Virus record (IMG/VR): IMGVR_UViG_3300045988_083449 | Coordinates: 1-64,000 of that record | Reading direction: 5' to 3' (one strand) | From: a virus | Length of the DNA stretch: 64,000 nucleotides | Shown: piece by piece, positions 1-64,000 of the stretch | Numbering within the stretch: the first letter of the stretch is position 1 | Layout: every line of letters starts with the position of its first letter | The notes under the pieces: model-generated | Told to the model about the DNA's origin: nothing | What the model saw: the letters and a program-made list of their open reading frames with translations, nothing else | Database searches by the model: none | Program-made: the position numbers and the translations under genes

Positions 1-51
1 CTTGAGAGCTCCGATGAATAGTCGGGAGTTCGAGACTCTCAGCATCCACCA
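1..51 (+). tRNA. 3' portion of a tRNA gene truncated by the window edge (loop CUUGAGA gives anticodon UGA, short extra arm; Ser-like), with encoded CCA. Probable attachment-site core.
   Basis: Anticodon loop CTTGAGA at 1-7 and stem 3' strand GCTCC at 8-12. T-arm GGGAG/TTCGAGA/CTCTC at 24-40. Acceptor 3' strand AGCATCC, discriminator A, CCA at 49-51. Confidence 0.6.
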
Positions 52-172
52 AGGATTCTTGTTGTTGAATAAAATCAACAACTTACAATATGGGTGATAC
101 ACGGGTTAAACAAAAAATCTACCCAAATTCTACCCACAAAAAAGCCTCGTGTAAAACGAGGCTTTTTCTTAC

Positions 173-343
173 CTACTTCATGCGGTGGGTTTTAATCCAT
201 TCCTCAACATCCGTAAGTGAAAACCTTTTCATCCGCTTTCCCCAAACCAACGGTCTAGGGAAGGTGGGGTCTTCTTTTAAAATCCTGCGAAGCGTAGGAG
301 CGGAGCAACCCATCATTCTTCTGACCTCCGTCGAGGAGATCAT
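173..343 (-). CDS. AlpA/excisionase-like helix-turn-helix DNA-binding protein (56 aa, internal ATG of ORF 173..532)
   Basis: MISSTEVRRMMGCSAPTLRRILKEDPTFPRPLVWGKRMKRFSLTDVEEWI fits the AlpA/Xis HTH pattern (S..T..R......FP.P......r.W...dv..W). It is adjacent to the tRNA-derived end. Longer starts would overlap the upstream gene's acidic tail. Confidence 0.6.
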   Translation of the reverse strand: MISSTEVRRMMGCSAPTLRRILKEDPTFPRPLVWGKRMKRFSLTDVEEWIKTHRMK

Positions 344-407
344 CTTGGCAGAACCCCTCGGTGTCAGTCGGTCGATAAAATCCGACACGCATCTTAGGAG
401 TTCTTCC

Positions 408-1139
408 TTATTCCTGATCATCCTTTTCATCATCCTCCTCTTCGGCAACACCTCCGGTGATGCAAAGGTCACCGTACTTAGCAGGTTTCCAGTGAGTGCA
501 TTTGTATCCGACGGTTCCTTTCTCGTCAACACACTTCAGACCAACGAAGGCGTCAATGTATCCTGATTCTTTATCACGCTTCAGAATGAAAGCCTTGTCT
601 TCTGTCTCGTCTTCGATTAGTTGATCAAGGAAGTTTTTGCCTTCCTTGTTCTTACCGAAGGTAATAGAAACATCAAAGCTGTCTTCAATGCCTTCGTCAT
701 CTTCCTCTGTTTCACCACCTGCGTCTTCTTCTTTTTCAAACGCCTTGCCTTTGTTAGCGAAAAGGAAAACATCAAGACGCTGAACGAGCTTATTCCAAAC
801 CTCGGGTTCTGCATCGTTTGCAAAAATGTTAATGATGTCTTTGCTCTCAACACCCAATGCTTCAGCAAGAACTTTGATGTAGGGCATATCACCAACGCCT
901 TCCTTAAACACTTCAAGGATTGTGTTGTAAGACTCAATAGCCTTATACAGTTTCACGACTTCAAAGATAGTCGTTACTACTTCTTGGATACTGCGGTCTT
1001 TAGCATCCTTCTTACTGTTGGCAACGGTATCGGAAACCTTGCGGAACTGATCAAGCATCTGCTTCTGTTTTTCATTCAACTCAGCAACTGTTTTATCGGC
1101 GAGTTCATTGATGTGTTCTTTTCTTTCTGTCTGATTCAT
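408..1139 (-). CDS. hypothetical acidic protein (243 aa)
   Basis: Long ORF co-oriented and tightly packed with the recombination genes. It has an acidic C-terminal tail (EEEDDEKDDQE). No motif recognised. Confidence 0.55.
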   Translation of the reverse strand: MNQTERKEHINELADKTVAELNEKQKQMLDQFRKVSDTVANSKKDAKDRSIQEVVTTIFEVVKLYKAIESYNTILEVFKEGVGDMPYIKVLAEALGVESKDIINIFANDAEPEVWNKLVQRLDVFLFANKGKAFEKEEDAGGETEEDDEGIEDSFDVSITFGKNKEGKNFLDQLIEDETEDKAFILKRDKESGYIDAFVGLKCVDEKGTVGYKCTHWKPAKYGDLCITGGVAEEEDDEKDDQE

Positions 1140-1148
1140 AATGGTTCC

Positions 1149-2291
1149 TTAAATAAATCCATTGTTAAAGGCGATAAAGTTTGGACACGCTAAGGAGTCG
1201 CCTTGTTTCTCCGTGCTGTGTACGTCACACAACCAACGCTTACCTTCACCAGTCGTAATGGCTGATGCGTGTAAACATTGGGCGCAAGTGTTAATTGAAT
1301 TGGTCTTACCTTCCTGACACGCACTGCGTTTAAAGCAGAACTGACAGTAGAAATCTTTCTTAGGCTTTAACGTTCGAGCTTCCAGTGCTTCCTTTGCTCG
1401 TTGCATCAACCCCATTGCCACGTCTTTGTTGTACGGAACAATCTCTGCACTAAAGTCAGAGTTATCCTTGCAGTAACAGACAAACACTGCGTACTGCATA
1501 CCGCTTAGGTACATACACAACTGAACCTGAGCGTAGTAATGCGGGTCGCTTAGTGCTACGCCTTGCAGTACAAAGTTCTCAAAGCGTTTCTTGTTCATGG
1601 ACTTCACTTCGAGAACAGCTTTAAAGCCTTTCTCTCCCGTGATAATCCCATCCAAGTGACATACAACATGACCGCCTAAGGTTGTGTACTCATGCTGCTT
1701 TCCGTCTTCGGCTACTTCGGAGATGTTCAGACCACCAGCTTTTAGTTGAGCCACAACGAAGTCTTCAAGCGCATGTCCGTTCTGAAAGATGCGGGTCTGA
1801 CGAGGTGTCTCTATATCGTTCGGAAAACCTCTCGCACACAAAGAGTTGTATGCGATACAGTCATTGCCGATGTGCGACGCTCCGATATAACGACGAGGTT
1901 TCTCCTTACCCATGTACAGTTTTGCAGTCCCTAAGTCGAATGCCTTCTTTACGACTTCAGCAGCTTCCTTAAACTTTTGATCTAAGGCAGATGCAGAAAC
2001 CTGAGAAGAGATTCGCTGGAGTGCTATTGCTTTCTTCTTTACAGGAGCGGGAACGGTGTCTGTCAACACAATCTTCCCGTCCGTGAACGTGTACATAGGA
2101 GGCAAACCCTCTATAGATTTCACCTCGTCATCTTGGACAGTGATCTGAACACTGGCTTTGATACCGCCTCTAGCCTCAACCGAGAAACGGAAGACGTACA
2201 AGCTCGGGTCACCCGAAGGTATAGCCACTGCCCTGATGATTCGGAATCCCGCATCCTCAAGCAGTTGGGAGTGAGTAGGGATTGAACACAT
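1149..2291 (-). CDS. PD-(D/E)XK nuclease, Cas4/RecB/YqaJ-like exonuclease with a C-terminal cysteine cluster
   Basis: Motifs HLDGII ... LEVKS (D...ExK) and YYAQVQLCMY (QxxxY). The C-terminal region is Cys-rich (CQFCFKRSAC...CAQC...C...C), as in Fe-S/Zn-bearing Cas4-type nucleases. It neighbours the SSB and Sak4 genes. Confidence 0.75.
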   Translation of the reverse strand: MCSIPTHSQLLEDAGFRIIRAVAIPSGDPSLYVFRFSVEARGGIKASVQITVQDDEVKSIEGLPPMYTFTDGKIVLTDTVPAPVKKKAIALQRISSQVSASALDQKFKEAAEVVKKAFDLGTAKLYMGKEKPRRYIGASHIGNDCIAYNSLCARGFPNDIETPRQTRIFQNGHALEDFVVAQLKAGGLNISEVAEDGKQHEYTTLGGHVVCHLDGIITGEKGFKAVLEVKSMNKKRFENFVLQGVALSDPHYYAQVQLCMYLSGMQYAVFVCYCKDNSDFSAEIVPYNKDVAMGLMQRAKEALEARTLKPKKDFYCQFCFKRSACQEGKTNSINTCAQCLHASAITTGEGKRWLCDVHSTEKQGDSLACPNFIAFNNGFI

Positions 2292-2300
2292 ACTTATTCC

Positions 2301-2717
2301 TTAGAACGGGATTGCATCTGATTCATCAACGGGTTCCGTTACAGCTTCTTCCTTAGGAGGACGGAACACGTTTGCAACACGTGTGTATTCACCGTCCTGA
2401 ATGACAGTGATACCCACAGTCAAACCGATCAGGGAATTGACAGAGCCAGGATGCTTCGGTGTCGGGTGACCTGCGTATACAAGCAGGGTGTAGAGTTTGT
2501 CGAGACCAATCTCGACAGCCTGTTTGTTGGCGTTTGCCACAACGATTGTCGTGGAGGTTGTACCTTCAGGTGCTTTGAAAACGATGATCAGGTTTTTGCC
2601 TGTACCAAGTTTGTTATCTTTAACCTCAGCTTTAGTAATCGTTGCGACGTAACGCCCAGGCTTCAGAGGCTCTTGGATGTGAGCGTTGCTGAGGTCGAGA
2701 TTAGAAAAATCAAACAT
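2301..2717 (-). CDS. single-stranded DNA-binding protein-like (DUF669-type)
   Basis: C-terminal acidic tail ...EPVDESDAIPF resembles the SSB D-D-D-I-P-F tip. The N-terminus MFDFSNLDLS...PLKPGRY is typical of the DUF669 proteins found beside Sak4 ATPases. Confidence 0.6.
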   Translation of the reverse strand: MFDFSNLDLSNAHIQEPLKPGRYVATITKAEVKDNKLGTGKNLIIVFKAPEGTTSTTIVVANANKQAVEIGLDKLYTLLVYAGHPTPKHPGSVNSLIGLTVGITVIQDGEYTRVANVFRPPKEEAVTEPVDESDAIPF

Positions 2718-2730
2718 TTAAATTAACTCC

Positions 2731-3060
2731 TTAGTTTTTCTGGGACTGTTTCCAGTGTTCTGTTTTGAAACGGACAAGGCTGCTGATCAGATCGAGATCG
2801 GCTTGAGCTAATCCAACGTTGTCAAAGAACTCTTCCTGCAACTTGAAGTAGTTATCTAAGTCGGAAGTGCCTTTAGCTAAACTGTCTTTCATACGGTTGA
2901 GAAGGACGGTGATCTTTTCAGCACGGTGGACAACGTGCTCAGACATAACAGACAAAGCTGTCGGCCCTTTCACACAGTTGAATACAAGCGTTGAACCTGA
3001 AGGAAGGGAATTAGATTCCATCTCCTTTTGCATTAGGGTTTGAATGTTTGCATCGGACAT
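2731..3060 (-). CDS. hypothetical protein (109 aa)
   Basis: ORF fills the gap between the SSB-like and ATPase genes on the same strand. Confidence 0.5.
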   Translation of the reverse strand: MSDANIQTLMQKEMESNSLPSGSTLVFNCVKGPTALSVMSEHVVHRAEKITVLLNRMKDSLAKGTSDLDNYFKLQEEFFDNVGLAQADLDLISSLVRFKTEHWKQSQKN

Positions 3061-3062
3061 GA

Positions 3063-3827
3063 TTAGTTCTCGATCTTTGAAAGAACATCAACAATGGACG
3101 CAGTGTCTTCAATCGGAAGGACACGTCTTTTCTCGTCACGTACTTTTGCGTGGTACCCACGGATGTCGTCCGTGATGACGTAACGTTTGATAGAGACTTT
3201 TCCGTCTTCTCCTTTAACGGAAACCTTTACACCTGCAAGGACGTTATCGAAGATGCCCATGAGCTGACTGCGCATCTTTGCGCCCTGAACGTTCGGATAA
3301 ACTTCACGAGCTCCATCTTCGTTGTCGGATTCAACAGACAAGGCAGAGAGAACGACGTGATAGGGAAGGTCACGAATGAACTTGCATGAGGCAAGGAACA
3401 ATTGGTTGTAAGTGGCGAACTTCTCAAACCCGTTGACCTTCTTGCCAGTCTTAACGGCTGTAGCTTCGGCCTGAGCAGTTGCGTATTCCATCACCATATC
3501 AGAGAGCTCGGTGATTGAATCCACCATAATCCATTTGTATCCCTGATCTTTGAACTCTTTCGTGAGCATCATCTTCACAATGCCTTTAAAAGAGAACACA
3601 CCTTTATCAGGATCATGAGCTCCATCGAAAGAGGAGAACGGAAGGTAGTCGATTCCAGCTCCACGGATTGAAGACAATCCGCTTTCACCTGAAAGGACGA
3701 ATCCCTTTCCGTACTTCTCTTGGTAATACTTGGCTTGGGTTGTTTTACCCCAACCAGCGTTTGCGTAAACCAATGTCTTTAAATAAGACGTGGTTTCGTC
3801 TGCTGTATTGAACGGCTTAAATGCCAT
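3063..3827 (-). CDS. Sak4-like RecA-fold ATPase (AAA_24 type) for recombination/annealing
   Basis: Walker A in LVYANAGWGKTT and Walker B-like WIMVDSITE. The size (254 aa) and the context with SSB and nuclease match phage Sak4 modules. Confidence 0.75.
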   Translation of the reverse strand: MAFKPFNTADETTSYLKTLVYANAGWGKTTQAKYYQEKYGKGFVLSGESGLSSIRGAGIDYLPFSSFDGAHDPDKGVFSFKGIVKMMLTKEFKDQGYKWIMVDSITELSDMVMEYATAQAEATAVKTGKKVNGFEKFATYNQLFLASCKFIRDLPYHVVLSALSVESDNEDGAREVYPNVQGAKMRSQLMGIFDNVLAGVKVSVKGEDGKVSIKRYVITDDIRGYHAKVRDEKRRVLPIEDTASIVDVLSKIEN

Positions 3828-3840
3828 TAGTTACTTCTCC

Positions 3841-4206
3841 TTATTTAATAATGCGAACAACGACTGCTGCTTCAGGCGTGAAACAGTTATTGAGCACATC
3901 TCTTTCTTCTTCAGATAAAGACTCATAGATAGAGTCAGCGATTGAGAGTTTCCGACTGACAAACTCGGGAAGTGTCTGACCGTAAAGAGCTTCCAGTTCT
4001 TTACTATCCCATTTCCTTGTTTTCTTTTCTTTCACTTTTACAGTGTGGTCAGAGCCGTTGATTTCTAACTCCACATCAGAAACCATTCCGGTCTCAACAA
4101 TGGTATTAAGTAACGTCTCCTTGGCTTGTTTCGCTTCCTTTGCGAAATTCTTTGCTTGATATGACTTGCGAACGAAATCATCTACAAGCGCTTTGAGGTC
4201 TGCCAT
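3841..4206 (-). CDS. hypothetical protein (121 aa)
   Basis: First gene of the leftward operon, directly downstream of the divergent intergenic region 4207-4297. Confidence 0.5.
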   Translation of the reverse strand: MADLKALVDDFVRKSYQAKNFAKEAKQAKETLLNTIVETGMVSDVELEINGSDHTVKVKEKKTRKWDSKELEALYGQTLPEFVSRKLSIADSIYESLSEEERDVLNNCFTPEAAVVVRIIK

Positions 4207-4297
4207 GTTTCAATTCCTTTCCTATTTGAATGAAAACAATGGTAATATAACTGAAAATTTTGAGTAATACAAGTAAATATTTTCTCAAGGAAGTTAA

Positions 4298-6301
4298 ATG
4301 TCAGACGAAATAAAAGACGACGAGTTCTCTGAATACATGAAAGAGGTTCGGGAGTCTGCTGATCTTTATTTAGAACTTGGCTTATCCATCATTCCTATCA
4401 GCCTGACCGAAAAGAAACCTGCTATTTCATGGAAAGAATTTCAGTCAAGGCAACCGACAGAGGAGGAAGTTGACAGTTGGTTTAATGACGGAGTGCCCTG
4501 TGAAGGAGGCACAACTAAAGTCTTCGGACTCGGAATTGTCACGGGTGCGATTAGTAATTTAGTCGTTGTTGACTGTGACAATCAGGAGGCTTTGGAGTAC
4601 GCAGTAAACGACGGAGAAATTTTTAGTAATGTTACGGTAAAGACTACACGTGGAAACCACTTCTACTTCAGACATCCTGGCTTCCCTGTGCCGAACAAGG
4701 TTGGAAGTGTCAGCACAGACTGGCCCAACTTAAACGGCCTTGATCTCAGAGGCGACGGCGGTTACGTTGTCGCTCCTCCGTCTTTGAAGTGGAGCACAGA
4801 AGAGAATCGCTTCGTTCATCAGTACAGGTTTGAAACTTCTGAAGATATTCATGATGCATTTCTTTGGTTACCTACGTACAAAGGAATGCCCATTGTCGGG
4901 GAGGAACCTCAGCAACGACAGATTATGTCTAACGAGGACTTCTCGTTTGAACAACTAAGCCTCGAAGGTTGTAGAACTAGCGACACCGTTTGGGACGAGA
5001 TAAAGGCCAAAACAAAAAAGCTCGGAAGAAAACTCCGAGAAGGAGAAGGTCGAAACATTTGGGTCACTCGTTACGTTGGTTACTGTTTGACGCTGGGTAT
5101 GGATGTTGAGCAGATCAAGGTAGCAGCTCAACAGTTCATGGCTGAGTTCTTTGACTCTCTCCTTCCTGAGAGTGAATACATGGCAACTATTCACAGTGTT
5201 GTTGACCGTGATAAACGTCGTCATCCTGAACGTTACGAAGCGAAGGATAAATACAACAACGCCAACCCTGTACGACAAGCAAGGGCTAAAGCTATCAGCC
5301 TGATCACTCCTAAGAACTTAGCTGAGTTGCACCAGTTGAACGGTGACAGGAACTTCCTGATTGACCCGTTCATATCACCTCAGTCCATCACGCAGGTTGT
5401 TGGTTTCAACGGTCACGGTAAAACACTGTGGCTGATGTCGTTGTTATGGGCGGCTTCTCTTGGCAAATCATTCGGAGCAGGTTCAGTGGACAAAGCTGTC
5501 AACGTTTTGTACTTGGACTACGAACTCTCTGCTACCACGATTGTTGACCGCATTGATCAACTCTCTACAGGCTTGGGAGATATGCCTGAGAGTATGAGTA
5601 TTTGGGCGGCTTCCGTATCTGATATTGATCTTGACCTCAACAGCGGACAAGGAATTACCAACCTTCAGAAGTTACTGGAACAAACCAATCCTCAGATCGT
5701 TGTCATCGACACGGTGCGTTCGGCTTGGCAAGGAATGGAAGAGAACTCACCAGCAGCTTGGGTCAAAGTCAATCAACTTTGCATGGCGATACGTAACACA
5801 GGACGTGCAGTCGTGTTCGTACACCATAGAAACAAACCTAGTGCCAACGGTTTCGGTCGTGAAGCAGGTTCAACCGCACAGCTTAAAGACTTAGACACAC
5901 AGATCATCGTAACAAAGGTAATTAAGGACGACGATCAAGCTCAACGTGAAGCCGGATTGCCGGATGCAATTACCAAAGTTGTGACCAACGACAAAGGTGC
6001 AGTTAATACCGCATGGAATTACTTAGCGTCTAAATGTCCGCTTGGTGCGGAACTCACAGCAGTATTCCAAATCGCATTCGGCAAGGTAAGACAAGTTACT
6101 GAAAACCACGAGACATCGTATGTCGGATTGTGTACCGACATCGGAACGGGGAAGACGATCTATGTCTCGTCTCTGTCTCCCCGTCAACGAGCAGAAGCAT
6201 TGTACCGAGCAGGTAAGTCACCGCTTGATATTGCTATGCGCCTCAAGATTCCACGCAACGTCATCCAACGTTGGGTAGAAAAAACTGAAACGTCAAACTA
6301 A
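4298..6301 (+). CDS. bifunctional primase-polymerase (Prim-Pol) fused to a RepA/DnaB-like AAA_25 helicase, with a C-terminal HTH
   Basis: Prim-Pol motifs: SIIPISLTEKKPAISWKEFQ, VVVDCDN, TTRGNHFYFRH, DLRGDGGYVVAPPS. Walker A GFNGHGKT and Walker B VVVIDTV. The C-terminal region SPLDIAMRLKIPRNVIQRW is HTH-like. Confidence 0.85.
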   Translation: MSDEIKDDEFSEYMKEVRESADLYLELGLSIIPISLTEKKPAISWKEFQSRQPTEEEVDSWFNDGVPCEGGTTKVFGLGIVTGAISNLVVVDCDNQEALEYAVNDGEIFSNVTVKTTRGNHFYFRHPGFPVPNKVGSVSTDWPNLNGLDLRGDGGYVVAPPSLKWSTEENRFVHQYRFETSEDIHDAFLWLPTYKGMPIVGEEPQQRQIMSNEDFSFEQLSLEGCRTSDTVWDEIKAKTKKLGRKLREGEGRNIWVTRYVGYCLTLGMDVEQIKVAAQQFMAEFFDSLLPESEYMATIHSVVDRDKRRHPERYEAKDKYNNANPVRQARAKAISLITPKNLAELHQLNGDRNFLIDPFISPQSITQVVGFNGHGKTLWLMSLLWAASLGKSFGAGSVDKAVNVLYLDYELSATTIVDRIDQLSTGLGDMPESMSIWAASVSDIDLDLNSGQGITNLQKLLEQTNPQIVVIDTVRSAWQGMEENSPAAWVKVNQLCMAIRNTGRAVVFVHHRNKPSANGFGREAGSTAQLKDLDTQIIVTKVIKDDDQAQREAGLPDAITKVVTNDKGAVNTAWNYLASKCPLGAELTAVFQIAFGKVRQVTENHETSYVGLCTDIGTGKTIYVSSLSPRQRAEALYRAGKSPLDIAMRLKIPRNVIQRWVEKTETSN

Positions 6302-6312
6302 AGGAGAAAGTA

Positions 6313-6624
6313 ATGGACGAACAACAGAAAAGAATCTCTTGGAAACTCAGACCTGAAACAGAAGATATGTTGATGACTGTGTTCTCAACAGAAGCGGGAA
6401 GAGATGACGCAGTGCTGTTGGCATTGCGTGACTTGGAGGATTACTACAACGCAGGAGTACGTAACGAGACCTTGCCTGAGATTATGAAACAGCTTTACGA
6501 CTATGAGATGAAATGGGTGGAAGTGATTTGTCATCCCACCATGAATCGTTTTACTCATGCCATTACCTTTTGGTTGCACCTTGATGACGACTTTGAGTAC
6601 ATCAAAGACGAGGAGGTGCATTGA
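6313..6624 (+). CDS. hypothetical protein (103 aa)
   Basis: AGGAGA RBS upstream. The stop overlaps the next start (TGATG). Confidence 0.5.
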   Translation: MDEQQKRISWKLRPETEDMLMTVFSTEAGRDDAVLLALRDLEDYYNAGVRNETLPEIMKQLYDYEMKWVEVICHPTMNRFTHAITFWLHLDDDFEYIKDEEVH

Positions 6625-6845
6625 TGAAGGATGCGTTAGCCATCATAAAGGACACCATCCTCTGCGTGGTTTGTTTTCCTATGCTCCCGCTTGTATGCGT
6701 AATCCTTAAAGGAGTACAAGTGGACAACGAAAACAACACGATCAACATCGACACAAACACCACACTTACTCTAGTCATTTATGGACTGGCTTATTGGCTC
6801 TCTCTGATGGGCGGAATATTCCTTATTTTGTCGGTGTTGTTATGA
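6624..6845 (+). CDS. small membrane protein (73 aa from ATG 6624)
   Basis: AGGAGG at 6611-6616, 7 nt before ATG 6624 (the track's 6621 start is a TTG). Two hydrophobic segments. ATGA overlap with the next gene. Confidence 0.45.
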   Translation: MKDALAIIKDTILCVVCFPMLPLVCVILKGVQVDNENNTINIDTNTTLTLVIYGLAYWLSLMGGIFLILSVLL

Positions 6846-7159
6846 GCGAATATGATCGTAAGGTTGCTCAGGCAACAGAGGAGTTGGCTAAGGAACTCCA
6901 GTACAAACGTGCATCAGGTGTTGCTTGGTCTCAGTTAGAGATTGAATACGATCTGTCTCGCAAGACAATCTTGAGAATCTTTAAACGATTTGATATGCAG
7001 GATATGGTTCTGCCTCCTGAAGAGATGTGGGATAGGCCGTGTCTGAAATGTCGCAAACCTATCCTCCGTCCTAAAGGTCAGTGGCTTTGCATGAAGTGCA
7101 AGTATTCAAACGTTGAAACTGCGTCCGGATTATCTAGCTCTTTCTTAGGATTAGTATGA
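6842..7159 (+). CDS. HTH plus zinc-ribbon protein (105 aa from ATG 6842)
   Basis: ATGA coupling at 6842-6845. HTH-like WSQLEIEYDLSRKTILRIFKR and CLKC...CMKC (CxxC x2). Confidence 0.5.
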   Translation: MSEYDRKVAQATEELAKELQYKRASGVAWSQLEIEYDLSRKTILRIFKRFDMQDMVLPPEEMWDRPCLKCRKPILRPKGQWLCMKCKYSNVETASGLSSSFLGLV

Positions 7160-7524
7160 CACCACGATCTGCAAAACAAAAAGGCTCTATGTATGAAAGA
7201 GAGTTGGCAGCTTACTTCAACGCCTGTCTTTTGCTTGACCCGCCTGTTAAGAGAGCGTTGCTAAGTGGAGGAGGGGTTGCTACAGGCGGAGCAGACTTGG
7301 TAAACACTCCGTTCATACACGTGGAAGCTAAACGTACAGAAAGATTCCAGCCTTACAAGGCGATGGAACAGGCTGAGGAAGCAATCAAGAAGTCTAACGA
7401 AGAGGACATCATGCCTGTCGTCATCAACCGTAAGAACGGCGTAAAGATTCAGGACAGCTTAGTTGTCATGCGTCTTGAAGACTGGATAAATCTGTACTTC
7501 ACGTACACGATGTGTCGCAATTAA
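7156..7524 (+). CDS. Holliday-junction-resolvase-like PD-(D/E)XK nuclease
   Basis: KGSMYERELAAYF ... GGADLV ... HVEAKR gives an E...D...ExK arrangement in a 122-aa protein at the end of the replication operon. Confidence 0.55.
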   Translation: MTPRSAKQKGSMYERELAAYFNACLLLDPPVKRALLSGGGVATGGADLVNTPFIHVEAKRTERFQPYKAMEQAEEAIKKSNEEDIMPVVINRKNGVKIQDSLVVMRLEDWINLYFTYTMCRN

Positions 7525-7531
7525 CGCAAAA

Positions 7532-7561
7532 CGTCACCATATCCTTGCGGGTATGGTGACG
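7532..7561. terminator. bidirectional hairpin between convergent operons
   Basis: CGTCACCATA / TATGGTGACG 10-bp perfect stem with a 10-nt loop, between the + stop at 7524 and the - stop at 7578. Confidence 0.6.
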
Positions 7562-7577
7562 CTAACGACATATCAGA

Positions 7578-7949
7578 TCAGATAGGCGTCCTAAGATCAG
7601 ACTTAAGTCTCCTATATACATCCCTGTCAAGGTCATTCTTACGTTCTTCCAAACGCTGTCGAGCTTGTTTCTTAGTTTTGTAAAACTCATAGAAGCATAT
7701 AGCATCAATGCGATCAGTCACGTTTTCGATACCCGTTCGGAACGTATCTAAGTCGGAATCATCCTGAGCATAAGAGATTAGCTTGTAGTTGTTGGCAAGG
7801 TCATAGCATCTTATGCCGTCCTTATTTGTCGTGAACGTTATACCGTACACCTCCGCAGGACTTTTCCTGTCGTAGTATTCGTCGTCTATCAAGCAAAGGG
7901 AAGGTGTTTGTTTTTCACGGACATACTTTAAAAGTTTAGTTCTTCTCAT
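7578..7949 (-). CDS. hypothetical protein (123 aa from internal ATG)
   Basis: The start at 7949 overlaps the upstream stop by 14 nt. Visibly AT-rich. No motif recognised. Confidence 0.45.
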   Translation of the reverse strand: MRRTKLLKYVREKQTPSLCLIDDEYYDRKSPAEVYGITFTTNKDGIRCYDLANNYKLISYAQDDSDLDTFRTGIENVTDRIDAICFYEFYKTKKQARQRLEERKNDLDRDVYRRLKSDLRTPI

Positions 7950-8442
7950 CTCTCGACTCCCAAATGAAATTGTCAAACAAGTCCATGTATCCATCACACC
8001 TCTCTAGTTTTTTATTTATTCGCTCTTCTAAGTCTTTACGTCCTTTATAAGAAAGTTTTAGGTTACACAGGTGCTCGTATGCGTCATCAAAAACGTCCCT
8101 TAAGAAAGATACATCCTTATAAGATAAAGTGATCTCTCTCTTAGGATAGAAAGCAACACGACAAACCTTGCCAAACTTACCAGTGATGTCGTCATAGTCT
8201 TCGATTGAATCTTCACAGTCGTATGTGAAGTCAGCGTCATACTTTTTAAGTAAGTCAGCATATTCCCTATACTTTTCGTCGTCGATTAGAGATTTATTTA
8301 GAAGGAGATTGGAAAGTTCGCTGTCAATCTTGTAAAACTTATATCCTTCAGAGGCTGCTAAATAATCCATGTTGAGTTTGACATAGGTTTCAAAGTTTTC
8401 GTACTGGTGATGTGGATTAAATTCTTCTGTGAAGTTGTCCAT
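7936..8442 (-). CDS. hypothetical protein (168 aa)
   Basis: ORF immediately downstream of the recombinase gene on the same strand. D/E/Y/K-rich and AT-rich. Confidence 0.5.
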   Translation of the reverse strand: MDNFTEEFNPHHQYENFETYVKLNMDYLAASEGYKFYKIDSELSNLLLNKSLIDDEKYREYADLLKKYDADFTYDCEDSIEDYDDITGKFGKVCRVAFYPKREITLSYKDVSFLRDVFDDAYEHLCNLKLSYKGRKDLEERINKKLERCDGYMDLFDNFIWESRDEKN

Positions 8443-8451
8443 GATTGTTCC

Positions 8452-9279
8452 CTAGATTTGTTCAACGATTGATTCCAGCTTGTTCCTCACTAAGCCTCTG
8501 TATCGCATCGTCATTTGCAGATTGGAATGTCCCAATGCAGAAGCTATGTCCGCCAAATCTCCTCCGTATGAAGCGATTAAGGCGGCGTATGCGTGTCTTA
8601 GATCGTGAAGTCTCAGCTCTTGATAGCCGAGAATTTCACAGCAGACTTTCAATGCTTTGCCTAAGACACGTGATGCTTCGTTGTGATTGGGGATTCTCTT
8701 TCCGTCCGGATATAAAAAGGGAACAGCTCCGCACTGGAACAAACATCTAAGTTCTTTTGTGAGCGGAACAACTCGTTCGATTGTCTTTGTCCTTCTGCCC
8801 ACAGGTTTGTGAATCACAATGGCTTTGCCGTCAGACCTGATGTCCTGATAGGTAAACCTCATTGCTTCACCCAAACGTGCACCTGTATGTGCAAGAAGGA
8901 GAAGGGAAGGGTATGCCCAAGGATAAACTCTCTTTGCAACTTCGAGAATCATATGAAGTTGTTCAGGTGATATGTCTACATAACGAGTGTTGTTTACGTA
9001 AGGAAGCGGTATCGGAGTAGGACGACTGATCAAGGCCGAACGATAGCCGAAGTTTCTTATTGCTCTTACCTGTACGAGAATCCTTTGCCGTGTTGCAGGA
9101 GCTTTGCCTTCCCAATGATGGGAGGCAATCGCTGCCAACTCCACGCCGTCCGTTTCAGCGTCCAGCTCACCGAACACATGACGAATGGCTCTCAGCTTCT
9201 CTAAAAGAGAAGCCCCAAGTTGCGGGGCTTCTAGAAGTTTGTACGCTATGTACTTATCTATCAGATCATTTACTCTCAT
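8452..9279 (-). CDS. tyrosine recombinase (XerC/D-size integrase family, 275 aa)
   Basis: Catalytic signature AHTGARLGEA (R), HDLRHAYA (HxxR), GHSNLQMTMRY (H...Y). Confidence 0.85.
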   Translation of the reverse strand: MRVNDLIDKYIAYKLLEAPQLGASLLEKLRAIRHVFGELDAETDGVELAAIASHHWEGKAPATRQRILVQVRAIRNFGYRSALISRPTPIPLPYVNNTRYVDISPEQLHMILEVAKRVYPWAYPSLLLLAHTGARLGEAMRFTYQDIRSDGKAIVIHKPVGRRTKTIERVVPLTKELRCLFQCGAVPFLYPDGKRIPNHNEASRVLGKALKVCCEILGYQELRLHDLRHAYAALIASYGGDLADIASALGHSNLQMTMRYRGLVRNKLESIVEQI

Positions 9280-9590
9280 TTTGTGTTCCTTTCCTTGTAA
9301 GAACGAAGAGTGAAACGAGCCATAAAAATAGGGAAGTTCTCGTCAATAAAATCAAGAACTTCCCATTCATCCAAGCACAAAAATGTGCGGTACATTTTTT
9401 TCCACAGACTGTGGTCTATGTCTTTCCAATCTCCCTCCATGTAAGCATTAAGGATTTCATACAATTCGTCGGTGGAAAATACATCAACGAAGTCTGTCAG
9501 GAATTTGTTTAATTCGATCCCTGTATTCGTCTCTGTGTTCCCTCCAATCTTTTGGAACCCCTGTTTTCTGCTGAAACTCCTCGTTGTCAT
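9276..9590 (-). CDS. hypothetical protein, start uncertain
   Basis: The ORF overlaps the upstream gene by 107 nt if the first ATG is used. An internal start near 9440-9466 is more likely. Confidence 0.35.
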   Translation of the reverse strand: MTTRSFSRKQGFQKIGGNTETNTGIELNKFLTDFVDVFSTDELYEILNAYMEGDWKDIDHSLWKKMYRTFLCLDEWEVLDFIDENFPIFMARFTLRSYKERNTK

Positions 9591-9960
9591 ATTGCTTTAA
9601 TCCTTCAGTAACTTCGAGAACACGCTGAGCTCCGTTGTTCATCCCAAGTGCTTCCCTTGCTCTGAATAAGTTCACTCTTATCGAGTTCTCACTAACATCG
9701 AACACCTTGCTGAGTTCGTCTATCTTTGCGCCGTATAAAAAGAAGGCGGTTAAAATAAGGAGACGTTTAACAGTCAGAGCTTTGAGTTCGACTATTACGT
9801 TCGTTTCAGTTTTGTCTGTAACAGGAAGAGCGTTGTGAACGGCCTGTGTTTTCAGATTAAACTCACCCGTGGATAGCCTCTGAAGCAACTCTTCGTAAGC
9901 TCGTTTGTAAAAATCTCGTTCGTCTCTAAGGGACTGAATGTTTCTTTCTAATTTTTCCAT
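9484..9960 (-). CDS. sigma-70 region-4-like / LuxR-type HTH regulator (158 aa from ATG 9960)
   Basis: AGGAG lies 8 nt before ATG 9960. LLILTAFFLYGAKIDELSKVFDVSENSIRVNLFRAREAL matches the region-4 HTH pattern (L.y..g....Ela.....s...v...l.RAr..L). Confidence 0.55.
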   Translation of the reverse strand: MEKLERNIQSLRDERDFYKRAYEELLQRLSTGEFNLKTQAVHNALPVTDKTETNVIVELKALTVKRLLILTAFFLYGAKIDELSKVFDVSENSIRVNLFRAREALGMNNGAQRVLEVTEGLKQYDNEEFQQKTGVPKDWREHRDEYRDRIKQIPDRLR

Positions 9961-10068
9961 CACGTATCTCCTATAAGGAAAGGATTGGAAACAATTATAC
10001 ATACATTTCCAATCCTCAGTAATGTTCAGATATGATTACCTGAAAAGTTTTTCTTTTATTACTTAACG

Positions 10069-10338
10069 TTAACATCTATAGTACGGTTTCTTTTTTCTCC
10101 ATCGTTTGAAACTCTTGTAACGAGCAGATTGATTTTCAAATTTGATTTGATCTTTTCTCCATTCGTCCTCCTGCATACGAACGTATTGGGTATAGAGTTC
10201 AACTGCTTTTTCTCTGTCGTGAGTTTGTTCAAGACACGCATACCAAATCTTATCGAGCGACATTTTCCTTAGCCTCAAACAAATCTCACGAGCAGTGGGG
10301 CTGAGTTTCATTGCTTCTTCGATAGGGATGATGCCCAT
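10069..10338 (-). CDS. hypothetical basic protein (89 aa)
   Basis: ORF directly downstream of the vWA gene (stop 10340, start 10338). Confidence 0.45.
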   Translation of the reverse strand: MGIIPIEEAMKLSPTAREICLRLRKMSLDKIWYACLEQTHDREKAVELYTQYVRMQEDEWRKDQIKFENQSARYKSFKRWRKKKPYYRC

Positions 10339-10339
10339 G

Positions 10340-12304
10340 TTATTTCTCCTCTGCGATGATCTGTGCCATACGGGTTAAGACTTTGCGGCTTATGTCTCCA
10401 CACTCAACTTTAATGTTATCTGCGAACGATGTATCTAATGTAACTCCAAGACCTATTCCGAAAAGATGAATCCTATTTTTATCTGCAAATTTCTTACAGT
10501 TAATGGATAAGTATTCCTTTACATCAGAGTCAAGATCACCGTCAGTAAGGACGATAAGAATCTTTTTCTTGGTCAGCATACTTGCTTGGCGAAGCAATAA
10601 GATAGTTACAGCTTCAGCAATTGGTGTGTAGCCGAAGCCACAGTGTGAGTTAAACTCCAATCTTTCTTTGGTAACTGGTTGGTCAATCCTTTCGCTTAGT
10701 GTTTTTATTGCGGTGAGATTGCGAAATATCTTTGCACCTGTTGCCTTCGATTCAAAAAGAACATCTCTTCCATGTCCGGGAAAGGCAAAGATTTCAGTTC
10801 GACATCCCACAGATTCACAAGCCTTGCATAACACGTAGGCTGTTTTAGTTGATTCAAACATCCTTTCCCTTCCCATCGAACCGCTTGTATCCATTAAGAA
10901 TGTGACGGTTGTGTCCATCTCTCTTCCGTCTTTGCGATTCCTGTATACATAAGGGCTGCCAGTCACAGCTTCAACGAGGCGTTTTGAATCGAGCTTTCCT
11001 CTTAAGGCTCCGCTCTTCATGTCAACATCGTTACGAGCCTGTAAAGCTATCTCTAATCCACGCTTAGCCTTGATTACATCATCCCTCACAGCGTCGAATA
11101 ATTTGTCAGCGTTATCGGAATTTAAATCGCCACGAAAATCGTAGTAAATTTCATAGCTATTTACTTTCTCTGTAAACTTCGACGAATAAGGAAGGTCTTC
11201 CTCGCTGCCAAGCTCGGCACTAATATCATTGACCAATGCTTTCTGTGCTGCCTCCTTATCGAAACGATAAATTTGCGTCTCCTCATTTCCCATTCCTTTG
11301 CCTTGGCTGGAGGATGTGTTCTCTTTCTTTTGCTGATCAGCTTTGCCCTCTTGAGCTTGACCTTGATCAGCATTTTCTTCAGCGTCAGCCTTAGATTTAT
11401 CCTCAGCCTTTAGTTTGTTCGAGTCCTTTGTTTCTTTTCCTTCTTCGCTTTGGCCCTGTTGATTGGGATTCTGAGAAGCAGAAAGCTGTTGATCAATCAA
11501 CATCGCTTTGCCGTTTTTCTTTTTGTTGTTTCCTTGTGTCTGTTGTTGCTGTTGCTCCTTCTGTTCTTGTTGTTGGTTCAGCTTATCAACTTCAGCAATG
11601 AAAGCAGGAACCAGTGAGAACACTTTCTTAACGCCGTCTAAAGAAACCTGCTGATCAACACCGTGAGGTGTCCATCCTGTAGGAACTGAGTTGATTTTCT
11701 GTGCCCATCTATCTGCAAACTGTTTCCATTTATCGGAAGCAGTATCGTAAATATCAAACAGCGGGTCATATTCAAATCTGGCAGTCATACGTGCACGAGC
11801 CATCGTCACCATGTGTGCGTAGTACAACGGCTCATACAATGTCTCAGCGGTTACATCCTTGCCTTTCTTTTTCCATTTCTCCTGCTCCTTCTTAATGGTT
11901 TCAAGAATGTCTTCGCCTAGACTTTGATTCACAGCGTGAATGTTAGAAGCCATGCCGAAGTATGCTTCGTTAGCGCAACGTTCTATACGTATGTCTTCCA
12001 GGCAATTGAAGGTGAGTTTCTTGTCTATCTCATTGTTATCTACCCAACTCTTAATCTTGCTTTTTGAATAGTCCTTCATGTGAGAAAGTAAGATGTGCAT
12101 TGTTTCATGGTCTCTGTAACCCTGAAAGATTTTCATTTGTTTGTCAGAGATATTTCCAAACGGAGGAAGAGAAGGCAGCGTAATCGTTGAGCCATCTGTG
12201 TAAGCACCATCTCCTGAGAAACGAACTTTAATACCGTTGTTTCTTCCAACGGCTTTTGATGTGTCACACGTTGCTTGAATAAATCTACTGTTGTTCATGG
12301 TCAA
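10340..12304 (-). CDS. von Willebrand factor A domain protein (CobT-like)
   Basis: MIDAS motif in VTFLMDTSGSMG, later LVLTDGD. There is a long Q/E/K/N low-complexity linker in the middle. It is paired with the AAA+ gene upstream. Confidence 0.8.
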   Translation of the reverse strand: MTMNNSRFIQATCDTSKAVGRNNGIKVRFSGDGAYTDGSTITLPSLPPFGNISDKQMKIFQGYRDHETMHILLSHMKDYSKSKIKSWVDNNEIDKKLTFNCLEDIRIERCANEAYFGMASNIHAVNQSLGEDILETIKKEQEKWKKKGKDVTAETLYEPLYYAHMVTMARARMTARFEYDPLFDIYDTASDKWKQFADRWAQKINSVPTGWTPHGVDQQVSLDGVKKVFSLVPAFIAEVDKLNQQQEQKEQQQQQTQGNNKKKNGKAMLIDQQLSASQNPNQQGQSEEGKETKDSNKLKAEDKSKADAEENADQGQAQEGKADQQKKENTSSSQGKGMGNEETQIYRFDKEAAQKALVNDISAELGSEEDLPYSSKFTEKVNSYEIYYDFRGDLNSDNADKLFDAVRDDVIKAKRGLEIALQARNDVDMKSGALRGKLDSKRLVEAVTGSPYVYRNRKDGREMDTTVTFLMDTSGSMGRERMFESTKTAYVLCKACESVGCRTEIFAFPGHGRDVLFESKATGAKIFRNLTAIKTLSERIDQPVTKERLEFNSHCGFGYTPIAEAVTILLLRQASMLTKKKILIVLTDGDLDSDVKEYLSINCKKFADKNRIHLFGIGLGVTLDTSFADNIKVECGDISRKVLTRMAQIIAEEK

Positions 12305-12307
12305 TCC

Positions 12308-14305
12308 TTAGAAAACATTCTTGTAAGCCTTAGTGTTGTCAATGCCAAAGGCAACCTGAGCAAGGGAGAGAATTGAATCAACTGCGTCCTTGTCTGCTGA
12401 AGCAATAACAACTGCTTGTAATGCGACACGGGTTGCCTTTGCGAAGTCGTACTTAGCAACGGCCATCAAGAAGCTTGTCTTCTTAGCAAATTGAAGCTCT
12501 CTTCTTGGAGAGAATGAAACGGGGATTGTTCCGTTAATAAATCTGTCTCTCATACAACGAGCAAACTCAGTGATGGAATCAATCTGCTTATCGTTTAAGT
12601 TTCCTACCGAGCCTGAATCTTTTAGCAGTTTCTTTTCACTTACCTTGCTTAGATAATCAACCTCAATCCACGTTGTGAATCTATCCAAGGTAGCTGCTGA
12701 AAGAGTTCGACAAGCAGGATATAGATTGAACTGATCACCGTTGCCTTTGGTGTTTCCTGTTGCAATGATTCGAGACATCGGATGGAAGTGAATCTCTCTA
12801 GCCTTAGTGCCAGTATCATCATTGGATTCAAGAACGAACTTAGTCTTATGTTCAAGCACATCCTGCATAACGTAAAGAGAATCGGGCCTTGCACAATCAA
12901 GCTCGTCACACAGGAGAACGTAACCGTTAGGTAAGGATTGTTCCAAAATGCCCGGATTAAACTGAGACTTAGTACCTCCTTTACCATCGGAGATCAAAGT
13001 CGTTGTTCCCATGAGTTCGTACCGATCAATCGCATGATCGAATGCAACTCTGATCAAAGGATAGTTCAGCTTTGCACATACCTGTTCAATCAACGTGGTC
13101 TTACCTGTGCCAGTGTGTCCGGACAACCAAATGTTTTCACCGTTAGCTATGCCTAACAGCAGGGGCAATAGAGTTTCAACGTTGAAGACATAGTTAGGAT
13201 TGATCTCAGGTACGTGAGGATGTTTGCCGTTCCATTCATAACCCTGCACTGTGAAGGAAATCTTTTTCTTCTTAAGCTCGGGGAATAGATTGGCAACGTC
13301 GTAAAGTTTTGTTGTTCCGCTCGGGATTGTTGCGTCTGTTGAATGAATTTCCAAGTTGGCAACTGATTGATTAGCAGACAGCGTTGCGATCTGAGTAGTA
13401 AGTTCTGATACTTTCTGCTCTAAGGTTTTAACTTCTTCCTTTTTACCTGCACATTCATTGGCTAATGCAATAAGCTCGGATGCAGAAGGAGCACCAGTGG
13501 GTTTTAACACTGCGTCAATAATGTTCTTTTGATTGTCGGTAAGAGTAAACATGGTTGTTCCTTTAGTTGCAGGTTCTAATTCACGAATGCCAACTCGAGT
13601 GGATAACTTGGATAGGCCATTGATTAACGCAGGAAATAAACTGTTGGTATCAATGGGGTCGTGGTTATCAACCGAGAATAAAAGGTTGGTGTACTCGTTG
13701 CTGTCGTAGCAGTAGTTGTTGTCGCCGTCTTTGTAGAAAGGGAAGGGCGGAAGAGGTTTAGCGTCATCGTAGAAATAAGTATCTCCATGTTGATGCTTGT
13801 TTACATAATCTCTTACGGAAGCTAGAGATATACCCATCACACCAGTGCCGTCCTTACCCGTACCAAGATTGAAAAAGTATGCGTCTATCGCATAGATAAT
13901 CAGCATCGGATTCTCAGTCAGGACTCCAATTGCACAAGCGAGAAGACTTTGAAAACCGAGCAAGGTAATGAGTAATTGCAAGGACGGCTCTCCCTGTAAA
14001 TGAAGATGACACTTATCAGGAAAGTCATTACATAATTTCTTTATGTATGCGTTAATGATTGCAGTGGTGTATGGGTCTAATTTTTTAACGACCTCTCTGC
14101 AACGATCTGAATACACGGAGAGCGGAGCACCATCAGGTATCAAATTAGCAATGGCTTCATCAATCGCAACTCCCATTTCACCAGGAAGGGTGATGGTTTC
14201 AATGTCACTCCATGTTATAAGATGGGTGAGAGCGTACTTTTCATCGGCTGAAATTGTTCTTGCGTCGAATCTTTCAATGGTATTGATATAGGTGTCGTAT
14301 GTCAT
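12308..14305 (-). CDS. AAA+ ATPase (CobS/MoxR/AAA_5-like) with a ~330-aa N-terminal extension
   Basis: Walker A LSGHTGTGKTT and Walker B VLLCDELDCARPD. It lies 3 nt upstream of the vWA partner. Confidence 0.8.
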   Translation of the reverse strand: MTYDTYINTIERFDARTISADEKYALTHLITWSDIETITLPGEMGVAIDEAIANLIPDGAPLSVYSDRCREVVKKLDPYTTAIINAYIKKLCNDFPDKCHLHLQGEPSLQLLITLLGFQSLLACAIGVLTENPMLIIYAIDAYFFNLGTGKDGTGVMGISLASVRDYVNKHQHGDTYFYDDAKPLPPFPFYKDGDNNYCYDSNEYTNLLFSVDNHDPIDTNSLFPALINGLSKLSTRVGIRELEPATKGTTMFTLTDNQKNIIDAVLKPTGAPSASELIALANECAGKKEEVKTLEQKVSELTTQIATLSANQSVANLEIHSTDATIPSGTTKLYDVANLFPELKKKKISFTVQGYEWNGKHPHVPEINPNYVFNVETLLPLLLGIANGENIWLSGHTGTGKTTLIEQVCAKLNYPLIRVAFDHAIDRYELMGTTTLISDGKGGTKSQFNPGILEQSLPNGYVLLCDELDCARPDSLYVMQDVLEHKTKFVLESNDDTGTKAREIHFHPMSRIIATGNTKGNGDQFNLYPACRTLSAATLDRFTTWIEVDYLSKVSEKKLLKDSGSVGNLNDKQIDSITEFARCMRDRFINGTIPVSFSPRRELQFAKKTSFLMAVAKYDFAKATRVALQAVVIASADKDAVDSILSLAQVAFGIDNTKAYKNVF

Positions 14306-14318
14306 GTTGATTCCTTGT

Positions 14319-14969
14319 TTAATTTGCGGACTTGCTGACTAAGAACGAAACCAGCGTCGCCGTTGTGATTCCGTTGTCGGTCATTGTTTTGTAGATTGTT
14401 TCCATTATTTCCGTAATATTACTATTACTTTCTGTAGTGTTGGAAACAACAGGGGTTTCTTCCGTACTAGAAGGTGTTGCAGATTCCTGCGGTTCTTTCT
14501 CCTGTGTCGTAACAACTTCAGGTTCCTGTTTCTCAGGTTCAACAGGTTCAGGTTTAGGTGCCTCGGCTTGAAGTTCTTGGACTTTCTGCTCTTGTTCCTG
14601 CTGTTTCTTCTCTGCTTCGGCCTTCTCTTTTGCGTAGTGATTTGTGAGGAAATCTGCTACAGCTTTACTGCAAACCTTATAGTCCTCCGTTTCAACCATT
14701 TCTTTTGTTAACGTAACGGCTTCTGGAGATGCCTTCTTGATGTGGTTACCAACAAAGTCGGCAACGACAATGAAGTCTTGGCACAGTTCGGGGTAGAGCT
14801 TTGCTTTCTGAGCAACGCGCTTGGAGATACGAGCGTAGAGTTCTTCGAGCAGCAGGATGGAACTGTCAACAGTTTGTTTGCCGGGGTTCTTGGCCGGGAG
14901 TGCTTTGATGATGTCGGTGATAGCGGAGATACGAAGAGCTGTGTATGTGAAGTGTTTACGTGTAAACAT
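14319..14969 (-). CDS. hypothetical protein with an E/P/Q/T-rich C-terminal half
   Basis: 216-aa ORF following a terminator-like hairpin. No motif recognised. Confidence 0.5.
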   Translation of the reverse strand: MFTRKHFTYTALRISAITDIIKALPAKNPGKQTVDSSILLLEELYARISKRVAQKAKLYPELCQDFIVVADFVGNHIKKASPEAVTLTKEMVETEDYKVCSKAVADFLTNHYAKEKAEAEKKQQEQEQKVQELQAEAPKPEPVEPEKQEPEVVTTQEKEPQESATPSSTEETPVVSNTTESNSNITEIMETIYKTMTDNGITTATLVSFLVSKSAN

Positions 14970-14982
14970 ATAAGTACCTTTA

Positions 14983-15016
14983 AAGAAAAAGGACAGGAAC
15001 TTTGTGTCCTGTCCTT
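14983..15016 (-). terminator. rho-independent terminator-like hairpin
   Basis: AAGGACAGGA / TCCTGTCCTT 10-bp stem with an 8-nt loop, followed on the minus strand by a T-run. Confidence 0.55.
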
Positions 15017-15039
15017 GGTTGGGATAAAACTAGAAGGGT

Positions 15040-15297
15040 TCAAATTCGTTTGAGATACAGTTGGTTGGCGTAGTCAACCTTGATCATGTACAGATCATCA
15101 GGCGGAAGGACTCCATCCAAGACAGTGATATAAATTCCTGTCTTGATTTTCTTGCAGAGGTAAGCACATATCCTTGCGAGGTTTACGCAACTCAACTCAG
15201 CAGGAGCGGAAGCTAAGACGGCCTCGATGTAGCGCAGGTTGTCACATTGCACCAACAGTGCAGGGAAGTTGGTATCCACGTAAGTTGCTATATACAT
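15040..15297 (-). CDS. hypothetical protein (85 aa)
   Basis: ORF in an operon, with a 10-nt overlap with the upstream gene. Confidence 0.45.
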   Translation of the reverse strand: MYIATYVDTNFPALLVQCDNLRYIEAVLASAPAELSCVNLARICAYLCKKIKTGIYITVLDGVLPPDDLYMIKVDYANQLYLKRI

Positions 15298-15734
15298 AGA
15301 CTGTTCTCCTTGATCACGTCATCGAAGTAACTGTCAAGTTTCTTTGCCAACTTCCTAGCTAAGTCTTTGGCTAAGGTTGTCTCAAGGATTCCTAGCTTGT
15401 TAGCGAAGTCATCTCCGCCGAGTTCGGTGAGGTTTACTTCGTGGTTGTATTCGTCTTCGTACTCGGAGTAATAACCAACATCCCAGTCGATGTCGAAGTC
15501 AACGATTGTTCCCTTGCCGTAAGGTCTGCGGAAGAACCACAACTTACAGGATGGAAACCGACCAGCAATCTTTTCCTGCTCTCCGAAGATGCCAAGGAAA
15601 ACATCAACTCCAAACTCAGGATCGTTTTCAAATCCGCAAACGTCTGCGCATTCGTCAGTCTCAGCAATGAGTTTGTACTTGTCGTTAAGGTTTGCTTCGT
15701 TCCAAATGACGGGTAATAACAGTTCGGTTCTCAT
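15288..15734 (-). CDS. hypothetical acidic protein (148 aa from ATG 15734)
   Basis: GGAGAG RBS and ATG 15734, 3 nt after the upstream stop at 15737. Confidence 0.5.
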   Translation of the reverse strand: MRTELLLPVIWNEANLNDKYKLIAETDECADVCGFENDPEFGVDVFLGIFGEQEKIAGRFPSCKLWFFRRPYGKGTIVDFDIDWDVGYYSEYEDEYNHEVNLTELGGDDFANKLGILETTLAKDLARKLAKKLDSYFDDVIKENSLCI

Positions 15735-15736
15735 AA

Positions 15737-16084
15737 TTAACTCTCCATGAATCCGTCTTCCATTGCGCCGTAGTGGGTGAGCTTCCAACCATCACGGATA
15801 ACCCATAGACCCATGTCGTAGTAATCTCCGATGTCAGGATCGTCGGTAATGCCGACACCCACACCAGTTGTTTTGTCGATTCCTCTCATGACACAGATCA
15901 GACCAACCAACCTTGCGAATGCGTAGGAAATGTCACTGTCTAACGGCAAACAACCAAAGAAAGTCTTGGCTAACTGCATCCATTCTTGGAGTTCTGAATA
16001 ACCGTTTGACCAATGCACATAGATGTAGGGAACTGGATTGCCTTGAGAAGGTCTTTCAAATGCGAGGATTAAACTTTCGGACAT
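15737..16084 (-). CDS. hypothetical protein (115 aa)
   Basis: Tightly packed ORF in the leftward operon. Confidence 0.5.
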   Translation of the reverse strand: MSESLILAFERPSQGNPVPYIYVHWSNGYSELQEWMQLAKTFFGCLPLDSDISYAFARLVGLICVMRGIDKTTGVGVGITDDPDIGDYYDMGLWVIRDGWKLTHYGAMEDGFMES

Positions 16085-16087
16085 GAT

Positions 16088-16453
16088 TTAACCCATAATA
16101 AAAACTTGAACACCGTTGCTTACAACAGAACTGATGATGTCAATCTGCTCTTTAGTAAGAGAAACGCTGTTGCCTTCGTCGTCGTGACCAATGAGCAAAA
16201 TGTTTCCTGCCAACTCACGACCACCAATGTAGGTGAGTGCAATCGGAGGCTCTTTCATAAGACCTTCGTCATCAACGTATGCATCAATCAACTGATCGCC
16301 CAGCTTCAGGGTTGTGCAGTCAAAACATTCGCAGCCAATGAGCTGATACATCTCTTCGAGACAGTCTCGATACGTGACGATCTTTGCTTCAGCTTTAGCG
16401 TTGTGAGGATTAACAGAAAGAAGAACACCAGTGATTGTCTTAGTCTTTTGCAT
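16088..16453 (-). CDS. hypothetical protein, tentatively DUF3846-like
   Basis: The pattern ...L.EMYQLIGCE........L....D.YVDDEGL....P.....I.G..L..G... resembles DUF3846 phage/plasmid proteins. This is a recollection-level match only. Confidence 0.45.
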   Translation of the reverse strand: MQKTKTITGVLLSVNPHNAKAEAKIVTYRDCLEEMYQLIGCECFDCTTLKLGDQLIDAYVDDEGLMKEPPIALTYIGGRELAGNILLIGHDDEGNSVSLTKEQIDIISSVVSNGVQVFIMG

Positions 16454-16490
16454 GATTGCTCCAATAAAAAAGCCCTTCGTGTGAAGGGCG

Positions 16491-16787
16491 TTATCTCAAA
16501 TTAAGTTTGTAACCATCGCCGTACAAGGCGAGTGACATCCGATAGACGGTGTAGAAACGCATATCAGTTCCTACTCCTCTGACACGAAAGCCTAGGTTTC
16601 CTAGGTACTTTGTTTGGAATAACAGTGCTACCATGACCGTGATGTCATTGCCTTCCGAGTTGATCACTCGTACAGTGCGAGACATTCCGCTCCTAGCGAC
16701 GCTAGTTATCTCGACGGTAACCTTTGAACCAACAGGACAGCGAAGCTGGAGCCTACGGATAAGTTCTTGCTTGTCTGCTTTGTTCAT
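16491..16787 (-). CDS. hypothetical protein (98 aa)
   Basis: The ATG overlaps the stop of the upstream small ORF (ATGA at 16784-16787). Confidence 0.5.
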   Translation of the reverse strand: MNKADKQELIRRLQLRCPVGSKVTVEITSVARSGMSRTVRVINSEGNDITVMVALLFQTKYLGNLGFRVRGVGTDMRFYTVYRMSLALYGDGYKLNLR

Positions 16788-16900
16788 ACAAACTCCTTGA
16801 TTACTTCAACAACACACCACCCTCCGAAGAGTGCGAAGATGACGGGATAAATTTTTGCTTCGAGACGATTTATAAGTTCGTCGTATTCACGATCTGACAT
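16784..16900 (-). CDS. small hydrophobic-tailed protein (38 aa, below the ORF-track cutoff)
   Basis: My own translation is MSDREYDELINRLEAKIYPVIFALFGGWCVVEVIKEFV. Its ATG lies 1 nt after the upstream TGA, and its TGA overlaps the next ATG. Confidence 0.4.
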   Translation of the reverse strand: MSDREYDELINRLEAKIYPVIFALFGGWCVVEVIKEFV

Positions 16901-16901
16901 A

Positions 16902-17036
16902 TCAAAACTCCTTAAACAGCTTGTTGATTTCGTAGAAAGAACGAAGACCTTTCGGCCCATACTTTTGGAGAGCGTCCTTACGGACGTTTTCGGAATGAAT
17001 GCAGTCAGTGACCAACTCTTCCATTGCTTCCTTCAT
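16902..17036 (-). CDS. small protein (44 aa, below the ORF-track cutoff)
   Basis: My own translation is MKEAMEELVTDCIHSENVRKDALQKYGPKGLRSFYEINKLFKEF. Its ATG lies 3 nt after the upstream stop (TGAGCCATG). Confidence 0.4.
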   Translation of the reverse strand: MKEAMEELVTDCIHSENVRKDALQKYGPKGLRSFYEINKLFKEF

Positions 17037-17039
17037 GGC

Positions 17040-17228
17040 TCAGAGGGAATGCCATGCACAACGAAAAGCAGGGTGAAGACGAATCGTCTTCTCAGTGGAT
17101 GGAACCTTGCAGGTGCAGGAGAGAATGAAGAAGTAGTTCTTGCTGGGCTGAAGAACGTGGATCGTGAAATTACCGAGAGGGGAAACAACGTCGTAGCCAC
17201 GATCGGTTTTTACATATTTTGCAGTCAT
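17040..17228 (-). CDS. hypothetical protein (62 aa)
   Basis: AGGAGG precedes the ATG at 17228. First gene after the terminator pair. Confidence 0.45.
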   Translation of the reverse strand: MTAKYVKTDRGYDVVSPLGNFTIHVLQPSKNYFFILSCTCKVPSTEKTIRLHPAFRCAWHSL

Positions 17229-17251
17229 GATGTCCTCCTATGGACAGGAAA

Positions 17252-17309
17252 GAAAAAAGCCATAAGCACTCATGCGAATGCGTATGGCTTTGTCCCCTCG
17301 TTAGAGGGG
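17252..17309 (-). terminator. tandem terminator-like hairpins
   Basis: CCCCTC/GAGGGG (17294-17309), then AGCCATA/TATGGCT (17258-17289) followed by T6 on the minus strand. Confidence 0.5.
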
Positions 17310-17323
17310 AAAGGTTGTGATGT

Positions 17324-17521
17324 TTATGCGGGTTGTTTCCTTACGAAACGAACGGGAAGAGCCGGTGCTTTGTGTGCAGGTGAAACGTAAGAACGTTTAC
17401 CGATAAGCTCCCATTGACGTTCGAGGCGACGAGCTTCAAACCAAATCAATGCGAAAGCCTGTTTACTTCCCCAACGTCTGTACTTCCAGTATTCGTAATT
17501 CAATACGGATGGATATGCCAT
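17324..17521 (-). CDS. hypothetical basic protein (65 aa from internal ATG)
   Basis: AAGGAG RBS before ATG 17521, 10 nt after the upstream stop. The longer 126-aa version has an S/T/P-rich N-terminus that overlaps the upstream gene. Confidence 0.45.
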   Translation of the reverse strand: MAYPSVLNYEYWKYRRWGSKQAFALIWFEARRLERQWELIGKRSYVSPAHKAPALPVRFVRKQPA

Positions 17522-17531
17522 TTGTGTCTCC

Positions 17532-17750
17532 TTACATAGCAAAGAAAACCTTGCGAAGCACGAGCTTCTTGAGGTTGGTGAGGGATGTGTCCGAGAGGAC
17601 GAGTTGGATGTTGGATGTGTACAGTGTGACAACGGCGAAGTACTTGCCGCTTCTAAGTGTGAAGTTTGCGTTTGCAATGAGGCTGTCTTCGTCGTCGAAT
17701 ACAAAGCCGTTATCTTCGATGACGAGGTTGTAGTTGTACGTGCGTGTCAT
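17532..17750 (-). CDS. hypothetical protein (72 aa)
   Basis: ORF with AGGAGA upstream. First gene after the terminator at 17786-17810. Confidence 0.5.
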   Translation of the reverse strand: MTRTYNYNLVIEDNGFVFDDEDSLIANANFTLRSGKYFAVVTLYTSNIQLVLSDTSLTNLKKLVLRKVFFAM

Positions 17751-17785
17751 GGAATTTCTCCTAAAGTTGTTGTGCTCACAGGTAT

Positions 17786-17810
17786 AAAAAAAGCTCCCCG
17801 AAGGGAGCTT
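17786..17810 (-). terminator. rho-independent terminator
   Basis: Minus strand reads AAGCTCCC-TTCG-GGGAGCTT followed by TTTTTAT, 10 nt after the stop of 17821..18216. Confidence 0.7.
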
Positions 17811-17820
17811 TGTGTGGGTG

Positions 17821-18216
17821 TTACTTGCTCAGCTTGTTGAGGATGCTGAGGATTTGTGCCTGTGTGTTGGCGATAGAAGCGATGTCAGCTTCGAGCTTTT
17901 CCACACGCTTCGTGAGCGTGTTGGAAGTCTTTGCAACCTGCTTCGTGACCTTCTTGGCAACGGTCTTCGCAGACTTCATTGCGGGTTTGGACTTGGCGAG
18001 TGCGAGTTCGGTTCCGTCCTTGCGAGTGAAGACCAGCGGTTCTTCTCCGAAGAACTTGGCCATCGAGTTGTAAGAGCGAATCTTTGCGCTGTTAGCGTGA
18101 GCGAGGTTGCGTGTGTTGGCCATACGTCTGCGCATTTCTGTCACGGCTTCGGGCGTTGTAGCGGCGATAGCGATGAGTTCGAGAGCGGTCATGGATGTGT
18201 AGGACTTGTTCGTCAT
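17821..18216 (-). CDS. hypothetical lysine/alanine-rich protein (131 aa)
   Basis: First gene leftward of the divergent region. GGAG RBS. The basic K/A-rich centre suggests nucleic-acid binding, but no motif was recognised. Confidence 0.55.
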   Translation of the reverse strand: MTNKSYTSMTALELIAIAATTPEAVTEMRRRMANTRNLAHANSAKIRSYNSMAKFFGEEPLVFTRKDGTELALAKSKPAMKSAKTVAKKVTKQVAKTSNTLTKRVEKLEADIASIANTQAQILSILNKLSK

Positions 18217-18262
18217 GGTGTAACTCCTTCAAGAGTTGGTTAATCATGACCCCAATCTTCAC

Positions 18263-18457
18263 TAGTCCTCTTTGAGGACTACGGGTGCATACGCACGAGA
18301 GAGGGTGGAGGGTTGTGGATTGAACAGTTTTCCCAATATCAGATTGAAAAACAATATATAAAATCAAAGAAATCGGGACTGAATCCCCTAAAAAAGGGGT
18401 TGTGACACTAGGGGGCGTACCCCCGCTTTCGCCTTCGGGCGTCGCATTCAGTGTCAC
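18263..18457. promoter_or_regulatory. divergent control region with a cluster of short GC hairpins
   Basis: TAGTCCTC-TTT-GAGGACTA (18263-18281), CCCCT-A6-GGGG (18386-18400), and GTGACAC...GTGTCAC (18402-18457), which encloses GGGGG-CGTA-CCCCC and CGCC-TTCG-GGCG. Confidence 0.35.
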
Positions 18458-18496
18458 TTAGTCCCTCTCAAATTTTCACCAAATTTTTAGAACGCT

Positions 18497-18907
18497 ATGG
18501 ACACAGGATTAAAGATCGGCAAAGTCATTCTGGTAAACACAGAAGACGAACTCAGGAACCTCGTACACAAATACGACACACACAGAACGTTAGATATCGA
18601 TAACTGTTGCTTAGAAGATGTAAGCGGCTATACGTGTTGCATTCCTAACGAGAAGGAAGGTTTGGTACACGTTGTGTACTTAAACACAAAGCATGGGTTA
18701 GGTCGGGAATACAAACACGACTACATGATGACGGTCATTCACGAAGCCGTACACGTCAAGCAGGGCTATCTCAAGTACATCTGTGAGGAGAATCCGGGGG
18801 ACGAGATTGAGGCTTACTTAGTCGAGGGTATTGTTGATTCTTTGGTTCAGCAGTTTGCAGAGAAGGAGAAGAAATGGAAGAAGCAGTCCAAACGGAAGAT
18901 CGCTTAA
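18497..18907 (+). CDS. small protein with an HExxH zinc-metallopeptidase-like motif
   Basis: MMTVIHEAVHVKQGY contains HEAVH. First gene of the rightward packaging operon. Confidence 0.45.
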   Translation: MDTGLKIGKVILVNTEDELRNLVHKYDTHRTLDIDNCCLEDVSGYTCCIPNEKEGLVHVVYLNTKHGLGREYKHDYMMTVIHEAVHVKQGYLKYICEENPGDEIEAYLVEGIVDSLVQQFAEKEKKWKKQSKRKIA

Positions 18908-20115
18908 TACCTGCGTTTGAGACAAGCCTTGGGATAGGTAAACCTGATGCTGTGATGGTTCCCGAGAGTCAGTTGAAGGAAGTCAACAAGAAAGTTGCTC
19001 CCAACGTTAGGTATGCAATGAAGTCGGCCAACATTGCTTCGCTGTATGCGAAGAGAGCAGTAAGACCTGATGAGATCGCGGCATTAAGACGTGAGATGTT
19101 TGAAGTCGTTAGGAGGAATTTGCCGGAAGTAGAACAGGTCATCCTTGGGAATAAGGCTTGGAAATCTTCTCAGGTTCGTTTGTATGCGTTGCTGACGGAA
19201 CGTGTAATTCCGAAGATGCAGAGTGTGTCGATAGAAGACAACACGCAGAAGAGAGTGGAGGATTTGTCGATTGAGGAATTGGAGGCTTTGGCGCTTGGTA
19301 AGAAACGAGAGGTTCAGGAACGTCTTAACACGATTGAAATTGAGGCTAAGGAGATTGAAGCATCCGAAAGCAGAGTGGAAACCGAAGAGACAAGACGAGA
19401 GGTTGTACGAGAACTGGCAAACATTCAAGCTCTTGATGATGCGGAGAAGAAATATATAACTCGACTGGCGATGCAGAAGCCTGAAGAAGCGGCAAAGCTC
19501 GAAGAGAAGAGACGTGACAGACCGCAGACGTATCACACACCTGAGCAGATAGCAAAGATCAGAGAGAAGAACGGTAGAAGTCTTGAGCAGAGATGGAGAG
19601 ACAAGGGGTACTCAGAGGAAGAGATCAAGCAGAAGATGGCTGAAGTAGTGGCTAAAAGAGCCGCTACAAGGCGTAAGACGAAGGAGCTTGAAGATCAGGA
19701 CATTGGGTATGGATGCGGATTAAGGTCTGCGGAACGAGCGATTACCGAAGACATCAAGGAGTCTCGGAATAAAACGTTTCGGGAGTTCAGAGTAAATCCG
19801 TTAAAAGGAAGACGAAGCAAGAGTGTTGTTCAACGTGAGATTGAAAAGAAACAAGCCGCAGAACAGAGACGTTACGACAGAGAAGTCAACCCCTTGGTGT
19901 TCACGACAGGTAAGGGATTGGGCATTGAAGAGGACATCACTGGGATTCACCTTCAGGAATTAAAACAGCGTTATCCGCACATCTTTGAGGTGAGCGAGGA
20001 AGATCAGGAAAGACTCAAACAAATAGACAGAGAGGTTTATGCAAAACGTAAAAACTCAGGTAACACAGCAGGAAGCGGCAAGATACCTGCTGAAGATCAA
20101 GAAAGCGGCTCTTAG
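18874..20115 (+). CDS. highly charged protein, candidate small terminase subunit (positional call only)
   Basis: 413 aa, K/E/R-rich with coiled-coil character, immediately upstream of and overlapping the large terminase gene. Confidence 0.35.
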   Translation: MEEAVQTEDRLIPAFETSLGIGKPDAVMVPESQLKEVNKKVAPNVRYAMKSANIASLYAKRAVRPDEIAALRREMFEVVRRNLPEVEQVILGNKAWKSSQVRLYALLTERVIPKMQSVSIEDNTQKRVEDLSIEELEALALGKKREVQERLNTIEIEAKEIEASESRVETEETRREVVRELANIQALDDAEKKYITRLAMQKPEEAAKLEEKRRDRPQTYHTPEQIAKIREKNGRSLEQRWRDKGYSEEEIKQKMAEVVAKRAATRRKTKELEDQDIGYGCGLRSAERAITEDIKESRNKTFREFRVNPLKGRRSKSVVQREIEKKQAAEQRRYDREVNPLVFTTGKGLGIEEDITGIHLQELKQRYPHIFEVSEEDQERLKQIDREVYAKRKNSGNTAGSGKIPAEDQESGS

Positions 20116-21754
20116 TTATCCGAATTTTATGGACTACAACTATCCTGATTTTGTCCGAGCGGACTTTCAGGAAGAGTTGGTTAAGACGTTGGACTTGTTA
20201 GAGAAGGATGAGTTGATCAACAGTCACGGAGTTCCGATTCGTAAGCTCTTGATCACAATGCCTCCTCGTCATGCGAAGTCTTTCTATGGGACGATTAACT
20301 TTCCTGCTTACTGCATGATGCGAGACCCGACACGAGAGATCATGGTAGCTGGGTATAACTCGGAGTTGGCTGCTACCTTCGGCAGACAGACACGTGAGAT
20401 CGTAACGAATCCTGCGAACTTGAAGTCGTTTCCTAAGTTCAAACTCAGCCAGGAAAGTCGAGCTGTGGACTTTTGGAAGACGGTAGAAGGCGGAGCTTAC
20501 TATGCAGTGGGTATGGGTGGTACAACAACAGGCCGTGGTGCAAATATCCTGATCGTTGACGACCCGTATAAGACACGGGAAGAGGCCGATAGTACCGTCA
20601 AGAGAAACAAGATTTGGGACTTCTACACAGCGTCATTACTTACTCGTATGCAACCGCATAGAAACGGTAAACCGCCGATTCTTATTGTTACGCATACACG
20701 TTGGAATCCTGATGACATCGGTGCTCGAATCATGGAGTCCGACGAGTTCAAACGTGGGGAATGGTTTCATCTGAATTATCCGGCTATTCGGACGATTGAA
20801 TCCGGAGTTGAAATCAAACGGAGTGACCTTCCTAAGGATGACCCGAGGTATATTCCTGCACGTATTATCGTTAACGGGAAGTACGTAAACATCACAAGCT
20901 CGTACATGAACAAGTCTAACAAGTACGTAAGCTGTGAAAGGGAAGTTGCCCTTTGGCCTGAACGTTTTCCGCTGAAGGAACTCAAGAAAATTCGAGAACG
21001 AATCGGAGACCGAGAGTTTGAAGCTCTGTATCAGCAGAATCCTTACGTCTTAGGCGGCAACATTATCAAGATCAGTTGGTTTAAAAGATATACACCTGAG
21101 ACTTGTCCGACGGAATTTCATGCGATTGTGATTGGTTTGGATACTGCGTTTAAGACCAAGAGCTGGAACGACTTCTCAGTGATTACGGTAGCTGGGATTA
21201 CAGAGTTGGGAGACATCTACATCCTGAAGGTTTACCGAGAGAAGCTGGAATATCCCGACCTTAAACGTAAGCTCGTGAACATCAACTCCGTATGGAGAGG
21301 AAGAGGGCTTAGAGGCTGGTATGTTGAAGACGCTGCTTCGGGTCAGTCACTGATTCAGGATATGAGACACGGAAGTTCGTTGACGATTCTTCCGTGGAAA
21401 CCTGGCACAAACGATAAGACCAATCGTTGTACCTCGATTACTCCGATCATTGAAGGCGGACGAGTGTTTATTCCTGAAGAGGCTGATTGGTTAGACGATT
21501 GGGAAGTTGAGCTGAGTCAGTTTCCTTCCGGCAAACATGATGACCAAGTGGACTCATTGGTAATCGTGATTGATGTTGCTTCTAAGATGGTTGTAACGGG
21601 AGAGAAGTTCTTTAATGAATCCATTGGGAACTACATTGTCTCTCCCGACTTCAAAGGTGACCTAATGTTTGGAAACGACCTGCACGAAGACAAGTACGGT
21701 TGGCAGGGCTCGTTCGGTCAGTCGTTAGGTGAGTTTGCTAGTTGGGGTGAATGA
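20039..21754 (+). CDS. terL: terminase large subunit
   Basis: N-terminal ATPase: MPPRHAKS (Walker A-like) and ANILIVDDPY (Walker B). C-terminal nuclease region: VIGLDTA ... HDDQVDSL. Confidence 0.85.
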   Translation: MQNVKTQVTQQEAARYLLKIKKAALSYPNFMDYNYPDFVRADFQEELVKTLDLLEKDELINSHGVPIRKLLITMPPRHAKSFYGTINFPAYCMMRDPTREIMVAGYNSELAATFGRQTREIVTNPANLKSFPKFKLSQESRAVDFWKTVEGGAYYAVGMGGTTTGRGANILIVDDPYKTREEADSTVKRNKIWDFYTASLLTRMQPHRNGKPPILIVTHTRWNPDDIGARIMESDEFKRGEWFHLNYPAIRTIESGVEIKRSDLPKDDPRYIPARIIVNGKYVNITSSYMNKSNKYVSCEREVALWPERFPLKELKKIRERIGDREFEALYQQNPYVLGGNIIKISWFKRYTPETCPTEFHAIVIGLDTAFKTKSWNDFSVITVAGITELGDIYILKVYREKLEYPDLKRKLVNINSVWRGRGLRGWYVEDAASGQSLIQDMRHGSSLTILPWKPGTNDKTNRCTSITPIIEGGRVFIPEEADWLDDWEVELSQFPSGKHDDQVDSLVIVIDVASKMVVTGEKFFNESIGNYIVSPDFKGDLMFGNDLHEDKYGWQGSFGQSLGEFASWGE

Positions 21755-21757
21755 AAA

Positions 21758-22303
21758 TTACATTTGACTGCTAATTCTATTGACCTCTCTTTCTTTCATC
21801 ATCCTTGTCACCACAAGGCTGGTGTACTCGATATAAAAATCACCAAAACTATCACGTGCATCAATTATTAAATTAGGAAATTTCCATATCCAAACGGAAA
21901 TACGTGGGATATGCTTAACGGAAGAAGGTTTTCCGTATCGGTTTTCCAGTGCCTCTAGGTAATTCGGTATAGGACTCTCATTGGCTAATTTCCTATCACC
22001 ATCGAACAATAATGAGAAACAGATGGAAAAGACTTTGCCAGTCTTTTTATCGAAAGAATATCTAGTCCGGTATTCTCCTGGAAGATCGAAACAGCCTTCT
22101 AGTGAATAAGACTCGTCTTCGTTTTTTTCTAATCGACACTTCTTTTCATGTGCAATTTTCTTTACATCGTCTATCGTATCTTTTCCCAATTCGATTCCGA
22201 GTATTTTAAAAGTTTCTTGACTACTTAAATCTCTTTGGTTGTCAGCGCTTTGGGCGCCAACCGCTGAGAAAAAGAGTAATAACATGACTACCAATTTTTT
22301 CAT
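21758..22303 (-). CDS. secreted protein (signal peptide), moron-like
   Basis: N-terminus MKKLVVMLLLFFSAVGAQSADN. AT-rich. Convergent with terL, with a 3-nt gap. Confidence 0.6.
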   Translation of the reverse strand: MKKLVVMLLLFFSAVGAQSADNQRDLSSQETFKILGIELGKDTIDDVKKIAHEKKCRLEKNEDESYSLEGCFDLPGEYRTRYSFDKKTGKVFSICFSLLFDGDRKLANESPIPNYLEALENRYGKPSSVKHIPRISVWIWKFPNLIIDARDSFGDFYIEYTSLVVTRMMKEREVNRISSQM

Positions 22304-22329
22304 TTAGCTTATCCACCTGTTTGAAAGTT

Positions 22330-22665
22330 TTAATTTTTTAATAATGCCAAGAACTCCTTGAAACTGATTGGCTCTCCGTCGGAGTTGCGAATACTTTTGG
22401 CCTCTGATAAATATTCAATTAACTTATCAGGAAGGAAACCGTCTCTGATTTTGATCGAATAAGTAGGATGTTGCGAATCATAGAGAAGTGTGCTTCTTTC
22501 TATAGAAAAGTCATTATTGTCTTTCTTAAAAATACTTTTCAGACAAACAGGACGAGCCTGTAGTTTTAGTTCACTTTCATCAATTAGAGAATCTAAAAAA
22601 GAAGAATCTTCAAGCTCAAGAAGGAAAGGTTTTTGAGACTTGGAATAGGTAATTACTTGTATCAT
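22330..22665 (-). CDS. hypothetical protein (111 aa from ATG 22665)
   Basis: AAGGA lies 7 nt before ATG 22665. AT-rich. Confidence 0.45.
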   Translation of the reverse strand: MIQVITYSKSQKPFLLELEDSSFLDSLIDESELKLQARPVCLKSIFKKDNNDFSIERSTLLYDSQHPTYSIKIRDGFLPDKLIEYLSEAKSIRNSDGEPISFKEFLALLKN

Positions 22666-22731
22666 TTTTTTCCTTAGGATGGATATGAAATTCTTTAGCA
22701 AGATGATCTAACAGTCTATTTTCTTTGTCAA

Positions 22732-22759
22732 TAAAAAAAGACCCCCATGCAGGGAGTCT
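22732..22759 (-). terminator. rho-independent terminator-like hairpin
   Basis: Minus strand reads GACTCCCTGCATGGGGGTC followed by T7. Confidence 0.5.
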
Positions 22760-22782
22760 ATACATTGACGAAGAAATAGGTT

Positions 22783-23115
22783 CTACTGATTCATTCGTCG
22801 CTCAACCACTTCCATAATGGCGTAATTAGCTAAGTCGAGGAGGGTTTCTTCGATAGGTTCGTCTACCCTAGCAAGATCAAAATCTAAAGAAAGTGTTTTT
22901 AACCTTTCAAGTTTGTCAGATAAGCGAACTAAGATTGCACAAGGAAACTCTTGCCTTACCTTGTGAAAAGAGTTCCCGTAATCGTGATTCTTGTCAATAA
23001 AAGTTCTATGAAGTTCTTCAAGGACTTCCTTGTGAACGTCATACATAGTAACCTGATTAGGGTCGGTCTTAATCATTTCAGGTGGAATTTCGGGAAAGAC
23101 TCTATCTTGATTCAT
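22783..23115 (-). CDS. DUF1599-like (nucleotide-modification-associated domain 1) protein
   Basis: Contains KNHDYGNSF and LVRLSDKLERL, characteristic of DUF1599. AAGGAGAA RBS before ATG 23115. Confidence 0.55.
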   Translation of the reverse strand: MNQDRVFPEIPPEMIKTDPNQVTMYDVHKEVLEELHRTFIDKNHDYGNSFHKVRQEFPCAILVRLSDKLERLKTLSLDFDLARVDEPIEETLLDLANYAIMEVVERRMNQ

Positions 23116-23581
23116 TGATTTTCTCCTTGAGTTCTGAGATCGGATGTAATGCTTCCTGCGGTACAAACCATGCAGGTCTGAGTTCGTTGGGATTGTCGAG
23201 GTAGGCATCGGTCTTTGCGTCCTTACCTCTAATCCACCCAATGATTTCAAAGGACGGAGCTTTGCCTACAACAAGAATGAAGATGTCGTCATCGTGATCA
23301 TTGTCACGGACAATCAGACGACCGTTTGTGTGACGAGAACTCCTGACCTGAAACTGTCCAAGGTCAGGTGCCTTAAAAGTATCGACACCGCCTTCCCAGT
23401 AAAGGCCAAGAGCTTTAGCGACAGCCATCTCTCCAAAGGCTCCGCAAATGTCGATACCCCATTTTTCATATTCTGTGAGCTTGATGATGTTCTTGAGTTT
23501 CTGCTTGATCGAAGAGATTCTGCGCATCACTCCGACATTAGCAGCCATCGTCATTTCAGCATCAGATAAAACAATTTCCAT
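23102..23581 (-). CDS. hypothetical protein, possibly nuclease-fold
   Basis: GAFGEMAVAKALG ... PDLGQFQVRSSR is reminiscent of small PD-(D/E)XK-like phage proteins. Weak call. Confidence 0.4.
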   Translation of the reverse strand: MEIVLSDAEMTMAANVGVMRRISSIKQKLKNIIKLTEYEKWGIDICGAFGEMAVAKALGLYWEGGVDTFKAPDLGQFQVRSSRHTNGRLIVRDNDHDDDIFILVVGKAPSFEIIGWIRGKDAKTDAYLDNPNELRPAWFVPQEALHPISELKEKINESR

Positions 23582-23871
23582 TACCTGACACCTTCGTTTA
23601 GAAACTTCTTAGGCGGACGATTTAAGTTGTCATCTCTGTCCATGTAGTAAGAGTCAGGGTCAACATCATCGGGGTAGGCTAGTTCAGCCCAGTAGAGCAC
23701 GTTAGGTACATTAAAGTCGCCTGTCTCCATAGAGAAGTGAGCGACGGATTGGTTGACAAAAATCTTATCACTGCTTGTTGTTCCGGCAAGAACAACAGTC
23801 AAGTAGGAACCACCTTGTGTAGGTTCTTCTTCGGCATAGTCGTGCCATACCAACTCTTTCTTATTATCCAT
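23581..23871 (-). CDS. DUF551-like protein
   Basis: WHDYAEEEPTQGGSYLTVV ... VLYWAELAYP fits the W...e.P....vLv ... W pattern. Confidence 0.45.
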   Translation of the reverse strand: MDNKKELVWHDYAEEEPTQGGSYLTVVLAGTTSSDKIFVNQSVAHFSMETGDFNVPNVLYWAELAYPDDVDPDSYYMDRDDNLNRPPKKFLNEGVR

Positions 23872-23880
23872 TTACATCTC

Positions 23881-24312
23881 CTATAGGATTTTGATCTCTT
23901 CGTTGGTTTCGTTTTCCATGTAACGATTACGGTAGTGACCTGAATCGAAACGCTTGGTTTCTCCGTCATCCAACGGATTGATCGAAGGTGTTCTTGCAAG
24001 TTGGGATGGGAGGGTCACTCCTAGGAGGTAATTGATTCGTCGTGCATGAGCACTCTGCCGAGTCTTTACCATTGCGTAACACTTGTTGCGTCGAGCGTAC
24101 AACGTGAAGTAATCCTGATTATCGACGCTGAATCGGAATACTTTTTTATCCTTTTCTAATCTGCTTAATGCTTCCCATACAGGCTTTAGCGGGTTTTGTT
24201 TCTCCTTGCCGATTTGAGTTTCTTCCTGAATCTCTCTTACGGTCTTTGCTTCCAAATTTTGCTTACTCAAGAAACTTAGGATTTTGTCTTGGTTTGTTTC
24301 TTGAGAATCCAT
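23881..24312 (-). CDS. hypothetical protein, possible winged-helix N-terminus
   Basis: ILSFLSKQNLEAKTVREIQEETQIGKEK...VWEALSRLEKDKKV resembles a wHTH. Confidence 0.4.
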   Translation of the reverse strand: MDSQETNQDKILSFLSKQNLEAKTVREIQEETQIGKEKQNPLKPVWEALSRLEKDKKVFRFSVDNQDYFTLYARRNKCYAMVKTRQSAHARRINYLLGVTLPSQLARTPSINPLDDGETKRFDSGHYRNRYMENETNEEIKIL

Positions 24313-24318
24313 AAATGT

Positions 24319-24504
24319 TTACGTTGCTAACTGTTCAACAACAACTCCTACTAATACGATTAAAAGACCAACTGCTAAGTAACCGTAAACAAACTTGGTT
24401 GATTTAGTTCTCAGCATTTCCGATATATCTTTAAACTGATTGAACAAGTACGGTAGGAACATGATTGTTCCGACGTTTATGAGAATATTTCCGATCTCTT
24501 TCAT
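24319..24504 (-). CDS. small two-TM membrane protein (61 aa)
   Basis: Hydrophobic segments ILINVGTIMFLPYLF and YGYLAVGLLIVLVGVVV. Confidence 0.5.
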   Translation of the reverse strand: MKEIGNILINVGTIMFLPYLFNQFKDISEMLRTKSTKFVYGYLAVGLLIVLVGVVVEQLAT

Positions 24505-24788
24505 TACAGAAAGTCTTTGTGCAGGTTAAGTTCACAGGCGAGACCTTCTTTTTCAAACTGCTGAAGGTACATCGGCGCATCAATCTTTGCCCAGTCTGTG
24601 ATGTGAGCATCCATAGACGGGAAATCAAACAACTGCGTTTCCGCATCCCAATAGGCTAGGCGGATTGAGTAATGTCGGATTTTCTTACTGTCCTCGGGAT
24701 GACGTTTGCGTCTTCCTTCGTTACAGGCGACGAGATACTGCCCTGATTCGTCAGGTAATACGAGTTGATAGTCTTTCCAATCAAGCAC
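24504..24788 (-). CDS. DUF551-like protein (GTG start preferred)
   Basis: AGGAG lies 9 nt before GTG 24788, which overlaps the upstream TGA (GTGCTTGA). WKDYQLVLPDESGQYLVAC fits the DUF551 pattern. Confidence 0.45.
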   Translation of the reverse strand: MLDWKDYQLVLPDESGQYLVACNEGRRKRHPEDSKKIRHYSIRLAYWDAETQLFDFPSMDAHITDWAKIDAPMYLQQFEKEGLACELNLHKDFL

Positions 24789-25137
24789 TTTTCTTCTCCT
24801 CTTCAATGCGTATGAGTTGACGTTTAATTTTTTCTGCCATGTATCCGTCAAGCAGAATTTTTATTTTGGTGTTGTCAGGTTGATTTATTAGGTATTCAAT
24901 CTGCTTCGCTAAGATCAACACGTCCGCCAACTCCTTCATGTTGGCGATACAGGCTGACTTCTTTTTCCGACCATAATATTTTTTGGCTTTGCGGCTGGAT
25001 TCAAGGTGGCTGTAGCCGAGGAACTTAAAGAAGGATGCTGAATACTCCGAACATTCTTCAGCTAATTTGACCGTTTGGTTATTGATGCCGTAGTGGTCGG
25101 CAATGATTTTTATTCCACGTTTACATTCAGGAAGCAT
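24781..25137 (-). CDS. MazG-like nucleotide pyrophosphohydrolase (tentative)
   Basis: KLAEECSEYSASF ... MKELADVLILAKQIE fits the EExxE ... ELxDVL four-helix MazG pattern. Confidence 0.5.
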   Translation of the reverse strand: MLPECKRGIKIIADHYGINNQTVKLAEECSEYSASFFKFLGYSHLESSRKAKKYYGRKKKSACIANMKELADVLILAKQIEYLINQPDNTKIKILLDGYMAEKIKRQLIRIEEEKKSA

Positions 25138-25553
25138 TACTTACCCTTAGTCGCTTTCTTGACTTCTACTTCAAGTTGATTCTTGATGTATTCCTCTGCC
25201 CAACGTAAGGCTCCCTGAGAGATGTTCTGTACCTGCGTGTTGTTGGTAATAGCAGGAAGTACAATCATGGCGGCTACCGTGCTACGTGAAGGGAGGAACA
25301 ATGAGCCGAGAAAGGCGACAAACACAATTGGGCCTAGCACTCTATTTAGCCTATTGGTTACATATCGAAACCTTCTATATTCCCTAATCACGCAATCACT
25401 GTAATCATTATTAGAAACATTAATGTATCCGAGAGTTTTGAAAACATTAGTAAGGAGTAAGACAACACCTCCAAAGAAGACAATAAGTCCACACGCTTTA
25501 TCAATTGAATTAAGTTGCCCAATGAAGTAAATGAGAAGAGGTGAGAGTTCCAT
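25137..25553 (-). CDS. membrane protein (138 aa, 3-4 TM)
   Basis: Multiple hydrophobic helices. 1-nt overlaps (TAATG) at both ends: its ATG (25553) with the upstream stop and its TAA (25137) with the next ATG. Confidence 0.55.
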   Translation of the reverse strand: MELSPLLIYFIGQLNSIDKACGLIVFFGGVVLLLTNVFKTLGYINVSNNDYSDCVIREYRRFRYVTNRLNRVLGPIVFVAFLGSLFLPSRSTVAAMIVLPAITNNTQVQNISQGALRWAEEYIKNQLEVEVKKATKGK

Positions 25554-25732
25554 TATTTATCCTTCGACTCAATGCGGTTAACCTTGGTGACAAACATAAA
25601 GGAGCTGGATGGGGTTTCGTCCTTAGTTGAGGGATTTTTGTCTTCCTGAGACTTAGAATCCTTTCTCTTCATTTCTCGGACGAGAATATCCTGTTCAGCA
25701 AAATTTCTTATTACATCGTTACGGTAGTTCAT
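25553..25732 (-). CDS. small hydrophilic protein (59 aa, below the ORF-track cutoff)
   Basis: My own translation is MNYRNDVIRNFAEQDILVREMKRKDSKSQEDKNPSTKDETPSSSFMFVTKVNRIESKDK. ATGA overlap at its start and TAATG overlap at its end. Confidence 0.45.
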   Translation of the reverse strand: MNYRNDVIRNFAEQDILVREMKRKDSKSQEDKNPSTKDETPSSSFMFVTKVNRIESKDK

Positions 25733-25965
25733 TCTTCATCCTCGTCATGAAGTCCTACTTCTTCGGCAAGTTCGTCCACTTCTTCTATAAAATCCCAAAA
25801 GAGTTCAAGGACTTCTCCTTCTGCTTTAGCTTCTGCTTCCGAGATTTCGTTAATCTCCTTAAGATCGGATAGGTCTTTTTCCCACCTGTCTGCAAGTTGC
25901 TTGAGTTTCGACCAATACCCGTCTAAACGTTTCTTGTGATCGCATTGAATTACTTTCACCGTCAT
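25729..25965 (-). CDS. hypothetical acidic protein (78 aa)
   Basis: Operonic ORF with a 4-nt overlap with the upstream gene. Confidence 0.5.
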   Translation of the reverse strand: MTVKVIQCDHKKRLDGYWSKLKQLADRWEKDLSDLKEINEISEAEAKAEGEVLELFWDFIEEVDELAEEVGLHDEDEE

Positions 25966-26183
25966 ATCTGTTCTTCCTTTGCTTTTTTAATTGCGTACGA
26001 AAGGTTGTCCATTAGTTCAAAAAGTGCATCAGTTGGGAAGGGAGGCGAACGCCGTTCAGGAGGAGTAAAAGCCTTTCTCCTTACTGATAGACGGTCAACA
26101 ATTTTCAGTAGACACCGTAAAAGGTTTAGACAGGCTTCTGCGTCTTCAATCGCTAGTTCAACTTTCTTCATTCTTATTTCCAA
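25962..26183 (-). CDS. hypothetical protein (73 aa)
   Basis: Operonic ORF with overlaps on both sides. Confidence 0.5.
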   Translation of the reverse strand: MEIRMKKVELAIEDAEACLNLLRCLLKIVDRLSVRRKAFTPPERRSPPFPTDALFELMDNLSYAIKKAKEEQI

Positions 26184-26653
26184 TGACCGTGATACCAGCG
26201 CTTAAAGATGCTTCCGCACCATTCCCAAAAAGCTAATCCAGCGGCAATGGGAAGAGGAGCCCAAATAGCCCATTCCTTAGGTACAAGGTGTGCGATTGTG
26301 TAGAGGGATGCTCCTAACAGCGTGAAGATAAGAACGACTTTGATGGTAAGGAAAAAGTAATCCCAAAAGACTTTGGTCATGTTCGCTCTGATTTTTTCCA
26401 TCAGGTCGATCTTCTCTTGGGCTTTGTTTTCTTGGCTGACCAGTTCGGCGATTCTTTCGTTGATCTTATCCTCGAAAGCAATCTCTATGTCACTAGCCAT
26501 ACGGACACCATCAGGTCTGCTTTCGACAATCCTTTCAAAGTAAGGAAGCAGTGTGTTGCAATAACGTTTGTCGTAAGAATCAATGTCAGGGTTATGTGCA
26601 ATGTTCTTTAACTTCTGAGCTAGAAATTGACAATCAAAGTAACTGAGTTTCAT
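26174..26653 (-). CDS. membrane protein (159 aa, 2 TM in the C-terminal half)
   Basis: Hydrophobic segments FFLTIKVVLIFTLLGASLYTIAHLV and WAPLPIAAGLAFWEW. Confidence 0.55.
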   Translation of the reverse strand: MKLSYFDCQFLAQKLKNIAHNPDIDSYDKRYCNTLLPYFERIVESRPDGVRMASDIEIAFEDKINERIAELVSQENKAQEKIDLMEKIRANMTKVFWDYFFLTIKVVLIFTLLGASLYTIAHLVPKEWAIWAPLPIAAGLAFWEWCGSIFKRWYHGHWK

Positions 26654-27054
26654 TTTTTATTTCCTGTGTAAGGTTCCGGTAAAGCTCTGAAAGCCACTGC
26701 TTCGGGGTAATAAGAAGGCGTGTTTTCCCACCATTTGTCACAACCTTCAGGGCCATAAGTTGCATGAAAATCTCTGATAGATAAGTCTCCGTACTTGTCC
26801 TGTACAAGCCATTCCCCTTCATTAGGAGGAGTGATTTGAGGGTAAGGATTCCAACCATTAGGGTTGTAAGTCAATTCAAACTCGTTCTTGAAAATATCGA
26901 ATACGACTGAACCAGCCGTAGGAGAAAGACCTTTACGAAGGGTTATTACTGATTCTATGGTGCACATTTGCTGACAGCATTCACTGTCAATCTCTTCATC
27001 GGTGAACCATGTGTTGAGCTTCTGTTTTAGCTTTATATCTTTCAGTGTCCACAT
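26650..27054 (-). CDS. DUF551-like protein (134 aa)
   Basis: WNPYPQITPPNEGEWLVQD fits the DUF551 pattern. The AAGGA RBS lies in the 3' trailer of the adjacent tRNA-like gene. Confidence 0.45.
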   Translation of the reverse strand: MWTLKDIKLKQKLNTWFTDEEIDSECCQQMCTIESVITLRKGLSPTAGSVVFDIFKNEFELTYNPNGWNPYPQITPPNEGEWLVQDKYGDLSIRDFHATYGPEGCDKWWENTPSYYPEAVAFRALPEPYTGNKK

Positions 27055-27068
27055 TGTGAATCCTTGGG

Positions 27069-27161
27069 TGCAGAGGGAGAGATTTGAACTCTCAATGCCG
27101 ATCTGATCGTGCTTCGATTCACGCCATGTCGTCGGTGTTTCGCCTTCCTAACAGCCTCTGC
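27069..27161 (-). tRNA. atypical 93-nt tRNA-like gene (identity undetermined)
   Basis: Perfect 7-bp acceptor GCAGAGG/CCTCTGC (8 bp if the flanking T-A pair is counted). Canonical T-arm GAGAG-TTCAAAT-CTCTC. D-arm GTT-AGGAAGGCGA-AAC. The central 40 nt do not fold as a normal anticodon arm. Confidence 0.5.
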
Positions 27162-27178
27162 ATTTAATCGTTACATGA

Positions 27179-27250
27179 TTCGGAGGGTGGGACTCGAACC
27201 CACGACACACCCTTATTAAAGGCCGCTCTTGCCGACTGAGCTACCTCCGA
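27179..27250 (-). tRNA. tRNA with a non-canonical anticodon arm (loop TAATA or TTAATAA; anticodon uncertain)
   Basis: Acceptor TCGGAGG/CCTCCGA, D-arm GCTC-AGTCGGCAA-GAGC and T-arm GTGGG-TTCGAGT-CCCAC are all canonical. The anticodon region GCCTT-TAATA-AGGGT is 2 nt short of the standard 17 nt. No encoded CCA. Confidence 0.55.
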
Positions 27251-27435
27251 CCGTTCGTATTTCCTTCAACAAAATGGCGCCTGTTGCCGGTCATACAGGA
27301 CTGTCAGAGGCCAACCGACAGACCTTACACAGATGTTCGCTACACACCTGCACACCACCTCAAAAACCTACACGGACTCCGAGACACAAGCCTTGCGAGA
27401 CCTATATGTCTCGGATAGTGCAGGTCAACTCCTAG

Positions 27436-27510
27436 TGGAGCGGGTAGAGAGACTCGAACTCTCGTCAACGGCTTGGAAGGCCGTTGTTCTACCAGTTGAA
27501 CCATACCCGC
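27436..27510 (-). tRNA. tRNA-Gly (anticodon UCC), CCA encoded
   Basis: GCGGGTA TG GTTC-AACTGGTA-GAAC A ACGGC-CTTCCAA-GCCGT TGAC GAGAG-TTCGAGT-CTCTC TACCCGC T CCA. Confidence 0.9.
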
Positions 27511-27518
27511 AACAACCT

Positions 27519-27608
27519 TGGTCGGAAGGGATGGATTTGAACCACCGAGTCACCACTAGGGGAAACGGATTTACAGTCCGCCGCTTTCAACCGCTCAGCC
27601 ACCTTCCG
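27519..27608 (-). tRNA. tRNA-Tyr (anticodon GUA), bacterial type II with a long variable arm, CCA encoded
   Basis: CGGAAGG TG GCT-GAGCGGTTGAA-AGC G GCGGA-CTGTAAA-TCCGT, 18-nt variable arm, GGTGG-TTCAAAT-CCATC CCTTCCG A CCA. Confidence 0.9.
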
Positions 27609-27648
27609 ATTTAGTTTTAAACCCCCTGTGTATCAAGAGGCTTAAAAC

Positions 27649-27680
27649 TGAGGTCTGTAAAGGTGAAAAACAGACCTCAG
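27649..27680. promoter_or_regulatory. strong hairpin just upstream of the tRNA cluster
   Basis: CTGAGGTCTGT / ACAGACCTCAG 11-bp perfect stem with a 10-nt loop. On the minus strand it is followed by TTTTAA. Confidence 0.5.
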
Positions 27681-27699
27681 AGTGGAAATACAACTTTCT

Positions 27700-27967
27700 T
27701 TACTGAAGTTACTTAATGTGATTCCTTTCATTAAGTAACGTAATAATAGTAACGTTAAAGGAAATAAATGTAAAGCTCAAGGTAATAGTGATTACCCTAA
27801 TAACGACATAACTTATTGAATTTTAAATAATTAAAGACGAAATAATCTCTAATAACTATAAATAGTTATTACTGTAATTAAGAGAAATATTTATCTGTAG
27901 AAATGTTTAATTGTTTCTACGATACTGTAGTAACGTTTCTCGGATTACATATCGGAATGTAATCCGA
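27700..27967. repeat. AT-rich cluster of inverted and direct repeats (candidate origin / operator / packaging region)
   Basis: Inverted repeats: 27708-27739 (11 bp), GGTAAT/ATTACC near 27781-27796, 27850-27871 (10 bp), 27897-27920 (7 bp), 27940-27967 (11 bp). Direct repeat AGTAACGT at 27734, 27748 and 27929. Confidence 0.5.
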
Positions 27968-28373
27968 CCTGCACTTCGCCCTACCCAGCCGAGACTAGGT
28001 TAGGGCACAGGTCAAATCACATCAGGAGATTTTTCAACCTCTCCTGTGGGTTCCTGCTGTAGAGCTCGTTGGTGCTCGGCTCCGCTCTGCACCAGTCCTT
28101 TGGGGTCTCTACTCAACCTCTCCCAAGATAGCTAATCACTCAAAGGCCAGTCGTTCACACCACCACTCCTTTGAACTTTTGCTATCGGCTTCGGACAATT
28201 CCCAAGTAGCCTTGTAATTCATCGACCTCCGTCTACAGTTCATCACTGCTTACCGAATCGACGTTCTCATTATAGGTATTAAGTGAAATGAATGTAATGC
28301 TTAATGTTTAGGTATTTACCCATATATAGCAGTTTTCAAACGATATTTTTGTGTCTAAGTCATTCTCTCTTTT

Positions 28374-30287
28374 ATGACTAGCGCTTGGTTTGATTACAGA
28401 AATCAAAGCTCACCGAATCAACATATTGCGTTCGTAACTGATCTGTCTCAGCATCAGACGGCTTTGATGAATTATCAGGACATCTCTGATCTTCTGACTG
28501 AAGATCAAGAGAGGAGACTTGTTGATTATGTGAAGGTAATCAGCGAAATGTCCTATGACTCTATCTCGAAACGTTACGACCACTGGAAGGAAAGTGACCG
28601 TGCTCACGACTTGTATGTTCCGCCGGATGCAACACGCTTCAGAAACAAGGTGGTGATTGCAGATACCCGTGCAATTAGTGACACGGTGCTGACGTACTTC
28701 ATGGCGGCTATCACCGGGCGTAATCCAATGTTCCAGCTAGAGGGGCTTAATCGAGAGTCTAGAAAGGCTTCTGCGTTGCTGGAAAGGGTACTGCACCAGC
28801 AGATGCGTAAAACTGCGGCAGACGCTCATTTAGCCATGCTCTTCCTAGATTCAATTCGGTATGGCTTCGCACCTACAAAGGTTGTGTGGTCAGACAAGCT
28901 CAACACGAACCTGCTGATCAACGCCGACCCGAGAAAGACATTCCCTGACCCGAGAGTTCAAGCAGGTGATGTGCAGAATATGCAGTTCATTGTGTTCTCC
29001 GAACACGCCTCAGGGTCAGCCTTGGTAAGAACAGGTCTCTATCCGAAGTTAATCAAATATCCTCGGATGCTTGAGAACGATATTGAATGCGCTGGTTGGA
29101 GCAGCCATACGTGGCACAAGGAGGAAGGCAATGGGTGGAATATCAATCAAACCGAGATTAACGACAGTAACGACGTGGGCTACTTCCGTGTGGGCAAGAG
29201 TCATGTCGTGGACGAAGCATGGATTGTGTTCAACGGGGCTGACATCGGTATGCCAGGACTCGGACAAGTGTGGATGGTTGTGGCGATTTTGGACGAGCGT
29301 TTCGTCATTCGTTGCCAACTTAATCCGTATGGTCAGAGCTTTCCTTGTGCGATTGGAGGATTTGGGTTCGATAGTCATAAGACACATCAGCAATCCCTTT
29401 ACGATCTGCTTTTACCTTTACATAACCTTGGCACTTGGCTGCTTCGTTCTCGCATTGACAACGTACAGTCCGCTTTAAACAACCTTATCTTCGTTGACCC
29501 GCAACGTGTAGCGGTTCACGACTTGATTAACCGAAACCCTTGGGGTGTCGTTAGAACACTTCCGGGCACAAAACCTGGAGATGGCATTCAGATTGCACAG
29601 ATACCTGACGTTACTCGTGGACATTGGCAGGATATACAGCTCTTGGGTGACATGAAGCAGAGACTTTCCGCCGCTTCTGACGCTCAACAGGGTATGCCGA
29701 CATCCGACGGCATCCGTTCCGCCACTGAAATCTCACGATTGACCCAGTTAGGTAGCCAACGACTTGGTGTTCTGTCTCGGATTATTTCTGCAACAACGAT
29801 ACGTCCTATCGTCCGAATGATGGTAAGCAACGTACAGGATGCGTTGCGTTTCAATACGTCGTTGCGAGTGTCCGAGACAGATGCCAATACGATCTTCGCT
29901 TCTATGTCTGAGGATGGTTATGTGGATATTGACCAGAATATGCTGGAAGGCGATGTTGAATACCTTGTTGTAGACGGAACACTGCCAGTTGAACCGACAC
30001 GTTCTCCTGAAACTTGGTTGCAGATTATGCAGGTTGTCGGTCAGGCAGGTATGCAGATGGAATACGACATGGGAAGATTGGTTGAAGAGTCTATCCGTGC
30101 AATGGGTGTTCCCGATATTGACCAATTCAAGATTGATCAGAAGCGTCAAGCTCGTGAAGGTCTTACTCCGTCTCAGAAGATGGCGATTATGGAGAAGATG
30201 CGAGGTCAGTCTTCCGTCATGCCGCAGGAACAAATCGAACAGGAAGTTATGAAAGGGAACCTCGTTCCCATGAAGGATGCAATGTAA
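28374..30287 (+). CDS. portal protein (putative)
   Basis: 637-aa first gene of the morphogenesis operon. Size and position are typical of portals. This is a recollection-level resemblance only and no named motif was found. Confidence 0.6.
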   Translation: MTSAWFDYRNQSSPNQHIAFVTDLSQHQTALMNYQDISDLLTEDQERRLVDYVKVISEMSYDSISKRYDHWKESDRAHDLYVPPDATRFRNKVVIADTRAISDTVLTYFMAAITGRNPMFQLEGLNRESRKASALLERVLHQQMRKTAADAHLAMLFLDSIRYGFAPTKVVWSDKLNTNLLINADPRKTFPDPRVQAGDVQNMQFIVFSEHASGSALVRTGLYPKLIKYPRMLENDIECAGWSSHTWHKEEGNGWNINQTEINDSNDVGYFRVGKSHVVDEAWIVFNGADIGMPGLGQVWMVVAILDERFVIRCQLNPYGQSFPCAIGGFGFDSHKTHQQSLYDLLLPLHNLGTWLLRSRIDNVQSALNNLIFVDPQRVAVHDLINRNPWGVVRTLPGTKPGDGIQIAQIPDVTRGHWQDIQLLGDMKQRLSAASDAQQGMPTSDGIRSATEISRLTQLGSQRLGVLSRIISATTIRPIVRMMVSNVQDALRFNTSLRVSETDANTIFASMSEDGYVDIDQNMLEGDVEYLVVDGTLPVEPTRSPETWLQIMQVVGQAGMQMEYDMGRLVEESIRAMGVPDIDQFKIDQKRQAREGLTPSQKMAIMEKMRGQSSVMPQEQIEQEVMKGNLVPMKDAM

Positions 30288-31393
30288 TGGCAGAAACAAA
30301 ACCGATTGGTGAACAGCTACGATTCCTTTCCGCAAAGACGGGAGATCACGAACTTGATGCGTACTTAGAGGCGTGTGAAATCGGAAGTCGTCCAGTTTAT
30401 GACTTGTTGGAGGAAATTTTCTCAGACACCACAGGCCACGTAAGACCTGACTTCATTCGCTTACGTGTAGGAGGGGACTTCCAGCTTCAGATTCGAGCTG
30501 GTCAGTATGACGAGGATGGAGAAGGATGGCAGAACACAGGAGCTTTCTTTGCAAAGTTCCGTGGAAACTGGACACCTAACACTGCTTACCATGCTACGGA
30601 CTATGTGGTTATCGAGAACATCGTTCAAATTTGTACAGAAGATCACACTTCAGCGCTGTTGCCGAACCGACAGAAGTTCATTGCGCTGGTCGGTGCTCCA
30701 TCGTTAGGTGCTTTATCTCAGGTCACGCCTACAGCGGACACGTTAGTCTTCTTCACGGGCGACAATTCCTCCGCTTTATGTACGCTTACACCGTATGCCC
30801 GACAGCTTTTAGATGATAGAAATCCCGCAGAAATGAGAGGCACCCTGCAACTGGGTGACTTCGCTACGGAAAATCATAACGGTTGTAAGGCAATCAGGAT
30901 GATTGAGCCTCTGACGTTAAATGATGACCCGATAGTTCCGCTTCATGCTGCGACGAAGCAGTATGTTGACCGCTTAATCCAAGAACTTGATGCAAAGAAA
31001 GAAGACGGATTAGGTTACACACCGCTCGATTCAGCGGGGGGAACTATGACAGGCCCTCTCTATGCGGCTAGAGAACCTGAGTCTGCGACAGAAGTAGCAA
31101 CAAAAGCATACGTTGACGGACGAATCAACGAAGCTGATTACCTTGACTTAGCGACAGGGGGAACGGTAAACGGCCCTGTAACGATCAAAGCAGGTAACAA
31201 CACATTTACGGTCAGTCCTAACGGGATTACCTACAACGGAAAGAACCTTACGTGGGACGGAAACCTTACAAAGGAACAGGTCATTAGAGCTTTGGGCTAT
31301 ACACCGCTTCCTGATACCAACCCAACCATTCATGGCAACGCTTATTGCGAAGGACAGTTACGAGCAAGAGGCGACATTATTGCCTTTACCTAG
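30287..31393 (+). CDS. virion fibre-like protein
   Basis: Repeated fibre motifs PLHAATKQYVD, EVATKAYVDG and GGTMTGPL / GGTVNGPV. The N-terminal ~90 aa are paralogous to the N-terminus of 46593..48134. Confidence 0.55.
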   Translation: MAETKPIGEQLRFLSAKTGDHELDAYLEACEIGSRPVYDLLEEIFSDTTGHVRPDFIRLRVGGDFQLQIRAGQYDEDGEGWQNTGAFFAKFRGNWTPNTAYHATDYVVIENIVQICTEDHTSALLPNRQKFIALVGAPSLGALSQVTPTADTLVFFTGDNSSALCTLTPYARQLLDDRNPAEMRGTLQLGDFATENHNGCKAIRMIEPLTLNDDPIVPLHAATKQYVDRLIQELDAKKEDGLGYTPLDSAGGTMTGPLYAAREPESATEVATKAYVDGRINEADYLDLATGGTVNGPVTIKAGNNTFTVSPNGITYNGKNLTWDGNLTKEQVIRALGYTPLPDTNPTIHGNAYCEGQLRARGDIIAFT

Positions 31394-31401
31394 GAGAACC
31401 G

Positions 31402-31560
31402 ATGGAGAAAAACAAGATTCAGATTGAGATCACCAACGATCAAGCTCGTAGAGCGTTAGCCGTACTTTCTCAGGGAAAGTATTCGGAAGTCGCAGACGTT
31501 ATTTCTGCAATAGTCCTTGGCCTCAAGAACAAGGTTAAAGGGAAGGATGACGAAGACTAA
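31402..31560 (+). CDS. small hypothetical protein (52 aa)
   Basis: AGGAGAA RBS 5 nt before ATG 31402. The stop overlaps the next ATG (TAATG). Confidence 0.45.
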   Translation: MEKNKIQIEITNDQARRALAVLSQGKYSEVADVISAIVLGLKNKVKGKDDED

Positions 31561-31823
31561 TGGAGCCCGTTACGAAACAAGACCTAGCTGAGATCAACCA
31601 TAAGCTCGACGGCCTTACCGAGCTCATGGAACGCCTGACAAGACAGGAAGAACGGAATAGTTCTCACAGCCGACGAATTGAGAACCTTGAAAAAGGATTG
31701 TCTGAGGTGAAAGCTGAGTGTGCAAGTATCTCCTCCCAGTTGGAGAAGATCGTTAATCGCCTTTGGGGTGTGGCTTTCGTCCTCTCCTTAGGTTTTACTT
31801 TATTGCAAGTATTCCTTAAGTAA
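31560..31823 (+). CDS. coiled-coil protein with a C-terminal TM anchor (lysis-cassette associated)
   Basis: C-terminal LWGVAFVLSLGFTLLQVFL. Immediately upstream of the holin-like and endolysin genes. Confidence 0.45.
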   Translation: MEPVTKQDLAEINHKLDGLTELMERLTRQEERNSSHSRRIENLEKGLSEVKAECASISSQLEKIVNRLWGVAFVLSLGFTLLQVFLK

Positions 31824-31825
31824 TC

Positions 31826-32371
31826 ATGCTGTCAATCCTGTCCGCCATCTTCGGATTCTTAGCCCCGTTTATTCCTGAGGTTATTAAGACCTACCAACGT
31901 CATCAGGACGATAAACACGAGTTGGAGATGTTTCGCCTTCGTGTTGAACAGGCCGAGAAGGAGCACCTGTATCGCATGGACGAGATCGGTGCAATGGCAG
32001 ACATTAACGAGACAGTTGCCATCCATCGGGAATCTCCGACAACTGGAATCCAACTGGTTGATACCGTTCGACAATGGACGGAAGGAGCATGGTACTCCCC
32101 GATCATTATGGTTCCAGGGTTCTTTATCTACGCTCTATTAGACGTTCTCAATACGCTAGTAAGACCCGCCGTTACCTACGGCATGATCTTTATGTACTGC
32201 TTGGTTAAGTACGGTTTGTACCTTGAAGCTATGAAAAACGGTATGCCGTTGGAAAGCACCGTACAACTCCTTTGGTCTGAAGATGATCTTGCAGTCCTGA
32301 CGCTTGTTCTTTCCTATTGGTTTGGCGCAAGAAGTGCAAAGCAATTCTTAAAGGGTAAGTCCATTGAGTAA
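31826..32371 (+). CDS. holin-like multi-TM membrane protein
   Basis: At least three hydrophobic helices. Directly precedes and overlaps the endolysin gene. Resembles 3-TM GTA-type holins (recollection only). Confidence 0.5.
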   Translation: MLSILSAIFGFLAPFIPEVIKTYQRHQDDKHELEMFRLRVEQAEKEHLYRMDEIGAMADINETVAIHRESPTTGIQLVDTVRQWTEGAWYSPIIMVPGFFIYALLDVLNTLVRPAVTYGMIFMYCLVKYGLYLEAMKNGMPLESTVQLLWSEDDLAVLTLVLSYWFGARSAKQFLKGKSIE

Positions 32372-32861
32372 GTTGCCGGATGAAGTTCACGAGAAAGTAT
32401 CTTCACTAGCAAAGCCGTTTGAGAAACTAGAACGTCTTGGAAAGGACGGACTTGTTTACGCATACCACGACCCTGTTGGGTATCCGACTATTGGGTATGG
32501 GCATCTTCTTTCCCGTAAGCGTTACGAAGACCTAAAGAAGTTCAAGCCGATTGAAAGAGAAGTAGCCGAAGCTCTCCTTCAAAAAGACATCGAGAAGGCA
32601 GGACTAGCTGTCTCACGACTTCTAAAAACAGAGGTGGATGTCGATCAGTTCTCAGCTCTAACTGACTTCGCATTCAATGTGGGTGCGGGAAATCTACAAA
32701 TTTCAACGTTGCTAAAGAAGGTTAATAGACGAGATTTTGAGGGAGCTGCTTTGGAGTTTCCCAAGTGGATTTATTCAAACGGGATAAAACTCAGAGGACT
32801 TCTCAGAAGGAGACTTGCTGAGCAAAAGATGTTTTTAGGAGAGACGAGTGACGAAGGATGA
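32364..32861 (+). CDS. endolysin, GH24 (T4-type) lysozyme
   Basis: FEKLERLGKDGLVYAYHDPVGYPTIGYGHLL matches the E...D..G..TIGYGH catalytic signature, and FAFNVGAGNL is also present. Confidence 0.85.
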   Translation: MSKLPDEVHEKVSSLAKPFEKLERLGKDGLVYAYHDPVGYPTIGYGHLLSRKRYEDLKKFKPIEREVAEALLQKDIEKAGLAVSRLLKTEVDVDQFSALTDFAFNVGAGNLQISTLLKKVNRRDFEGAALEFPKWIYSNGIKLRGLLRRRLAEQKMFLGETSDEG

Positions 32862-33120
32862 TTTGACGGCAGTAGACCCGATGATCGTAAAGAAGGTTGG
32901 GTATTTAAAAGAGTTTGTTAATTCCGACGGATGGAAACTCATTAAAGAGGAAATCCGAAAACAAATCTACGATCATACGGTTGCCTTCGGCTCCAAGGCT
33001 GAAATGTCTATCCATGAAATTGATTACCGCCGTGGAGCGTTACTCACACTCAATGGCTTTCTCAGCTATCCCGACAATCTTCTTGAATCTTTAGAGAACC
33101 AATTACCGCTTAACGAATAG
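32848..33120 (+). CDS. hypothetical protein (90 aa)
   Basis: ORF between the endolysin and scaffold-like genes, with a 14-nt overlap upstream. Confidence 0.45.
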   Translation: MTKDDLTAVDPMIVKKVGYLKEFVNSDGWKLIKEEIRKQIYDHTVAFGSKAEMSIHEIDYRRGALLTLNGFLSYPDNLLESLENQLPLNE

Positions 33121-33131
33121 GAGAGACACGA

Positions 33132-34202
33132 ATGGACGGTACAGATCAGGACATCATTAACCAACTTTCTAACCAGCTTTTAGGAGGAGCCGCAGGTCAA
33201 CAAGCTCCTGTCTCCACACCTCCGCAGGAGGCCACACCACAGCCTGAGGTGCCTACGGAACCTCCTAAAGCTGACCCTAATCCCACAGCTATTGAACAGG
33301 CAACTAAGCAGGGTGAGCCAAAGGACGGAGAAGGTGAATCTCCAATTGATATTTACGATATCAAAATGAAGGACGGTAACGTCCAGCAATTCACTCAGGC
33401 TCAGATCGCAAACACGATGGAACGTTATGCAAGTCTGAACTCCCGGATGTTGGATAACAAAGATGTGCTCGACTTCGCTTCTCGTATCACTGAACAAGCT
33501 AAGAAGAACGGCTACACGCCTAAGGCTGGTGAGGTTGCGTCATTTCTTCAGGAAGCTGTAAAGGCATATACAAAGAACCCAACAATGGGCAATGTCGAAA
33601 AGAAACAACAGAATCCTGCCGACGGTCAGGAGGGGAAACCTGCACAGCCTCCTGCGGATGATGCCCTTGCCAACTGGGAACGTGATAATGGTTTGAAACT
33701 TCCGCCTGGCTTTAGAGAACAGAACCAGGCAATGCAGAAGATGGCCCAGCAACTTCAGCAGATGCAACAGATGCTTGTTCAGATGCAGAACGGCGGAGCA
33801 CAGTCTGCACAGCAAGGTCAACAGGCTCTCCAACAGGCACAGAAGACACAGGCAAACACCCAGCAGATGCAAGTGAAAATGAACCTGAAAGAAGCCGCCA
33901 ACACTAACGGAGTACCTGATGAACGAGCTAATGACTTCATGCTGTTTGCTATGCAACGTGGCTATACACCCGCCGACTTCCTTGACCCGCAGGTTGCCAA
34001 CACATTGATGGCCGACTTCAGAGCAAACATGGATGCACCTGAAATTGCACGTCTGCGTGGCGTAATGGAACGCCGACAGGCATATACGGGAAATCCGACA
34101 GGAACTCCCTCTAATGCTGGTGCAGGAATCCCGCCTCAAGTGAGCCCTGATCAGCAGTTTATGAACGACTACATCAAGAAGGTTATGGCTAGTCGGATGT
34201 AG
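33132..34202 (+). CDS. scaffolding-like protein (Q/P/A-rich)
   Basis: Low-complexity, helical, Q-rich 356-aa protein immediately upstream of the capsid gene. Positional call. Confidence 0.5.
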   Translation: MDGTDQDIINQLSNQLLGGAAGQQAPVSTPPQEATPQPEVPTEPPKADPNPTAIEQATKQGEPKDGEGESPIDIYDIKMKDGNVQQFTQAQIANTMERYASLNSRMLDNKDVLDFASRITEQAKKNGYTPKAGEVASFLQEAVKAYTKNPTMGNVEKKQQNPADGQEGKPAQPPADDALANWERDNGLKLPPGFREQNQAMQKMAQQLQQMQQMLVQMQNGGAQSAQQGQQALQQAQKTQANTQQMQVKMNLKEAANTNGVPDERANDFMLFAMQRGYTPADFLDPQVANTLMADFRANMDAPEIARLRGVMERRQAYTGNPTGTPSNAGAGIPPQVSPDQQFMNDYIKKVMASRM

Positions 34203-34226
34203 TAAATAAAAATTTTTATACGAAAG

Positions 34227-34252
34227 GAGCAGTTTTCCCACTGCTCTTTTTG
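34227..34252 (+). terminator. rho-independent terminator/attenuator before the capsid gene
   Basis: GAGCAGT-TTTCCC-ACTGCTC followed by TTTTT. Confidence 0.65.
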
Positions 34253-34341
34253 TTTAAAGGGAATATGTGCTTTGTCGATTTCGATGGAGCAAACGAACTC
34301 CTGAAATCAATTGAAAAATTCATTAAGGAGATATTCACTTT

Positions 34342-35604
34342 ATGGCACAACGTGCAATTGCAGGACTTCGTGGTACTGGTCAGTTTGATGAAAACACACG
34401 ACCGACCAATTGGCGTGAAACGTTTACATTGCTGGAACCGAACGGTACTGCTCCGTTGAATGCGCTTTTGTCCTTTGCTCATTCCACGCCGACAGACGAC
34501 CCGAAGTACAACCATTTCCGTGACGAACTTCCGTCTCGTGTGTTGAAGGTATCCACTGCCACAACCGATTCTGCGACATCAATTGTCGTTACCGCTGACG
34601 ACAACGTTCCGTTCGTTGTTGAAAACGCAACTCTCTACAACACCCGCACTGGTGAAGTTATGAGAGCTACGGCTGACGCCAATACTTCCACGAACACTCT
34701 TACAGTTGCTCGTGGCGCTGGTGGCTCCTCTACTAAGAAAGCTGTATCCCAGGGCGACGAACTCGTTATCATCGGCTACGCCGCAAAAGAAGGTTCTGGC
34801 AAACCGTCCGTTGCAACGTTTGACCCCACAACGGATTACAACTACACCCAGATTTTCAAGACTGGCGTTTCCATCACTGGTACTTTGAAACAGACCTATC
34901 TGCGTACTGGCGATAAAGAATCCGAAATGTTGACCAAGGCTCTTAAGAACCACATGGCTGACATTGAACGTGCATTCTTCTTTGGTCAGAGAGCAATCGA
35001 AGACGAGAACACCGCTACACCTCGTCGTTACACAGGCGGTTTGTTCTCCATGATTCCTAATGTCATTGATGCCGCTTCCGCCTTTGAAGACGAAAACGTC
35101 ATCACTGAATACGAATTTGATCGTCTGTTGATCGAAGACTTGTTCGCTTGGGGTTCTAAGGAAAAAGTCATGTTCTGTGGCCCGAGAGTTATTTCTAACC
35201 TCATGCAGATCGCAAAAAATCGTTGGCAGCCGACTGCTGTAGACAATGCTTACGGCGTTTCCTTCGCTCGTTATCACACCTTTGCAGGTGACCTGCTTGT
35301 TTATATGCACCCGCTGTTCCGTCAGATTCCGTCCATGAACTCCAACGGCATCATCCTTGATATGGATTCCCTTGGCTATCGTTACATGAACGGTCGTGAC
35401 ACAACTCTGAAACGTGACGTTCAGGCTAACGACGTGGATGCGTCCGAACACTTCTACATCACTGAATGCGGTCTTGAACTGCTTCAGGCAAAACCTCACG
35501 CCATCATCAAGAACTGGCAGAGCGTTCGTCCTCTTGCAACCAAACCGTCTGAAGGCGGAGCTGGTGGAGCTGGTAGCACTGGTGGTGCAGGTCAGGGAGG
35601 CTAA
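34342..35604 (+). CDS. major capsid protein (putative)
   Basis: 420-aa gene after the scaffold-like gene, with an AAGGAG RBS, bracketed by two terminators (typical high-expression unit). Gly-rich C-terminal tail. Confidence 0.7.
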   Translation: MAQRAIAGLRGTGQFDENTRPTNWRETFTLLEPNGTAPLNALLSFAHSTPTDDPKYNHFRDELPSRVLKVSTATTDSATSIVVTADDNVPFVVENATLYNTRTGEVMRATADANTSTNTLTVARGAGGSSTKKAVSQGDELVIIGYAAKEGSGKPSVATFDPTTDYNYTQIFKTGVSITGTLKQTYLRTGDKESEMLTKALKNHMADIERAFFFGQRAIEDENTATPRRYTGGLFSMIPNVIDAASAFEDENVITEYEFDRLLIEDLFAWGSKEKVMFCGPRVISNLMQIAKNRWQPTAVDNAYGVSFARYHTFAGDLLVYMHPLFRQIPSMNSNGIILDMDSLGYRYMNGRDTTLKRDVQANDVDASEHFYITECGLELLQAKPHAIIKNWQSVRPLATKPSEGGAGGAGSTGGAGQGG

Positions 35605-35612
35605 TTAACTAA

Positions 35613-35633
35613 GGGAGCTTCGGCTCCCTTTTT
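35613..35633 (+). terminator. rho-independent terminator
   Basis: GGGAGC-TTCG-GCTCCC followed by TTTTT, 8 nt after the capsid stop. Confidence 0.8.
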
Positions 35634-35678
35634 AAGGAGAACTTATGACTTGTAAGAAGAAAGGTAAAGGAAGAGGAA

Positions 35679-35933
35679 ATGGCGGTCACTGCAAATAAGA
35701 AAGAAGTTGTTAAGGAAGAAGGTGCGTTCGTAACGTATTCCACCGTTCGTCCTTGCAACATCCTCTTTAACATTCTTTGTAAGGGCGAGATTATTTACGG
35801 ACGTTTCGCAGATCACCGCACAGCGGTTCGTTTTGACGTGCCGAAACACTTGGTGTCTGTATTTGATAAACACCATCATGTTCGTAAAGGCTTCATTGTT
35901 CCGTTGTCTAAGCTCCCGAAGAACCTTCAGTGA
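35679..35933 (+). CDS. hypothetical protein (84 aa)
   Basis: Co-oriented with the operon, with GGAAGAGGA upstream. Preferred over the antisense 139-aa ORF. Confidence 0.4.
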   Translation: MAVTANKKEVVKEEGAFVTYSTVRPCNILFNILCKGEIIYGRFADHRTAVRFDVPKHLVSVFDKHHHVRKGFIVPLSKLPKNLQ

Positions 35934-35953
35934 AGGTTGGGATTGGTAAGTAA

Positions 35954-36367
35954 ATGGCTGAGTCGGTTTCTCCAATCTCCCCGCATATCGGTGACGGTTT
36001 AACGTCACCTTTATCTGTCCTAACAAACAGAGCTCTTCGCAGATACGGAGAGTGGAATGCATCTACCGTTGATGCAGAAACGCAGTCCTTGTTTATCGAC
36101 TTGGCTAATGAAATTGTTGATGATGTTCGTGGTCATCCGTACTGGAATAACTTTCCCGAACTTGAGTATTACGTTTCCTCTGAAGACGTAAGACCTGTTC
36201 CCGATCCCGTGATGATTGCTGGTTTGTTAGCTAAATTCGCAGTGAATCAAGGTTCTAATAAGTGGGAAAAGTACGAGAACGATTATTACCAAAGACTCAA
36301 TCAGCACCTTTATTACGGGGCCACTGGTGGCTCTATGCCTCTTAACCTTCAAGTAGTGAGACGTTAA
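35954..36367 (+). CDS. hypothetical structural protein (137 aa)
   Basis: Operonic, with a TAATG overlap with the collagen-like gene. Confidence 0.5.
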   Translation: MAESVSPISPHIGDGLTSPLSVLTNRALRRYGEWNASTVDAETQSLFIDLANEIVDDVRGHPYWNNFPELEYYVSSEDVRPVPDPVMIAGLLAKFAVNQGSNKWEKYENDYYQRLNQHLYYGATGGSMPLNLQVVRR

Positions 36368-37347
36368 TGCCGTTTGTAGATTTATCAATGCACACCGACC
36401 CCAACAGGGGAATACCGAGAGGCCCTAAGAAGGCACATCACATAACCATTATTGGTGAACGTGGTCGTCAAGGTATTCCCGGACGTGATGGCAAGGACGG
36501 TAAGGATGGCCTTCGAGGTCTTAAAGGCGATAAAGGAGACAAGGGGGATAAAGGTGATAAAGGAGATCGTGGACTTCAAGGTGAAGCCGGTGAGCAGGGT
36601 ATCCGAGGCGAGAAGGGGGATAAAGGAGACCCTGGTGCATCGTTTATCCCTAACGTATACGACATAGAAGCGAACAAGTCTAATTATGACGATCAACCTA
36701 AAGGCTTCTCGATTCTCTGTATGGATACAGGGAATGTCTACTGGAAACTCTCTGACACCTCTGGTGATTGGACGACCACTCCTCTTAGGTTCATAGGGCA
36801 GAAAGGGGACAAAGGTGATAAAGGAGACACTGGCGAAGCCGGGGTTAAAGGAGACCGAGGTTATACGGGAGCCCAAGGGCCTCGTGGTGCCACAGGTCTT
36901 CAGGGCGAGAAGGGTGAACAAGGCATCCGAGGTTTGAAAGGCGACAAAGGGGAGAAAGGGGATAAAGGCGACAAGGGTGATGTCGGAGCTTCCTTCGTTG
37001 CCTCTGCCTCCGACCTTCGTTCCGCTCGTTCCCAGTATGCAGATCAGCCTAAAGGTTTTTCTTTCCTAGCGATTGACGAAGGAAAGCTGTATTGGAAACT
37101 TTCAGACGAAGACGAGTGGTCAACGGGATTTGAGTTCGGCCCAGGAGAGAAGGGAGATAAAGGTGATAAGGGAGAAGCTGGTAAGGATGCGACAGACATT
37201 GTGTTAGACCCTGATCCTGAGGAATATTTCATGTCTATCTATGGGGTTACAGAAGGAAATGTATTGACCAGTTCTGTCACAAAGGTTGAGGCTTTAGACC
37301 CGAGTCCCTTGGAAACTTACCTAACAACGAGAGGTATTGATGACTGA
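36367..37347 (+). CDS. collagen-like triple-helix repeat fibre protein
   Basis: G-X-Y runs at aa 30-90, 144-207 and 258-272 (for example GDKGDKGDKGDKGDRGLQGEAGEQGIRGEKGDKGDPG), separated by a duplicated globular unit. Confidence 0.85.
   Translation: MPFVDLSMHTDPNRGIPRGPKKAHHITIIGERGRQGIPGRDGKDGKDGLRGLKGDKGDKGDKGDKGDRGLQGEAGEQGIRGEKGDKGDPGASFIPNVYDIEANKSNYDDQPKGFSILCMDTGNVYWKLSDTSGDWTTTPLRFIGQKGDKGDKGDTGEAGVKGDRGYTGAQGPRGATGLQGEKGEQGIRGLKGDKGEKGDKGDKGDVGASFVASASDLRSARSQYADQPKGFSFLAIDEGKLYWKLSDEDEWSTGFEFGPGEKGDKGDKGEAGKDATDIVLDPDPEEYFMSIYGVTEGNVLTSSVTKVEALDPSPLETYLTTRGIDD
36454..36636 (+). repeat. 9-bp-periodic coding repeat (G-X-Y block 1). Similar blocks lie at 36796-36987 and 37138-37182.
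   Basis: Reiterated ggngayaarggngayaar units encoding GDK triplets. Confidence 0.8.
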
Positions 37348-37747
37348 TACGGCAAATCCTAACACTCCTTACACCCTTCTTGAACAGCAATTAAATGAGA
37401 TGGCAAGAAGGATGGCCTTGGATGTCAACTCGATGGAGGAATTTGTTTCCACGGGAAAGACAGCTCTTCTCAAAGCTATAGATGACAACAAAGATGAAGT
37501 AAACACTTTTATTACCGGGAAGACTTCCGAAATAAATTCTGTGATCTCAGGTATGCAGTCTGACGCAGAGGAAGTTCTTACAGAACTACAGACCGATAAC
37601 TCAGCAGCAGTAGCCGCAATTAACACTGCGGCGGAGACACAACGAGCACAGATTCAATCACAGGTTGATAGCTTGGTTGCAGGACTTACGGGTTCTGACT
37701 ATGAGGCAGTCTTTGTTGCAGAACTGAATAAAACAGAGGAAGGGTAA
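37337..37747 (+). CDS. hypothetical coiled-coil structural protein (136 aa)
   Basis: Operonic, overlapping the upstream gene by 11 nt. Confidence 0.5.
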   Translation: MMTDTANPNTPYTLLEQQLNEMARRMALDVNSMEEFVSTGKTALLKAIDDNKDEVNTFITGKTSEINSVISGMQSDAEEVLTELQTDNSAAVAAINTAAETQRAQIQSQVDSLVAGLTGSDYEAVFVAELNKTEEG

Positions 37748-38119
37748 ATGTCAGAAACAAACATGAATGAGCAGATCATCAAGGTGGTTGGACGTATCGC
37801 AAAAGAGATGCGGAACATCGTTGCCACTGTGATGACTAAGGTGAGTACGGACGATTTCAATACAGCATTAGCGGCTAAGGCGGATGCGGCTACAACAACT
37901 GCGGCCTTGGATGGAAAAGCTGAAACTTCTGTAGTGAACTCTGCCTTAGCTTTAAAGGCCGATAAGACTGAAGTTCAACAGATTGTGGAAAGTTTAGGCG
38001 AAGGAGATTTAGCTACTAAGACCTATGTTGATACCGCAGTTGCAGGAGTTCAGGTCGGCGCCGGTTCTATCACGGCAGATAAGTTAGCTGACGTTATTGA
38101 TTTAGGAACGATTGAATAA
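37748..38119 (+). CDS. fibre-associated Ala-rich protein (123 aa)
   Basis: Repeats ALAAKADAATT / ALALKADKTEV and TKTYVDTAV, typical of fibre shafts. Confidence 0.5.
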   Translation: MSETNMNEQIIKVVGRIAKEMRNIVATVMTKVSTDDFNTALAAKADAATTTAALDGKAETSVVNSALALKADKTEVQQIVESLGEGDLATKTYVDTAVAGVQVGAGSITADKLADVIDLGTIE

Positions 38120-38481
38120 TGACAATTCGTCTTCAGCTTAAACGAGCTACCGCAACTAAGAACGACACATATACAGGTGCCGAAGGTGAGATCACTGTAG
38201 ACCTTACGAATATGAGGTTGCGAGTACATGACGGGTCTACTGCCGGTGGATACCCCGTTGCAAAAGCCGAAGATATTAAAACGAAGCTGACCGATTATTC
38301 CGACTCTCCTTACCATACGAAGACTAGTTTGACAGGATTAAGTCAACTAACGAACGACGCTGGGTATTGGTCAAAGACCTCCTTAACGAAGTTGTCGCAG
38401 TTGACCAACGACGCTGGGTATATCACTGGATACTGTTCACATTGTTCGGGATATTGCACTTACTGCACACATTGTTCATAG
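38119..38481 (+). CDS. tail-fibre-like protein with a Cys-rich C-terminus (5 Cys), paralog 1
   Basis: N-terminus LQLKRATA..GAEGEITVDLTNMRLRVHDGSTAGG (fibre N-terminal motif), 2x SLT(G/K)LSQLTNDAGY, then GYCSHCSGYCTYCTHCS. Confidence 0.75.
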   Translation: MTIRLQLKRATATKNDTYTGAEGEITVDLTNMRLRVHDGSTAGGYPVAKAEDIKTKLTDYSDSPYHTKTSLTGLSQLTNDAGYWSKTSLTKLSQLTNDAGYITGYCSHCSGYCTYCTHCS

Positions 38482-38488
38482 GAGAGTA

Positions 38489-38956
38489 ATGACAACACTT
38501 CAGTGGAAAAGAGGAACGACTGAGAAGGTTGAAGGATACGCTGAGACCGCTCTTGAGGGAGAGCTGGTCGTTGACACTGCGACTCATAGGGTGAGTGTGT
38601 ATGACGGCGCAGGAGGAAGAAACGAAATTCCTCTTCTCTCTGATGTCAAAACAACTCTCGCTTCCTTAACGAATGATATTAGTGCTTGGAGTAAGAGTGA
38701 TTTAACCAAGGTAAGTCAGTTAAGTAATGATTTAGATTTTTGGTCAAGCGGAACACTTAGCAAGGTAAGCCAGTTACAAAACGATAGTGGCTTTAAGACG
38801 GGGTACTGTACGCATTGCCAATATTGTCAGCACTGTCAGCAGTGTAGTAATTGTCATAACTGCAACACCACACAATGTACAACTGTCAATTGCTCCATTC
38901 AACATTGCCTAGTGATCTATTGTCTGTGCAATTGTGATTGCACTGACGATAGTTGA
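38489..38956 (+). CDS. tail-fibre-like protein with a Cys-rich C-terminus (14 Cys), paralog 2
   Basis: GGAGAG RBS. LQWKRGT..LEGELVVDT..HRVSVYDG. SKVSQL(S/Q)ND repeats. Tail GYCTHCQYCQHCQQCSNCHNCNTTQCTTVNCSIQHCLVIYCLCNCDC. Confidence 0.75.
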   Translation: MTTLQWKRGTTEKVEGYAETALEGELVVDTATHRVSVYDGAGGRNEIPLLSDVKTTLASLTNDISAWSKSDLTKVSQLSNDLDFWSSGTLSKVSQLQNDSGFKTGYCTHCQYCQHCQQCSNCHNCNTTQCTTVNCSIQHCLVIYCLCNCDCTDDS

Positions 38957-38968
38957 TAGTTAAAAGAT

Positions 38969-39550
38969 ATGAAAACAACTCAGTTAGAAAATGCGGCAAA
39001 AGTTCAGTTAGTTAGAGGAAGTAACGAAGCCACTTCCGCCCTATCAGGGTTGGAAGGAGAGGTGGTTTTAAACCTTACAGATTTAAGTTTAAAAATAAAT
39101 GATGGGGCGGCTCAAGGTTGGGTTGCTACGGCCTCTAATCAATTGGCGGCTCTTTCTCAGCTAGTGGATTCTGACTCAATTTGGACATCAACAACTTTAG
39201 CCAAAGTAAGTCAACTCGCAAACGATTCTCAATTTTGGAAAAAATCTGAATTAACAAAAGTAAGTCAGTTAGAAAACAACAGCGGGTACAAGACTGGTTA
39301 CTGTACTTACTGTTCCCACTGTACTTATTGTCAAAAATGCAGCCGCTGCAATAACGTGCAATGTAGTCAGGTTCAATGTGGAAACTGCAATCACTGTACA
39401 CAATGTTTTAAATGTCGGAGCACCGGAAACTGCGGGGACTCAGTTGTTAACTGTGGTCAATGTCATTGCTCGTATTACTGCAATGGTTATTGCTCAGATT
39501 GCACATACGTTCACTGTGTTTCCGATTGCATAAATCAACTAAACCAGTAA
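38969..39550 (+). CDS. tail-fibre-like protein with a Cys-rich C-terminus (21 Cys), paralog 3
   Basis: VQLVRGS..LEGEVVLNLTD..LKINDG. (A/T)KVSQL(A/E)N(D/N)S repeats. Tail GYCTYCSHCTYCQKCSRCNNVQC...CVSDC. Confidence 0.75.
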   Translation: MKTTQLENAAKVQLVRGSNEATSALSGLEGEVVLNLTDLSLKINDGAAQGWVATASNQLAALSQLVDSDSIWTSTTLAKVSQLANDSQFWKKSELTKVSQLENNSGYKTGYCTYCSHCTYCQKCSRCNNVQCSQVQCGNCNHCTQCFKCRSTGNCGDSVVNCGQCHCSYYCNGYCSDCTYVHCVSDCINQLNQ

Positions 39551-39561
39551 TAGGAGACAAT

Positions 39562-40455
39562 ATGGGTTATTCAAGACATGTTATTTGTCAAAGTGAAATT
39601 CCTTTCGTGATGAATATTGTCATCAATGATGACTCTATAGCTTTCAGGCTGCTGTCTGAAATTAATGAAAGCGTAAACGTAGCGACTGATGCAGTTCAGT
39701 TTGGGGTGGAAAAGTTACTAACAACGGAACAGCTCTCTTTTAATCCAGTGGCTTTCAACGTGAATGACAAAACGTTTTTAGTTGACGGAACAGAGTATGC
39801 CATCTACTCGGAGTTAATCTTTAATCGTGAAGATACTACGTATAACCGCCTACTTGTACCGGGAGCTCACTTTTGTTTTTGGTTGGATTTAAGCCGCCAC
39901 CCTCGACTGTGCTTAGATGTTCGTGGAACGATGACTTATTTCAATCAGAGAAACACTGCTGAGTTGATAAAAGCGAAAGGCGGTCTTTGGCTGTTTGACT
40001 TTTGGATTCGTAATCCAGAAGACTCTTTCAAACAATGTAATCGTTCGATTACTACTTCGGTAACTACAAAACTTATTACCAACATAGATGACCTCGGGGA
40101 AGAGTGGGCTGCCGAAGATGTGATGACAGGCACTACCTCTAAGTGGTTGAACTTGGCGTATGAGTTAACGCCGAACAAAACAGAGGTTGAACCTGAAGGC
40201 TGGGTTACATTCACTCTAAAAGTCCTTGACGGAAAGACTAAGGAGTTAGCGACTGATGTTACATATGACGGATATATTGTGGAGGCTGTCGATGGTTATG
40301 CGCCTCACAAGCGTGTGAATGTCGTTGACGGAATTGGAACCTTCAAAGTAAAGGCTTTCGGCTTGGAAAATGGAGATAAGCTGCGAGTCAAGATTAACCA
40401 ACGTTTTTATACATCTCGAGTTGAAGCAACGGTTGATGTCGTATCGCCAACTTAA
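39562..40455 (+). CDS. hypothetical protein with an Ig-like C-terminal domain (297 aa from ATG 39562)
   Basis: AGGAG RBS before 39562. The C-terminal region GWVTFTLKVLDG...VNVVDGIGTFKVKAFGLENGDKLRVKI looks like a bacterial Ig-like (Big) beta-sandwich. Confidence 0.55.
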   Translation: MGYSRHVICQSEIPFVMNIVINDDSIAFRLLSEINESVNVATDAVQFGVEKLLTTEQLSFNPVAFNVNDKTFLVDGTEYAIYSELIFNREDTTYNRLLVPGAHFCFWLDLSRHPRLCLDVRGTMTYFNQRNTAELIKAKGGLWLFDFWIRNPEDSFKQCNRSITTSVTTKLITNIDDLGEEWAAEDVMTGTTSKWLNLAYELTPNKTEVEPEGWVTFTLKVLDGKTKELATDVTYDGYIVEAVDGYAPHKRVNVVDGIGTFKVKAFGLENGDKLRVKINQRFYTSRVEATVDVVSPT

Positions 40456-41419
40456 CATTATGTTCGGTAGTGCCTGTGATATGAAGTGCGGGTACTGCCT
40501 TCAAACAAACGGTTTATCCCCAGCTGATAAGAAAGCAGATGCACAAGAGTTTGTGCAAAAGTTACTGCCGCACTTAAACGGTCAGACTCCTAAAAAAATA
40601 ATGTATTGGGGCGGAGAGCCGATGCTTTATTGGGAGAGGATAAAAACTATTCATTCCCTCCTATCTGAAAATGGAATTGTTCCAAGTCAATCTGTAATCA
40701 CTACTAACGGAAGAAGGCTGACAGAAAGCTATGTGGACTATGCGAATAGTCATGAAGATATATGGACAACCGTTTCCTGTCATGGCTGGGATTTCACGGA
40801 TAAACAGTTAGAGACGATCTTTAAACTTAAGCGCTTCTCTCTGTCTGAACTTGTGCACCACTTCCGAACAGACCTATGGGAAATACGGGACAGGTACTAC
40901 GAAATCAAAGATAAGTTCGGGGTTTCGCCCAATCTGTGTGTGCACTTTCTCAGAGCTAACGATGGGTGTAATACAGCCTACTACATGACTAAAGAGGATG
41001 TGGATAAGTTCTGCGACCACATTCGTACTGAAGTAATCCCAATGGCTAGGCTAGGAGATGAATGGGCGCAATGGCAGTGTTCCCAACTCTTATTTGAACG
41101 AGACCGCATAATCGCCAAAGGCATTGGCCCTTTATGCGTAAGAAGCGATCAGCTATCCATTGACCTTCACGGCAATGTGTACAACTGCCATCACAATTAC
41201 TGCAAGACAAACATTGTGAGAAACGTTTTTGAAAAAGTAATACCAATTCAAAAAGCAGATTCATTATGTGGTTCTAGGTTTTTTAATTCCGAGGAATGCC
41301 AGTCTTGTGAATTATTAGAGCAGTGCAGAGGTGGCTGCTACACCTCTAATACACACGAGGTTGATTGTTACTTCGCAAAGGAAAGGGCAAAACTTTACGA
41401 GATTATGGAGAGACGATGA
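40436..41419 (+). CDS. radical SAM enzyme with a SPASM domain (maturase type), paralog A
   Basis: CDMKCGYC (Cx3Cx2C), YWGGEPMLY, ITTNG, IDLHGNVYNC, and an exact SPASM signature CQSCELLEQCRGGC (Cx2Cx5Cx3C). The alternative start at 40460 cannot be excluded. Confidence 0.85.
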   Translation: MSYRQLNIMFGSACDMKCGYCLQTNGLSPADKKADAQEFVQKLLPHLNGQTPKKIMYWGGEPMLYWERIKTIHSLLSENGIVPSQSVITTNGRRLTESYVDYANSHEDIWTTVSCHGWDFTDKQLETIFKLKRFSLSELVHHFRTDLWEIRDRYYEIKDKFGVSPNLCVHFLRANDGCNTAYYMTKEDVDKFCDHIRTEVIPMARLGDEWAQWQCSQLLFERDRIIAKGIGPLCVRSDQLSIDLHGNVYNCHHNYCKTNIVRNVFEKVIPIQKADSLCGSRFFNSEECQSCELLEQCRGGCYTSNTHEVDCYFAKERAKLYEIMERR

Positions 41420-42669
41420 AGTTAAAGTTGCATTGCAAAACGCATGACGGCAAACAGGAAGACTGGATTTACGACAACGTAACAAACGAGATTTGGAACA
41501 GTAATGGAGATTTAGTCGATCTATCTAAAGATGAAAGACTGAAGCCTTATGCGATGACAAAGCAACGAGAAAAACCTTCACCAGTTTCTAATCACAAGTC
41601 CAATGAGATTTGGAACTTAAAGATTCAGTTAGGCCTTAAGTGCAATATGCATTGCAAGTATTGCGCACAAACTGGAAACGAAATCGGAGCTTCTGTTTTC
41701 ACTCAGCGAGATGTCGAACCGTTTATCAAGAAACTCGTTGACAATAAGATCGAGGCTGTTGGCTCCATTGAACTATGGGGCGGAGAGCCCTTTGTCTATT
41801 GGAAAGTCCTTCAAAAGTTGATCCCTGAACTTAGAAGAATTTATCCCAAAGTGTCAATCGGGATGATCACAAACGGAACCCTCCTAACAGAAGAGAAGAT
41901 TGAGTTCTTAGAAAAATATAAGTGCGGACTTACCTTCTCTCATGACGGACTTGGTTTTCACCTTCGTGGCAAAGACCCGTTGGACGACCCGAAGATGGTT
42001 GACCTTTGGAGGTTGGCAATTCAGAAACTCGGTGCAAACATCAACTGCGTACTCACTCCTGCAAATATAGACATTAACGCAACGGCGGAGTACATCCGGG
42101 AGAAACTTGGAGGAGTTTATTTCAACTTTGAAGGCGTGATGACCCACGTAGGTGTTCAGGATTCCGAGTTAATGTTTACACCAGCTCAGATGCTCACGCT
42201 TCAGAAAAACATCTTTAACGAACTAACTAAGAATGGTTGGGATAAATTCCCAGCACTGACGAATGAATGTAACGAACTGCTCTTGCAACTGACTCAGAGA
42301 AAGAAGTTAGACCTTGGTACAGTTAAATGCGGAATGAATCGAGAAAACGTTTGTGCAATTAACCTCAACGGAGATGTTCTTTCGTGTCACGACTTTGCGA
42401 CAAAGGAAAAGTACGTTGGTCATATATCTGCAATGGGTAAAGTAGATATTTCCAAACACTTTAAGTCTTGCGGCGAAAGAGAGAAGTGCCGAAAGTGTTT
42501 GCTTCTGTCCATGTGCCGTGGTGCCTGTCCTCAGATAGAAGGACTCGCTCGAACACTGACGTGTAAGAACGAGTTCAACTATCACTTCGCTATTTTTCAG
42601 GCTGTGTGGTGGCTGCTGTTTGGTTTGACTATTGAGAGTTACGAGACTTTAAGTTGTCACTTGCAGTAG
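41416..42669 (+). CDS. radical SAM enzyme with a SPASM domain (maturase type), paralog B, with an ~80-aa N-terminal extension
   Basis: ATGA coupling to paralog A. CNMHCKYC, LWGGEPFVY, MITNG, INLNGDVLSC, and SPASM CRKCLLLSMCRGAC. Confidence 0.85.
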   Translation: MKLKLHCKTHDGKQEDWIYDNVTNEIWNSNGDLVDLSKDERLKPYAMTKQREKPSPVSNHKSNEIWNLKIQLGLKCNMHCKYCAQTGNEIGASVFTQRDVEPFIKKLVDNKIEAVGSIELWGGEPFVYWKVLQKLIPELRRIYPKVSIGMITNGTLLTEEKIEFLEKYKCGLTFSHDGLGFHLRGKDPLDDPKMVDLWRLAIQKLGANINCVLTPANIDINATAEYIREKLGGVYFNFEGVMTHVGVQDSELMFTPAQMLTLQKNIFNELTKNGWDKFPALTNECNELLLQLTQRKKLDLGTVKCGMNRENVCAINLNGDVLSCHDFATKEKYVGHISAMGKVDISKHFKSCGEREKCRKCLLLSMCRGACPQIEGLARTLTCKNEFNYHFAIFQAVWWLLFGLTIESYETLSCHLQ

Positions 42670-43013
42670 AGTTTTCGGACGATATCGGACGGAGAGTCGG
42701 GAACAATAGGCATCCATCCTTCCGTCGAAACATCTAATCTAAATTGTGGGGAACCCTGTGCGTTAAACCCATTATGAACATATGCAGAATCCACTTTGAA
42801 GTACTGTTTTTTGCAATCGACCAAGACGTGGTCTTTTACAGAAACACCTCTTTGGGGTATGTTTGTGACACTCCAATATCCAATCTTATTCTTAGTGATG
42901 GAATTAACAGAAATAAGTTTGGTTTGTGGGCCAAGTTGCATAAGCTCTTTTCCAATAACTAGATTACTGAATAAGAAACACGAGAGACAGAGTAGTATCT
43001 TTAAAGATTTCAT
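42657..43013 (-). CDS. small secreted protein, paralog family member 1
   Basis: Signal peptide MKSLKILLCLSCFLFSNLVIG. Conserved ...VDCK ... PDSP....V.KLYCK. Confidence 0.6.
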   Translation of the reverse strand: MKSLKILLCLSCFLFSNLVIGKELMQLGPQTKLISVNSITKNKIGYWSVTNIPQRGVSVKDHVLVDCKKQYFKVDSAYVHNGFNAQGSPQFRLDVSTEGWMPIVPDSPSDIVRKLYCK

Positions 43014-43031
43014 ATTTTTTCGTCTATCAGG

Positions 43032-43442
43032 TTATTTAGGTAGTCGCTTACATAACACATCGGCAAACACTCTCACCATATTGCTCTTATCGGGAGACAT
43101 TGCTGACCATCGTTTTACAATATTCGGGCCATCGAGACTTATGCAATTTTTACCCATCTCTTTAGAACAGTAGTAGAGAGAGTCGATAGTAAATCTTTTA
43201 GTTCGACAGTTAGCTAAAAAGTAAACTTTTTTTGATTTGAATTTTTTTCCTGATAGTTCCTCTTCTATATTTAACAACATCCACCAACCGACAATATCTG
43301 GACTTTCTCTCACCTCCGATCCTTTTACGTAAAAGTCGGTTTCAGACATTTGAAGTAAATCTTCAATCTCTTGAGATTGGGCTAAGGAGGTGAAGGAGAG
43401 GGTGATAATAGAAATGAGAGTTAATTTTATAAATTTAAGCAT
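43032..43442 (-). CDS. small secreted protein, paralog family member 2
   Basis: Signal peptide MLKFIKLTLISIITLSFTSLAQS. Conserved ...LANCR ... SPDKS..V..F..VLCKRL. Confidence 0.6.
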   Translation of the reverse strand: MLKFIKLTLISIITLSFTSLAQSQEIEDLLQMSETDFYVKGSEVRESPDIVGWWMLLNIEEELSGKKFKSKKVYFLANCRTKRFTIDSLYYCSKEMGKNCISLDGPNIVKRWSAMSPDKSNMVRVFADVLCKRLPK

Positions 43443-43524
43443 CTACACATTCTTCCAAAGAGATTCGCCCTTCAATTATATGATTGAAACAGTCGTTTTA
43501 TAAAGGTAAAGGAATGGTAAAGGA

Positions 43525-43719
43525 ATGAGATTAGATTGCAAATTAGAAATAATTAAAGACGAGGAACGTACCCCCTGTGAGATATGGACTCGTGTCATGG
43601 GTTACCATCGCCCAATCTCCTCATTTAACATCGGCAAGAAAGGGGAGTTTGCCAACCGCAAATACTTTAAAGAACCTAAAGGCGGAGTACCGTCGTCCTG
43701 TACTTGCCGAGGTAAGTAA
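43525..43719 (+). CDS. stand-alone NrdD-type glycyl-radical domain protein (64 aa)
   Basis: TRVMGYHRPISSFNIGKKGEFANRKYF aligns with the C-terminal glycyl-radical motif of class III ribonucleotide reductases (R.xGY......FN.GK..E....R). Four Cys flank it (C5, C18, C58, C60). Confidence 0.6.
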   Translation: MRLDCKLEIIKDEERTPCEIWTRVMGYHRPISSFNIGKKGEFANRKYFKEPKGGVPSSCTCRGK

Positions 43720-44594
43720 TGGCCCAACATCTCCCTGAAAGCGGAACGATTGGATTGGGAATGGCTCGTAGCCAATGGAACGATAACGGGCCGAATCCTG
43801 TTACTTCCATCAGTCTTGGTGGCAGCCAATGCCGCTCCTTTGCGCAGAAGCCTAACGGTGCCGTAAAGATGTCTGACCTGTACGCAAAGTACCGAGGCTA
43901 TAAGATGCAGTTCTTTAGTTATCCTGTCACTTGCAAGATTGATGTGGATAATACTTACGATGGCGATGGGCAGATTGACGTACCAGCTCACACTATTGGC
44001 GGTAACTTTATTGGTGTCGGAGCCTTTAGGCGACAAGTGGTTAATTGTCTCTTTCCGTTTCACGACATCCCAACATACACGATCAACCTTGGGAACATCA
44101 CGCCGCAAAAGTTCGGCACAGTCTCGTTAATGTTTATCGGCTACACGAGAACTTGTTCTAATTGGTACAACCGGACTTGGGATTCAATGGGGATTTCAGT
44201 TCAGATTGACGGCCTACCGAATCCTGTTATTGAGAACGGAAACTTCGGAGCTGTTACTGATAACCGATACCCATTAAACCTCTCTATGACTTATCGTCGT
44301 AACAGCAGCTCCCTCAAGTCGATAACCTTTAGAAAGGTCTGTCACCAGCCGAGTAATGGCGGTAACTACATGGTGAGCGAACCGTGGTTATTTGGCCGTC
44401 AATACACTGGTCAGTATTCGGGTGCTAAGGCCGTGTGGACAATGAGAGAATTAGGAAACCTAGGTCTGACTTGTAATCAAGCAGGACAACCTGGCGGAAA
44501 CAAGATGTGGCTTGTCTCCTACTATTACGGCGGCAGAGAACCATTCAACGTAGGAGACCAAGTGGAGATCGTGGATATTAGTTATTGGTGGTGA
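43719..44594 (+). CDS. hypothetical protein (291 aa), possibly structural
   Basis: TAATG coupling to the upstream 64-aa ORF. No motif recognised. Confidence 0.5.
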   Translation: MAQHLPESGTIGLGMARSQWNDNGPNPVTSISLGGSQCRSFAQKPNGAVKMSDLYAKYRGYKMQFFSYPVTCKIDVDNTYDGDGQIDVPAHTIGGNFIGVGAFRRQVVNCLFPFHDIPTYTINLGNITPQKFGTVSLMFIGYTRTCSNWYNRTWDSMGISVQIDGLPNPVIENGNFGAVTDNRYPLNLSMTYRRNSSSLKSITFRKVCHQPSNGGNYMVSEPWLFGRQYTGQYSGAKAVWTMRELGNLGLTCNQAGQPGGNKMWLVSYYYGGREPFNVGDQVEIVDISYWW

Positions 44595-45004
44595 TACGCT
44601 TCTCCTAAGCGTTTACAAACCAATTTAGCAATCTTTTCCTGATAAGAATTTGGAATAATTTTTTCATAATCGCTTGTTGGGCTGTATTTGTTTTTTTTGT
44701 TGTCGAAGGTGGTTACTTGCCGAACTAATAACCACCAAGTTCCGCTCCTACAATTTATGAAATAAACTTCTCTCTCTAACCAAATCGCTTCGTTATTTGT
44801 CTCTTCGGTGTAATTGTGTTCTACGAGAAGGGCAGCTTGAACAATTCCGCTCTTGTCCGTGCTGAGTTTAGAAAATTTTGTGTCTAAATAAACAGTAAAA
44901 GGTTTCACCTTATCAATAATTTCTAAACTCGGATCGTCGTTCGGACTAAATGAAAAGGCATGATTTGTAAGGATGAGCAAAGCTAAGAATAAAATTTTCT
45001 TCAT
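44582..45004 (-). CDS. small secreted protein, paralog family member 3 (140 aa from ATG 45004)
   Basis: AGGAGAAGG RBS. Signal peptide MKKILFLALLILTNHAFS. Conserved ...FINCR ... IPNS....IAKLVCKRL. Confidence 0.6.
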   Translation of the reverse strand: MKKILFLALLILTNHAFSFSPNDDPSLEIIDKVKPFTVYLDTKFSKLSTDKSGIVQAALLVEHNYTEETNNEAIWLEREVYFINCRSGTWWLLVRQVTTFDNKKNKYSPTSDYEKIIPNSYQEKIAKLVCKRLGEAYHHQ

Positions 45005-45077
45005 TGTCCTTCTCCTACAGTTTCCCATAGTCTAAAAGCCTAAAACCATAACCTCAAGCGGAACTATTTGAGGTTAT

Positions 45078-46589
45078 ATGATTCGTTCCGTTCCATCTTC
45101 TAAAACATCCAAGCTCATGTACGGGGGCTTTACTGGCTTAGATACAAGCCGAAGTGAAGTCGTACATGAGGTCAATGAACATCAGCCTTTTGCTAATGTG
45201 AATAACGCATACATAGATTGGAGTGGCTACGTTTCTAACGAACGAGCGATTGAAAGAATCGGTAAGGAAGGACGGTACATTTCCCATGTTCGCTTTGCGT
45301 ACAACGGAGAGATTCTGTACGCCACAAGAGGAGAACAGAGCATAAGTATTTGGAACTCTCGTGAGCTAGAGAGCGGAAGGAATGAGTCCAAGATTGTTTT
45401 CCCTACGAACACGATCACCTCTACATTATCTAACGGCGAAGTCGTCTTTTGTGCAGGAGAGGCACCTTATCGTTATGTTGCTCAAGAATGGAAAAGGATT
45501 GACTCCCCTGACGCATACGGTGCGACCTTATGTGCGTCCGTGTCAGGACGCTTGGCTTTAGCCGGATTTAAAAATGCTCCCACGGTTGTTCGTTTCTCTC
45601 GTGTGGACGACAACGAAATCTTTGAATGCGACGAAGATGTTGCAGATATTCAGGTAACAAAGGCTGGAGGCATCAACCTTAAGACTGTGCTCAATAGAGC
45701 AGAAACGATTACAGCTTTGTTCCCCTTCGGTGCGAATCAGCTTCTTATCTTTACGAATGCTCGTTGTCTCATCTATGAGATCAATGCGGATTTGACCACA
45801 TGGAAGCAGGTTTCGGACGTTCATATCTATGTCGGCTGTGTGTCTCAGAACTCTATCTGCGGTTGGGCAAACGAGGTTATCTTCTGTAGCCGTTACGGTA
45901 TTTACACGCTTAAGCGTTCTGTGGCAAACGGTACGGCTCTTGTGGTCTTGCCTTATTCGCATAAGGTACAAAGCGTTTATCAAGAACTGCTTTCTCGGTT
46001 GGAAGACCCGAGACTAATCAACGCAGTCTTTGATTCAGATTGTGGTCGTTATCACATATTTTTCCCGTTAAGTCCACGAGGAGCTTCACGGCTTTCCTGC
46101 TCAGTCTCTCCAGTTGCTCAAGAAGAGGGAAGCTCGGGTTCTCCATCGTGGTCTTTTTCCGAATACGGCAATCTAACGTGCGGAGACTTTCTAGATGGAA
46201 AGTTACTTATGGGCAGTTGCGGTGGTATTTGGAGAATGAAATCCGAGTACGAGGAAGGAGGAGATATCGGAGAGGCAGTCTTCTCAACTCCTTTGCTTTG
46301 GATGAACGAACGTTTTATGCCTAAGCGTGGTCATCAGATCGGAATCATTGCCGACGGGGCTGGTCAGATAGAAGTTGAGATTGAAAACGAAGAAGGACAG
46401 ATATTGGATGTCCTTCGTTGGGACTTGCCCTATGAAGATCAATCGGTATTTCACGGAACTCGAAAGGGCAGACAGTTCACTCGAATTTTTCCCCATTTAT
46501 TTACAGGCGTAAAGCTCACCTTCCATATACGGAACGTGACCAAGAGCTTACGTATTTACGGATTCACTATCGAAATTAAGGAGCAATAA
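45078..46589 (+). CDS. hypothetical virion structural protein (503 aa)
   Basis: Large ORF in the tail/fibre region, co-oriented. No motif recognised. Confidence 0.55.
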   Translation: MIRSVPSSKTSKLMYGGFTGLDTSRSEVVHEVNEHQPFANVNNAYIDWSGYVSNERAIERIGKEGRYISHVRFAYNGEILYATRGEQSISIWNSRELESGRNESKIVFPTNTITSTLSNGEVVFCAGEAPYRYVAQEWKRIDSPDAYGATLCASVSGRLALAGFKNAPTVVRFSRVDDNEIFECDEDVADIQVTKAGGINLKTVLNRAETITALFPFGANQLLIFTNARCLIYEINADLTTWKQVSDVHIYVGCVSQNSICGWANEVIFCSRYGIYTLKRSVANGTALVVLPYSHKVQSVYQELLSRLEDPRLINAVFDSDCGRYHIFFPLSPRGASRLSCSVSPVAQEEGSSGSPSWSFSEYGNLTCGDFLDGKLLMGSCGGIWRMKSEYEEGGDIGEAVFSTPLLWMNERFMPKRGHQIGIIADGAGQIEVEIENEEGQILDVLRWDLPYEDQSVFHGTRKGRQFTRIFPHLFTGVKLTFHIRNVTKSLRIYGFTIEIKEQ

Positions 46590-46592
46590 TCA

Positions 46593-48134
46593 ATGGCACG
46601 TATTCGCCAACTTTACCCGTCTCGGTACTCTTCTACAGAGGCTACTTCAGCAGAGTTTGAAAACATCATCCGCTATCTCAGAAGCGGTGAAATTGGAAAT
46701 AGAACTTTATCTGAATTGCTACGCCAAATCTTTAACTCCGAAGGTAACTTAGATGTTGGCTTGGAAATTCGCTTTGATTCTAAGTACGGGCTCGAATATC
46801 GAATCGGTGGAGACGATCAGGAGTGGTTGCAGATCATTGAACCTGAAGCGTTGCGTGGAGAACCTGGTGAGTATGTCGGTGAGATTGGCGATGCCCTGAT
46901 GTTCAACCGAGCTGACTATGATGGTGACGGCACAACTACGGTCTTCAACTACGCTTTCTCTGAATCAGAGGCCGAAACCATTCTATTTAGAAACGGTCTG
47001 CTTCAATCTCCTAACGCCTACACGTTAGATCAAATCAACGGGACAATCACAATCTTTCCGGCTATTGGTGCTAACGAAACTCTAACGGTGTTTCAGACCA
47101 GAAAGAGTGAGCTTAACGGATTCTCTCGGACAGAGATTGTTGCTACTCAGAATCAGTACATCATTCCGTTTAAGTTCAACAACGAAGATCAAATCTTTGT
47201 TTATCGCAACGGCATTCTTTATAAGGAAGGTGAGAACGACGACTACATCCTAAACGCTGGAACATCCACGATTACGTTCTTAGCTCCTATGGCCTCAGGC
47301 GATGTTGTCACAATCCTTCGTATGCAGGGAGGCGGTCTGAGAGCTGTTGGGGGACTGCTGATGCAAGATCAGTATTGCTACAACGGAAAGATTCTTTACG
47401 ACAAGATTCTGATTGACGATGGCGATATCTCTCCTGAAAAGGTTGAAGGCTTGTTAGGACTAATGGAAAAGTCCAAGCGGGTATTCGTTCAAGATACCGA
47501 GCCTATCGACACCGACGAAGTAGAAATTGAAAGCGGAGACTTGTGGATTAAGACAGGTCTGCCTATATCCGTCTTGTATTTCTATGACGGACTTCGTTGG
47601 GTTTCTACTGCGCCTGACGGTTCCGTTCCAGCAATCAACAAAGGAGACGAGCTTCGCTATCTCCGTGTGAACTCTGCGGGTTCTGCTCTTGAATTTGCTG
47701 CTATTGATCTGTCTACCTGCGTAAAGAAAGATGAAGTTGGCAACCCTAACGGTGTCGCACCTTTGGACGAGAACGGACAGATTGCGGACGAGCTGATCAA
47801 ACAGCATTACTCCTATGCTCCGATTCAATATCGCACGGATGGAACCATTGCTAAGGACGCAGTTCTTACGCTCGGGTATATCGCAAACGTTCAGTCTTAC
47901 CTAGACAAGATGACACTTTCCTTAGATGTGGGTACAGCAACCGTTCAGCTCTATGTCGGAGATATGGCGGTAGGTGCTACGACAGATCTTACGACAGCAG
48001 ACGTTACTCAGACTTGGGTTGCTAAGAAGTTTGACGGACGAACTATTCCTAAGAAGATCACGTTAGAGATCACAGCCGCATCTGATGACGCTAAAGGTCT
48101 TACTGTTAATCTGCGGCAGAGAATCGTAGGGTAA
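46593..48134 (+). CDS. fibre/structural protein sharing an N-terminal domain with 30287..31393
   Basis: SGEIGNRTLSELLRQIFNSEG...LEYRIGG aligns with ACEIGSRPVYDLLEEIFSDTTG...LQIRAGQ of the earlier fibre-like gene. Confidence 0.55.
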   Translation: MARIRQLYPSRYSSTEATSAEFENIIRYLRSGEIGNRTLSELLRQIFNSEGNLDVGLEIRFDSKYGLEYRIGGDDQEWLQIIEPEALRGEPGEYVGEIGDALMFNRADYDGDGTTTVFNYAFSESEAETILFRNGLLQSPNAYTLDQINGTITIFPAIGANETLTVFQTRKSELNGFSRTEIVATQNQYIIPFKFNNEDQIFVYRNGILYKEGENDDYILNAGTSTITFLAPMASGDVVTILRMQGGGLRAVGGLLMQDQYCYNGKILYDKILIDDGDISPEKVEGLLGLMEKSKRVFVQDTEPIDTDEVEIESGDLWIKTGLPISVLYFYDGLRWVSTAPDGSVPAINKGDELRYLRVNSAGSALEFAAIDLSTCVKKDEVGNPNGVAPLDENGQIADELIKQHYSYAPIQYRTDGTIAKDAVLTLGYIANVQSYLDKMTLSLDVGTATVQLYVGDMAVGATTDLTTADVTQTWVAKKFDGRTIPKKITLEITAASDDAKGLTVNLRQRIVG

Positions 48135-50680
48135 TGGCAACCAACAACGACTCCAACTGGGTAACAATCAATGGTGGTAAGTTTCCTGCCACCATTGGCG
48201 AGGAGTTTATTAACACTTGGGGCAAGTGGGAAACTGAAGGTTACAACGGCTTCAAGTTCAATGATTCACAGGCTACTTGGCAGGACTCCCAGTACAACGG
48301 TTCCTTTAGAGATTATGTCGGCATCAATAGTGACAAAAATATGCTCTATTGGATGAAGGGCAACTATGGCGACAAAAAGAAAGACTTTGACTTCAACGCT
48401 TGGGCTGATGCTCACCCTGATGAATATAAGGACTACAGAGACGAGAACGGAACTTGGTATCTAACCCCGGAAGGTAAGACTGACCTTGAAGGAAGGGCTT
48501 ACACACAGTGGTTAAAAGAGCAGAAGTATGACGTTAACAACACCAACCCAGTTGTCCAAATTAAGACTGGAAAGAAAGAAGGGACACAAGTTACATATAA
48601 ATGGGACGAGTCTCTAAATGCTTACGTTCCTCACGAAGGTAAGGTTGTCTATTGGGATACTAGCAGTGGTCTTGGTCACGCTCTAAAGTCTTTTGGCTCT
48701 GCCATTGCAACGGGTATTGCCTCCTACTTTGGAGGCCCTTGGGCTGGAGCAGCAGTAGGTGCTGCTTCAGGACTAATCACTTCTGAGGGTGATAACAAAC
48801 TCCTTGACGCTGGTATGGGAGCTCTCGGTGGTTACATGGGTGGAGCAAACATGGCAGGAAATATCGGCGCCACAATTGGTGGCTCTGCCATTAAAGGAAT
48901 AACTAAGAACGCTCTTCCCGATCTTGTTTTGAACATGGTTCAGACCGAGAGCGATCCAGGGAACCTTGCAGGAATCGTTAATCAATGGAAGGTTGAGAAC
49001 GGTAAAACAGCAGGTACAAGACCATTGACTGATGCTGAAACTGCGTTAATCAATCAATACGTTAATAACGCGAAGACTCTCTATCCATCGTTGTCGGAAG
49101 ATCAAACAAAGAAGTTGGCTGATTACGCTGAGACTCTGACCCGAATGGGTTTATTCACAGAAGACACCGTTACCCAAAAGAATGATCAATGGCAACAGCT
49201 AAAGGAAGCTCTTGAGAAGTATCAGACCAACACTTCTCTCGGCAACGGAGGAAGCACAAACCTTGGAAACTCAATATCCAAAGATGTTCAGGACAAACAA
49301 GAAACAGCAGAAAAGACACTGCTCGGAGTGCTTGGCGGTACAGCTCTCTTAGGCGGATTAGGAAATATAGGACAGACAAGTATGGCAGATACAAACAACT
49401 TACTAAGCTCTCTCGCAGGGCTAGGAGCAGATGGCTTTAGAGTTTATCGAGGATACAGAGACTCGGGTAAATTCAACGATTTATTTAACCAGTGGAGTGG
49501 TACGGCTGGTTCTCTTGTTAATAACGGACAGAACTTAGCCAACTCTCTTCAGAATCTTTACGACAAGACGGCCGATGGGAATGACAAACTCTACGAGGCT
49601 CTTAAGGAAAAGATTAAAGTTCCGACTCGGAACGGAGATGAATGGCAGTCAACACCGTACTATCAAACTGCAACCCAAGGTTCTGAGAATGTCAACAACG
49701 CATTCGCAAAAGCATTGAATGCGGCAGATCAAATCAGCGGAGTGTACAACGACCTCGGTAAAGCTAAGTTCTACAACGAAGATGACGTGTACGGAATGTA
49801 TCGCAAGTTTGCGAACGCTCGTACACAGTTGGCTGATAGAGCTGCGGCCTTGACAGACTCAAGAACGTATGCGGCTAACCGTGCAAATGGTGTCGGAACA
49901 TCTACGGTACAGCAGGAAGCTCAGGCAGAGAATGCCCGTAAGTACATGGCAGACCTTGCCAATATTGATAGCCAGGCTTACAGTGATGCTCTCAGCTACG
50001 TCTCCAACCTTTCTAAGTTGCAGACAGACCAGCGTAATGCGGCTATTGCTGAAGCGGTCAATGCGTTATCTCCGACAATCTCAACATCTACAAACGATGC
50101 GACAAACCAACTCCGTAACTCTCAGAATGAAATCGGAGCTTTGTGGTACGGGGATAAGGCGGCTGATCTTGAACGTGGTTGGTTGGCTAATACCTACGGC
50201 ATTGGTTTGCAGAATCAAGGCAATATTCTTAACGCTCTAGTTGGTTTAAATTCCAACAACGTAAACGCCGCTACTAATCTCGCTAGTGGATTCGCAGGAG
50301 CATACGGACAGGCAATCAATGGATTAGGTCAAGCCTTAAATAAGACAACAGCAGACTTGTCTTCAGGTACAGGAGGCGGTTTACTTCAGGCGCTAGGACT
50401 TGCAGGTAAAGCATCAGGTCTTTCCGGACTTTTCGATGGAATCAACTACGCAGGAGCTAATGCTGCGGCTGATTCTTGGAATGCATTGGTTGAAAGAACT
50501 GCATCACAAACGGGAACATCCTTAGAAGAAGCGGCGAAATGGTTGATGAATGCTGGTGGTGACCCAATTGAAGAAATCATTAACGCCTCTGAGAGCGGAG
50601 GTTTTTGGTCGGGAATCGGCGACTCCATTTCTAGCGGTTGGGATTCACTAACCAATTGGTTTAGCGGACTGTGGTCGTAG
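48134..50680 (+). CDS. large internal-virion/ejection-type protein (848 aa) with a Gly-rich hydrophobic segment
   Basis: Contains GIASYFGGPWAGAAVGAASGLI...GMGALGGYMGGANMAGNIGATIGG. Precedes the SLT-domain and giant proteins. Confidence 0.55.
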   Translation: MATNNDSNWVTINGGKFPATIGEEFINTWGKWETEGYNGFKFNDSQATWQDSQYNGSFRDYVGINSDKNMLYWMKGNYGDKKKDFDFNAWADAHPDEYKDYRDENGTWYLTPEGKTDLEGRAYTQWLKEQKYDVNNTNPVVQIKTGKKEGTQVTYKWDESLNAYVPHEGKVVYWDTSSGLGHALKSFGSAIATGIASYFGGPWAGAAVGAASGLITSEGDNKLLDAGMGALGGYMGGANMAGNIGATIGGSAIKGITKNALPDLVLNMVQTESDPGNLAGIVNQWKVENGKTAGTRPLTDAETALINQYVNNAKTLYPSLSEDQTKKLADYAETLTRMGLFTEDTVTQKNDQWQQLKEALEKYQTNTSLGNGGSTNLGNSISKDVQDKQETAEKTLLGVLGGTALLGGLGNIGQTSMADTNNLLSSLAGLGADGFRVYRGYRDSGKFNDLFNQWSGTAGSLVNNGQNLANSLQNLYDKTADGNDKLYEALKEKIKVPTRNGDEWQSTPYYQTATQGSENVNNAFAKALNAADQISGVYNDLGKAKFYNEDDVYGMYRKFANARTQLADRAAALTDSRTYAANRANGVGTSTVQQEAQAENARKYMADLANIDSQAYSDALSYVSNLSKLQTDQRNAAIAEAVNALSPTISTSTNDATNQLRNSQNEIGALWYGDKAADLERGWLANTYGIGLQNQGNILNALVGLNSNNVNAATNLASGFAGAYGQAINGLGQALNKTTADLSSGTGGGLLQALGLAGKASGLSGLFDGINYAGANAAADSWNALVERTASQTGTSLEEAAKWLMNAGGDPIEEIINASESGGFWSGIGDSISSGWDSLTNWFSGLWS

Positions 50681-50688
50681 GAGTAGAC

Positions 50689-53241
50689 ATGGCAGACGTA
50701 GCACAAACTAAATATAAATTCTCTGACAGTTACAGCGGTGTTCCTACTGGAATATTCAATGGAGCCGCAGGAGGTTATCACTTCGGAGGAGGTTGGGACG
50801 CTGAGACAGACCGCAGAGCATCCAAACGAGCCGAAGGTCTACAGTTATTCAAGGACTATGTACAGACCTTAACGGACAACGGAATTGTTCCTAATCAAAA
50901 CTCTCTCAACAATTTCCTTGGCCAAGCAAGTGGCTTTGGATTAGATGCTTCCTACGGGTTTGACCCGTATGCGGCACAGCAGATGATGGAGTCGGCGATT
51001 GCTCAAGGTGTAAACAAGAAGCGGGAAATCGCAGAGAAGAAACTTAAGACTGAAGCGGAAAACTCAGCGAACATTACAACGCTCTTATCTACGGAAAGAG
51101 GTAATTACAAAACAATGGAGGAAACTCTTGAGAATGTTGCTCAGAGAAATCCTGACATTGATAAGACTCGTATTGCCAACCTAGCTGCTACCGCAGAACA
51201 GAAATGGAACGATGATGTCTTTAAAGGTATCGACGTAACAACTAAGGGAGTTATTGACGAGGACTCGTTTGAAGGTTGGAAGCAAAGCAATCCCAACTCC
51301 ACGGAACAACAGCAGAATTACTACAAACAAGCCGTTGCCAACAACAGAACAACTCTGATTGAAAACACAGCAAAGACCATTGGTCTTGATGTCGGCAACC
51401 TAACGAAGTCAGACGAAGAGCTTACGAAGATGGCTATTGCTCGTTTGCCGGATAACGCTAAGAACGATCAGGGAATCGTGTCAGGTGTTGTAAAGGCTAT
51501 TCGTGGTAACGCTCTAAACCAAAACGCTACCACAGGCAGAACCGTCGCTGAAAATGTTGCGAAGTCTATTCCTGAAGTTGCAACACAATCTTTCGAGCAA
51601 AGGGAAAAAGAAGAGGTTGCTAAACAGCAGACTCGTGCCAAGCTGGACGAAGCGGCAAGACAAGGCCCTCAGAATCGTTCTGCAATGAAGGCAAGGCTCC
51701 GAGAGAACTTGACTAAAGCAAAAGGGAATAAGGAAGCCAACAAACTTTCTGTCGCTCGTACAGAGGCGATGATTGACTATATGCTTTCTCCTAAAGCGGA
51801 AGAGTTAATCGGCAATGCTAAGACGGAGAGTGAACTAAAAGAAGCGTTGGCTGATGCTGTGAAAAAACACTTAGCCTTTCCGAGAGAAATTGAAGATCAA
51901 ATTACTCTACAGGACAACGGTTTTACCAATCCTACAAGAATCTCTTCCTCTTACGGAACGAATCCCTCTCACGACTACAACACGTTCGTCCGTAACGCTA
52001 ACCCTATCGTGAATCCGTTGATCGAAGGAAACGTTGATGCCATTCAGAAGGCAAGAGTTTCAGGAATTGAGAAGGACTTAACCTCTGCTAGAGACAGTAT
52101 CGCCGCAGTTATTGGAGGAAGACTTCAGTCAGTTCGTGACGGATTAGCTTCTGCGGGTGTTCATGCTTATTCCGATGCTGAGTTGATGAAGCTGGAAAGT
52201 CAGTATGTCGGCGAAGCCTTGATGAATAAGGGGTTGACCAACGAAGATCGCAGATACATTTTCAACAAGGTGTATGCCTCTATCGGAAATCCGCCCTTTA
52301 TCGAGAAGTCTGTAGATGTGGTTGAGAGAAACTTCGGACAGCTCAACAGCCTTATCAGAGCTAACGTTCCTCCGAGTTCTGTAAACACTATGTATCCCAA
52401 TATTGGGGCTGACACCTCCAATAGAACTCAGCCTGTTCCGATGACACCTGAGCAGAGACAAAAGATCATCAATGAGTCTTGGGCTCATTGGCAAGGTATT
52501 CCTTCTCAAACTATGCCGACCCCTAAGCCTGTACGAGCGGAAGAATCTCTGATCGAAAAAATAATTCCGTCGGCTAATGCGGCTGAGTTTAGACCTGCAA
52601 GGGAAAACGTATGGATGGATTCCGAGACAGGAGAAGCAACAAACACTCCGTATGTTACGCAGTTGAAGCAATATCCTGAATCGTTCTTCAATACCATGAG
52701 ATACGATGACCCGAGGCTGAATAAAGCGGCTGTTCATTTGAACAACCAATACGGTCTGCCCACAGGGTTGCTCAACGCTATCAAGAATGCAGGTGAACGT
52801 TCAAATAATAATCAACGCCCTGACTTTAAGAAGACTGGTTCGACTGCTCAAGGCGTGATGCAGATTACGAATACAACAATGAAGGGAACAACTAAGTACG
52901 GAAGCCTAAAGCATAATCGCCTCAATGCTGTGGAGAATATGGAAGCCGCCGCTAAGTTGTTGTCCCATGAATATCAGAGACTACAAAGAGCCATTCCTGC
53001 ATGGAGTAATGCAAATCCGTTGTTGGCAACAATCATTCAATACAACGTTGGGTCAGAAGCGGCAAACAAGTACATTAAGTCCGGACGGATAGACAACATT
53101 GGTCTTCAGTCTCATCAGTTCGCATACCTCAGGCGAGTCCTTGAATACATGAGAGATCATCAGAAAGAAGAGGCTTTAGAGTATCGGAACGACATGGAGA
53201 ACGGGACAAGCGGTGCGACCTGGGAGATCGCAATGAACTAG
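50689..53241 (+). CDS. internal virion protein with a C-terminal lytic transglycosylase (SLT) domain
   Basis: AGGAG RBS before ATG 50689. NAGERSNNNQ ... GSTAQGVMQITNTT ... IIQYNVG fits the SLT E-S ... GLMQ ... YN pattern. Confidence 0.7.
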   Translation: MADVAQTKYKFSDSYSGVPTGIFNGAAGGYHFGGGWDAETDRRASKRAEGLQLFKDYVQTLTDNGIVPNQNSLNNFLGQASGFGLDASYGFDPYAAQQMMESAIAQGVNKKREIAEKKLKTEAENSANITTLLSTERGNYKTMEETLENVAQRNPDIDKTRIANLAATAEQKWNDDVFKGIDVTTKGVIDEDSFEGWKQSNPNSTEQQQNYYKQAVANNRTTLIENTAKTIGLDVGNLTKSDEELTKMAIARLPDNAKNDQGIVSGVVKAIRGNALNQNATTGRTVAENVAKSIPEVATQSFEQREKEEVAKQQTRAKLDEAARQGPQNRSAMKARLRENLTKAKGNKEANKLSVARTEAMIDYMLSPKAEELIGNAKTESELKEALADAVKKHLAFPREIEDQITLQDNGFTNPTRISSSYGTNPSHDYNTFVRNANPIVNPLIEGNVDAIQKARVSGIEKDLTSARDSIAAVIGGRLQSVRDGLASAGVHAYSDAELMKLESQYVGEALMNKGLTNEDRRYIFNKVYASIGNPPFIEKSVDVVERNFGQLNSLIRANVPPSSVNTMYPNIGADTSNRTQPVPMTPEQRQKIINESWAHWQGIPSQTMPTPKPVRAEESLIEKIIPSANAAEFRPARENVWMDSETGEATNTPYVTQLKQYPESFFNTMRYDDPRLNKAAVHLNNQYGLPTGLLNAIKNAGERSNNNQRPDFKKTGSTAQGVMQITNTTMKGTTKYGSLKHNRLNAVENMEAAAKLLSHEYQRLQRAIPAWSNANPLLATIIQYNVGSEAANKYIKSGRIDNIGLQSHQFAYLRRVLEYMRDHQKEEALEYRNDMENGTSGATWEIAMN

Positions 53242-53269
53242 TTTTTCTAACAGTTTCCCGAAAGAAAAG

Positions 53270-53316
53270 CTCCGTTGACTAGATGATTGGCACACACATT
53301 TAGTCACGGAGTTTTT
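53270..53316 (+). promoter_or_regulatory. hairpin plus T5 that sequesters the SD of the giant gene
   Basis: CTCCGT(T)GACTA / TAGTCACGGAG: 11 bp with one bulge and a 19-nt loop, then TTTTT. The GGAG at 53308-53311 lies inside the 3' arm, and the ATG is at 53318. Confidence 0.4.
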
Positions 53317-53317
53317 A

Positions 53318-56300
53318 ATGTCTGTTGAATCGCTTATCCAAGCAGGACAAAAAGGTTACGCCAACATTCACGATAACGACTTTTACTTTTCCGATTCCAA
53401 CTTTAAAGAGATTGGAGAAAATGAAGAGTTAACAAAGTTCTTTATGAAGCAAGTTGACCCTGACGGCTCTAAGTATGGTGGAGATGTTGAGAAGGCAAAG
53501 ACGGGTTTCTTGAATGACTATACATTCAAATCAAACTCCATTTGGGGAGAGGTGAAGGGAGCGGTTCAATCTGCCAATTACTCTGAAGAAGAAAGACAGC
53601 AGAAGAATTTCCTTCAGCGTATGTACGATACAGCTCCCAACCGTTTGACAGGTAGTGACGGTGTAAGCGGAGCCGCTCAAGCCTTAGGTTACGGTTTGGC
53701 TGGTGGTCTTGTCGGTGAAGACGGTGTTGATCTTGGAATCAATATCGCATCTACTGCCGCATCATCTTGGCTTGGTGCAAAGATGGGTGCTGCGGCTGGT
53801 ACTGCTGTAGCTCCTGGTGCAGGTACAGTTGTAGGTGGAGCTCTTGGTGCAATTACAGGCGGAGCCTTAGCCTTATTTGGCAAGGGAGCTTTGGTCAAAG
53901 GAACTCAGCAACTCACTAAGGAGGGGGCACAACAGCTTCTAAAACAAATTGCCACGAAGGAAGGCAAAGACGCCTTAGTCAAACAGGTCGCTAAAGAATA
54001 CGGATGGAATACAGCTAAGGCAGAGTTCGCAGTCAATGGTGTGTTAGGCGGAGTAGGCGGAGCCGCTGAGGAATACAAGAACGAAAACATCGGGCTGTCT
54101 GAAGGCAACTTCACGGACTACCTAACGTCAGCAGGTGGCGGTGCTTTAATGGCTGGTGGTATCGGCGGAGCTTTAGGCTACGTTACTTCTCGATTCGGAG
54201 AAGGTCGCCGCCTCAGTAAAGAACTGGTTCAGGATACCCGTGACGGTCAGAAGATCATGGCTACCATCGGTGATGACGGCCCTCGTACTTACCGTGAAGC
54301 TATCGAACAGAGACTCAAGGACATTGAGGAAAAAGAAAAGCCGACACAAGACGAGATTATTCAGAAACAACAGCTTGAAGCTGAAAAGAAACTCTACGAT
54401 AAGTACCGCATTCCCCTGACAGAAGAACAGCGACAGGGTGTCAACGATCTCTGTTCTGATCTTTCTATCCAGCTTAGACAGGAAGCTAATGAGCTTGACA
54501 CATTCCCGTCTACTTCCGGGCATTCTCCTGAAAAACTCAGAGCTGTGGCTGATATGTTGGACAACCTTCTTGACTTCAACTCGGCAGAGAAAGCTGTGGT
54601 TGATGCCGAGAAATCGTTGGTAGGCGGAGGTGATGATGCACGAGCTAACCTTGCGAGAGTGAAGGCTAAGTGGTCTGCTTTACGCAGTATTGGCAAGTAC
54701 CTAAACGACAATAAGTTAGGCGAAAGAGATTCCGTCTACAGTCTCTTAGATGACGCAACGTTCATGGACTTCGCCAAGAACCTGGACGAGAACGTTAAGA
54801 ATGCGATTATTGCTGAGAACAAACGTGTCTATCCTGAAGCAGGTCTGCGTCCAGGAGAAGAGCTCCATCCCCAAACGCCTATCGCTCAACCTAAGGACAC
54901 AAAGGGAGCTACCGCAACCAAACCTCAGCCTGACACTAAGGCGTCCCGTAAGAAGGCAGATATAGCCATCAAAGATAATCAGTCCGGCAAATCCGCTTCT
55001 AAGATCATTGACGAACTAAAGCAGGAAGCTCAAACCAATCCTGAGGAATCAGCCTTAGCTTCCATGACACCTGATGAAATCGGAAGCATTGCACCGACAA
55101 TTGAGGATGTGATTGCTGGAATGCCGAAGGAACAGGCATCTGTTCTGACCCAGCTTACTCAGTCTTCCGTTAAGCCTGACGGTACTCCGTCTCAAGTGCC
55201 TAAAGAGTTCATGGATGCTTTGCGTTCTATTCCTGAAGACGAAGGTCAGTTCCAACAGTTGGTAGCGAATCTATCCCAAGGTTCTGGTATTCCAGCCGAT
55301 CAGTTGGCTCCTGCGTTGAAGGCCGCTAAACAAAGCTATGCCGCAAAGGTTACAGAGATTGAAGCTAAGGTTGGCGATCTTAAAGCGACTAGTGAACAGA
55401 TTCTTGAGAGATTAAAGAACGCCCAAGAACAAAGTGCTGCTACGTCTGAAGCGACACCTATATCTGCTGAGATTACACCTCCGAAAAAGACTCACGAGCA
55501 AATCTCTCGTGAAGCTCAAAAGAAACGTGATCAGCTTCAAGCTGAAGCAGATATGACTAAGGCAGACAAAGACGAAGTTGTCCAACGTCTGAGCCAAAGT
55601 GTATCCAAGACTCGTGAAGTATTCGCATCTAAGGAAACGGAAGTCACTAGCTTGATTCAGGATGGAATGTCCTTAGAAGATTTCAAAGGCACCGTTCCTG
55701 AAAGACTTCAACCGTTGATCGAAGGCGTCACCGATATGGCTACTGCTAGAACAGTGATCAAAGAGAATGCCCAGAGACTTGCAGACTACTCAATCCTTTC
55801 GTCTATCAACGATGTTGTAGGCAGTGAGAACCTGGTTCTCTTTAAGAAGTTCCTACCGTTGTTCGGTGATGATAAGGATGCAGTACGCCTTGCTAAACGA
55901 CTGGATAACGTCGTTGCAGACATACACGCTAGAGCGCTCAACGAAGCCGATGGTGAGGGTTTTGATTCCGTCTTAACTTCCGCCATCAACAAGGGCTTGG
56001 TGCCTCTCAAAGGCGCAAGAAAAGGCCGTATTGACCCTGTTCTTGAAGCGGCTAAATGGCTTCCTGAAAACGTAGATGAGAAGGTTAAAGCCAAGGCGGA
56101 GACATTAGCCAAGCGGGTTGCAAAGAGCTGTGAACATAACGCTCAATTTAAGAAGCTATCTGAAGAAGCTCAGAACTCCATTAAGGTTCGTCTGATTCAG
56201 TCCAGGGTTCAAGGTTACTTAGCTAATCGAGCTGAGTATGAAGGCGTCAAGAACTCAGTTGCCGCCGATATTCAGAAAGCATTCGACAGTGTTGAAGCAT

Positions 56301-59300
56301 TAAAGGGTCAGAAGTTTGACACTATGCAGGATGCAATGTCTGCCATTGGTTCCGCTGAAGAACGCTATCGCTATGTACAGTCGGAAGATTACATTCAGTC
56401 GAAGTTGGACGACTTCTTTAATAAGTATCAGGAACCTGCCAACCTTGCTCCGCATCAGAAAGAAGAAGGCGGTAAGCCTGTCTATGATGAAAAAGGCAAC
56501 TTGGTTAAGGTCGAGAAAAAGAAGGGCGTAGTTGACGAGAAGGGTAATGCTGTATACGAAACTCGATATAAGAACGTCAACCTGAATACAAGCTCGTCTA
56601 GGTACAACCTTCGAAAGAACTTTGATCAGGTTAAAGCTAATGCTCTCGCTACAGCTTCCGGTAGAAAGGCCGGTAAAGAGATTGCAGCTCTTGCCCAGAA
56701 ATTAAATCCGGAAGGATTCAAATCCTTAGATGCAAAAGGATTAACAGAGAAAGAAGCTGAAGGCTTGATCTTGGAAGGAATGTTTGATCGCATTATGAAT
56801 ATGCGTGAGAAACAAATCCTCGACCGTCTTGTCAAGAACATGGTTGACGGAACGGAAGACCTCGACGAACAGGCGTTTGAAGAGATCGGTAGAAAGTTTT
56901 GGAATACCAAGTTCACAGATTCCGATAAAGCAATCCTGAAAGAAGTTGCACGTGACGAGTTTGAACACGCTAGAGAACGTGAAAAGCTGAAAGCGGTCAT
57001 CACTGCTTATGCTGATAAAGAGAAACTTACTGGAGCGGACAAGCAGATTCTTTCTCGAATCATCGAAGGTATGAACCGAATGCTGAAGGAACAGCATGAT
57101 GTTGTGATCGAGAAGAAAACCAAAGGTGCTAAGAACGCCGTTGACTTTAACAAGACAACACCTATTGTCGAAGCTAAAGATGTTGTCCTTGACGAAAAGA
57201 CTGGCAAACTTCTTATCTTCGGTAAAGAGTACGGTACTTTTATTAAAGACGAATCAGGAAGAATTGTTGTCACGAATCAGGCAGGTAACACACTCACTCC
57301 CGCAGAGAACCTTGAGAAGCTGATGGGACGCAAAAACTTCCAAAAGATTTTACGTAAGGCGGAAAAAGAACAAGCACAAGAAGCAAAGCCGAAGGTTGCA
57401 AAGGAGACAGAAACTAAAGCTCCTGTGACTGCCGATGAAATTATTGAGGAAGTTAGAGCTGATGCTGTTGACGAGATTGTCGAGAGAGAAGCGGTGAAGT
57501 CTGCTGAGACAGAGAAGTCTATCGCCGACTCTGCTTCCACGTTTACGTCCGAGGATTTAGACCGTCCGATCACTGACTACTATGCTTTAGTAACAGACGA
57601 TCAGTTCATTACTGCCCGTGTAAAACGAGCTGATGGTTCTGTGGCGTGGAAACATATCTATATAAACAAGGCTAACCCTAATGCTTCCATGAGAACAGCC
57701 TTGGGTAATTATCAGAAACAGATCGACCTCGGCAATGTAACGATCATGGGTTGTCCTCTTCGTGGTGGAAAGCGTAAAGGAGCTGATACTGATTGGTGTG
57801 CTCAGAATGCTTTCTACCTAACGAACAACAAAAGAGGAAAGACCGACCCTGCGTGTATCTCAGAGAAAAAAGCTCAAACAAAACTTGACGGAAGAGTTGC
57901 TGAGATTAAAGATTCAATCGGCAACGATGACCCATTGATTCACTTAAAAGCTATGGATTATCCGTTAGAGGAGAAGGAGCTGAAGTCCGTCTTCTTTACG
58001 GGAGAAAACGGAGAAGAGATCAACGGCCTAGACTTTATCAATTCGTTTGAACAACGAGCACAGCAGCTCTCGATTGCGCCGGGTATGACTCGTGATGCCT
58101 TTGAGAAGGAAGTTGCAAAACTCTCTTCGATGGCAAGACTAATTAACGAGAAGCTCCCTTACGGTTATCGCAGAGACAATTCAAGCCGCATCAACTCTGC
58201 TCGTGGTCTTATGGTAAGAATGAAAGGACTCAATCCGTCCGAGAAGATTTCTGCCTTGAGAGCATTGCAACAGTTGGATAAAGACTTAGCACCCAACTCC
58301 TCACCCTACATCTTCAAAGGTACAGACGAAACACCCTCAGGATTTGGTTACGAGCAGAACGGAAAGATCAACAAGAACGGTAAGAGAGCAGATAAGATTC
58401 TTGTACCTAACGGAACCGATGGGGTTCAATGGTCTCCTGCTGTATCACACGAGCTTCTGCACTGGGGCTTTACCAATCTGCTTACGCCTGATGAAAAGAT
58501 TCAGTTCCTTGAAACTTGTGCCAAGAAGTATTTCAACGAGGACGGGACGGTTAATACCAAGTTAGCAGTGAAGATCGGCGGAAGTAAAGAAGCTGTGTTT
58601 AAGGCCGACGGTTCTTTAGATGTAGCTGAGCTTTTCGCATACGAAGGAACAGGTTATTACGGAGACCGTTTAACCAAACAGGCTGCTCAAGCAAACGATT
58701 CCTTCTGGGATATGTTGGTATCTAAGTTCAAAGATTTGATGTCTTGGATTCAAGGCATGAGAAACGACATCTCGCCTGAGAATATTGAACTCTTTGAAAA
58801 GATTCTCCCAAGTGAGTACAACTCCAATCGTTATGAAGCAGGTGTTCTGTACGACTTGACCGCTAAAGAAAGAGTCGCAGTTTCTACGCTTGATTCAAAG
58901 ACCAACAAAGGTGTTCATGGTTTGAACATTATGAACAACCTTGAGAAGGTTAGAGCTGATGCATTCAGAGCTATGTTCGACCCGTCTATGTCTTTGCTTG
59001 ATCGAGCCGAAGCAATGAAGAGTGTTGCCGGATATCTCAAGGGAGTGATTCACGGCTCACGTACTGAGATTGGTTCTGAGTACATCGCAAAAATCAGAGG
59101 AAAGATTATCGGCTACGCCGAACAAATCTCTGATGCTGAAGGTAATAAGCTCATTGAAAGTAAGCTGAAGACTAACAACTTATTTATTAAAGGCAAGAAA
59201 GATAACCGACAGTTCGGCACAGTTCTTGAGGTTTATCAAGATCGGTACAAGAGCCTTGGCTACTCAGACGAAGAAGCAAAGAGATTGGCTGAAGGTTCTG

Positions 59301-62300
59301 TTATTGATGACGTATTGGATAAGGCAGAACGAGGTGATGCTTTGTATTCCGACGATCTTCTGTTTGATGATGTTGGAGAAGATGCAGGATACCGTGCAAC
59401 CAATACTCAGTCTCCTGATGCTGACACTCGTTCCTTGTCCCCTGAACGTTTAGCTGAGATCAACGAACAGGCAGAAAAGGAAACATTGGACGAAGCTAAT
59501 AAGTGGCTGAGGGAAAACAACCTTCCTGAAGTTCACTCGGACAACGAACTGTCTGCCGCTTTTGAAGCAGGGAATATTCCTCGGGAAGAGATGATGGACT
59601 TCATGGACTTCTATGAAACCCGTCTCGAAGAACTTAAAGGTACAGCACAAGCGGAGCTTGTTAATAAAACAGAAGTGGGAGCGCCGAGAGGAAACAGTGC
59701 TGCTGTTCAGAAAACATTGGGCAGACTGTACGACATCATTGTTGACGCAGAAGATTCTGTTATCACAACGATGAAGAACAACGGTTATGCTCTTGCTCCT
59801 AACGAACGTCACCGTCCGAGTGTTGCACCTAAGGGAGAGAAGTTCACTCCTCCGTCTAAGCCAAGTGGCCCGAAGACTCCTGAGGTAAACGTCGTCAAAG
59901 AAAGCGTTGATGCCAAGGCTCTGTTAGGTGAAACAGACGGCATTCCGAATCTTGCGCCTCCGAAGATTAAAGCAGTTCTCGATTCTATTCTTACATCAGA
60001 AAAGCCTGAGGTTAGAGACGCCGTTCGTAGAATGCTGTTCCGCTACAGTGAGTTCTTAGGCAGGGATGATCTAACAGTCAGAGACATTGCAAACCTATTA
60101 GACATTGAGCTTCCTGAGTTTATTGACCCTGATAAAGTGGTAGATGCCTCTGCTAGTTTTATTGCGAATCCGAACGGCAGAAAAGCTGATGCTGACTTTT
60201 ACACAGATGCGACAACTAAGCTCAAGTCAATCGGCTTGTACCTTACTCAGGGAGCGAAGTCTGATGTGAACCAGTTGCTATCCGCCAATCTCTATCTATC
60301 CTTAAGCGACAGCATGAGTATGGATGTGTTGGAAGATGGAATTAAATACATCTTTGATGTTGGAGCTACTCCAAGAGTTAGCCGTGATTCTTACAAAGCA
60401 AGACTTCTCAATCTTCCAGAGAACGTCCTTGACGGCATGAGAGAGTTCCTGAAGACTGACGATCTTAAGAAAGCCTTTGCGGATATTGACTTTGAGAAAG
60501 GAACTGAAGGAGCATTCTTTACCATTGATGGCAAGAAGGTTCCTGTCGGTGATGTGGTACAGACTGTTTACAGCAACCTTGCTCCTGAACCTACAACAGT
60601 CAAAGCCTACACCCCAATTACAGGAGCGATGGATACAGCAATTGATAACGGTTATGCACAGAACACATCGTCTGCCGCTGTTCGTATCGCCGCTTTGGGT
60701 AAGGGATGTACTCCTGCCCAAGCTGAGGTTACAGCAGGTTTAATTCCCACACGCATTCGTAATTGGTGGGGAGACTCTGTGTTCAAGAAAGCTCTGACTT
60801 CTATGGACAACGGTCTGTCTGTTGTTCTTTCATCCAACACCAAACGCTGTAAGGACTTAGGCGCCAACTTCCTTGCCGAAACAGGACGATTCTTCTACGA
60901 AGATAAGTCACGCTTCATTGGTAAACACTACGACAAACTTCAGACTGCTTTGCGTGAGCTGAGAGGAAGTGAGGTAAAGGGTAGATCAAACCTTCGCAAT
61001 CAGATCGGCAACGACTTTGAAGATATAAAGCGAAGCCTTCTGACGAACAACCATCTCGGTATCGTTACAGAGAACGAACGTGGAGTTATCGACTTTATGC
61101 GTACAGCTACAAACGATAACTGGCAACGCAAATGGGATAACCTTAACGAGGTTCAGAGAAATGCCGTCACAGAACTGACCAACCAGTTTGAAACCATTCG
61201 TAAGGAGATGGTTGATCTCGGTATTCAGGTCAACGACTACCGTGGAATGAACGGCATTCTCCATTACCTGCCGCAGAGATTCAATAAGGATTGGGTCACA
61301 AACAACCATGACAAGTTTATGGAAGGTATGACTAAGTTCTTCGTGAGCGAAGGAAAGTCTCAGCGTGATGCAGTGAACGTTGCGGAAAGTCTGTACTCCC
61401 ACATTGCCAACGACTTTGAGTTCTCAGGATTCTCAGGAACCGACCCGAAGTTTGCTCGTAAGAGCGGTGAAGGTTTGTACGCTCGTGTACTGAACATTAA
61501 GCCCGAGCAGTGGAAAGAGTTTGGTCTGACCGATATGTTCGACAACAACCTTGAAGCATTGGCTCGTGACTACATTGACCATGCAGGTACGCTGATTGAA
61601 CGAACCAAACGTTGGGGTGTTGAAGGACACGGAAGAGCTGCTTATTTCTCCGTACAAGCCGGTGGTCTTGACGGAGCTGCTAACGTTCTGATGCACAGTC
61701 AAGAAGCACAGAAACGAATCTTCCAAAGCGGAGACAACGCTAGATTAAATTCCGCATTGGAAGTAAATCTCTTCGGGCCTTTAACAACCAATCCTGAGGA
61801 AGCAAAGAAGATTGCAGAGTCTATTGAAAGAGCACTGAACGATGGAGTTTCGGTTGACAACATTGTGAACACGCTCGTTCAGTTGTATGCCGCAAACAGA
61901 GGAGCAGGGCTTGTTCACTTCCAGCGTGAAATGAACTGCCTTGTCAACGGCATTAAAGACTTCGGTCTGTCTGTCGGCCCTGATGCAAAGATTCCTCAGA
62001 AACACGCTAAGTATTTAGTACAGGCGTCTGACCTTCTTACAGGCATGAGAGGAGCTCCCAAAGACGACATGGCTGCTATCGGTTGGATGACATCTCTGAA
62101 CAACATGACCATGCTTTCAATGGCAACGATTGCATCCTTGTCCGACGTTGGTTTGATCGGTGTTCGTTCAGGTGAAGTGATGCCGTTCATTAAAGGTATC
62201 AAGGCAACCATGAAGCAGATGGCAGGAGGAGATCAGGCAGAACGTGATGCCATTCGTTCTCTCGGCGTCCAGTTTGAAACCGACCGAATGAATAACTTCC

Positions 62301-63367
62301 TCAATAACAACAACGGTCGTATTCAGGGTATGAACAACGCCTTCTTCAAGGCAACAGGTCTTACTCAGTGGACAGCATTCTCTCGACAGATGTCGGCCAA
62401 CGTTGGCTTTGAAGCGATTAAGTGTTTCCAGCGACAGGCTCGTGAAGCAATGGCCTCAGGTAATCAGAACAGTCTGACCTATCGTAAGGCTATGTACTGG
62501 CTGAGAACGCTTGGTCTGAATGACCCCGAGTTTATTAACGGCAGAGCCTTAACCTCCTACGCAGATATGATCGAAGCGTGTAAGGCAGACCCGAGTCTAG
62601 AAAGCATGAACGAGAAGGTTGCAAGAGCTGTGGTTAAGTTCGTCAACCAATCCGCCTTTGCTCCCAACCGTGCAGACACTCCAGCTTGGGCACAGTCAGG
62701 ATTCGGAAGACTGGTGTTCCAGTTCAAGTCTTACCCGTTGATGTTAGGTCGTCTGACTAAGTGGGCTTTAGATTCCGCTCGTTTCAAGAACGGTGCCAAC
62801 ATCAAACCGTTAGTTCTCCTTGCGACACTTGGTGTCGGAATGGGCGCCGGTGGTCAGGCATTACGTGATGTGATCTCAGGTCGCAACATTGACTACGAAG
62901 ATGACGATCAGTCCTTTGCAGATATGCATAGTGTCAAGCAGAGACTCGCTTCTGAAATCTGCCGACAGATGGGTTGGGAATCTTGGGCGGACAGCCTTGA
63001 AGGTACACAGGTTGATTCCATTATCGGTTGGTATGCCTCAGGTCTGATGGGTCTTGGTGCCTTGGGTGTCATCGGTGACTTCGCATTCAACCTTACCGAA
63101 TCCACACAGGACGGAGCTTACGGGGAACTCAACGTTGCTAAGCAGCTCTTCGGCCCGTCATTCGGTACGGTCATGGATGCCTACCATGTTGCTAAGACTG
63201 GCTACAACATGACGGCGGAAGGTCTTGGTATTAAGAGTGAACGTCCGAGCAACAAGGACGAGAGAAGGGCTTTCAGTGTTCTTGAAAGCCGCATCCCTGT
63301 CGTCGGTGGATTCCGATCTCTCGGACGTGAACTCAAGGATTACTTAGTGCCCTTAGAGGAGAACTAA
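53318..63367 (+). CDS. giant multidomain virion-associated protein (3349 aa) with an HExxH motif
   Basis: Single uninterrupted ORF. Gly/Ala-rich hydrophobic N-terminal region (aa ~115-290). HELLH at nt 58448-58462. Hydrophobic C-terminal region. Last gene of the morphogenesis operon. Confidence 0.8.
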   Translation: MSVESLIQAGQKGYANIHDNDFYFSDSNFKEIGENEELTKFFMKQVDPDGSKYGGDVEKAKTGFLNDYTFKSNSIWGEVKGAVQSANYSEEERQQKNFLQRMYDTAPNRLTGSDGVSGAAQALGYGLAGGLVGEDGVDLGINIASTAASSWLGAKMGAAAGTAVAPGAGTVVGGALGAITGGALALFGKGALVKGTQQLTKEGAQQLLKQIATKEGKDALVKQVAKEYGWNTAKAEFAVNGVLGGVGGAAEEYKNENIGLSEGNFTDYLTSAGGGALMAGGIGGALGYVTSRFGEGRRLSKELVQDTRDGQKIMATIGDDGPRTYREAIEQRLKDIEEKEKPTQDEIIQKQQLEAEKKLYDKYRIPLTEEQRQGVNDLCSDLSIQLRQEANELDTFPSTSGHSPEKLRAVADMLDNLLDFNSAEKAVVDAEKSLVGGGDDARANLARVKAKWSALRSIGKYLNDNKLGERDSVYSLLDDATFMDFAKNLDENVKNAIIAENKRVYPEAGLRPGEELHPQTPIAQPKDTKGATATKPQPDTKASRKKADIAIKDNQSGKSASKIIDELKQEAQTNPEESALASMTPDEIGSIAPTIEDVIAGMPKEQASVLTQLTQSSVKPDGTPSQVPKEFMDALRSIPEDEGQFQQLVANLSQGSGIPADQLAPALKAAKQSYAAKVTEIEAKVGDLKATSEQILERLKNAQEQSAATSEATPISAEITPPKKTHEQISREAQKKRDQLQAEADMTKADKDEVVQRLSQSVSKTREVFASKETEVTSLIQDGMSLEDFKGTVPERLQPLIEGVTDMATARTVIKENAQRLADYSILSSINDVVGSENLVLFKKFLPLFGDDKDAVRLAKRLDNVVADIHARALNEADGEGFDSVLTSAINKGLVPLKGARKGRIDPVLEAAKWLPENVDEKVKAKAETLAKRVAKSCEHNAQFKKLSEEAQNSIKVRLIQSRVQGYLANRAEYEGVKNSVAADIQKAFDSVEALKGQKFDTMQDAMSAIGSAEERYRYVQSEDYIQSKLDDFFNKYQEPANLAPHQKEEGGKPVYDEKGNLVKVEKKKGVVDEKGNAVYETRYKNVNLNTSSSRYNLRKNFDQVKANALATASGRKAGKEIAALAQKLNPEGFKSLDAKGLTEKEAEGLILEGMFDRIMNMREKQILDRLVKNMVDGTEDLDEQAFEEIGRKFWNTKFTDSDKAILKEVARDEFEHAREREKLKAVITAYADKEKLTGADKQILSRIIEGMNRMLKEQHDVVIEKKTKGAKNAVDFNKTTPIVEAKDVVLDEKTGKLLIFGKEYGTFIKDESGRIVVTNQAGNTLTPAENLEKLMGRKNFQKILRKAEKEQAQEAKPKVAKETETKAPVTADEIIEEVRADAVDEIVEREAVKSAETEKSIADSASTFTSEDLDRPITDYYALVTDDQFITARVKRADGSVAWKHIYINKANPNASMRTALGNYQKQIDLGNVTIMGCPLRGGKRKGADTDWCAQNAFYLTNNKRGKTDPACISEKKAQTKLDGRVAEIKDSIGNDDPLIHLKAMDYPLEEKELKSVFFTGENGEEINGLDFINSFEQRAQQLSIAPGMTRDAFEKEVAKLSSMARLINEKLPYGYRRDNSSRINSARGLMVRMKGLNPSEKISALRALQQLDKDLAPNSSPYIFKGTDETPSGFGYEQNGKINKNGKRADKILVPNGTDGVQWSPAVSHELLHWGFTNLLTPDEKIQFLETCAKKYFNEDGTVNTKLAVKIGGSKEAVFKADGSLDVAELFAYEGTGYYGDRLTKQAAQANDSFWDMLVSKFKDLMSWIQGMRNDISPENIELFEKILPSEYNSNRYEAGVLYDLTAKERVAVSTLDSKTNKGVHGLNIMNNLEKVRADAFRAMFDPSMSLLDRAEAMKSVAGYLKGVIHGSRTEIGSEYIAKIRGKIIGYAEQISDAEGNKLIESKLKTNNLFIKGKKDNRQFGTVLEVYQDRYKSLGYSDEEAKRLAEGSVIDDVLDKAERGDALYSDDLLFDDVGEDAGYRATNTQSPDADTRSLSPERLAEINEQAEKETLDEANKWLRENNLPEVHSDNELSAAFEAGNIPREEMMDFMDFYETRLEELKGTAQAELVNKTEVGAPRGNSAAVQKTLGRLYDIIVDAEDSVITTMKNNGYALAPNERHRPSVAPKGEKFTPPSKPSGPKTPEVNVVKESVDAKALLGETDGIPNLAPPKIKAVLDSILTSEKPEVRDAVRRMLFRYSEFLGRDDLTVRDIANLLDIELPEFIDPDKVVDASASFIANPNGRKADADFYTDATTKLKSIGLYLTQGAKSDVNQLLSANLYLSLSDSMSMDVLEDGIKYIFDVGATPRVSRDSYKARLLNLPENVLDGMREFLKTDDLKKAFADIDFEKGTEGAFFTIDGKKVPVGDVVQTVYSNLAPEPTTVKAYTPITGAMDTAIDNGYAQNTSSAAVRIAALGKGCTPAQAEVTAGLIPTRIRNWWGDSVFKKALTSMDNGLSVVLSSNTKRCKDLGANFLAETGRFFYEDKSRFIGKHYDKLQTALRELRGSEVKGRSNLRNQIGNDFEDIKRSLLTNNHLGIVTENERGVIDFMRTATNDNWQRKWDNLNEVQRNAVTELTNQFETIRKEMVDLGIQVNDYRGMNGILHYLPQRFNKDWVTNNHDKFMEGMTKFFVSEGKSQRDAVNVAESLYSHIANDFEFSGFSGTDPKFARKSGEGLYARVLNIKPEQWKEFGLTDMFDNNLEALARDYIDHAGTLIERTKRWGVEGHGRAAYFSVQAGGLDGAANVLMHSQEAQKRIFQSGDNARLNSALEVNLFGPLTTNPEEAKKIAESIERALNDGVSVDNIVNTLVQLYAANRGAGLVHFQREMNCLVNGIKDFGLSVGPDAKIPQKHAKYLVQASDLLTGMRGAPKDDMAAIGWMTSLNNMTMLSMATIASLSDVGLIGVRSGEVMPFIKGIKATMKQMAGGDQAERDAIRSLGVQFETDRMNNFLNNNNGRIQGMNNAFFKATGLTQWTAFSRQMSANVGFEAIKCFQRQAREAMASGNQNSLTYRKAMYWLRTLGLNDPEFINGRALTSYADMIEACKADPSLESMNEKVARAVVKFVNQSAFAPNRADTPAWAQSGFGRLVFQFKSYPLMLGRLTKWALDSARFKNGANIKPLVLLATLGVGMGAGGQALRDVISGRNIDYEDDDQSFADMHSVKQRLASEICRQMGWESWADSLEGTQVDSIIGWYASGLMGLGALGVIGDFAFNLTESTQDGAYGELNVAKQLFGPSFGTVMDAYHVAKTGYNMTAEGLGIKSERPSNKDERRAFSVLESRIPVVGGFRSLGRELKDYLVPLEEN

Positions 63368-64000
63368 TCTAACAGGTCTGCTATGCGGTCTGCCGATTCT
63401 CGGTAGTACCGCATAGTCATCTTTATATCTGTGTGTCCTAGCTGACGAGCTAACGCTAAAGGCGGTAGCTTCTGAGCGGCATGAGTGCAGAACGTGGCCC
63501 TTCCGTCATGGAAACGGAGGGCTTCTTGTATTACGTTGCCGTGGCTGTCTTTCTTTATTGTGAATCCCAGCTTATCTCTAAGTCTTCTAAATATAGTAGT
63601 GACTGAACCTCTATGTAATCCGAACACCTTTGGGTAGCCTAACGGAAGAAGTAAGCTCAACAACTTCCGTGCTTCAGATGATAATGCGACATCTCTTCTG
63701 CGATTTGTCTTAGTGGCTTCGGCTGGAAGTGAGATTGACTTGTGACCAATCCATGATCTTTCAAGCTCACAGATTTCTCCCAGCCTCATTCCTGTTAATG
63801 TTGAAAAGACAAATGCTGCTACGACTCTTTGCGTAACAGACTTAGGCATATCTCTTGCATACCAACCTGCTTCTTGACAGAGCATGGCGATCTCTTGATC
63901 GGAGGCAATCCTTTCCCTAGGCGGGAGGCTTCTTAATTTCATAACGCCAGTCATAGGATTGGATTCAATGTAACCTTTGCGAATCGCAAACTGCAAAGCC
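63364..64000 (-). CDS. tyrosine integrase, N-terminus beyond the window edge
   Basis: LTGMRLGEI (R), RFHDGRATF (HxxR) and GHTDIKMTMRYY (H...Y). The reading frame is still open at nt 64000 (the track start is a TTG, not a real start). Confidence 0.8.
   Translation of the reverse strand, partial: ALQFAIRKGYIESNPMTGVMKLRSLPPRERIASDQEIAMLCQEAGWYARDMPKSVTQRVVAAFVFSTLTGMRLGEICELERSWIGHKSISLPAEATKTNRRRDVALSSEARKLLSLLLPLGYPKVFGLHRGSVTTIFRRLRDKLGFTIKKDSHGNVIQEALRFHDGRATFCTHAAQKLPPLALARQLGHTDIKMTMRYYRESADRIADLLD

Follow-up and report, generated by a model that had tools for sequence, protein, structure and literature searches.

Fibre proteins with cysteine-rich C-terminal ends are encoded together with radical SAM/SPASM enzymes in the 64,000-nt stretch of viral DNA analysed here (the window), and the same combination is found in roughly a hundred further viral contigs as well as in some conjugative elements. 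We consider it probable (about 0.6) that the enzymes modify the Cys-repeat C-terminal fibre ends post-translationally in the cytoplasm, either ahead of fibre assembly or in the course of it; judged from sequence, the most likely chemistry would be thioether cross-linking of the fibre tips. The window probably belongs to a phage with gut Sutterellaceae hosts. Six co-oriented, tightly packed genes on the + strand, f1, f2, f3, ORF4, rSAM1 and rSAM2, form the cluster, and their recomputed junctions (+7, +12, +11, −20 and −4 nt) agree with the range first reported, from a 20-nt overlap to a 12-nt gap and with the ATGA shared by the two enzyme genes. A phage late-operon module is the best explanation of this arrangement. 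The upstream context is a collagen-like fibre protein of 326 aa (36367–37347, + strand; Pfam Collagen 77.3 bits; tail-fibre PHROGs with E down to 8e-33). Downstream, the ORF at 43719–44594 had no match at E ≤ 0.01, and the ORFs at 45078–53241 had none at 1e-5, the sole limit applied there. The suggestion that the genes sit in the middle of a fibre module is therefore supported on the upstream side only, but they do lie within a structural block, with a capsid gene on one side and large ORFs of structural size on the other.

The three fibre-like genes are paralogous (42% identity, E = 3e-24, and 41%, E = 3e-32). By Pfam and motif scan, f1 (38119–38481, 120 aa) has an Mtd_N-like N-terminus, two LSQLTNDAGY repeats and the tail GYCSHCSGYCTYCTHCS (nt 38428–38478); f2 (38489–38956, 155 aa) carries a tail at nt 38801–38953 with Cx2C, Cx4C and CxC sections and the end CNCDCTDDS; and f3 (38969–39550, 193 aa), identified by motif scan and paralogy, has a 21-Cys tail at nt 39296–39547. 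Mtd_N was matched by f1 above the cut-off (35.7 against 26.3 bits) and by f2 below it (21.1 bits), while f3 had no fibre-family match in the Pfam search. The repeat L-[ST]-K-[LV]-S-Q-L-x-N-D-x-x-[YF] occurs in two strict copies in each protein, with a third, degenerate copy in f2 and f3, in line with the two to three copies first reported. ORF, motif and pairwise checks also agreed on 5, 14 and 21 cysteines in f1, f2 and f3, all of them after G-Y-C (residue 104, 105 or 110) and none before it. Cysteine makes up 25–29% of the tails compared with 1.1% of the window's other long ORFs (binomial p = 8e-7, 3e-16 and 1e-22), and no comparable Cys run was present in any other window ORF of at least 50 aa in all frames. 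All five Cys columns of the f1 tail are invariant across five orthologues while the intervening residues vary, and in the alignments of the f1 and f2 tails invariance is limited to the Cys columns. Relative to the orthologous locus L003, f3 retains 52% identity and ORF4, the most divergent gene, 41%, compared with 94–98% for the flanking genes; on these alignments the f2–f3–ORF4 stretch is a hypervariable cassette resembling host-range determinants.

Both enzymes contain the expected motifs, CDMKCGYC, GGEP, TNG and CQSCELLEQCRGGC in rSAM1 and CNMHCKYC, GGEP, TNG and CRKCLLLSMCRGAC in rSAM2, and they are paralogous as proposed (25% identity, E = 4e-16). rSAM1 (40436–41419, 327 aa) is a short radical SAM/SPASM enzyme that lacks an N-terminal extension and bears the signature C[YH]xSxTH[ED]xDC, whereas rSAM2 (41416–42669, 417 aa) has a conserved, beta-strand-rich N-terminal extension of about 60 residues. 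In profile searches both passed the SPASM model TIGR04085 (36.1 and 34.3 bits; cut-off 27). rSAM1 matched Fer4_12 (24.4 bits; cut-off 22) and fell just below the cut-off of Radical_SAM (28.0 against 29.5), and rSAM2 matched Radical_SAM with 50.8 bits and phrog_1802 with 181 bits. The best NCBIfam matches were all Cys-directed or peptide/protein maturases (PapB, nif11-type, SCIFF, CefB, anSME, QhpD, GggB and CcpM), and the score for every characterised family stayed far short of the cut-off (for PapB, 87 of the 340 bits needed). The closest PDB sequences were CteB and SuiB. An AlphaFold model of rSAM2 (pLDDT 93.5) gave anSME, CteB, ChlB, SuiB and TigE as best folds, with small-molecule enzymes ranking lower. 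By sequence and predicted fold, the nearest relatives of both enzymes are peptide- or protein-modifying maturases and not small-molecule enzymes. Among 54 homologues, the Cx3Cx2C cysteines of rSAM2 vary little or not at all and seven SPASM cysteines are invariant. CteB and AlbA leave an open site on Aux I, while anSME is fully ligated (PMC6231123), and seven rather than eight conserved cysteines correspond to the CteB/AlbA pattern. Function is not predictable from similarity in this subfamily (PMC6231123).

The gene between fibres and enzymes, ORF4 (39562–40455, + strand, 297 aa), was modelled with high confidence (AlphaFold pLDDT 92) as a novel beta-rich N-terminal part followed by a C-terminal Ig-like domain, the latter as first reported. 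Pfam, PHROG and NCBIfam gave no family assignment, and fold searches returned only Ig-like domains from the PDB and only uncharacterised phage proteins from BFVD. ORF4 is more than a bystander, since its family occurs in 103 loci, typically between a fibre gene and an enzyme gene, and fibre–ORF4–enzyme is the commonest gene order among the module loci. Its candidate roles are those of a partner at the tip or of a chaperone or adaptor specific to the fibres.

The association between enzyme and tail was surveyed from both sides. With the enzyme as the starting point, a same-strand Cys-repeat-tailed ORF was present at 39 of 66 viral loci within 5 kb upstream, against a background of 8 in 4489 ORFs, in a set of phylogenetically linked loci with crude ORF calls and motif definitions; at most of the negative loci the run lies downstream, further upstream, or ahead of a Hint or S74 domain. 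Starting from the tail, a radical SAM/SPASM gene lay downstream of 50 of the 53 real ORFs with a C-terminal CNCNCNC[ND]C (median distance 1287 nt), a reciprocal test that covers the CxC type, the window's Cx2C type being available from a single lineage (L003–L007 and L085). The link between enzyme and Cys-rich fibre end is near-obligate in both directions in many divergent phages and is not due to chance. The two enzyme types also differ in their tails. The long rSAM2-type accompanies the Cys run, and the short rSAM1-type was confined to loci whose run has an acidic [GST]-D-x ([GST]-D-[DGN]) end, as in f2 (...CNCDCTDDS): among distinct loci, those with an rSAM1-type enzyme had 10 acidic and 0 flush ends, and those without it 4 acidic and 52 flush ends (Fisher p = 4.7e-9). 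What is conserved in many divergent phages is a Cys-repeat-ended fibre, an ORF4-family protein and at least one radical SAM/SPASM enzyme. The virion setting originally proposed is not exclusive, as in Sutterellaceae the module also adjoins F-type conjugation genes; there the substrate carries a Tat-like signal, which suggests cytoplasmic modification and folding before export. The Cx2C tail, likewise, is genuine in the window, where Cx2C, Cx4C and CxC are mixed, but it is a lineage-specific variant of a common (N/D-C)n core and not the general form.

The partner proteins are fibres in most cases. Nine of ten sampled tail-bearing proteins matched tail-fibre or collagen families, many being collagen-like, and one tail-bearing type has a Peptidase_S74 chaperone, a mark of trimeric fibres and spikes. 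The fibres that accompany this enzyme family in other phages are of 80–890 aa, and their N-terminal parts, which include collagen repeats and pectinesterase-like domains, are unrelated. Without exception the Cys run gives way to a stop codon, to a Hint domain or to an S74 chaperone that cleaves itself, and on this pattern it ends up as the mature C-terminus in every case. In gp028 of Achromobacter phage JWF a Hint domain (PF05203, 47.5 bits) directly follows the run, with homologous extensions elsewhere, and in locus L014 an S74 domain does so (44.4 bits). The f2 orthologues in L004, L005 and L085 continue past ...CNCDCTDDS into a Hint-like domain, and the f2 stop falls exactly where this domain starts in the L004 orthologue. 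Hint and S74 modules are accessory and absent from the window; once they were removed, the protein would end in the run. A Cys run that passes directly into a Hint domain is not known to have been described.

Since the closest relatives are peptide and protein maturases and the link to Cys-rich ends is near-obligate, maturation of fibre tails remains the best reading, although neither the leader role nor the virion-only scope first attached to it was borne out. By means of the 5'-deoxyadenosyl radical and a pair of auxiliary Fe-S clusters, the enzymes would join Cys sulfur to carbons of neighbouring residues, within one chain or between chains of a trimer, in thioethers of the sactionine, ranthionine or QhpC type. 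The residues between run cysteines are Asn in 48% and Asp in 21% of cases, and these would be the likeliest acceptors; NxxcB, PapB and QhpD link to the same two residues. The product would be a compact tip staple, independent of redox state, that could form in the reducing cytoplasm, where disulfides cannot, and would survive the anaerobic gut. ORF4 would dock on the tip as a receptor-binding partner or serve as a fibre-specific chaperone or adaptor. A RiPP-style leader role for the fibre-like N-terminal part is unlikely because the same enzyme family is paired with fibres that have unrelated N-terminal parts; recognition by the tail itself, by the region just before it or by ORF4 is more likely.

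The module resembles sactipeptide, SCIFF and ranthipeptide systems (CteB/ScfB, PapB, AlbA) in its radical SAM core with a full seven-Cys SPASM domain and in a Cys-rich C-terminal substrate encoded beside the enzyme, and the best sequence matches lie here (PapB E = 1e-24, SCIFF 1e-18, CteB (5wgg) 3.6e-11), with scores of a quarter of the cut-offs or less. Unlike those systems, it has structural proteins of 80–890 aa as substrates instead of peptides of about 45–50 aa, (N/D-C)n or Cx2C repeats instead of Cx3D or SCIFF motifs, no leader protease or exporter, no evident complete RRE domain, and ORF4 as an extra conserved partner. QhpD is a radical SAM/SPASM enzyme that introduces several Cys-to-Asp/Glu thioethers into the protein subunit QhpC in the cytoplasm before export. 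Its model TIGR03906 gave a full-length match (residues 71–420, E = 1.8e-15; 56.6 bits, cut-off 453), the best long matches in plasmids are to peaB genes, and the acidic [GST]-D-D ends of the module would supply Asp acceptors; the QhpD substrate, however, is a quinone-cofactor enzyme subunit without a tandem Cys repeat, not a fibre. In the HXS anti-phage system (HxsA-D), paired radical SAM enzymes mature a protein, rather than a small peptide, with short tandem His-x-Ser repeats that acts outside the cytoplasm in phage–host conflict (PMC13128918). The HxsB and HxsC models match the phage enzymes weakly (47 bits against 370 and 32 against 268), and HXS is a host defence with HxS repeats and no ORF4 partner, whereas the module is a phage structural one with Cys repeats. 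The T4 gp37 needle has His-x-His iron sites, alternating residues at the distal end of a trimeric fibre, and HK97 capsid chainmail is formed by autocatalytic isopeptide bonds. Both resemble the module in using short periodic motifs or covalent bonds to stabilise a virion part assembled in the cytoplasm, but in neither case, to our knowledge, is a dedicated enzyme encoded beside the structural gene.

The same substrates might receive another chemistry, namely conversion of Cys to formylglycine as by anSME, whose aldehyde groups might then react with Lys or Asn by condensation, or else epimerisation, C-C or other links. This has a small but real chance of being right. anSME, which makes formylglycine and not thioethers, is the top structural neighbour (E = 1.4e-13, TM 0.58–0.66) and acts on protein Cys without leader or RRE; TIGR03942 spans the full length of rSAM2 (E = 1.5e-16), and GenBank gives JWF gp030 this name. 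Three (CK)n variants place Lys, not Asn or Asp, between most run cysteines, setting it beside each Cys, and the collagen-like nature of many partner fibres fits as well, animal collagen being cross-linked through aldehydes. Against it, the anSME motif C/S-x-P/A-x-R is found in no tail, the anSME score of 60.5 bits is far under the cut-off of 349, and thioether-forming maturases rank higher among the sequence matches. The enzyme family also conserves seven SPASM cysteines where anSME needs eight to ligate both auxiliary clusters fully (PMC6231123).

It is improbable that the tails are enzyme-free metal-binding or disulfide-rich knots, comparable to the His-x-His iron sites of T4 gp37, and that the enzymes have a different target, such as a nucleotide, a cofactor, ORF4 or some other virion protein. 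Metals are classically bound by cysteines spaced as Cx2C or CxC, and alternation would place all cysteines on one beta-strand face, towards the trimer axis. In the Ralstonia jumbo phages RP12 and RP31, moreover, homologous enzymes follow a fibre-like virion protein without a Cys run, and prokaryotic viperin models align with about 100 residues in the radical SAM core of each of the two window enzymes. However, the genes are near-obligate neighbours from whichever side one starts, the type of enzyme varies together with a tail feature, the viperin, MoaA and DesII matches are core-only or rank below peptide maturases, a complete SPASM domain typically belongs to enzymes that modify peptides and proteins, and disulfides do not form in the cytoplasm, the site of virion assembly. 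We give very little weight to f1–f3 being non-virion precursors of a secreted RiPP-like Cys-rich cargo (toxin, signal or exclusion factor) whose fibre-like N-terminus is only a leader. Their small size (120–193 aa), the single fibre-domain match above threshold (f1), RiPP maturases as best enzyme matches and a Cys-rich core after a leader, typical of SCIFF and ranthipeptides, would fit such precursors; but the operon and its relatives lack a protease, exporter or immunity gene, the same run elsewhere caps genuine long tail fibres that contain collagen repeats or the S74 chaperone, the genes lie in the structural block, and the f2–f3–ORF4 cassette varies as host-range determinants do.

Radical-SAM modification of phage fibre tips was not found described in the literature searched, and the recurrent pairing of fibre and enzyme points to a hitherto undescribed enzymatic modification of fibre tips.

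The window is that of a phage, with genes for a large terminase (20039-21754), a portal (28374-30287) and a major capsid protein (34342-35604; best match 51% identity, Roseobacter phage CRP-810), together with a minus-strand cluster of three tRNA genes (Ile-AAT, Gly-TCC and Tyr-GTA, 27179-27608). A collagen-like fibre protein (36367-37347) is encoded upstream of six plus-strand ORFs, whose coordinates in the original prediction were borne out: three fibre-like ORFs, f1 (38119-38481, 120 aa), f2 (38489-38956, 155 aa) and f3 (38969-39550, 193 aa), followed by ORF4 (39562-40455, 297 aa) and the radical SAM/SPASM enzymes rSAM1 (40436-41419, 327 aa) and rSAM2 (41416-42669, 417 aa). The close packing of these genes also held, with junctions of +7, +12, +11, -20 and -4 nt from f1 to rSAM2, the last being an ATGA overlap. 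Between 35500 and 45500, promoter-like sites did not exceed the shuffled expectation and terminator-like sites were about twofold above it (14 vs 7.8), and no site of either kind marked an operon boundary there. Megablast of 36000-46000 against phage genomes returned no match, leaving the window without a close cultured relative by DNA; the closely related contig L003, from a Human Microbiome Project sample, encodes an rSAM2 98% identical to that of the window. The host is probably a gut member of Sutterellaceae, since Parasutterella, Sutterella, Duodenibacillus and Mesosutterella genomes encode homologues of ORF4 or the enzymes.

The paralogy of f1, f2 and f3 was confirmed (identity 42%, E = 3e-24, and 41%, E = 3e-32), and they lie downstream of the capsid gene and the collagen-like fibre gene. 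Their proposed fibre-type N-terminus stood in part: an Mtd_N-like segment is present in each, but f1 alone cleared the Pfam cut-off (35.7 bits vs 26.3) and also matched phrog_9648 'tail protein', while f2 scored under the threshold and f3 had no match, both being clear paralogues of f1. Each ORF carries two strict LSQLxND copies, with a third degenerate copy in f2 and f3, and the tails begin at a conserved G-Y-C and contain every cysteine of f1 (5), f2 (14) and f3 (21). Cysteine accounts for 25-29% of the tails vs 1.1% of the window's other long ORFs (p 8e-7 to 1e-22), and no second Cys run of this kind was found when the other window ORFs were scanned in all frames. In five orthologues each of f1 and f2, all Cys columns of the tail were invariant and the residues between them were mostly variable (S, T, H, Y, A, G, F, N, Q). 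Short Cx4C stretches, for example CNTTQCTTVNCSIQHC, occur inside the f2 and f3 tails. The Cx2C/Cx4C tail type of the window is known from a single lineage; in CxC runs from loci not chosen by motif, the inter-Cys residues were N in 48% and D in 21% of cases.

The motifs reported for the enzymes were likewise present, with Cx3Cx2C near the N-terminus of the core (CDMKCGYC in rSAM1, CNMHCKYC in rSAM2) and GGEP and TNG in both; among 54 rSAM2 homologues, C76 and C80 were invariant and C83 nearly so. rSAM2 scored 50.8 bits against the PF04055 gathering score of 29.5 and rSAM1 slightly under it (28.0 bits), rSAM1 clearing PF13353 (24.4 bits vs 22), and the rSAM2 model (pLDDT 93.5) superposed on radical SAM structures. 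By motif, Pfam score and fold, rSAM1 and rSAM2 are members of the radical SAM superfamily. Both also passed the SPASM profile TIGR04085 (36.1 bits for rSAM1 and 34.3 bits for rSAM2, cut-off 27). In the 54 homologues, C305, G319, C324, C358, C361, C367, C371 and C383 were invariant, giving exactly seven invariant SPASM cysteines and no conserved eighth. These positions agree with the SPASM motif CX9-15GX4C...CX2CX5CX3C...C of PMC6231123. By the same paper, a count of seven is the pattern of CteB and AlbA, which have an open site on auxiliary cluster I, while the auxiliary clusters of anSME, SuiB and PqqE are fully ligated. The best NCBIfam matches were all peptide or protein maturases (PapB, nif11-type, SCIFF, CefB, anSME, QhpD, GggB and CcpM), each far under its cut-off; the nearest PDB sequences were CteB and SuiB, and the rSAM2 model matched the folds of anSME, CteB, ChlB, SuiB and TigE best, with DesII, viperin, BlsE and MoaA below them. 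Since the nearest sequences and folds are thus peptide or protein maturases, the enzymes did not group in NCBIfam, PDB or the fold ranking with those acting on non-protein substrates, a grouping that would have counted against the original prediction. Databases name such enzymes no more specifically than 'radical SAM protein', 'anaerobic sulfatase-maturating enzyme' or 'uncharacterized'. The idea that the module is a defence system was rejected, as PADLOC gave only generic viperin-core matches, and an identity as auxiliary metabolic genes was ruled out by synteny and by the start/stop codon overlap with structural genes.

We then surveyed gene neighbourhoods from both sides, with ORFs called mechanically, motifs found by regular expressions and IMG/VR contigs taken as predicted viruses. 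A profile built from rSAM2, rSAM1 and two cultured-phage homologues recovered 80 viral loci with 27-98% identity. Upstream sequence of at least 3 kb was visible in 66 loci, and 39 of them had a same-strand ORF within 5 kb upstream with (C-x)3+C or (C-x-x)3+C in its last 60 residues, vs 8 of 4489 background ORFs, and most of the remaining enzyme loci still had a Cys-run protein that was downstream, further upstream, shorter, or extended by an extra domain after the run. For the CxC tail type, a DNA pattern for CNCNCNC[ND]C yielded 120 further stretches; in 53 of them the motif was preceded by at least 50 aa in frame, the ORF ended within 25 aa past the motif start and at least 3 kb was visible downstream, and a same-strand radical SAM/SPASM gene followed in 50 of these 53, at a median distance of 1287 nt. 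This is the opposite of Cys-rich fibres usually lacking adjacent radical SAM genes, which would have spoken against the linkage, and the counts of 39/66 and 50/53 rule out chance adjacency. Nine of ten tail-bearing proteins sampled matched tail-fibre PHROGs, three of these with collagen repeats. Cultured carriers are Achromobacter phages JWF and 2-1 and Ralstonia phage RSP15: in JWF gp028 the stretch ...NCNCDCNCNCSC leads into a Hint domain, the C-terminus of RSP15 ORF048 (annotated 'side tail fiber') is ...NCQCGN, and in both phages the enzyme gene follows the fibre genes.

Several loci depart from this arrangement. Ralstonia phages RP12 and RP31 were rejected as further examples and count as a caveat to the linkage, their enzymes being homologous but without a Cys run; the RP12 locus (L205, 131-8224) has three radical SAM genes and a fourth less clear one after a virion structural protein with fibre-type repeats and no Cys run, an ORF of ~295 aa where ORF4 stands in other loci, and an intervening ORF of 125 aa with many Tyr, Trp and His residues, which might be another kind of substrate. 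In one clade (L043, L044, L056, L062, L068, L069, L075 and L082) the Cys-rich partner is a protein of ~300 aa encoded directly downstream of the radical SAM gene, with an N-terminal Cys-rich region ...NCNCGNIQCTNC...NCD.Q..LQ...C.YNC... and no C-terminal run. At locus L008 (3485-11261), the Cys tails of two fibre ORFs are very complex (Cx4C, Cx2C and CxC, ending GDSDTDG) and there are four consecutive radical SAM-like genes, only two of which contain a Cx2Cx5Cx3C motif; this suggests that enzyme number scales with tail complexity.

ORF4 matched no Pfam, NCBIfam or PHROG family. Its model (pLDDT 92) combines a novel beta-rich N-terminal part with a C-terminal Ig-like domain; a PDB search of the fold gave nothing informative past Ig-like domains, and in BFVD the whole fold was common only to uncharacterised phage proteins. 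By iterated profile, the family was present in 103 of the collected loci; a sequence library of 1.84 billion representatives contained 305 members (E <= 1e-3). The commonest gene order was fibre-ORF4-rSAM (38 loci), besides variants with several fibres or enzymes, and 20 loci had fibre and radical SAM genes without ORF4. A second conserved accessory protein of ~240-280 aa, with the motif LEAQVD(L/V)LT, is encoded in JWF (gp029, L001 7249-7971) and at L083 9216-9992, L086 441-1244 and L087 6778-7629, either between the Hint-bearing substrate gene and the enzymes or ahead of ORF4. Pfam searches with JWF gp029, its L083 homologue and RSP15 ORF046 gave no match.

Enzyme type covaried with the end of the tail. 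rSAM1-type enzymes are short (310-352 aa), bear the signature C[YH]xSxTH[ED]xDC and were found only with runs followed by an acidic motif such as TDDS, GDDN, SDDNCSE, GDG or RD. Among distinct loci, those with an rSAM1-type enzyme had ten acidic and no flush ends, and those without it had four acidic and 52 flush ends (Fisher p = 4.7e-9, a value that is indicative only, as the loci are phylogenetically non-independent). Three of the four exceptions carry another short radical SAM gene outside the pattern. This covariation argues that each enzyme would read its own tail feature. Compared with L003, identity was 94% for the collagen-like protein, 46% and 88% for ORFs of 136 and 123 aa, 91%, 67% and 52% for f1, f2 and f3, 41% for ORF4, 80% for rSAM1, 98% for rSAM2 and 96-97% for the next three plus-strand genes. 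The stretch 37337-41419 is thus a hypervariable cassette between flanks 94-98% identical, the pattern expected of exchangeable host-range determinants. With their low identity, f3 and ORF4 behave like swappable receptor-binding determinants, or like a tip and its cognate chaperone.

What comes after the run takes three forms. In most loci the run is followed by a stop codon, and in others by a Hint domain, as in JWF gp028 (PF05203, 47.5 bits vs 32.1), to which the extensions of L017, L059, L060, L065, L004/L005/L085 and L083/L087 are homologous. Pfam gave no match for the post-run extensions of L004, L083 and L087, and the Hint assignment of L004 and L083 is based on BLAST similarity and shared blocks: the three extensions are mutually homologous (E = 1e-10 to 4e-12), that of L004 matched the JWF Hint domain directly (E = 2e-7), those of L083 and L087 matched the domain of L059 from the JWF group (E = 1e-3 to 8e-5), and all Hint-like extensions have the blocks CF..G....DG...I..I.VGD and T/S-x-x-H in common. 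A third arrangement, in L014, has a Peptidase_S74 intramolecular chaperone after a (CK)n run; the L018 and L019 proteins are similar to L014 after the run, the S74 search having been run for L014. Hint and Peptidase_S74 domains cleave themselves off, which would make the run the C-terminus of the mature chain in all three arrangements. The Hint domain occurs in relatives and is absent from the window, where f2 stops at ...CNCDCTDDS, the exact point at which the Hint-like domain starts in its L004 orthologue. The (CK)n proteins (L014 481-1221, L018 945-1739 and L019 1781-2488) have up to 27 cysteines alternating mostly with Lys, and their genes precede the radical SAM gene by 6-7 kb.

Four loci, namely L083 (a 2.0-Mb chromosome of unknown taxon; 8121-16932), the metagenomic contig L084, and L086 and L087 (4640-17661) from Sutterella and Duodenibacillus MAGs, have three to five radical SAM/SPASM genes after an ORF4 homologue. 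F-type conjugation genes (TraC, TraN) adjoin the module in L083, L084 and L087; L086 begins too near the module for them to be visible. The apparent substrate of these loci is 346-360 aa long (the L086 copy is cut by the contig end) and has a Tat-like signal (TRRQALL or SRRKALL), a CNCNC...CNCGDD[SG] run and a Hint-like domain, with a Cys module resembling that of TraN in L083. Since Tat exports folded proteins, the signal fits modification in the cytoplasm. These loci are a conjugative-element version of the phage module. A search of PLSDB plasmids with the conjugative-element enzyme found no true homologue, only distant QhpD, nif11-type, anSME and SCIFF genes.

Elsewhere in the window, small minus-strand ORFs with signal-peptide-like N-termini (42657-43013, 43032-43442 and 44582-45028), absent from L003, interrupt the structural block; their C-terminal ends are alike, ...(L/V)(Y/L/V)CK(R)L, and they are probably morons for secreted proteins or lipoproteins. 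The tested ORFs downstream of the module had no PHROG matches. A plus-strand ORF of 3349 aa (53318-63367) and two of ~850 aa (48134-50680 and 50671-53241) had no PHROG match at E <= 1e-5 and are predicted to be large virion-associated or ejection proteins.

In its way of working the module resembles sactipeptide, ranthipeptide and QhpD systems, yet it fails every family-level membership test. Scores of rSAM2 and rSAM1 were 87.3 and 59.2 bits for the PapB-family ranthipeptide maturase (NF047865, at least 340 bits needed), 67.3 and 43.2 for the SCIFF maturase ScfB/CteB (TIGR03974, at least 425), 60.5 and 33.3 for the anaerobic sulfatase maturase (TIGR03942, at least 349) and 56.6 and 40.2 for QhpD (TIGR03906, at least 453), and the Cys-every-fifth maturase CefB (NF038107, at least 600) was matched at 61.4 bits. 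ScfB/CteB adjoins a SCIFF peptide of ~45 aa, whereas the adjoining proteins here have 120-193 aa and another Cys pattern; QhpD has qhpA/qhpC as neighbours, whereas these enzymes have fibre genes. A strict RiPP system has a short precursor, an RRE-bound leader, a leader protease and a product that is released or exported, and the module departs from it: no protease or transporter gene is present, and the precursors are fibre proteins that reach 890 aa and do not share related N-terminal parts. A conserved N-terminal extension of ~60 residues distinguishes rSAM2 from rSAM1; its three strands and one helix fall short of a full wHTH RRE in the model. The suggestion that the fibre N-terminal domain serves as a RiPP leader was rejected, the N-terminal parts of partner fibres being unrelated across phages. 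In the HXS system, radical SAM enzymes mature repeat-bearing proteins in phage-host conflict, on the host side, unlike the phage-borne module (PMC13128918). A full-text search, with most subscription journals outside its coverage, found no paper linking radical SAM enzymes to phage fibres; where both were named, the mention was incidental.

The observations are that the module is conserved, that the run is terminal, that the enzymes belong to the radical SAM/SPASM class and that enzyme type covaries with tail end. To these our main explanation adds radical SAM/SPASM modification of the fibre Cys tails, most likely to thioethers, and we give it a probability of about 0.6. That the enzymes modify the tails is very probable within this explanation, and that the product is a thioether has slightly under an even chance. 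Thioether formation would be the most parsimonious chemistry because the nearest characterised sequence relatives make thioethers on Cys-rich substrates, because N and D, the commonest inter-Cys residues of CxC runs, serve as acceptors for NxxcB, PapB and QhpD, because a SPASM domain with seven cysteines agrees with an open cluster site, and because covalent links made in the cytoplasm and resistant to reduction would suit the virion of an anaerobe's phage. A rival explanation, formylglycine or another chemistry on the same tails, draws on anSME being the best fold match and on the existence of (CK)n tail variants; the anSME substrate motif C/S-x-P/A-x-R is found in none of the tails. Alternatively, the tails might bind metal, with the enzymes acting on something else; the covariation of rSAM1-type enzymes with acidic ends points instead to enzymes that read the tails. 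A third and unlikely rival is that f1-f3 are secreted RiPP-like cargo. More tentatively, we propose that phages share a portable tip-maturation kit with conjugative elements of their hosts: radical SAM/SPASM enzymes would weld the Cys-repeat C-termini of trimeric fibres or adhesins by thioether bonds, possibly between chains. The tip would then be covalent and redox-proof, and hypervariable ORF4 would mediate receptor binding on it.

The post-translational chemistry described for virions is mostly proteolysis, autocatalytic cross-links and glycosylation. If the proposal is true, the kit would represent the first case of radical SAM enzymes installing a cross-link in a virion, and (N/D-C)n runs ending structural proteins would be a new class of SPASM substrate. 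Confirmation would show that many phages bring their own radical enzymes for the chemical modification of fibre ends. It would define phrog_1802 as a SPASM clade, large and so far uncharacterised, whose protein substrate is repetitive and predictable, and a two-enzyme division of labour, one for the run and the other for the acidic end, would be legible in sequence. It would also bear on host-range engineering and the heterologous expression of receptor-binding proteins, as such fibres would misfold or be inactive without their partner enzyme and ORF4. That the module also adjoins TraN in Sutterellaceae conjugative elements suggests an adhesin technology common to phages and conjugation systems.

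Follow-up and report, generated by a model that had tools for sequence, protein, structure and literature searches.

Conserved cysteine arrays on phage fibre-like proteins and their possible cross-linking by an adjoining radical SAM/SPASM module

Three tandem fibre-like proteins of this virus, here called P1, P2 and P3, end in patterned cysteine arrays, and the constant adjoining of two radical SAM/SPASM enzymes, of a kind known to cross-link Cys-rich peptides, to such arrays suggests that the phage probably staples its fibre tips chemically. We propose that the tails may be substrates of the radical SAM (rSAM) module encoded downstream and that the fibre tips would undergo a RiPP-like cross-linking, probably through thioethers, a reading to which we assign a probability of about 0.45. 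The window analysed here is the whole stretch of 64,000 nucleotides, and the cassette and the two neighbours upstream of it are arranged as follows.

36367-37347, + strand: collagen-like (G-X-Y) fibre gene; Pfam Collagen at 7.3e-22; outside the Cys-array module
37748-38119, + strand: fibre-segment gene; 123 aa, C-terminus ...VIDLGTIE; abuts P1; weak match to a tail-fibre PHROG
38119-38481, + strand: P1; fibre-like, 120 aa; Mtd_N domain, the repeat L(T/S)KLSQLTND twice, then a period-3 tail of 5 Cys (codons at 38434-38475)
38489-38956, + strand: P2; fibre-like, 155 aa; tail of 14 Cys (codons at 38807-38941)
38969-39550, + strand: P3; fibre-like, 193 aa; tail of 21 Cys (codons at 39302-39529)
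39562-40455, + strand: ORF4; conserved accessory protein, 297 aa, beta-rich, with a C-terminal Ig-like domain
40436-41419, + strand: rSAM A; 327-aa radical SAM/SPASM enzyme without N-terminal extension
41416-42669, + strand: rSAM B; radical SAM/SPASM enzyme, 417 aa, extended by ~70 aa at the N-terminus

The P2 start is preceded by a good Shine-Dalgarno sequence (TAGGAGAGTA-ATG); the ORF4 start was set at MGYSRHV, with the ribosome-binding site TAGGAGACAAT, and that of rSAM B at MKLKLH, overlapping the rSAM A stop.

An earlier note on this DNA had described a graded series of 5, 14 and 21 Cys in three tandem genes between 38434 and 39529. The series is exact in the ORF translations, all Cys lie in the C-terminal tails (none occurs before residue 106 in P1, 107 in P2 or 112 in P3), and the interval begins precisely at the first Cys codon of P1 and ends precisely at the final one of P3. 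In P1 the Cys occupy residues 106, 109, 113, 116 and 119, with gaps of 3, 4, 3 and 3. Translation confirms that P2 has seven Cys at every third residue, followed by C-x4-C spacing and a CLCNCDC end: its tail reads CTHCQYCQHCQQCSNCHNC, then NTTQC TTVNC SIQHC LVIYC, then CLCNCDC-TDDS and the stop, so that gaps of 3 occur six times, of 5 four times and of 2 three times, and the seven period-3 Cys are joined by four more at period 5 (Cys-every-fifth positions 125, 130, 135, 140 and 145). The period-3 runs of six (residues 112-127) and five (137-149) reported for P3 are likewise present. All three arrays begin at equal distance from the N-terminus, and P3 aligns in register with P1 and P2.

The arrays are not purely of period 3 but follow a three-part grammar in which C-[ST]-[YH..] (period 3) gives way to C-[TN]-[TQ]-[VI]-[QN] (period 5) and then to C-[DN]-C (period 2), before an acidic C-x-D-D end. 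Among 56 distinct tails of related loci, Cys-Cys gaps of 3 (389 times), 5 (204 times) and 2 (61 times) prevail and others are rare. The spacers were said to be almost only T, S, H, Q, N and Y; they are indeed mainly T, N, Q, S, Y, V and H, but V and I join in the period-5 part. Cys makes up 27% of tail composition, Tyr 7%, His 4% and Gly ~3%, and the window tails contain CxxC and CxC and no adjacent CC. When each tail was shuffled 200,000 times with its Cys-rich composition kept, the run of six gap-3 spacings in P2 recurred in 12 shuffles and the run of five in P3 in 174; the period-3 run of P1 taken alone is not significant (14,812 of 200,000 shuffles). The Cys columns of P2 are invariant or nearly so in 24 homologues at identities down to ~40%, and between the window and an IMG/VR relative (L008; protein identity 92-94% for P1 and P2) the Cys codons differ by four synonymous and no non-synonymous changes. 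These synonymous-only changes, together with conserved synteny, lead us to reject untranslated or chance reading frames.

TRF found only weak period-9 arrays of 2-4 copies in the DNA, which argues that the array periodicity is not a DNA-level tandem repeat. The stepwise duplication that the 5/14/21 series had suggested is not recent: the trio consists of old, conserved paralogues, with relatives at 35-50% identity, and this conservation together with the weak TRF signal leads us to reject a recent tandem duplication. The conserved three-part grammar also speaks against a single collagen-like rod geometry. We disfavour that geometry, as a collagen triple helix has Gly at every third residue, where the tails have Cys; periodic Gly is absent from the tails, their period shifts along their length, and the Pfam Collagen domain lies only on the separate upstream gene at 36367-37347, which is the genuine collagen-like gene that the earlier note had placed there. 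An exhaustive search of 1.84 billion representative proteins with a tail profile gave only 46 matches, of which many were (CSAVQ)n low-complexity translations and were discarded. The consensus tail gave no match in a word-indexed protein search, as it shares too few exact words with real sequences, and a PDB profile search with the tail found no relative of solved structure. In an AlphaFold2 monomer model of P2 (19 sequences) only the Mtd_N part, residues 1-50, was confident and the tail had a pLDDT of 30-40; because a monomer model cannot represent a trimeric, cross-linked or metal-bound form, this speaks neither for nor against a rod, nor on the earlier proposal that Cys would line one face of it.

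That P1-P3 are fibre-like and expected to trimerise, as previously proposed, agrees with their domains. P1 matches Mtd_N (Pfam PF18454) at 8.2e-9 and 35.7 bits, above the gathering score of 26.3, as well as phrog_9648, a tail protein; P2 scores 21.1 bits, under the same cutoff, and P3 has no direct Mtd_N match but aligns with P1 and P2. A family profile matches the N-terminus of the trimeric Bordetella phage BPP-1 Mtd (1yu0-1yu4, residues 3-70) at 1e-6. The proteins share a layout of Mtd-type N-terminal domain, two or three SQLxND repeats and C-terminal Cys array, no NCBIfam model matched them, and their genes lie between head and tail genes, within the structural module. We take P1-P3 to be real, translated proteins of fibre-like type, with domain homology and gene position suggesting a place in the virion. 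Each of the 34 close IMG/VR loci has a P1 orthologue of 120 aa with 5 Cys, as do four further loci from metagenomes or genomes, and in L018 the P1 gene is also called at 120 aa. P3 is the most variable member of the trio, with 45% identity between phages whose rSAM B proteins are 97% identical.

The linkage of these genes is very tight. All of the 34 close IMG/VR loci have the order P1-P2-P3-ORF4-rSAM A-rSAM B, and it recurs in contigs from Logan and ENA as well as in a Parasutterella MAG; every complete related locus has the same six genes, among them a beta/Ig protein of 290 aa in the place of ORF4, and a Mesosutterella porci contig carries the first five before it ends. The [IV]DLGx[IL].. 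terminus of the gene directly upstream of P1 recurs in three related loci (L011, L014 and L015). Some relatives continue beyond the array: the P2 orthologue in L014 and L018 runs past ...CTDD[SG] into a Hint-like domain, and the P3 orthologue in L012, L018 and L022 carries one too. In distant loci with related enzymes, the Cys array is the sole feature common to the upstream proteins. These include gp028 of Achromobacter phage JWF, with the array ...CNCDCNCNCSC followed by a Hint domain, gp048 of Ralstonia phage RSP15, ending in ...NCQCGN, 410-aa fibres ending in ...CRCDCACDCDCGDDNCSE, a 249-aa protein ending in ...CSYCSYCSYCCRDCCDDCGDDGMY, fibres ending in ...CNCNCNCTCK, and small leader-like proteins of 84-113 aa with about eight CTT[VI][NDQ] units and a CxDDAN end, whose Cys-every-fifth sequences matched no NCBIfam peptide model. 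In conjugation loci, a TraN-like gene is adjoined by one for a Tat-signal protein whose Cys array runs on into a Hint-like part; an ORF4 homologue and rSAM genes, five of the latter per locus, follow it. In a set of 50,697 phage records, the collagen repeat was all that distant-mode blastn matched with 36000-43000 as query, and megablast of 20000-44000 gave no match; tblastn of P3 against phages also gave none.

Downstream of the trio are two radical SAM/SPASM genes. Both enzymes contain CX3CX2C (residues 14-21 in rSAM A, 76-83 in rSAM B) and, in complete form, the seven-Cys SPASM motif (CX9-15GX4C ... CX2CX5CX3C ... C), and they belong to the radical SAM/SPASM superfamily. Against a cutoff of 27 the NCBIfam SPASM domain TIGR04085 scores 36.1 bits in rSAM A and 34.3 in rSAM B; Pfam Radical_SAM scores 50.8 bits in rSAM B, above its threshold of 29.5, and 28.0, just under it, in rSAM A, which also matches Fer4_12. 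The best family for both is PapB (NF047865), at 87.3 bits for rSAM B and 59.2 for rSAM A against a cutoff of 340. Lower scores, all under their cutoffs, were given to rSAM B by the nif11-like peptide maturase model (74.6 bits against 518.7), the SCIFF maturase TIGR03974 (67.3, with 43.2 for rSAM A, against 425), CefB NF038107 (61.4 against 600), the QhpD model, aligned over the whole length (56 against 453), HxsB TIGR03978 (47 against 370) and HxsC TIGR03977 (31.8, with 28.4 for rSAM A, against 268), and the anaerobic sulfatase-maturing enzyme TIGR03942 gave 60.5 and 33.3 bits against 349. Most families that score highest with rSAM B form thioethers or mature Cys-rich peptides (PapB, SCIFF, CefB, QhpD and GggB), with the nif11-like peptide maturase and the anaerobic sulfatase maturase interleaved among them. 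In the PDB, rSAM B is closest to CteB (5wgg, 3.6e-11) and rSAM A to SuiB and CteB. By sequence, both are thus nearest the thioether-forming PapB, SCIFF and CteB maturases, yet far under every family cutoff. About 29% identity links rSAM B to the rSAMs of phages JWF (gp030) and RSP15 (gp045), both of which adjoin fibre genes. A-like and B-like orthogroups separate cleanly: the B type is found everywhere and the A type only where the array terminates in C-x-D-D (about 8 architectures).

ORF4 always adjoins the rSAM genes in related loci, and its divergence between phages parallels that of P3. It has no Pfam domain (46 homologues collected). Its AlphaFold2 model has a pLDDT of 90.5; Foldseek against the PDB gave matches, to domains of intimin and alpha-2-macroglobulin, for the C-terminal Ig-like domain alone, leaving the N-terminal part unmatched and no RRE or peptide-binding fold recognisable, and against BFVD it found uncharacterised phage proteins only.

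We propose that ORF4 and the two enzymes constitute a dedicated maturation module, in which the rSAM enzymes would work in the cytoplasm, ahead of virion assembly. To judge from the nearest enzyme families, many Cys would most likely be joined through thioether links of the sactionine or ranthionine type to nearby T, S, N, Q, D, Y or H, within or between chains, so that the distal fibre end would become a covalently stapled rod or knot resisting redox change and proteases. The earlier suggestion of Cys as thioether donors, a chemistry that we infer here, fits the very close linkage of the genes, which extends over ~40 loci and over several substrate architectures unrelated to one another. The B-type enzyme would be the universal core of the system; because the A type is present wherever the array ends in C-x-D-D, it may form a PapB-like Cys-Asp link at that acidic terminus, and in relatives with a Hint domain self-cleavage would expose a C-x-D-D carboxy-terminus. 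ORF4 would be either a partner of the matured tails, docking on them and contacting the host, or a specificity factor that presents the substrate. P1-P3 could form a heterotrimer with arrays in register, and as these end after 5, 14 and 21 Cys, the cross-linked tip could taper from three chains to two and then one. On a broader scale, and at a little under even odds, B-type and A-type enzymes with an ORF4-like beta/Ig protein may represent a widespread system that cross-links the distal Cys arrays of surface-recognition proteins, including unrelated phage fibre architectures and the Tat-exported protein beside the TraN-like gene. Several observations stand against parts of this scheme. The family similarity is weak for a thioether assignment, at 59-87 bits where the cutoffs are 340-600; perhaps not all of the 14-21 Cys in a tail are donors, and for the characterised SCIFF peptide we know of only one demonstrated link; the tail is of low confidence in AlphaFold2; ORF4 lacks a recognisable RRE; the tie between the A type and C-x-D-D covers only about 8 architectures; and the hosts of JWF and RSP15 are aerobic, where oxygen-labile rSAM enzymes are less expected.

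SPASM enzymes also yield C-C, C-O, epimerisation and formylglycine products, and the pair might act on the same tails by non-thioether chemistry, making aromatic-to-C-beta cyclophanes, formylglycine or epimerised residues and leaving the thiols free for metals or disulfides. In a shifted frame the repeat becomes [YH]-C-[TSQ], an aromatic-X-X unit like triceptide or His-Xaa-Ser repeats; the residue preceding Cys 2-4 is always Y or H, the P1 tail of L012 is (HCT)4-HCS, both enzymes weakly match HxsB, HxsC, YhhB and FxsB, and the set closest to rSAM A in the PDB includes SuiB, a C-C bond former. The HXS system, with two rSAMs and a period-3 repeat protein, moreover makes a non-thioether +8 Da product (PMC13128918). 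What makes this chemistry unlikely in our judgement is that the invariant position is Cys rather than an aromatic, later triplets carry Q, N, R or K in the aromatic's place, the period-5 and period-2 parts lack aromatics, and thioether and Cys-rich-peptide families outscore cyclophane families; the formylglycine option is further weakened by the absence from the tails of C/S-x-P/A-x-R, the substrate motif of anaerobic sulfatase-maturing enzymes. We give slightly less credence to arrays that serve as metal or Fe-S ligands without covalent links, the three chains stacking thiolates on the fibre axis, where Cys would take the part that His plays in the HxH iron needle at the T4 gp37 tip. The period-5 part would then be a pentapeptide-like coil with its central Cys inward, and the rSAMs would act elsewhere or assist cluster insertion. 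Metal ions on fibre axes are well known (T4 gp37 and gp12), and this option would accord with the Cys content of 27%, the CxxC and CxC spacings without adjacent CC in the window tails, the twin-arginine signal of the TraN-adjoining protein, which is typical of cofactor-bearing or prefolded exports, and the fit of V-N-C-T-T, with its central Cys, to the pentapeptide pattern [STAV][DN][LF][STR]X. It leaves the constant adjoining of two or more rSAM/SPASM genes unexplained, and there is neither a Pfam pentapeptide or metallothionein match nor a solved-structure relative of the tail, which is also rich in Tyr and His, residues lacking in classical metallothioneins.

The remaining possibilities separate the tails from the enzymes or from the virion. 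Extracellular Cys-rich proteins are usually disulfide-bonded, and some phage rSAM genes, e.g. in Campylobacter phages, do not adjoin fibre genes, so the tails might form a disulfide-rich knot after lysis while the rSAMs have a phage function unrelated to them, for example in modifying nucleotides, cofactors or host metabolism. We consider this improbable, as SPASM enzymes overwhelmingly modify peptides or proteins and the linkage persists in genomes and architectures that differ greatly, a conjugation locus among them; distant relatives also occur in genomes of the gut bacteria Parasutterella and Mesosutterella, and the gut habitat is taken as reducing and poor for disulfide stability. Highly improbable, in turn, is the notion that P1-P3 are precursors of secreted RiPP-type toxins or signals, in which Mtd_N and the repeats would make up a long leader and the product would be a Cys-rich peptide set free from it. 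The 84-113-aa relatives do resemble a leader plus core, and the enzymes match RiPP maturases, but the cassette contains neither protease nor exporter gene, a structural fibre domain with homology to the Mtd trimer occupies the N-terminal part, the arrays of other phages terminate fibres of 250-480 aa, and the genes lie within the structural module.

If cross-linking of the fibre tips is confirmed, it would be the first RiPP-type chemistry on virion structural proteins, extending radical-SAM RiPP chemistry from small secreted peptides to virus particle proteins and providing a new way to stabilise receptor-binding fibres, with redox-insensitive staples instead of disulfides. Full-text literature searches, subscription-only papers aside, gave no description of the system or of such cross-linking for a virus particle protein. 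The enzymes and arrays would constitute a new family of enzymes and substrates whose sequence grammar is simple and programmable, which makes it attractive for stapling peptides and proteins, and one maturation module would be common to phage fibres and, in conjugation loci, to a protein whose gene adjoins a TraN-like one. P3 and ORF4, which both diverge while the enzymes stay constant, may be flagged as a host-range cassette. The cultivable relatives JWF and RSP15 make these proposals directly testable.

Several known systems share features with this cassette. SCIFF/ranthipeptide (CteA/CteB) and PapB (freyrasin; PapA/PapB) also combine an rSAM/SPASM maturase with a C-terminal Cys-rich sequence having T/S/Q/N spacers, and the C-x-D-D end recalls the Cys-X3-Asp targets of PapB. 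Instead of repeated Cys-X3-Asp/Glu motifs, the tails have only the terminal C-x-D-D and no repeated CX3D, and whereas the SCIFF precursor is a peptide of ~45 aa whose C-terminal part bears six Cys, the proteins here have 120-193 aa, Mtd_N and 5-21 Cys. In SCIFF/ranthipeptides the thioether joins the Cys sulfur to a carbon of the acceptor residue other than the alpha carbon. The present system also differs from both in having fibre substrates of up to ~480 aa, a 3/5/2 period grammar, two enzymes plus ORF4 and a location in a phage structural module. The CefB 'Cys-every-fifth', CcpM 'Cys-rich peptide' and TIGR04463 families are likewise rSAM/SPASM enzymes, for which our literature search gave no published chemistry; P2 is literally Cys-every-fifth over residues 125-145, and thus in part of its array, as are many relatives. 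Thurincin H, a 31-residue sactipeptide bacteriocin whose acceptor half is part of a hairpin, has four period-3 Cys from which an rSAM/SPASM enzyme makes thioethers, whereas here up to seven consecutive period-3 Cys lie on a fibre protein with no obvious acceptor half. The tip of the T4 long tail fibre, gp37, is an HxH iron needle and also has a short-period array of metal-ligand type at a distal trimeric fibre end, but its ligands are His rather than Cys, there is no sequence homology and T4 is not known to have a dedicated rSAM. Metallothioneins, with ~30% Cys and next to no aromatics or His, fit in Cys content (27% here) and CxC/CxxC spacing but not in Tyr (7%) or His (4%), and no Pfam match was found; pentapeptide repeats (PF00805; A(D/N)LXX units) gave no Pfam match at E <= 0.01, the V-N-C-T-T likeness being one of pattern only. 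QhpD is a SPASM rSAM that installs several Cys thioethers in QhpC, the gamma subunit of quinohemoprotein amine dehydrogenase, in the cytoplasm and before export or assembly; the present system differs in substrate architecture and has no quinone cofactor context. In the HXS anti-phage system (HxsA-D), two rSAMs and an accessory protein mature a whole HxS-repeat protein of period 3, which is a periplasm-exported bacterial defence effector (PMC13128918) rather than a phage fibre; a shifted frame of the array here reads H/Y-C-T/S, but its invariant residue is Cys, whereas HxsA repeats His-Xaa-Ser. HXS and QhpD/QhpC together thus provide precedents for the rSAM maturation of whole proteins.

Translation of the cassette bore out the tails of 5, 14 and 21 cysteines that an earlier note had described in three tandem ORFs, which encode the fibre-like paralogues P1, P2 and P3, and the range given there (38434-39529) begins exactly with the first Cys codon and ends exactly with the last.

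38119-38481, + strand: P1, 120 aa, 5 Cys, all in the C-terminal tail
38489-38956, + strand: P2, 155 aa, 14 Cys, all in the C-terminal tail
38969-39550, + strand: P3, 193 aa, 21 Cys, all in the C-terminal tail

Successive cysteines are separated by gaps of 3, 4, 3 and 3 in P1, of 3 (six times), 5 (four times) and 2 (three times) in P2, and of 3 (five times), 5, 5 and 3 (four times) in P3, where the spacing is irregular thereafter. The period-3 runs held up for P2 and P3, being matched in 12 and 174, respectively, of 200,000 shuffles of the tail that kept its Cys-rich composition, and did not for P1, the tail of which showed by itself no significant period-3 excess under the same shuffling. A DNA tandem repeat was ruled out as the source of the periodicity, as TRF revealed only weak period-9 arrays of 2-4 copies. 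AlphaFold2 gave no confident tail structure and no solved structures related to the tail were found; the repetitive rod or ladder that the same note had suggested would be one candidate geometry.

The arrays obey a grammar of period-3, period-5 and period-2 units. Among 56 distinct tails from related loci, Cys-Cys gaps of 3, 5 and 2 were counted 389, 204 and 61 times, the respective units being C-[ST]-[YHNQR], C-[TN]-[TQ]-[VI]-[QNHK] and C-[DN]-C, and most of these tails terminate in C-[GT]-D-D-[GSN]. Cysteine makes up 27% of their residues, followed by T, N, Q, S, Y, V and H, and L, F, M, W, A and E are nearly absent. P2 homologues form 24 clusters in public data, with identity reaching down to ~40% and one member named "MAG TPA: major tropism determinant [Caudoviricetes sp.]"; the Cys columns of their alignment are invariant or almost so, with KTGHCTYCTHCTYCQQCSNCHNCTTxNCTTVNCTTVxC....C..CNCxCxDDx as the consensus of the tail. 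When the window was compared with L008, a relative from IMG/VR that shares 92-94% protein identity in P1 and P2, the Cys codons carried four synonymous and no non-synonymous changes, and of the nine non-synonymous changes in P2, seven were located in the C-terminal half of its tail. By these comparisons, P1-P3 are real genes that evolve under selection.

P1-P3 are fibre-like proteins. P1 matches Pfam Mtd_N above the cutoff, P2 scores slightly under it, and in the PDB the family profile matches the Mtd trimer of Bordetella phage BPP-1 over residues 3-70 (1e-6). The Mtd_N domain is followed by two or three copies of an L(T/S)K[VL]SQLxND repeat, the last of which always precedes the first Cys by 7 residues. 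Since nearly all relatives have this Cys at residue 103-108 in each of the three paralogues, the exceptions having internal insertions, the arrays of P1, P2 and P3 start in register. The cassette is flanked by head genes and tail genes.

28374-30287: portal, upstream of the cassette
34342-35604: major head protein, upstream
36367-37347: collagen-like protein, upstream
45078-46589: protein with a weak tail-protein PHROG match, downstream
50671-53241: lytic-transglycosylase (SLT) protein, downstream, which looks like a virion protein

Several other features of this neighborhood were observed. The protein encoded immediately 5′ of P1 always ends in [IV]DLGx[IL].., the rest of the protein differing (window 37748-38119, L011:7232-7519, L014:5818-7614 and L015:121-459, with ends VIDLGTIE, IVDLGSITD, TVDLGGLS and TIDLGELS), and this end may be a docking motif for Mtd_N proteins. 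A single ORF of 3349 aa (53318-63367, + strand), for which there was no Pfam match at E <= 0.001, recalls in its size giant podovirus virion proteins such as the N4-type virion RNA polymerase. Three clustered tRNA genes are located at 27179-27608 (- strand); they are those for Gly-TCC, Tyr-GTA and Ile, the last of which has an unusual anticodon, AAT. Directly 3′ of the radical SAM (rSAM) genes, two small lipoprotein-like genes with signal peptides (42657-43013 and 43032-43442, both - strand) give matches of 3.9e-8 and 2.1e-7 to Pfam Adhesin_E (surface-adhesin protein E) and resemble morons or genes for lysogenic conversion.

P3 is followed by a beta-rich accessory protein and two radical SAM/SPASM enzymes.

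39562-40455: ORF4, no Pfam domain in its family
40436-41419: rSAM A, CX3CX2C and complete SPASM motif
41416-42669: rSAM B, CX3CX2C and complete SPASM motif

The AlphaFold2 model of ORF4 is confident (pLDDT 90.5); its match to solved structures is limited to the C-terminal Ig-like domain, and the whole fold matches uncharacterised phage proteins only. The enzymes share 25% identity. In NCBIfam they score best with PapB, SCIFF, nif11-like maturase, CefB, QhpD and GggB, in every case far under the curated cutoff, and the nearest PDB sequences are CteB for rSAM B and SuiB and CteB for rSAM A. In a Logan contig (L012:11267-12519) the rSAM B orthologue was called as two genes of 161 and 235 aa, which may be due to a frameshift, pseudogenisation or misassembly.

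Gene linkage is the strongest argument for the coupling of arrays and enzymes. The order P1-P2-P3-ORF4-A-B is found in 34/34 close IMG/VR loci, in Logan and ENA contigs and in a Parasutterella MAG, and a short Mesosutterella porci contig ends after the first five of these genes. More distant enzymes and ORF4 homologues are preceded by an entirely different protein, in which the Cys-array end is retained. The array of Achromobacter phage JWF gp028 ends in ...RQNCNCDCNCNCSC and leads directly into a Hint domain (Pfam Hom_end_hint, 3e-12), and Ralstonia phage RSP15 gp048 ends in ...NTNCQCGN. Beside other distant modules lie 410-aa fibres with the array end ...YNCRCDCACDCDCGDDNCSE, further fibres with the terminal array ...YNYNCNCNCNCTCK and a 249-aa protein ending in ...TYCSYCSYCSYCCRDCCDDCGDDGMY. 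Small proteins of 84-113 aa carry ~8 CTT[VI][NDQ] units and terminate in C[RK]DDAN, and in the one such locus examined their genes adjoin B-like, ORF4-like (two copies) and A-like genes, A-like and B-like denoting the orthogroups of rSAM A and rSAM B. Two bacterial contigs each encode a Tat-signal protein with the array ...CNCNCSSNCCNCGDDSR or ...CNCDCNCCDDNG, which runs on into Hint-like sequence; its gene adjoins a TraN-like gene and is followed by an ORF4 homologue and rSAM genes, of which each locus has five. Because the Cys array is the sole feature common to these upstream proteins, we infer that it is the substrate of the enzymes.

The two bacterial loci (L016:1833-14932, ERZ27273442; L017:103-12323, SRR12234944) are F-type conjugation loci, in which a Cys-rich TraN-like protein (1333-1384 aa) and the twin-arginine-signal protein, with its CxC array, C-x-D-D end and Hint-like continuation, precede the ORF4 homologue; clear A-like and B-like orthologues are among the five radical SAM genes of each, and TrbC and a signal peptidase are close by in L017. 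JWF gp028 (L001:3811-5262), the fibre with the CxC array and the Hint domain, has a further above-cutoff match, to Pfam Shufflon_N (5.3e-7). Shufflon_N represents the constant part of PilV, the adhesin found on conjugative thin pili, and this match is another link of these fibres to conjugation adhesins. Cassettes of the RSP15 type (L003:1866-2696, which is RSP15 gp046; L061:6261-7831; L063:6249-7819) have one or two extra conserved genes 3′ of the ORF4-like gene, of ~276-289 aa in all three loci and of 234 aa in L061 and L063, for which a Pfam search gave no match. The first, which in RSP15 has the ORF4-like gene and the rSAM gene as its immediate neighbors, has an H-x-D...H-like pattern and might be a cupin or hydroxylase.

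The A-like and B-like orthogroups were cleanly separated by BLAST. The B type is present in all loci and, within the stretch examined, is alone in JWF, RSP15 and L063, where the arrays lack the C-x-D-D end, whereas the A type is found in every architecture with an array ending in C-x-D-D. In this small sample, the distribution suggests that A carries out a PapB-like Cys-Asp reaction at the acidic terminus and that B acts on the arrays. The P2 or P3 orthologue of some relatives does not stop at ...C[TG]DD[SG] but is extended by a C[FL][VI]SG... Hint-like domain with weak Pfam support (Hint_2, E = 0.0025). Window P2 stops at ...CTDDS, precisely where this domain starts in the L014 orthologue, so that self-cleavage would yield an identical mature C-terminus.

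Compared gene by gene with the IMG/VR phage L005, the window is 92% identical in P1, 68% in P2, 45% in P3, 42% in ORF4, 79% in rSAM A and 97% in rSAM B, and in the comparison with L005, L006 and L008 the sharp drop falls at P3 and ORF4 (38969-40455). This trough looks like a host-range cassette, resembling the recombination or diversification hot spots typical of host-range determinants. It points to ORF4 as a partner of the tail and not only a helper of the enzymes.

We propose that the radical SAM enzymes would staple the fibre tips via thioethers, a reading that we rank first at a probability of roughly 0.45. Functional coupling of tails and enzymes is in itself very likely; given this coupling, thioether chemistry has even or slightly better than even odds. 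A different radical SAM chemistry on the same substrate ranks second and is unlikely. Metal or Fe-S ligation without covalent change comes third and is somewhat less likely still. Disulfides, with the rSAM genes unrelated to the tails, are improbable in fourth place, and the conserved gene linkage speaks against them. Last, and most improbable, P1-P3 would be secreted RiPP toxins with a fibre-like leader, a reading that has to be set against the position of the cassette between head and tail genes.

The system reaches none of the curated family cutoffs tested. It is also rare, since 1.84 billion representative proteins, searched exhaustively with a profile, yielded 46 matches at E <= 0.001, and many of these were junk. 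Among the proteins that the tail profile picks up are long (CSAVQ)n and (CNAMQ)n "proteins" of a public protein collection (P0072, P0076, P0077, P0079-P0081 and others); these seem to be translated simple DNA repeats, were rejected as relatives of the phage system and call for caution when Cys-every-fifth patterns are mined. A description of this system was not found in a full-text literature search. Among precedents for a repeat protein matured by rSAM enzymes, the HXS defence system comes closest; the pairing of an rSAM/SPASM enzyme with a Cys-rich substrate is known, and what would be new is its biological setting, virion fibres.
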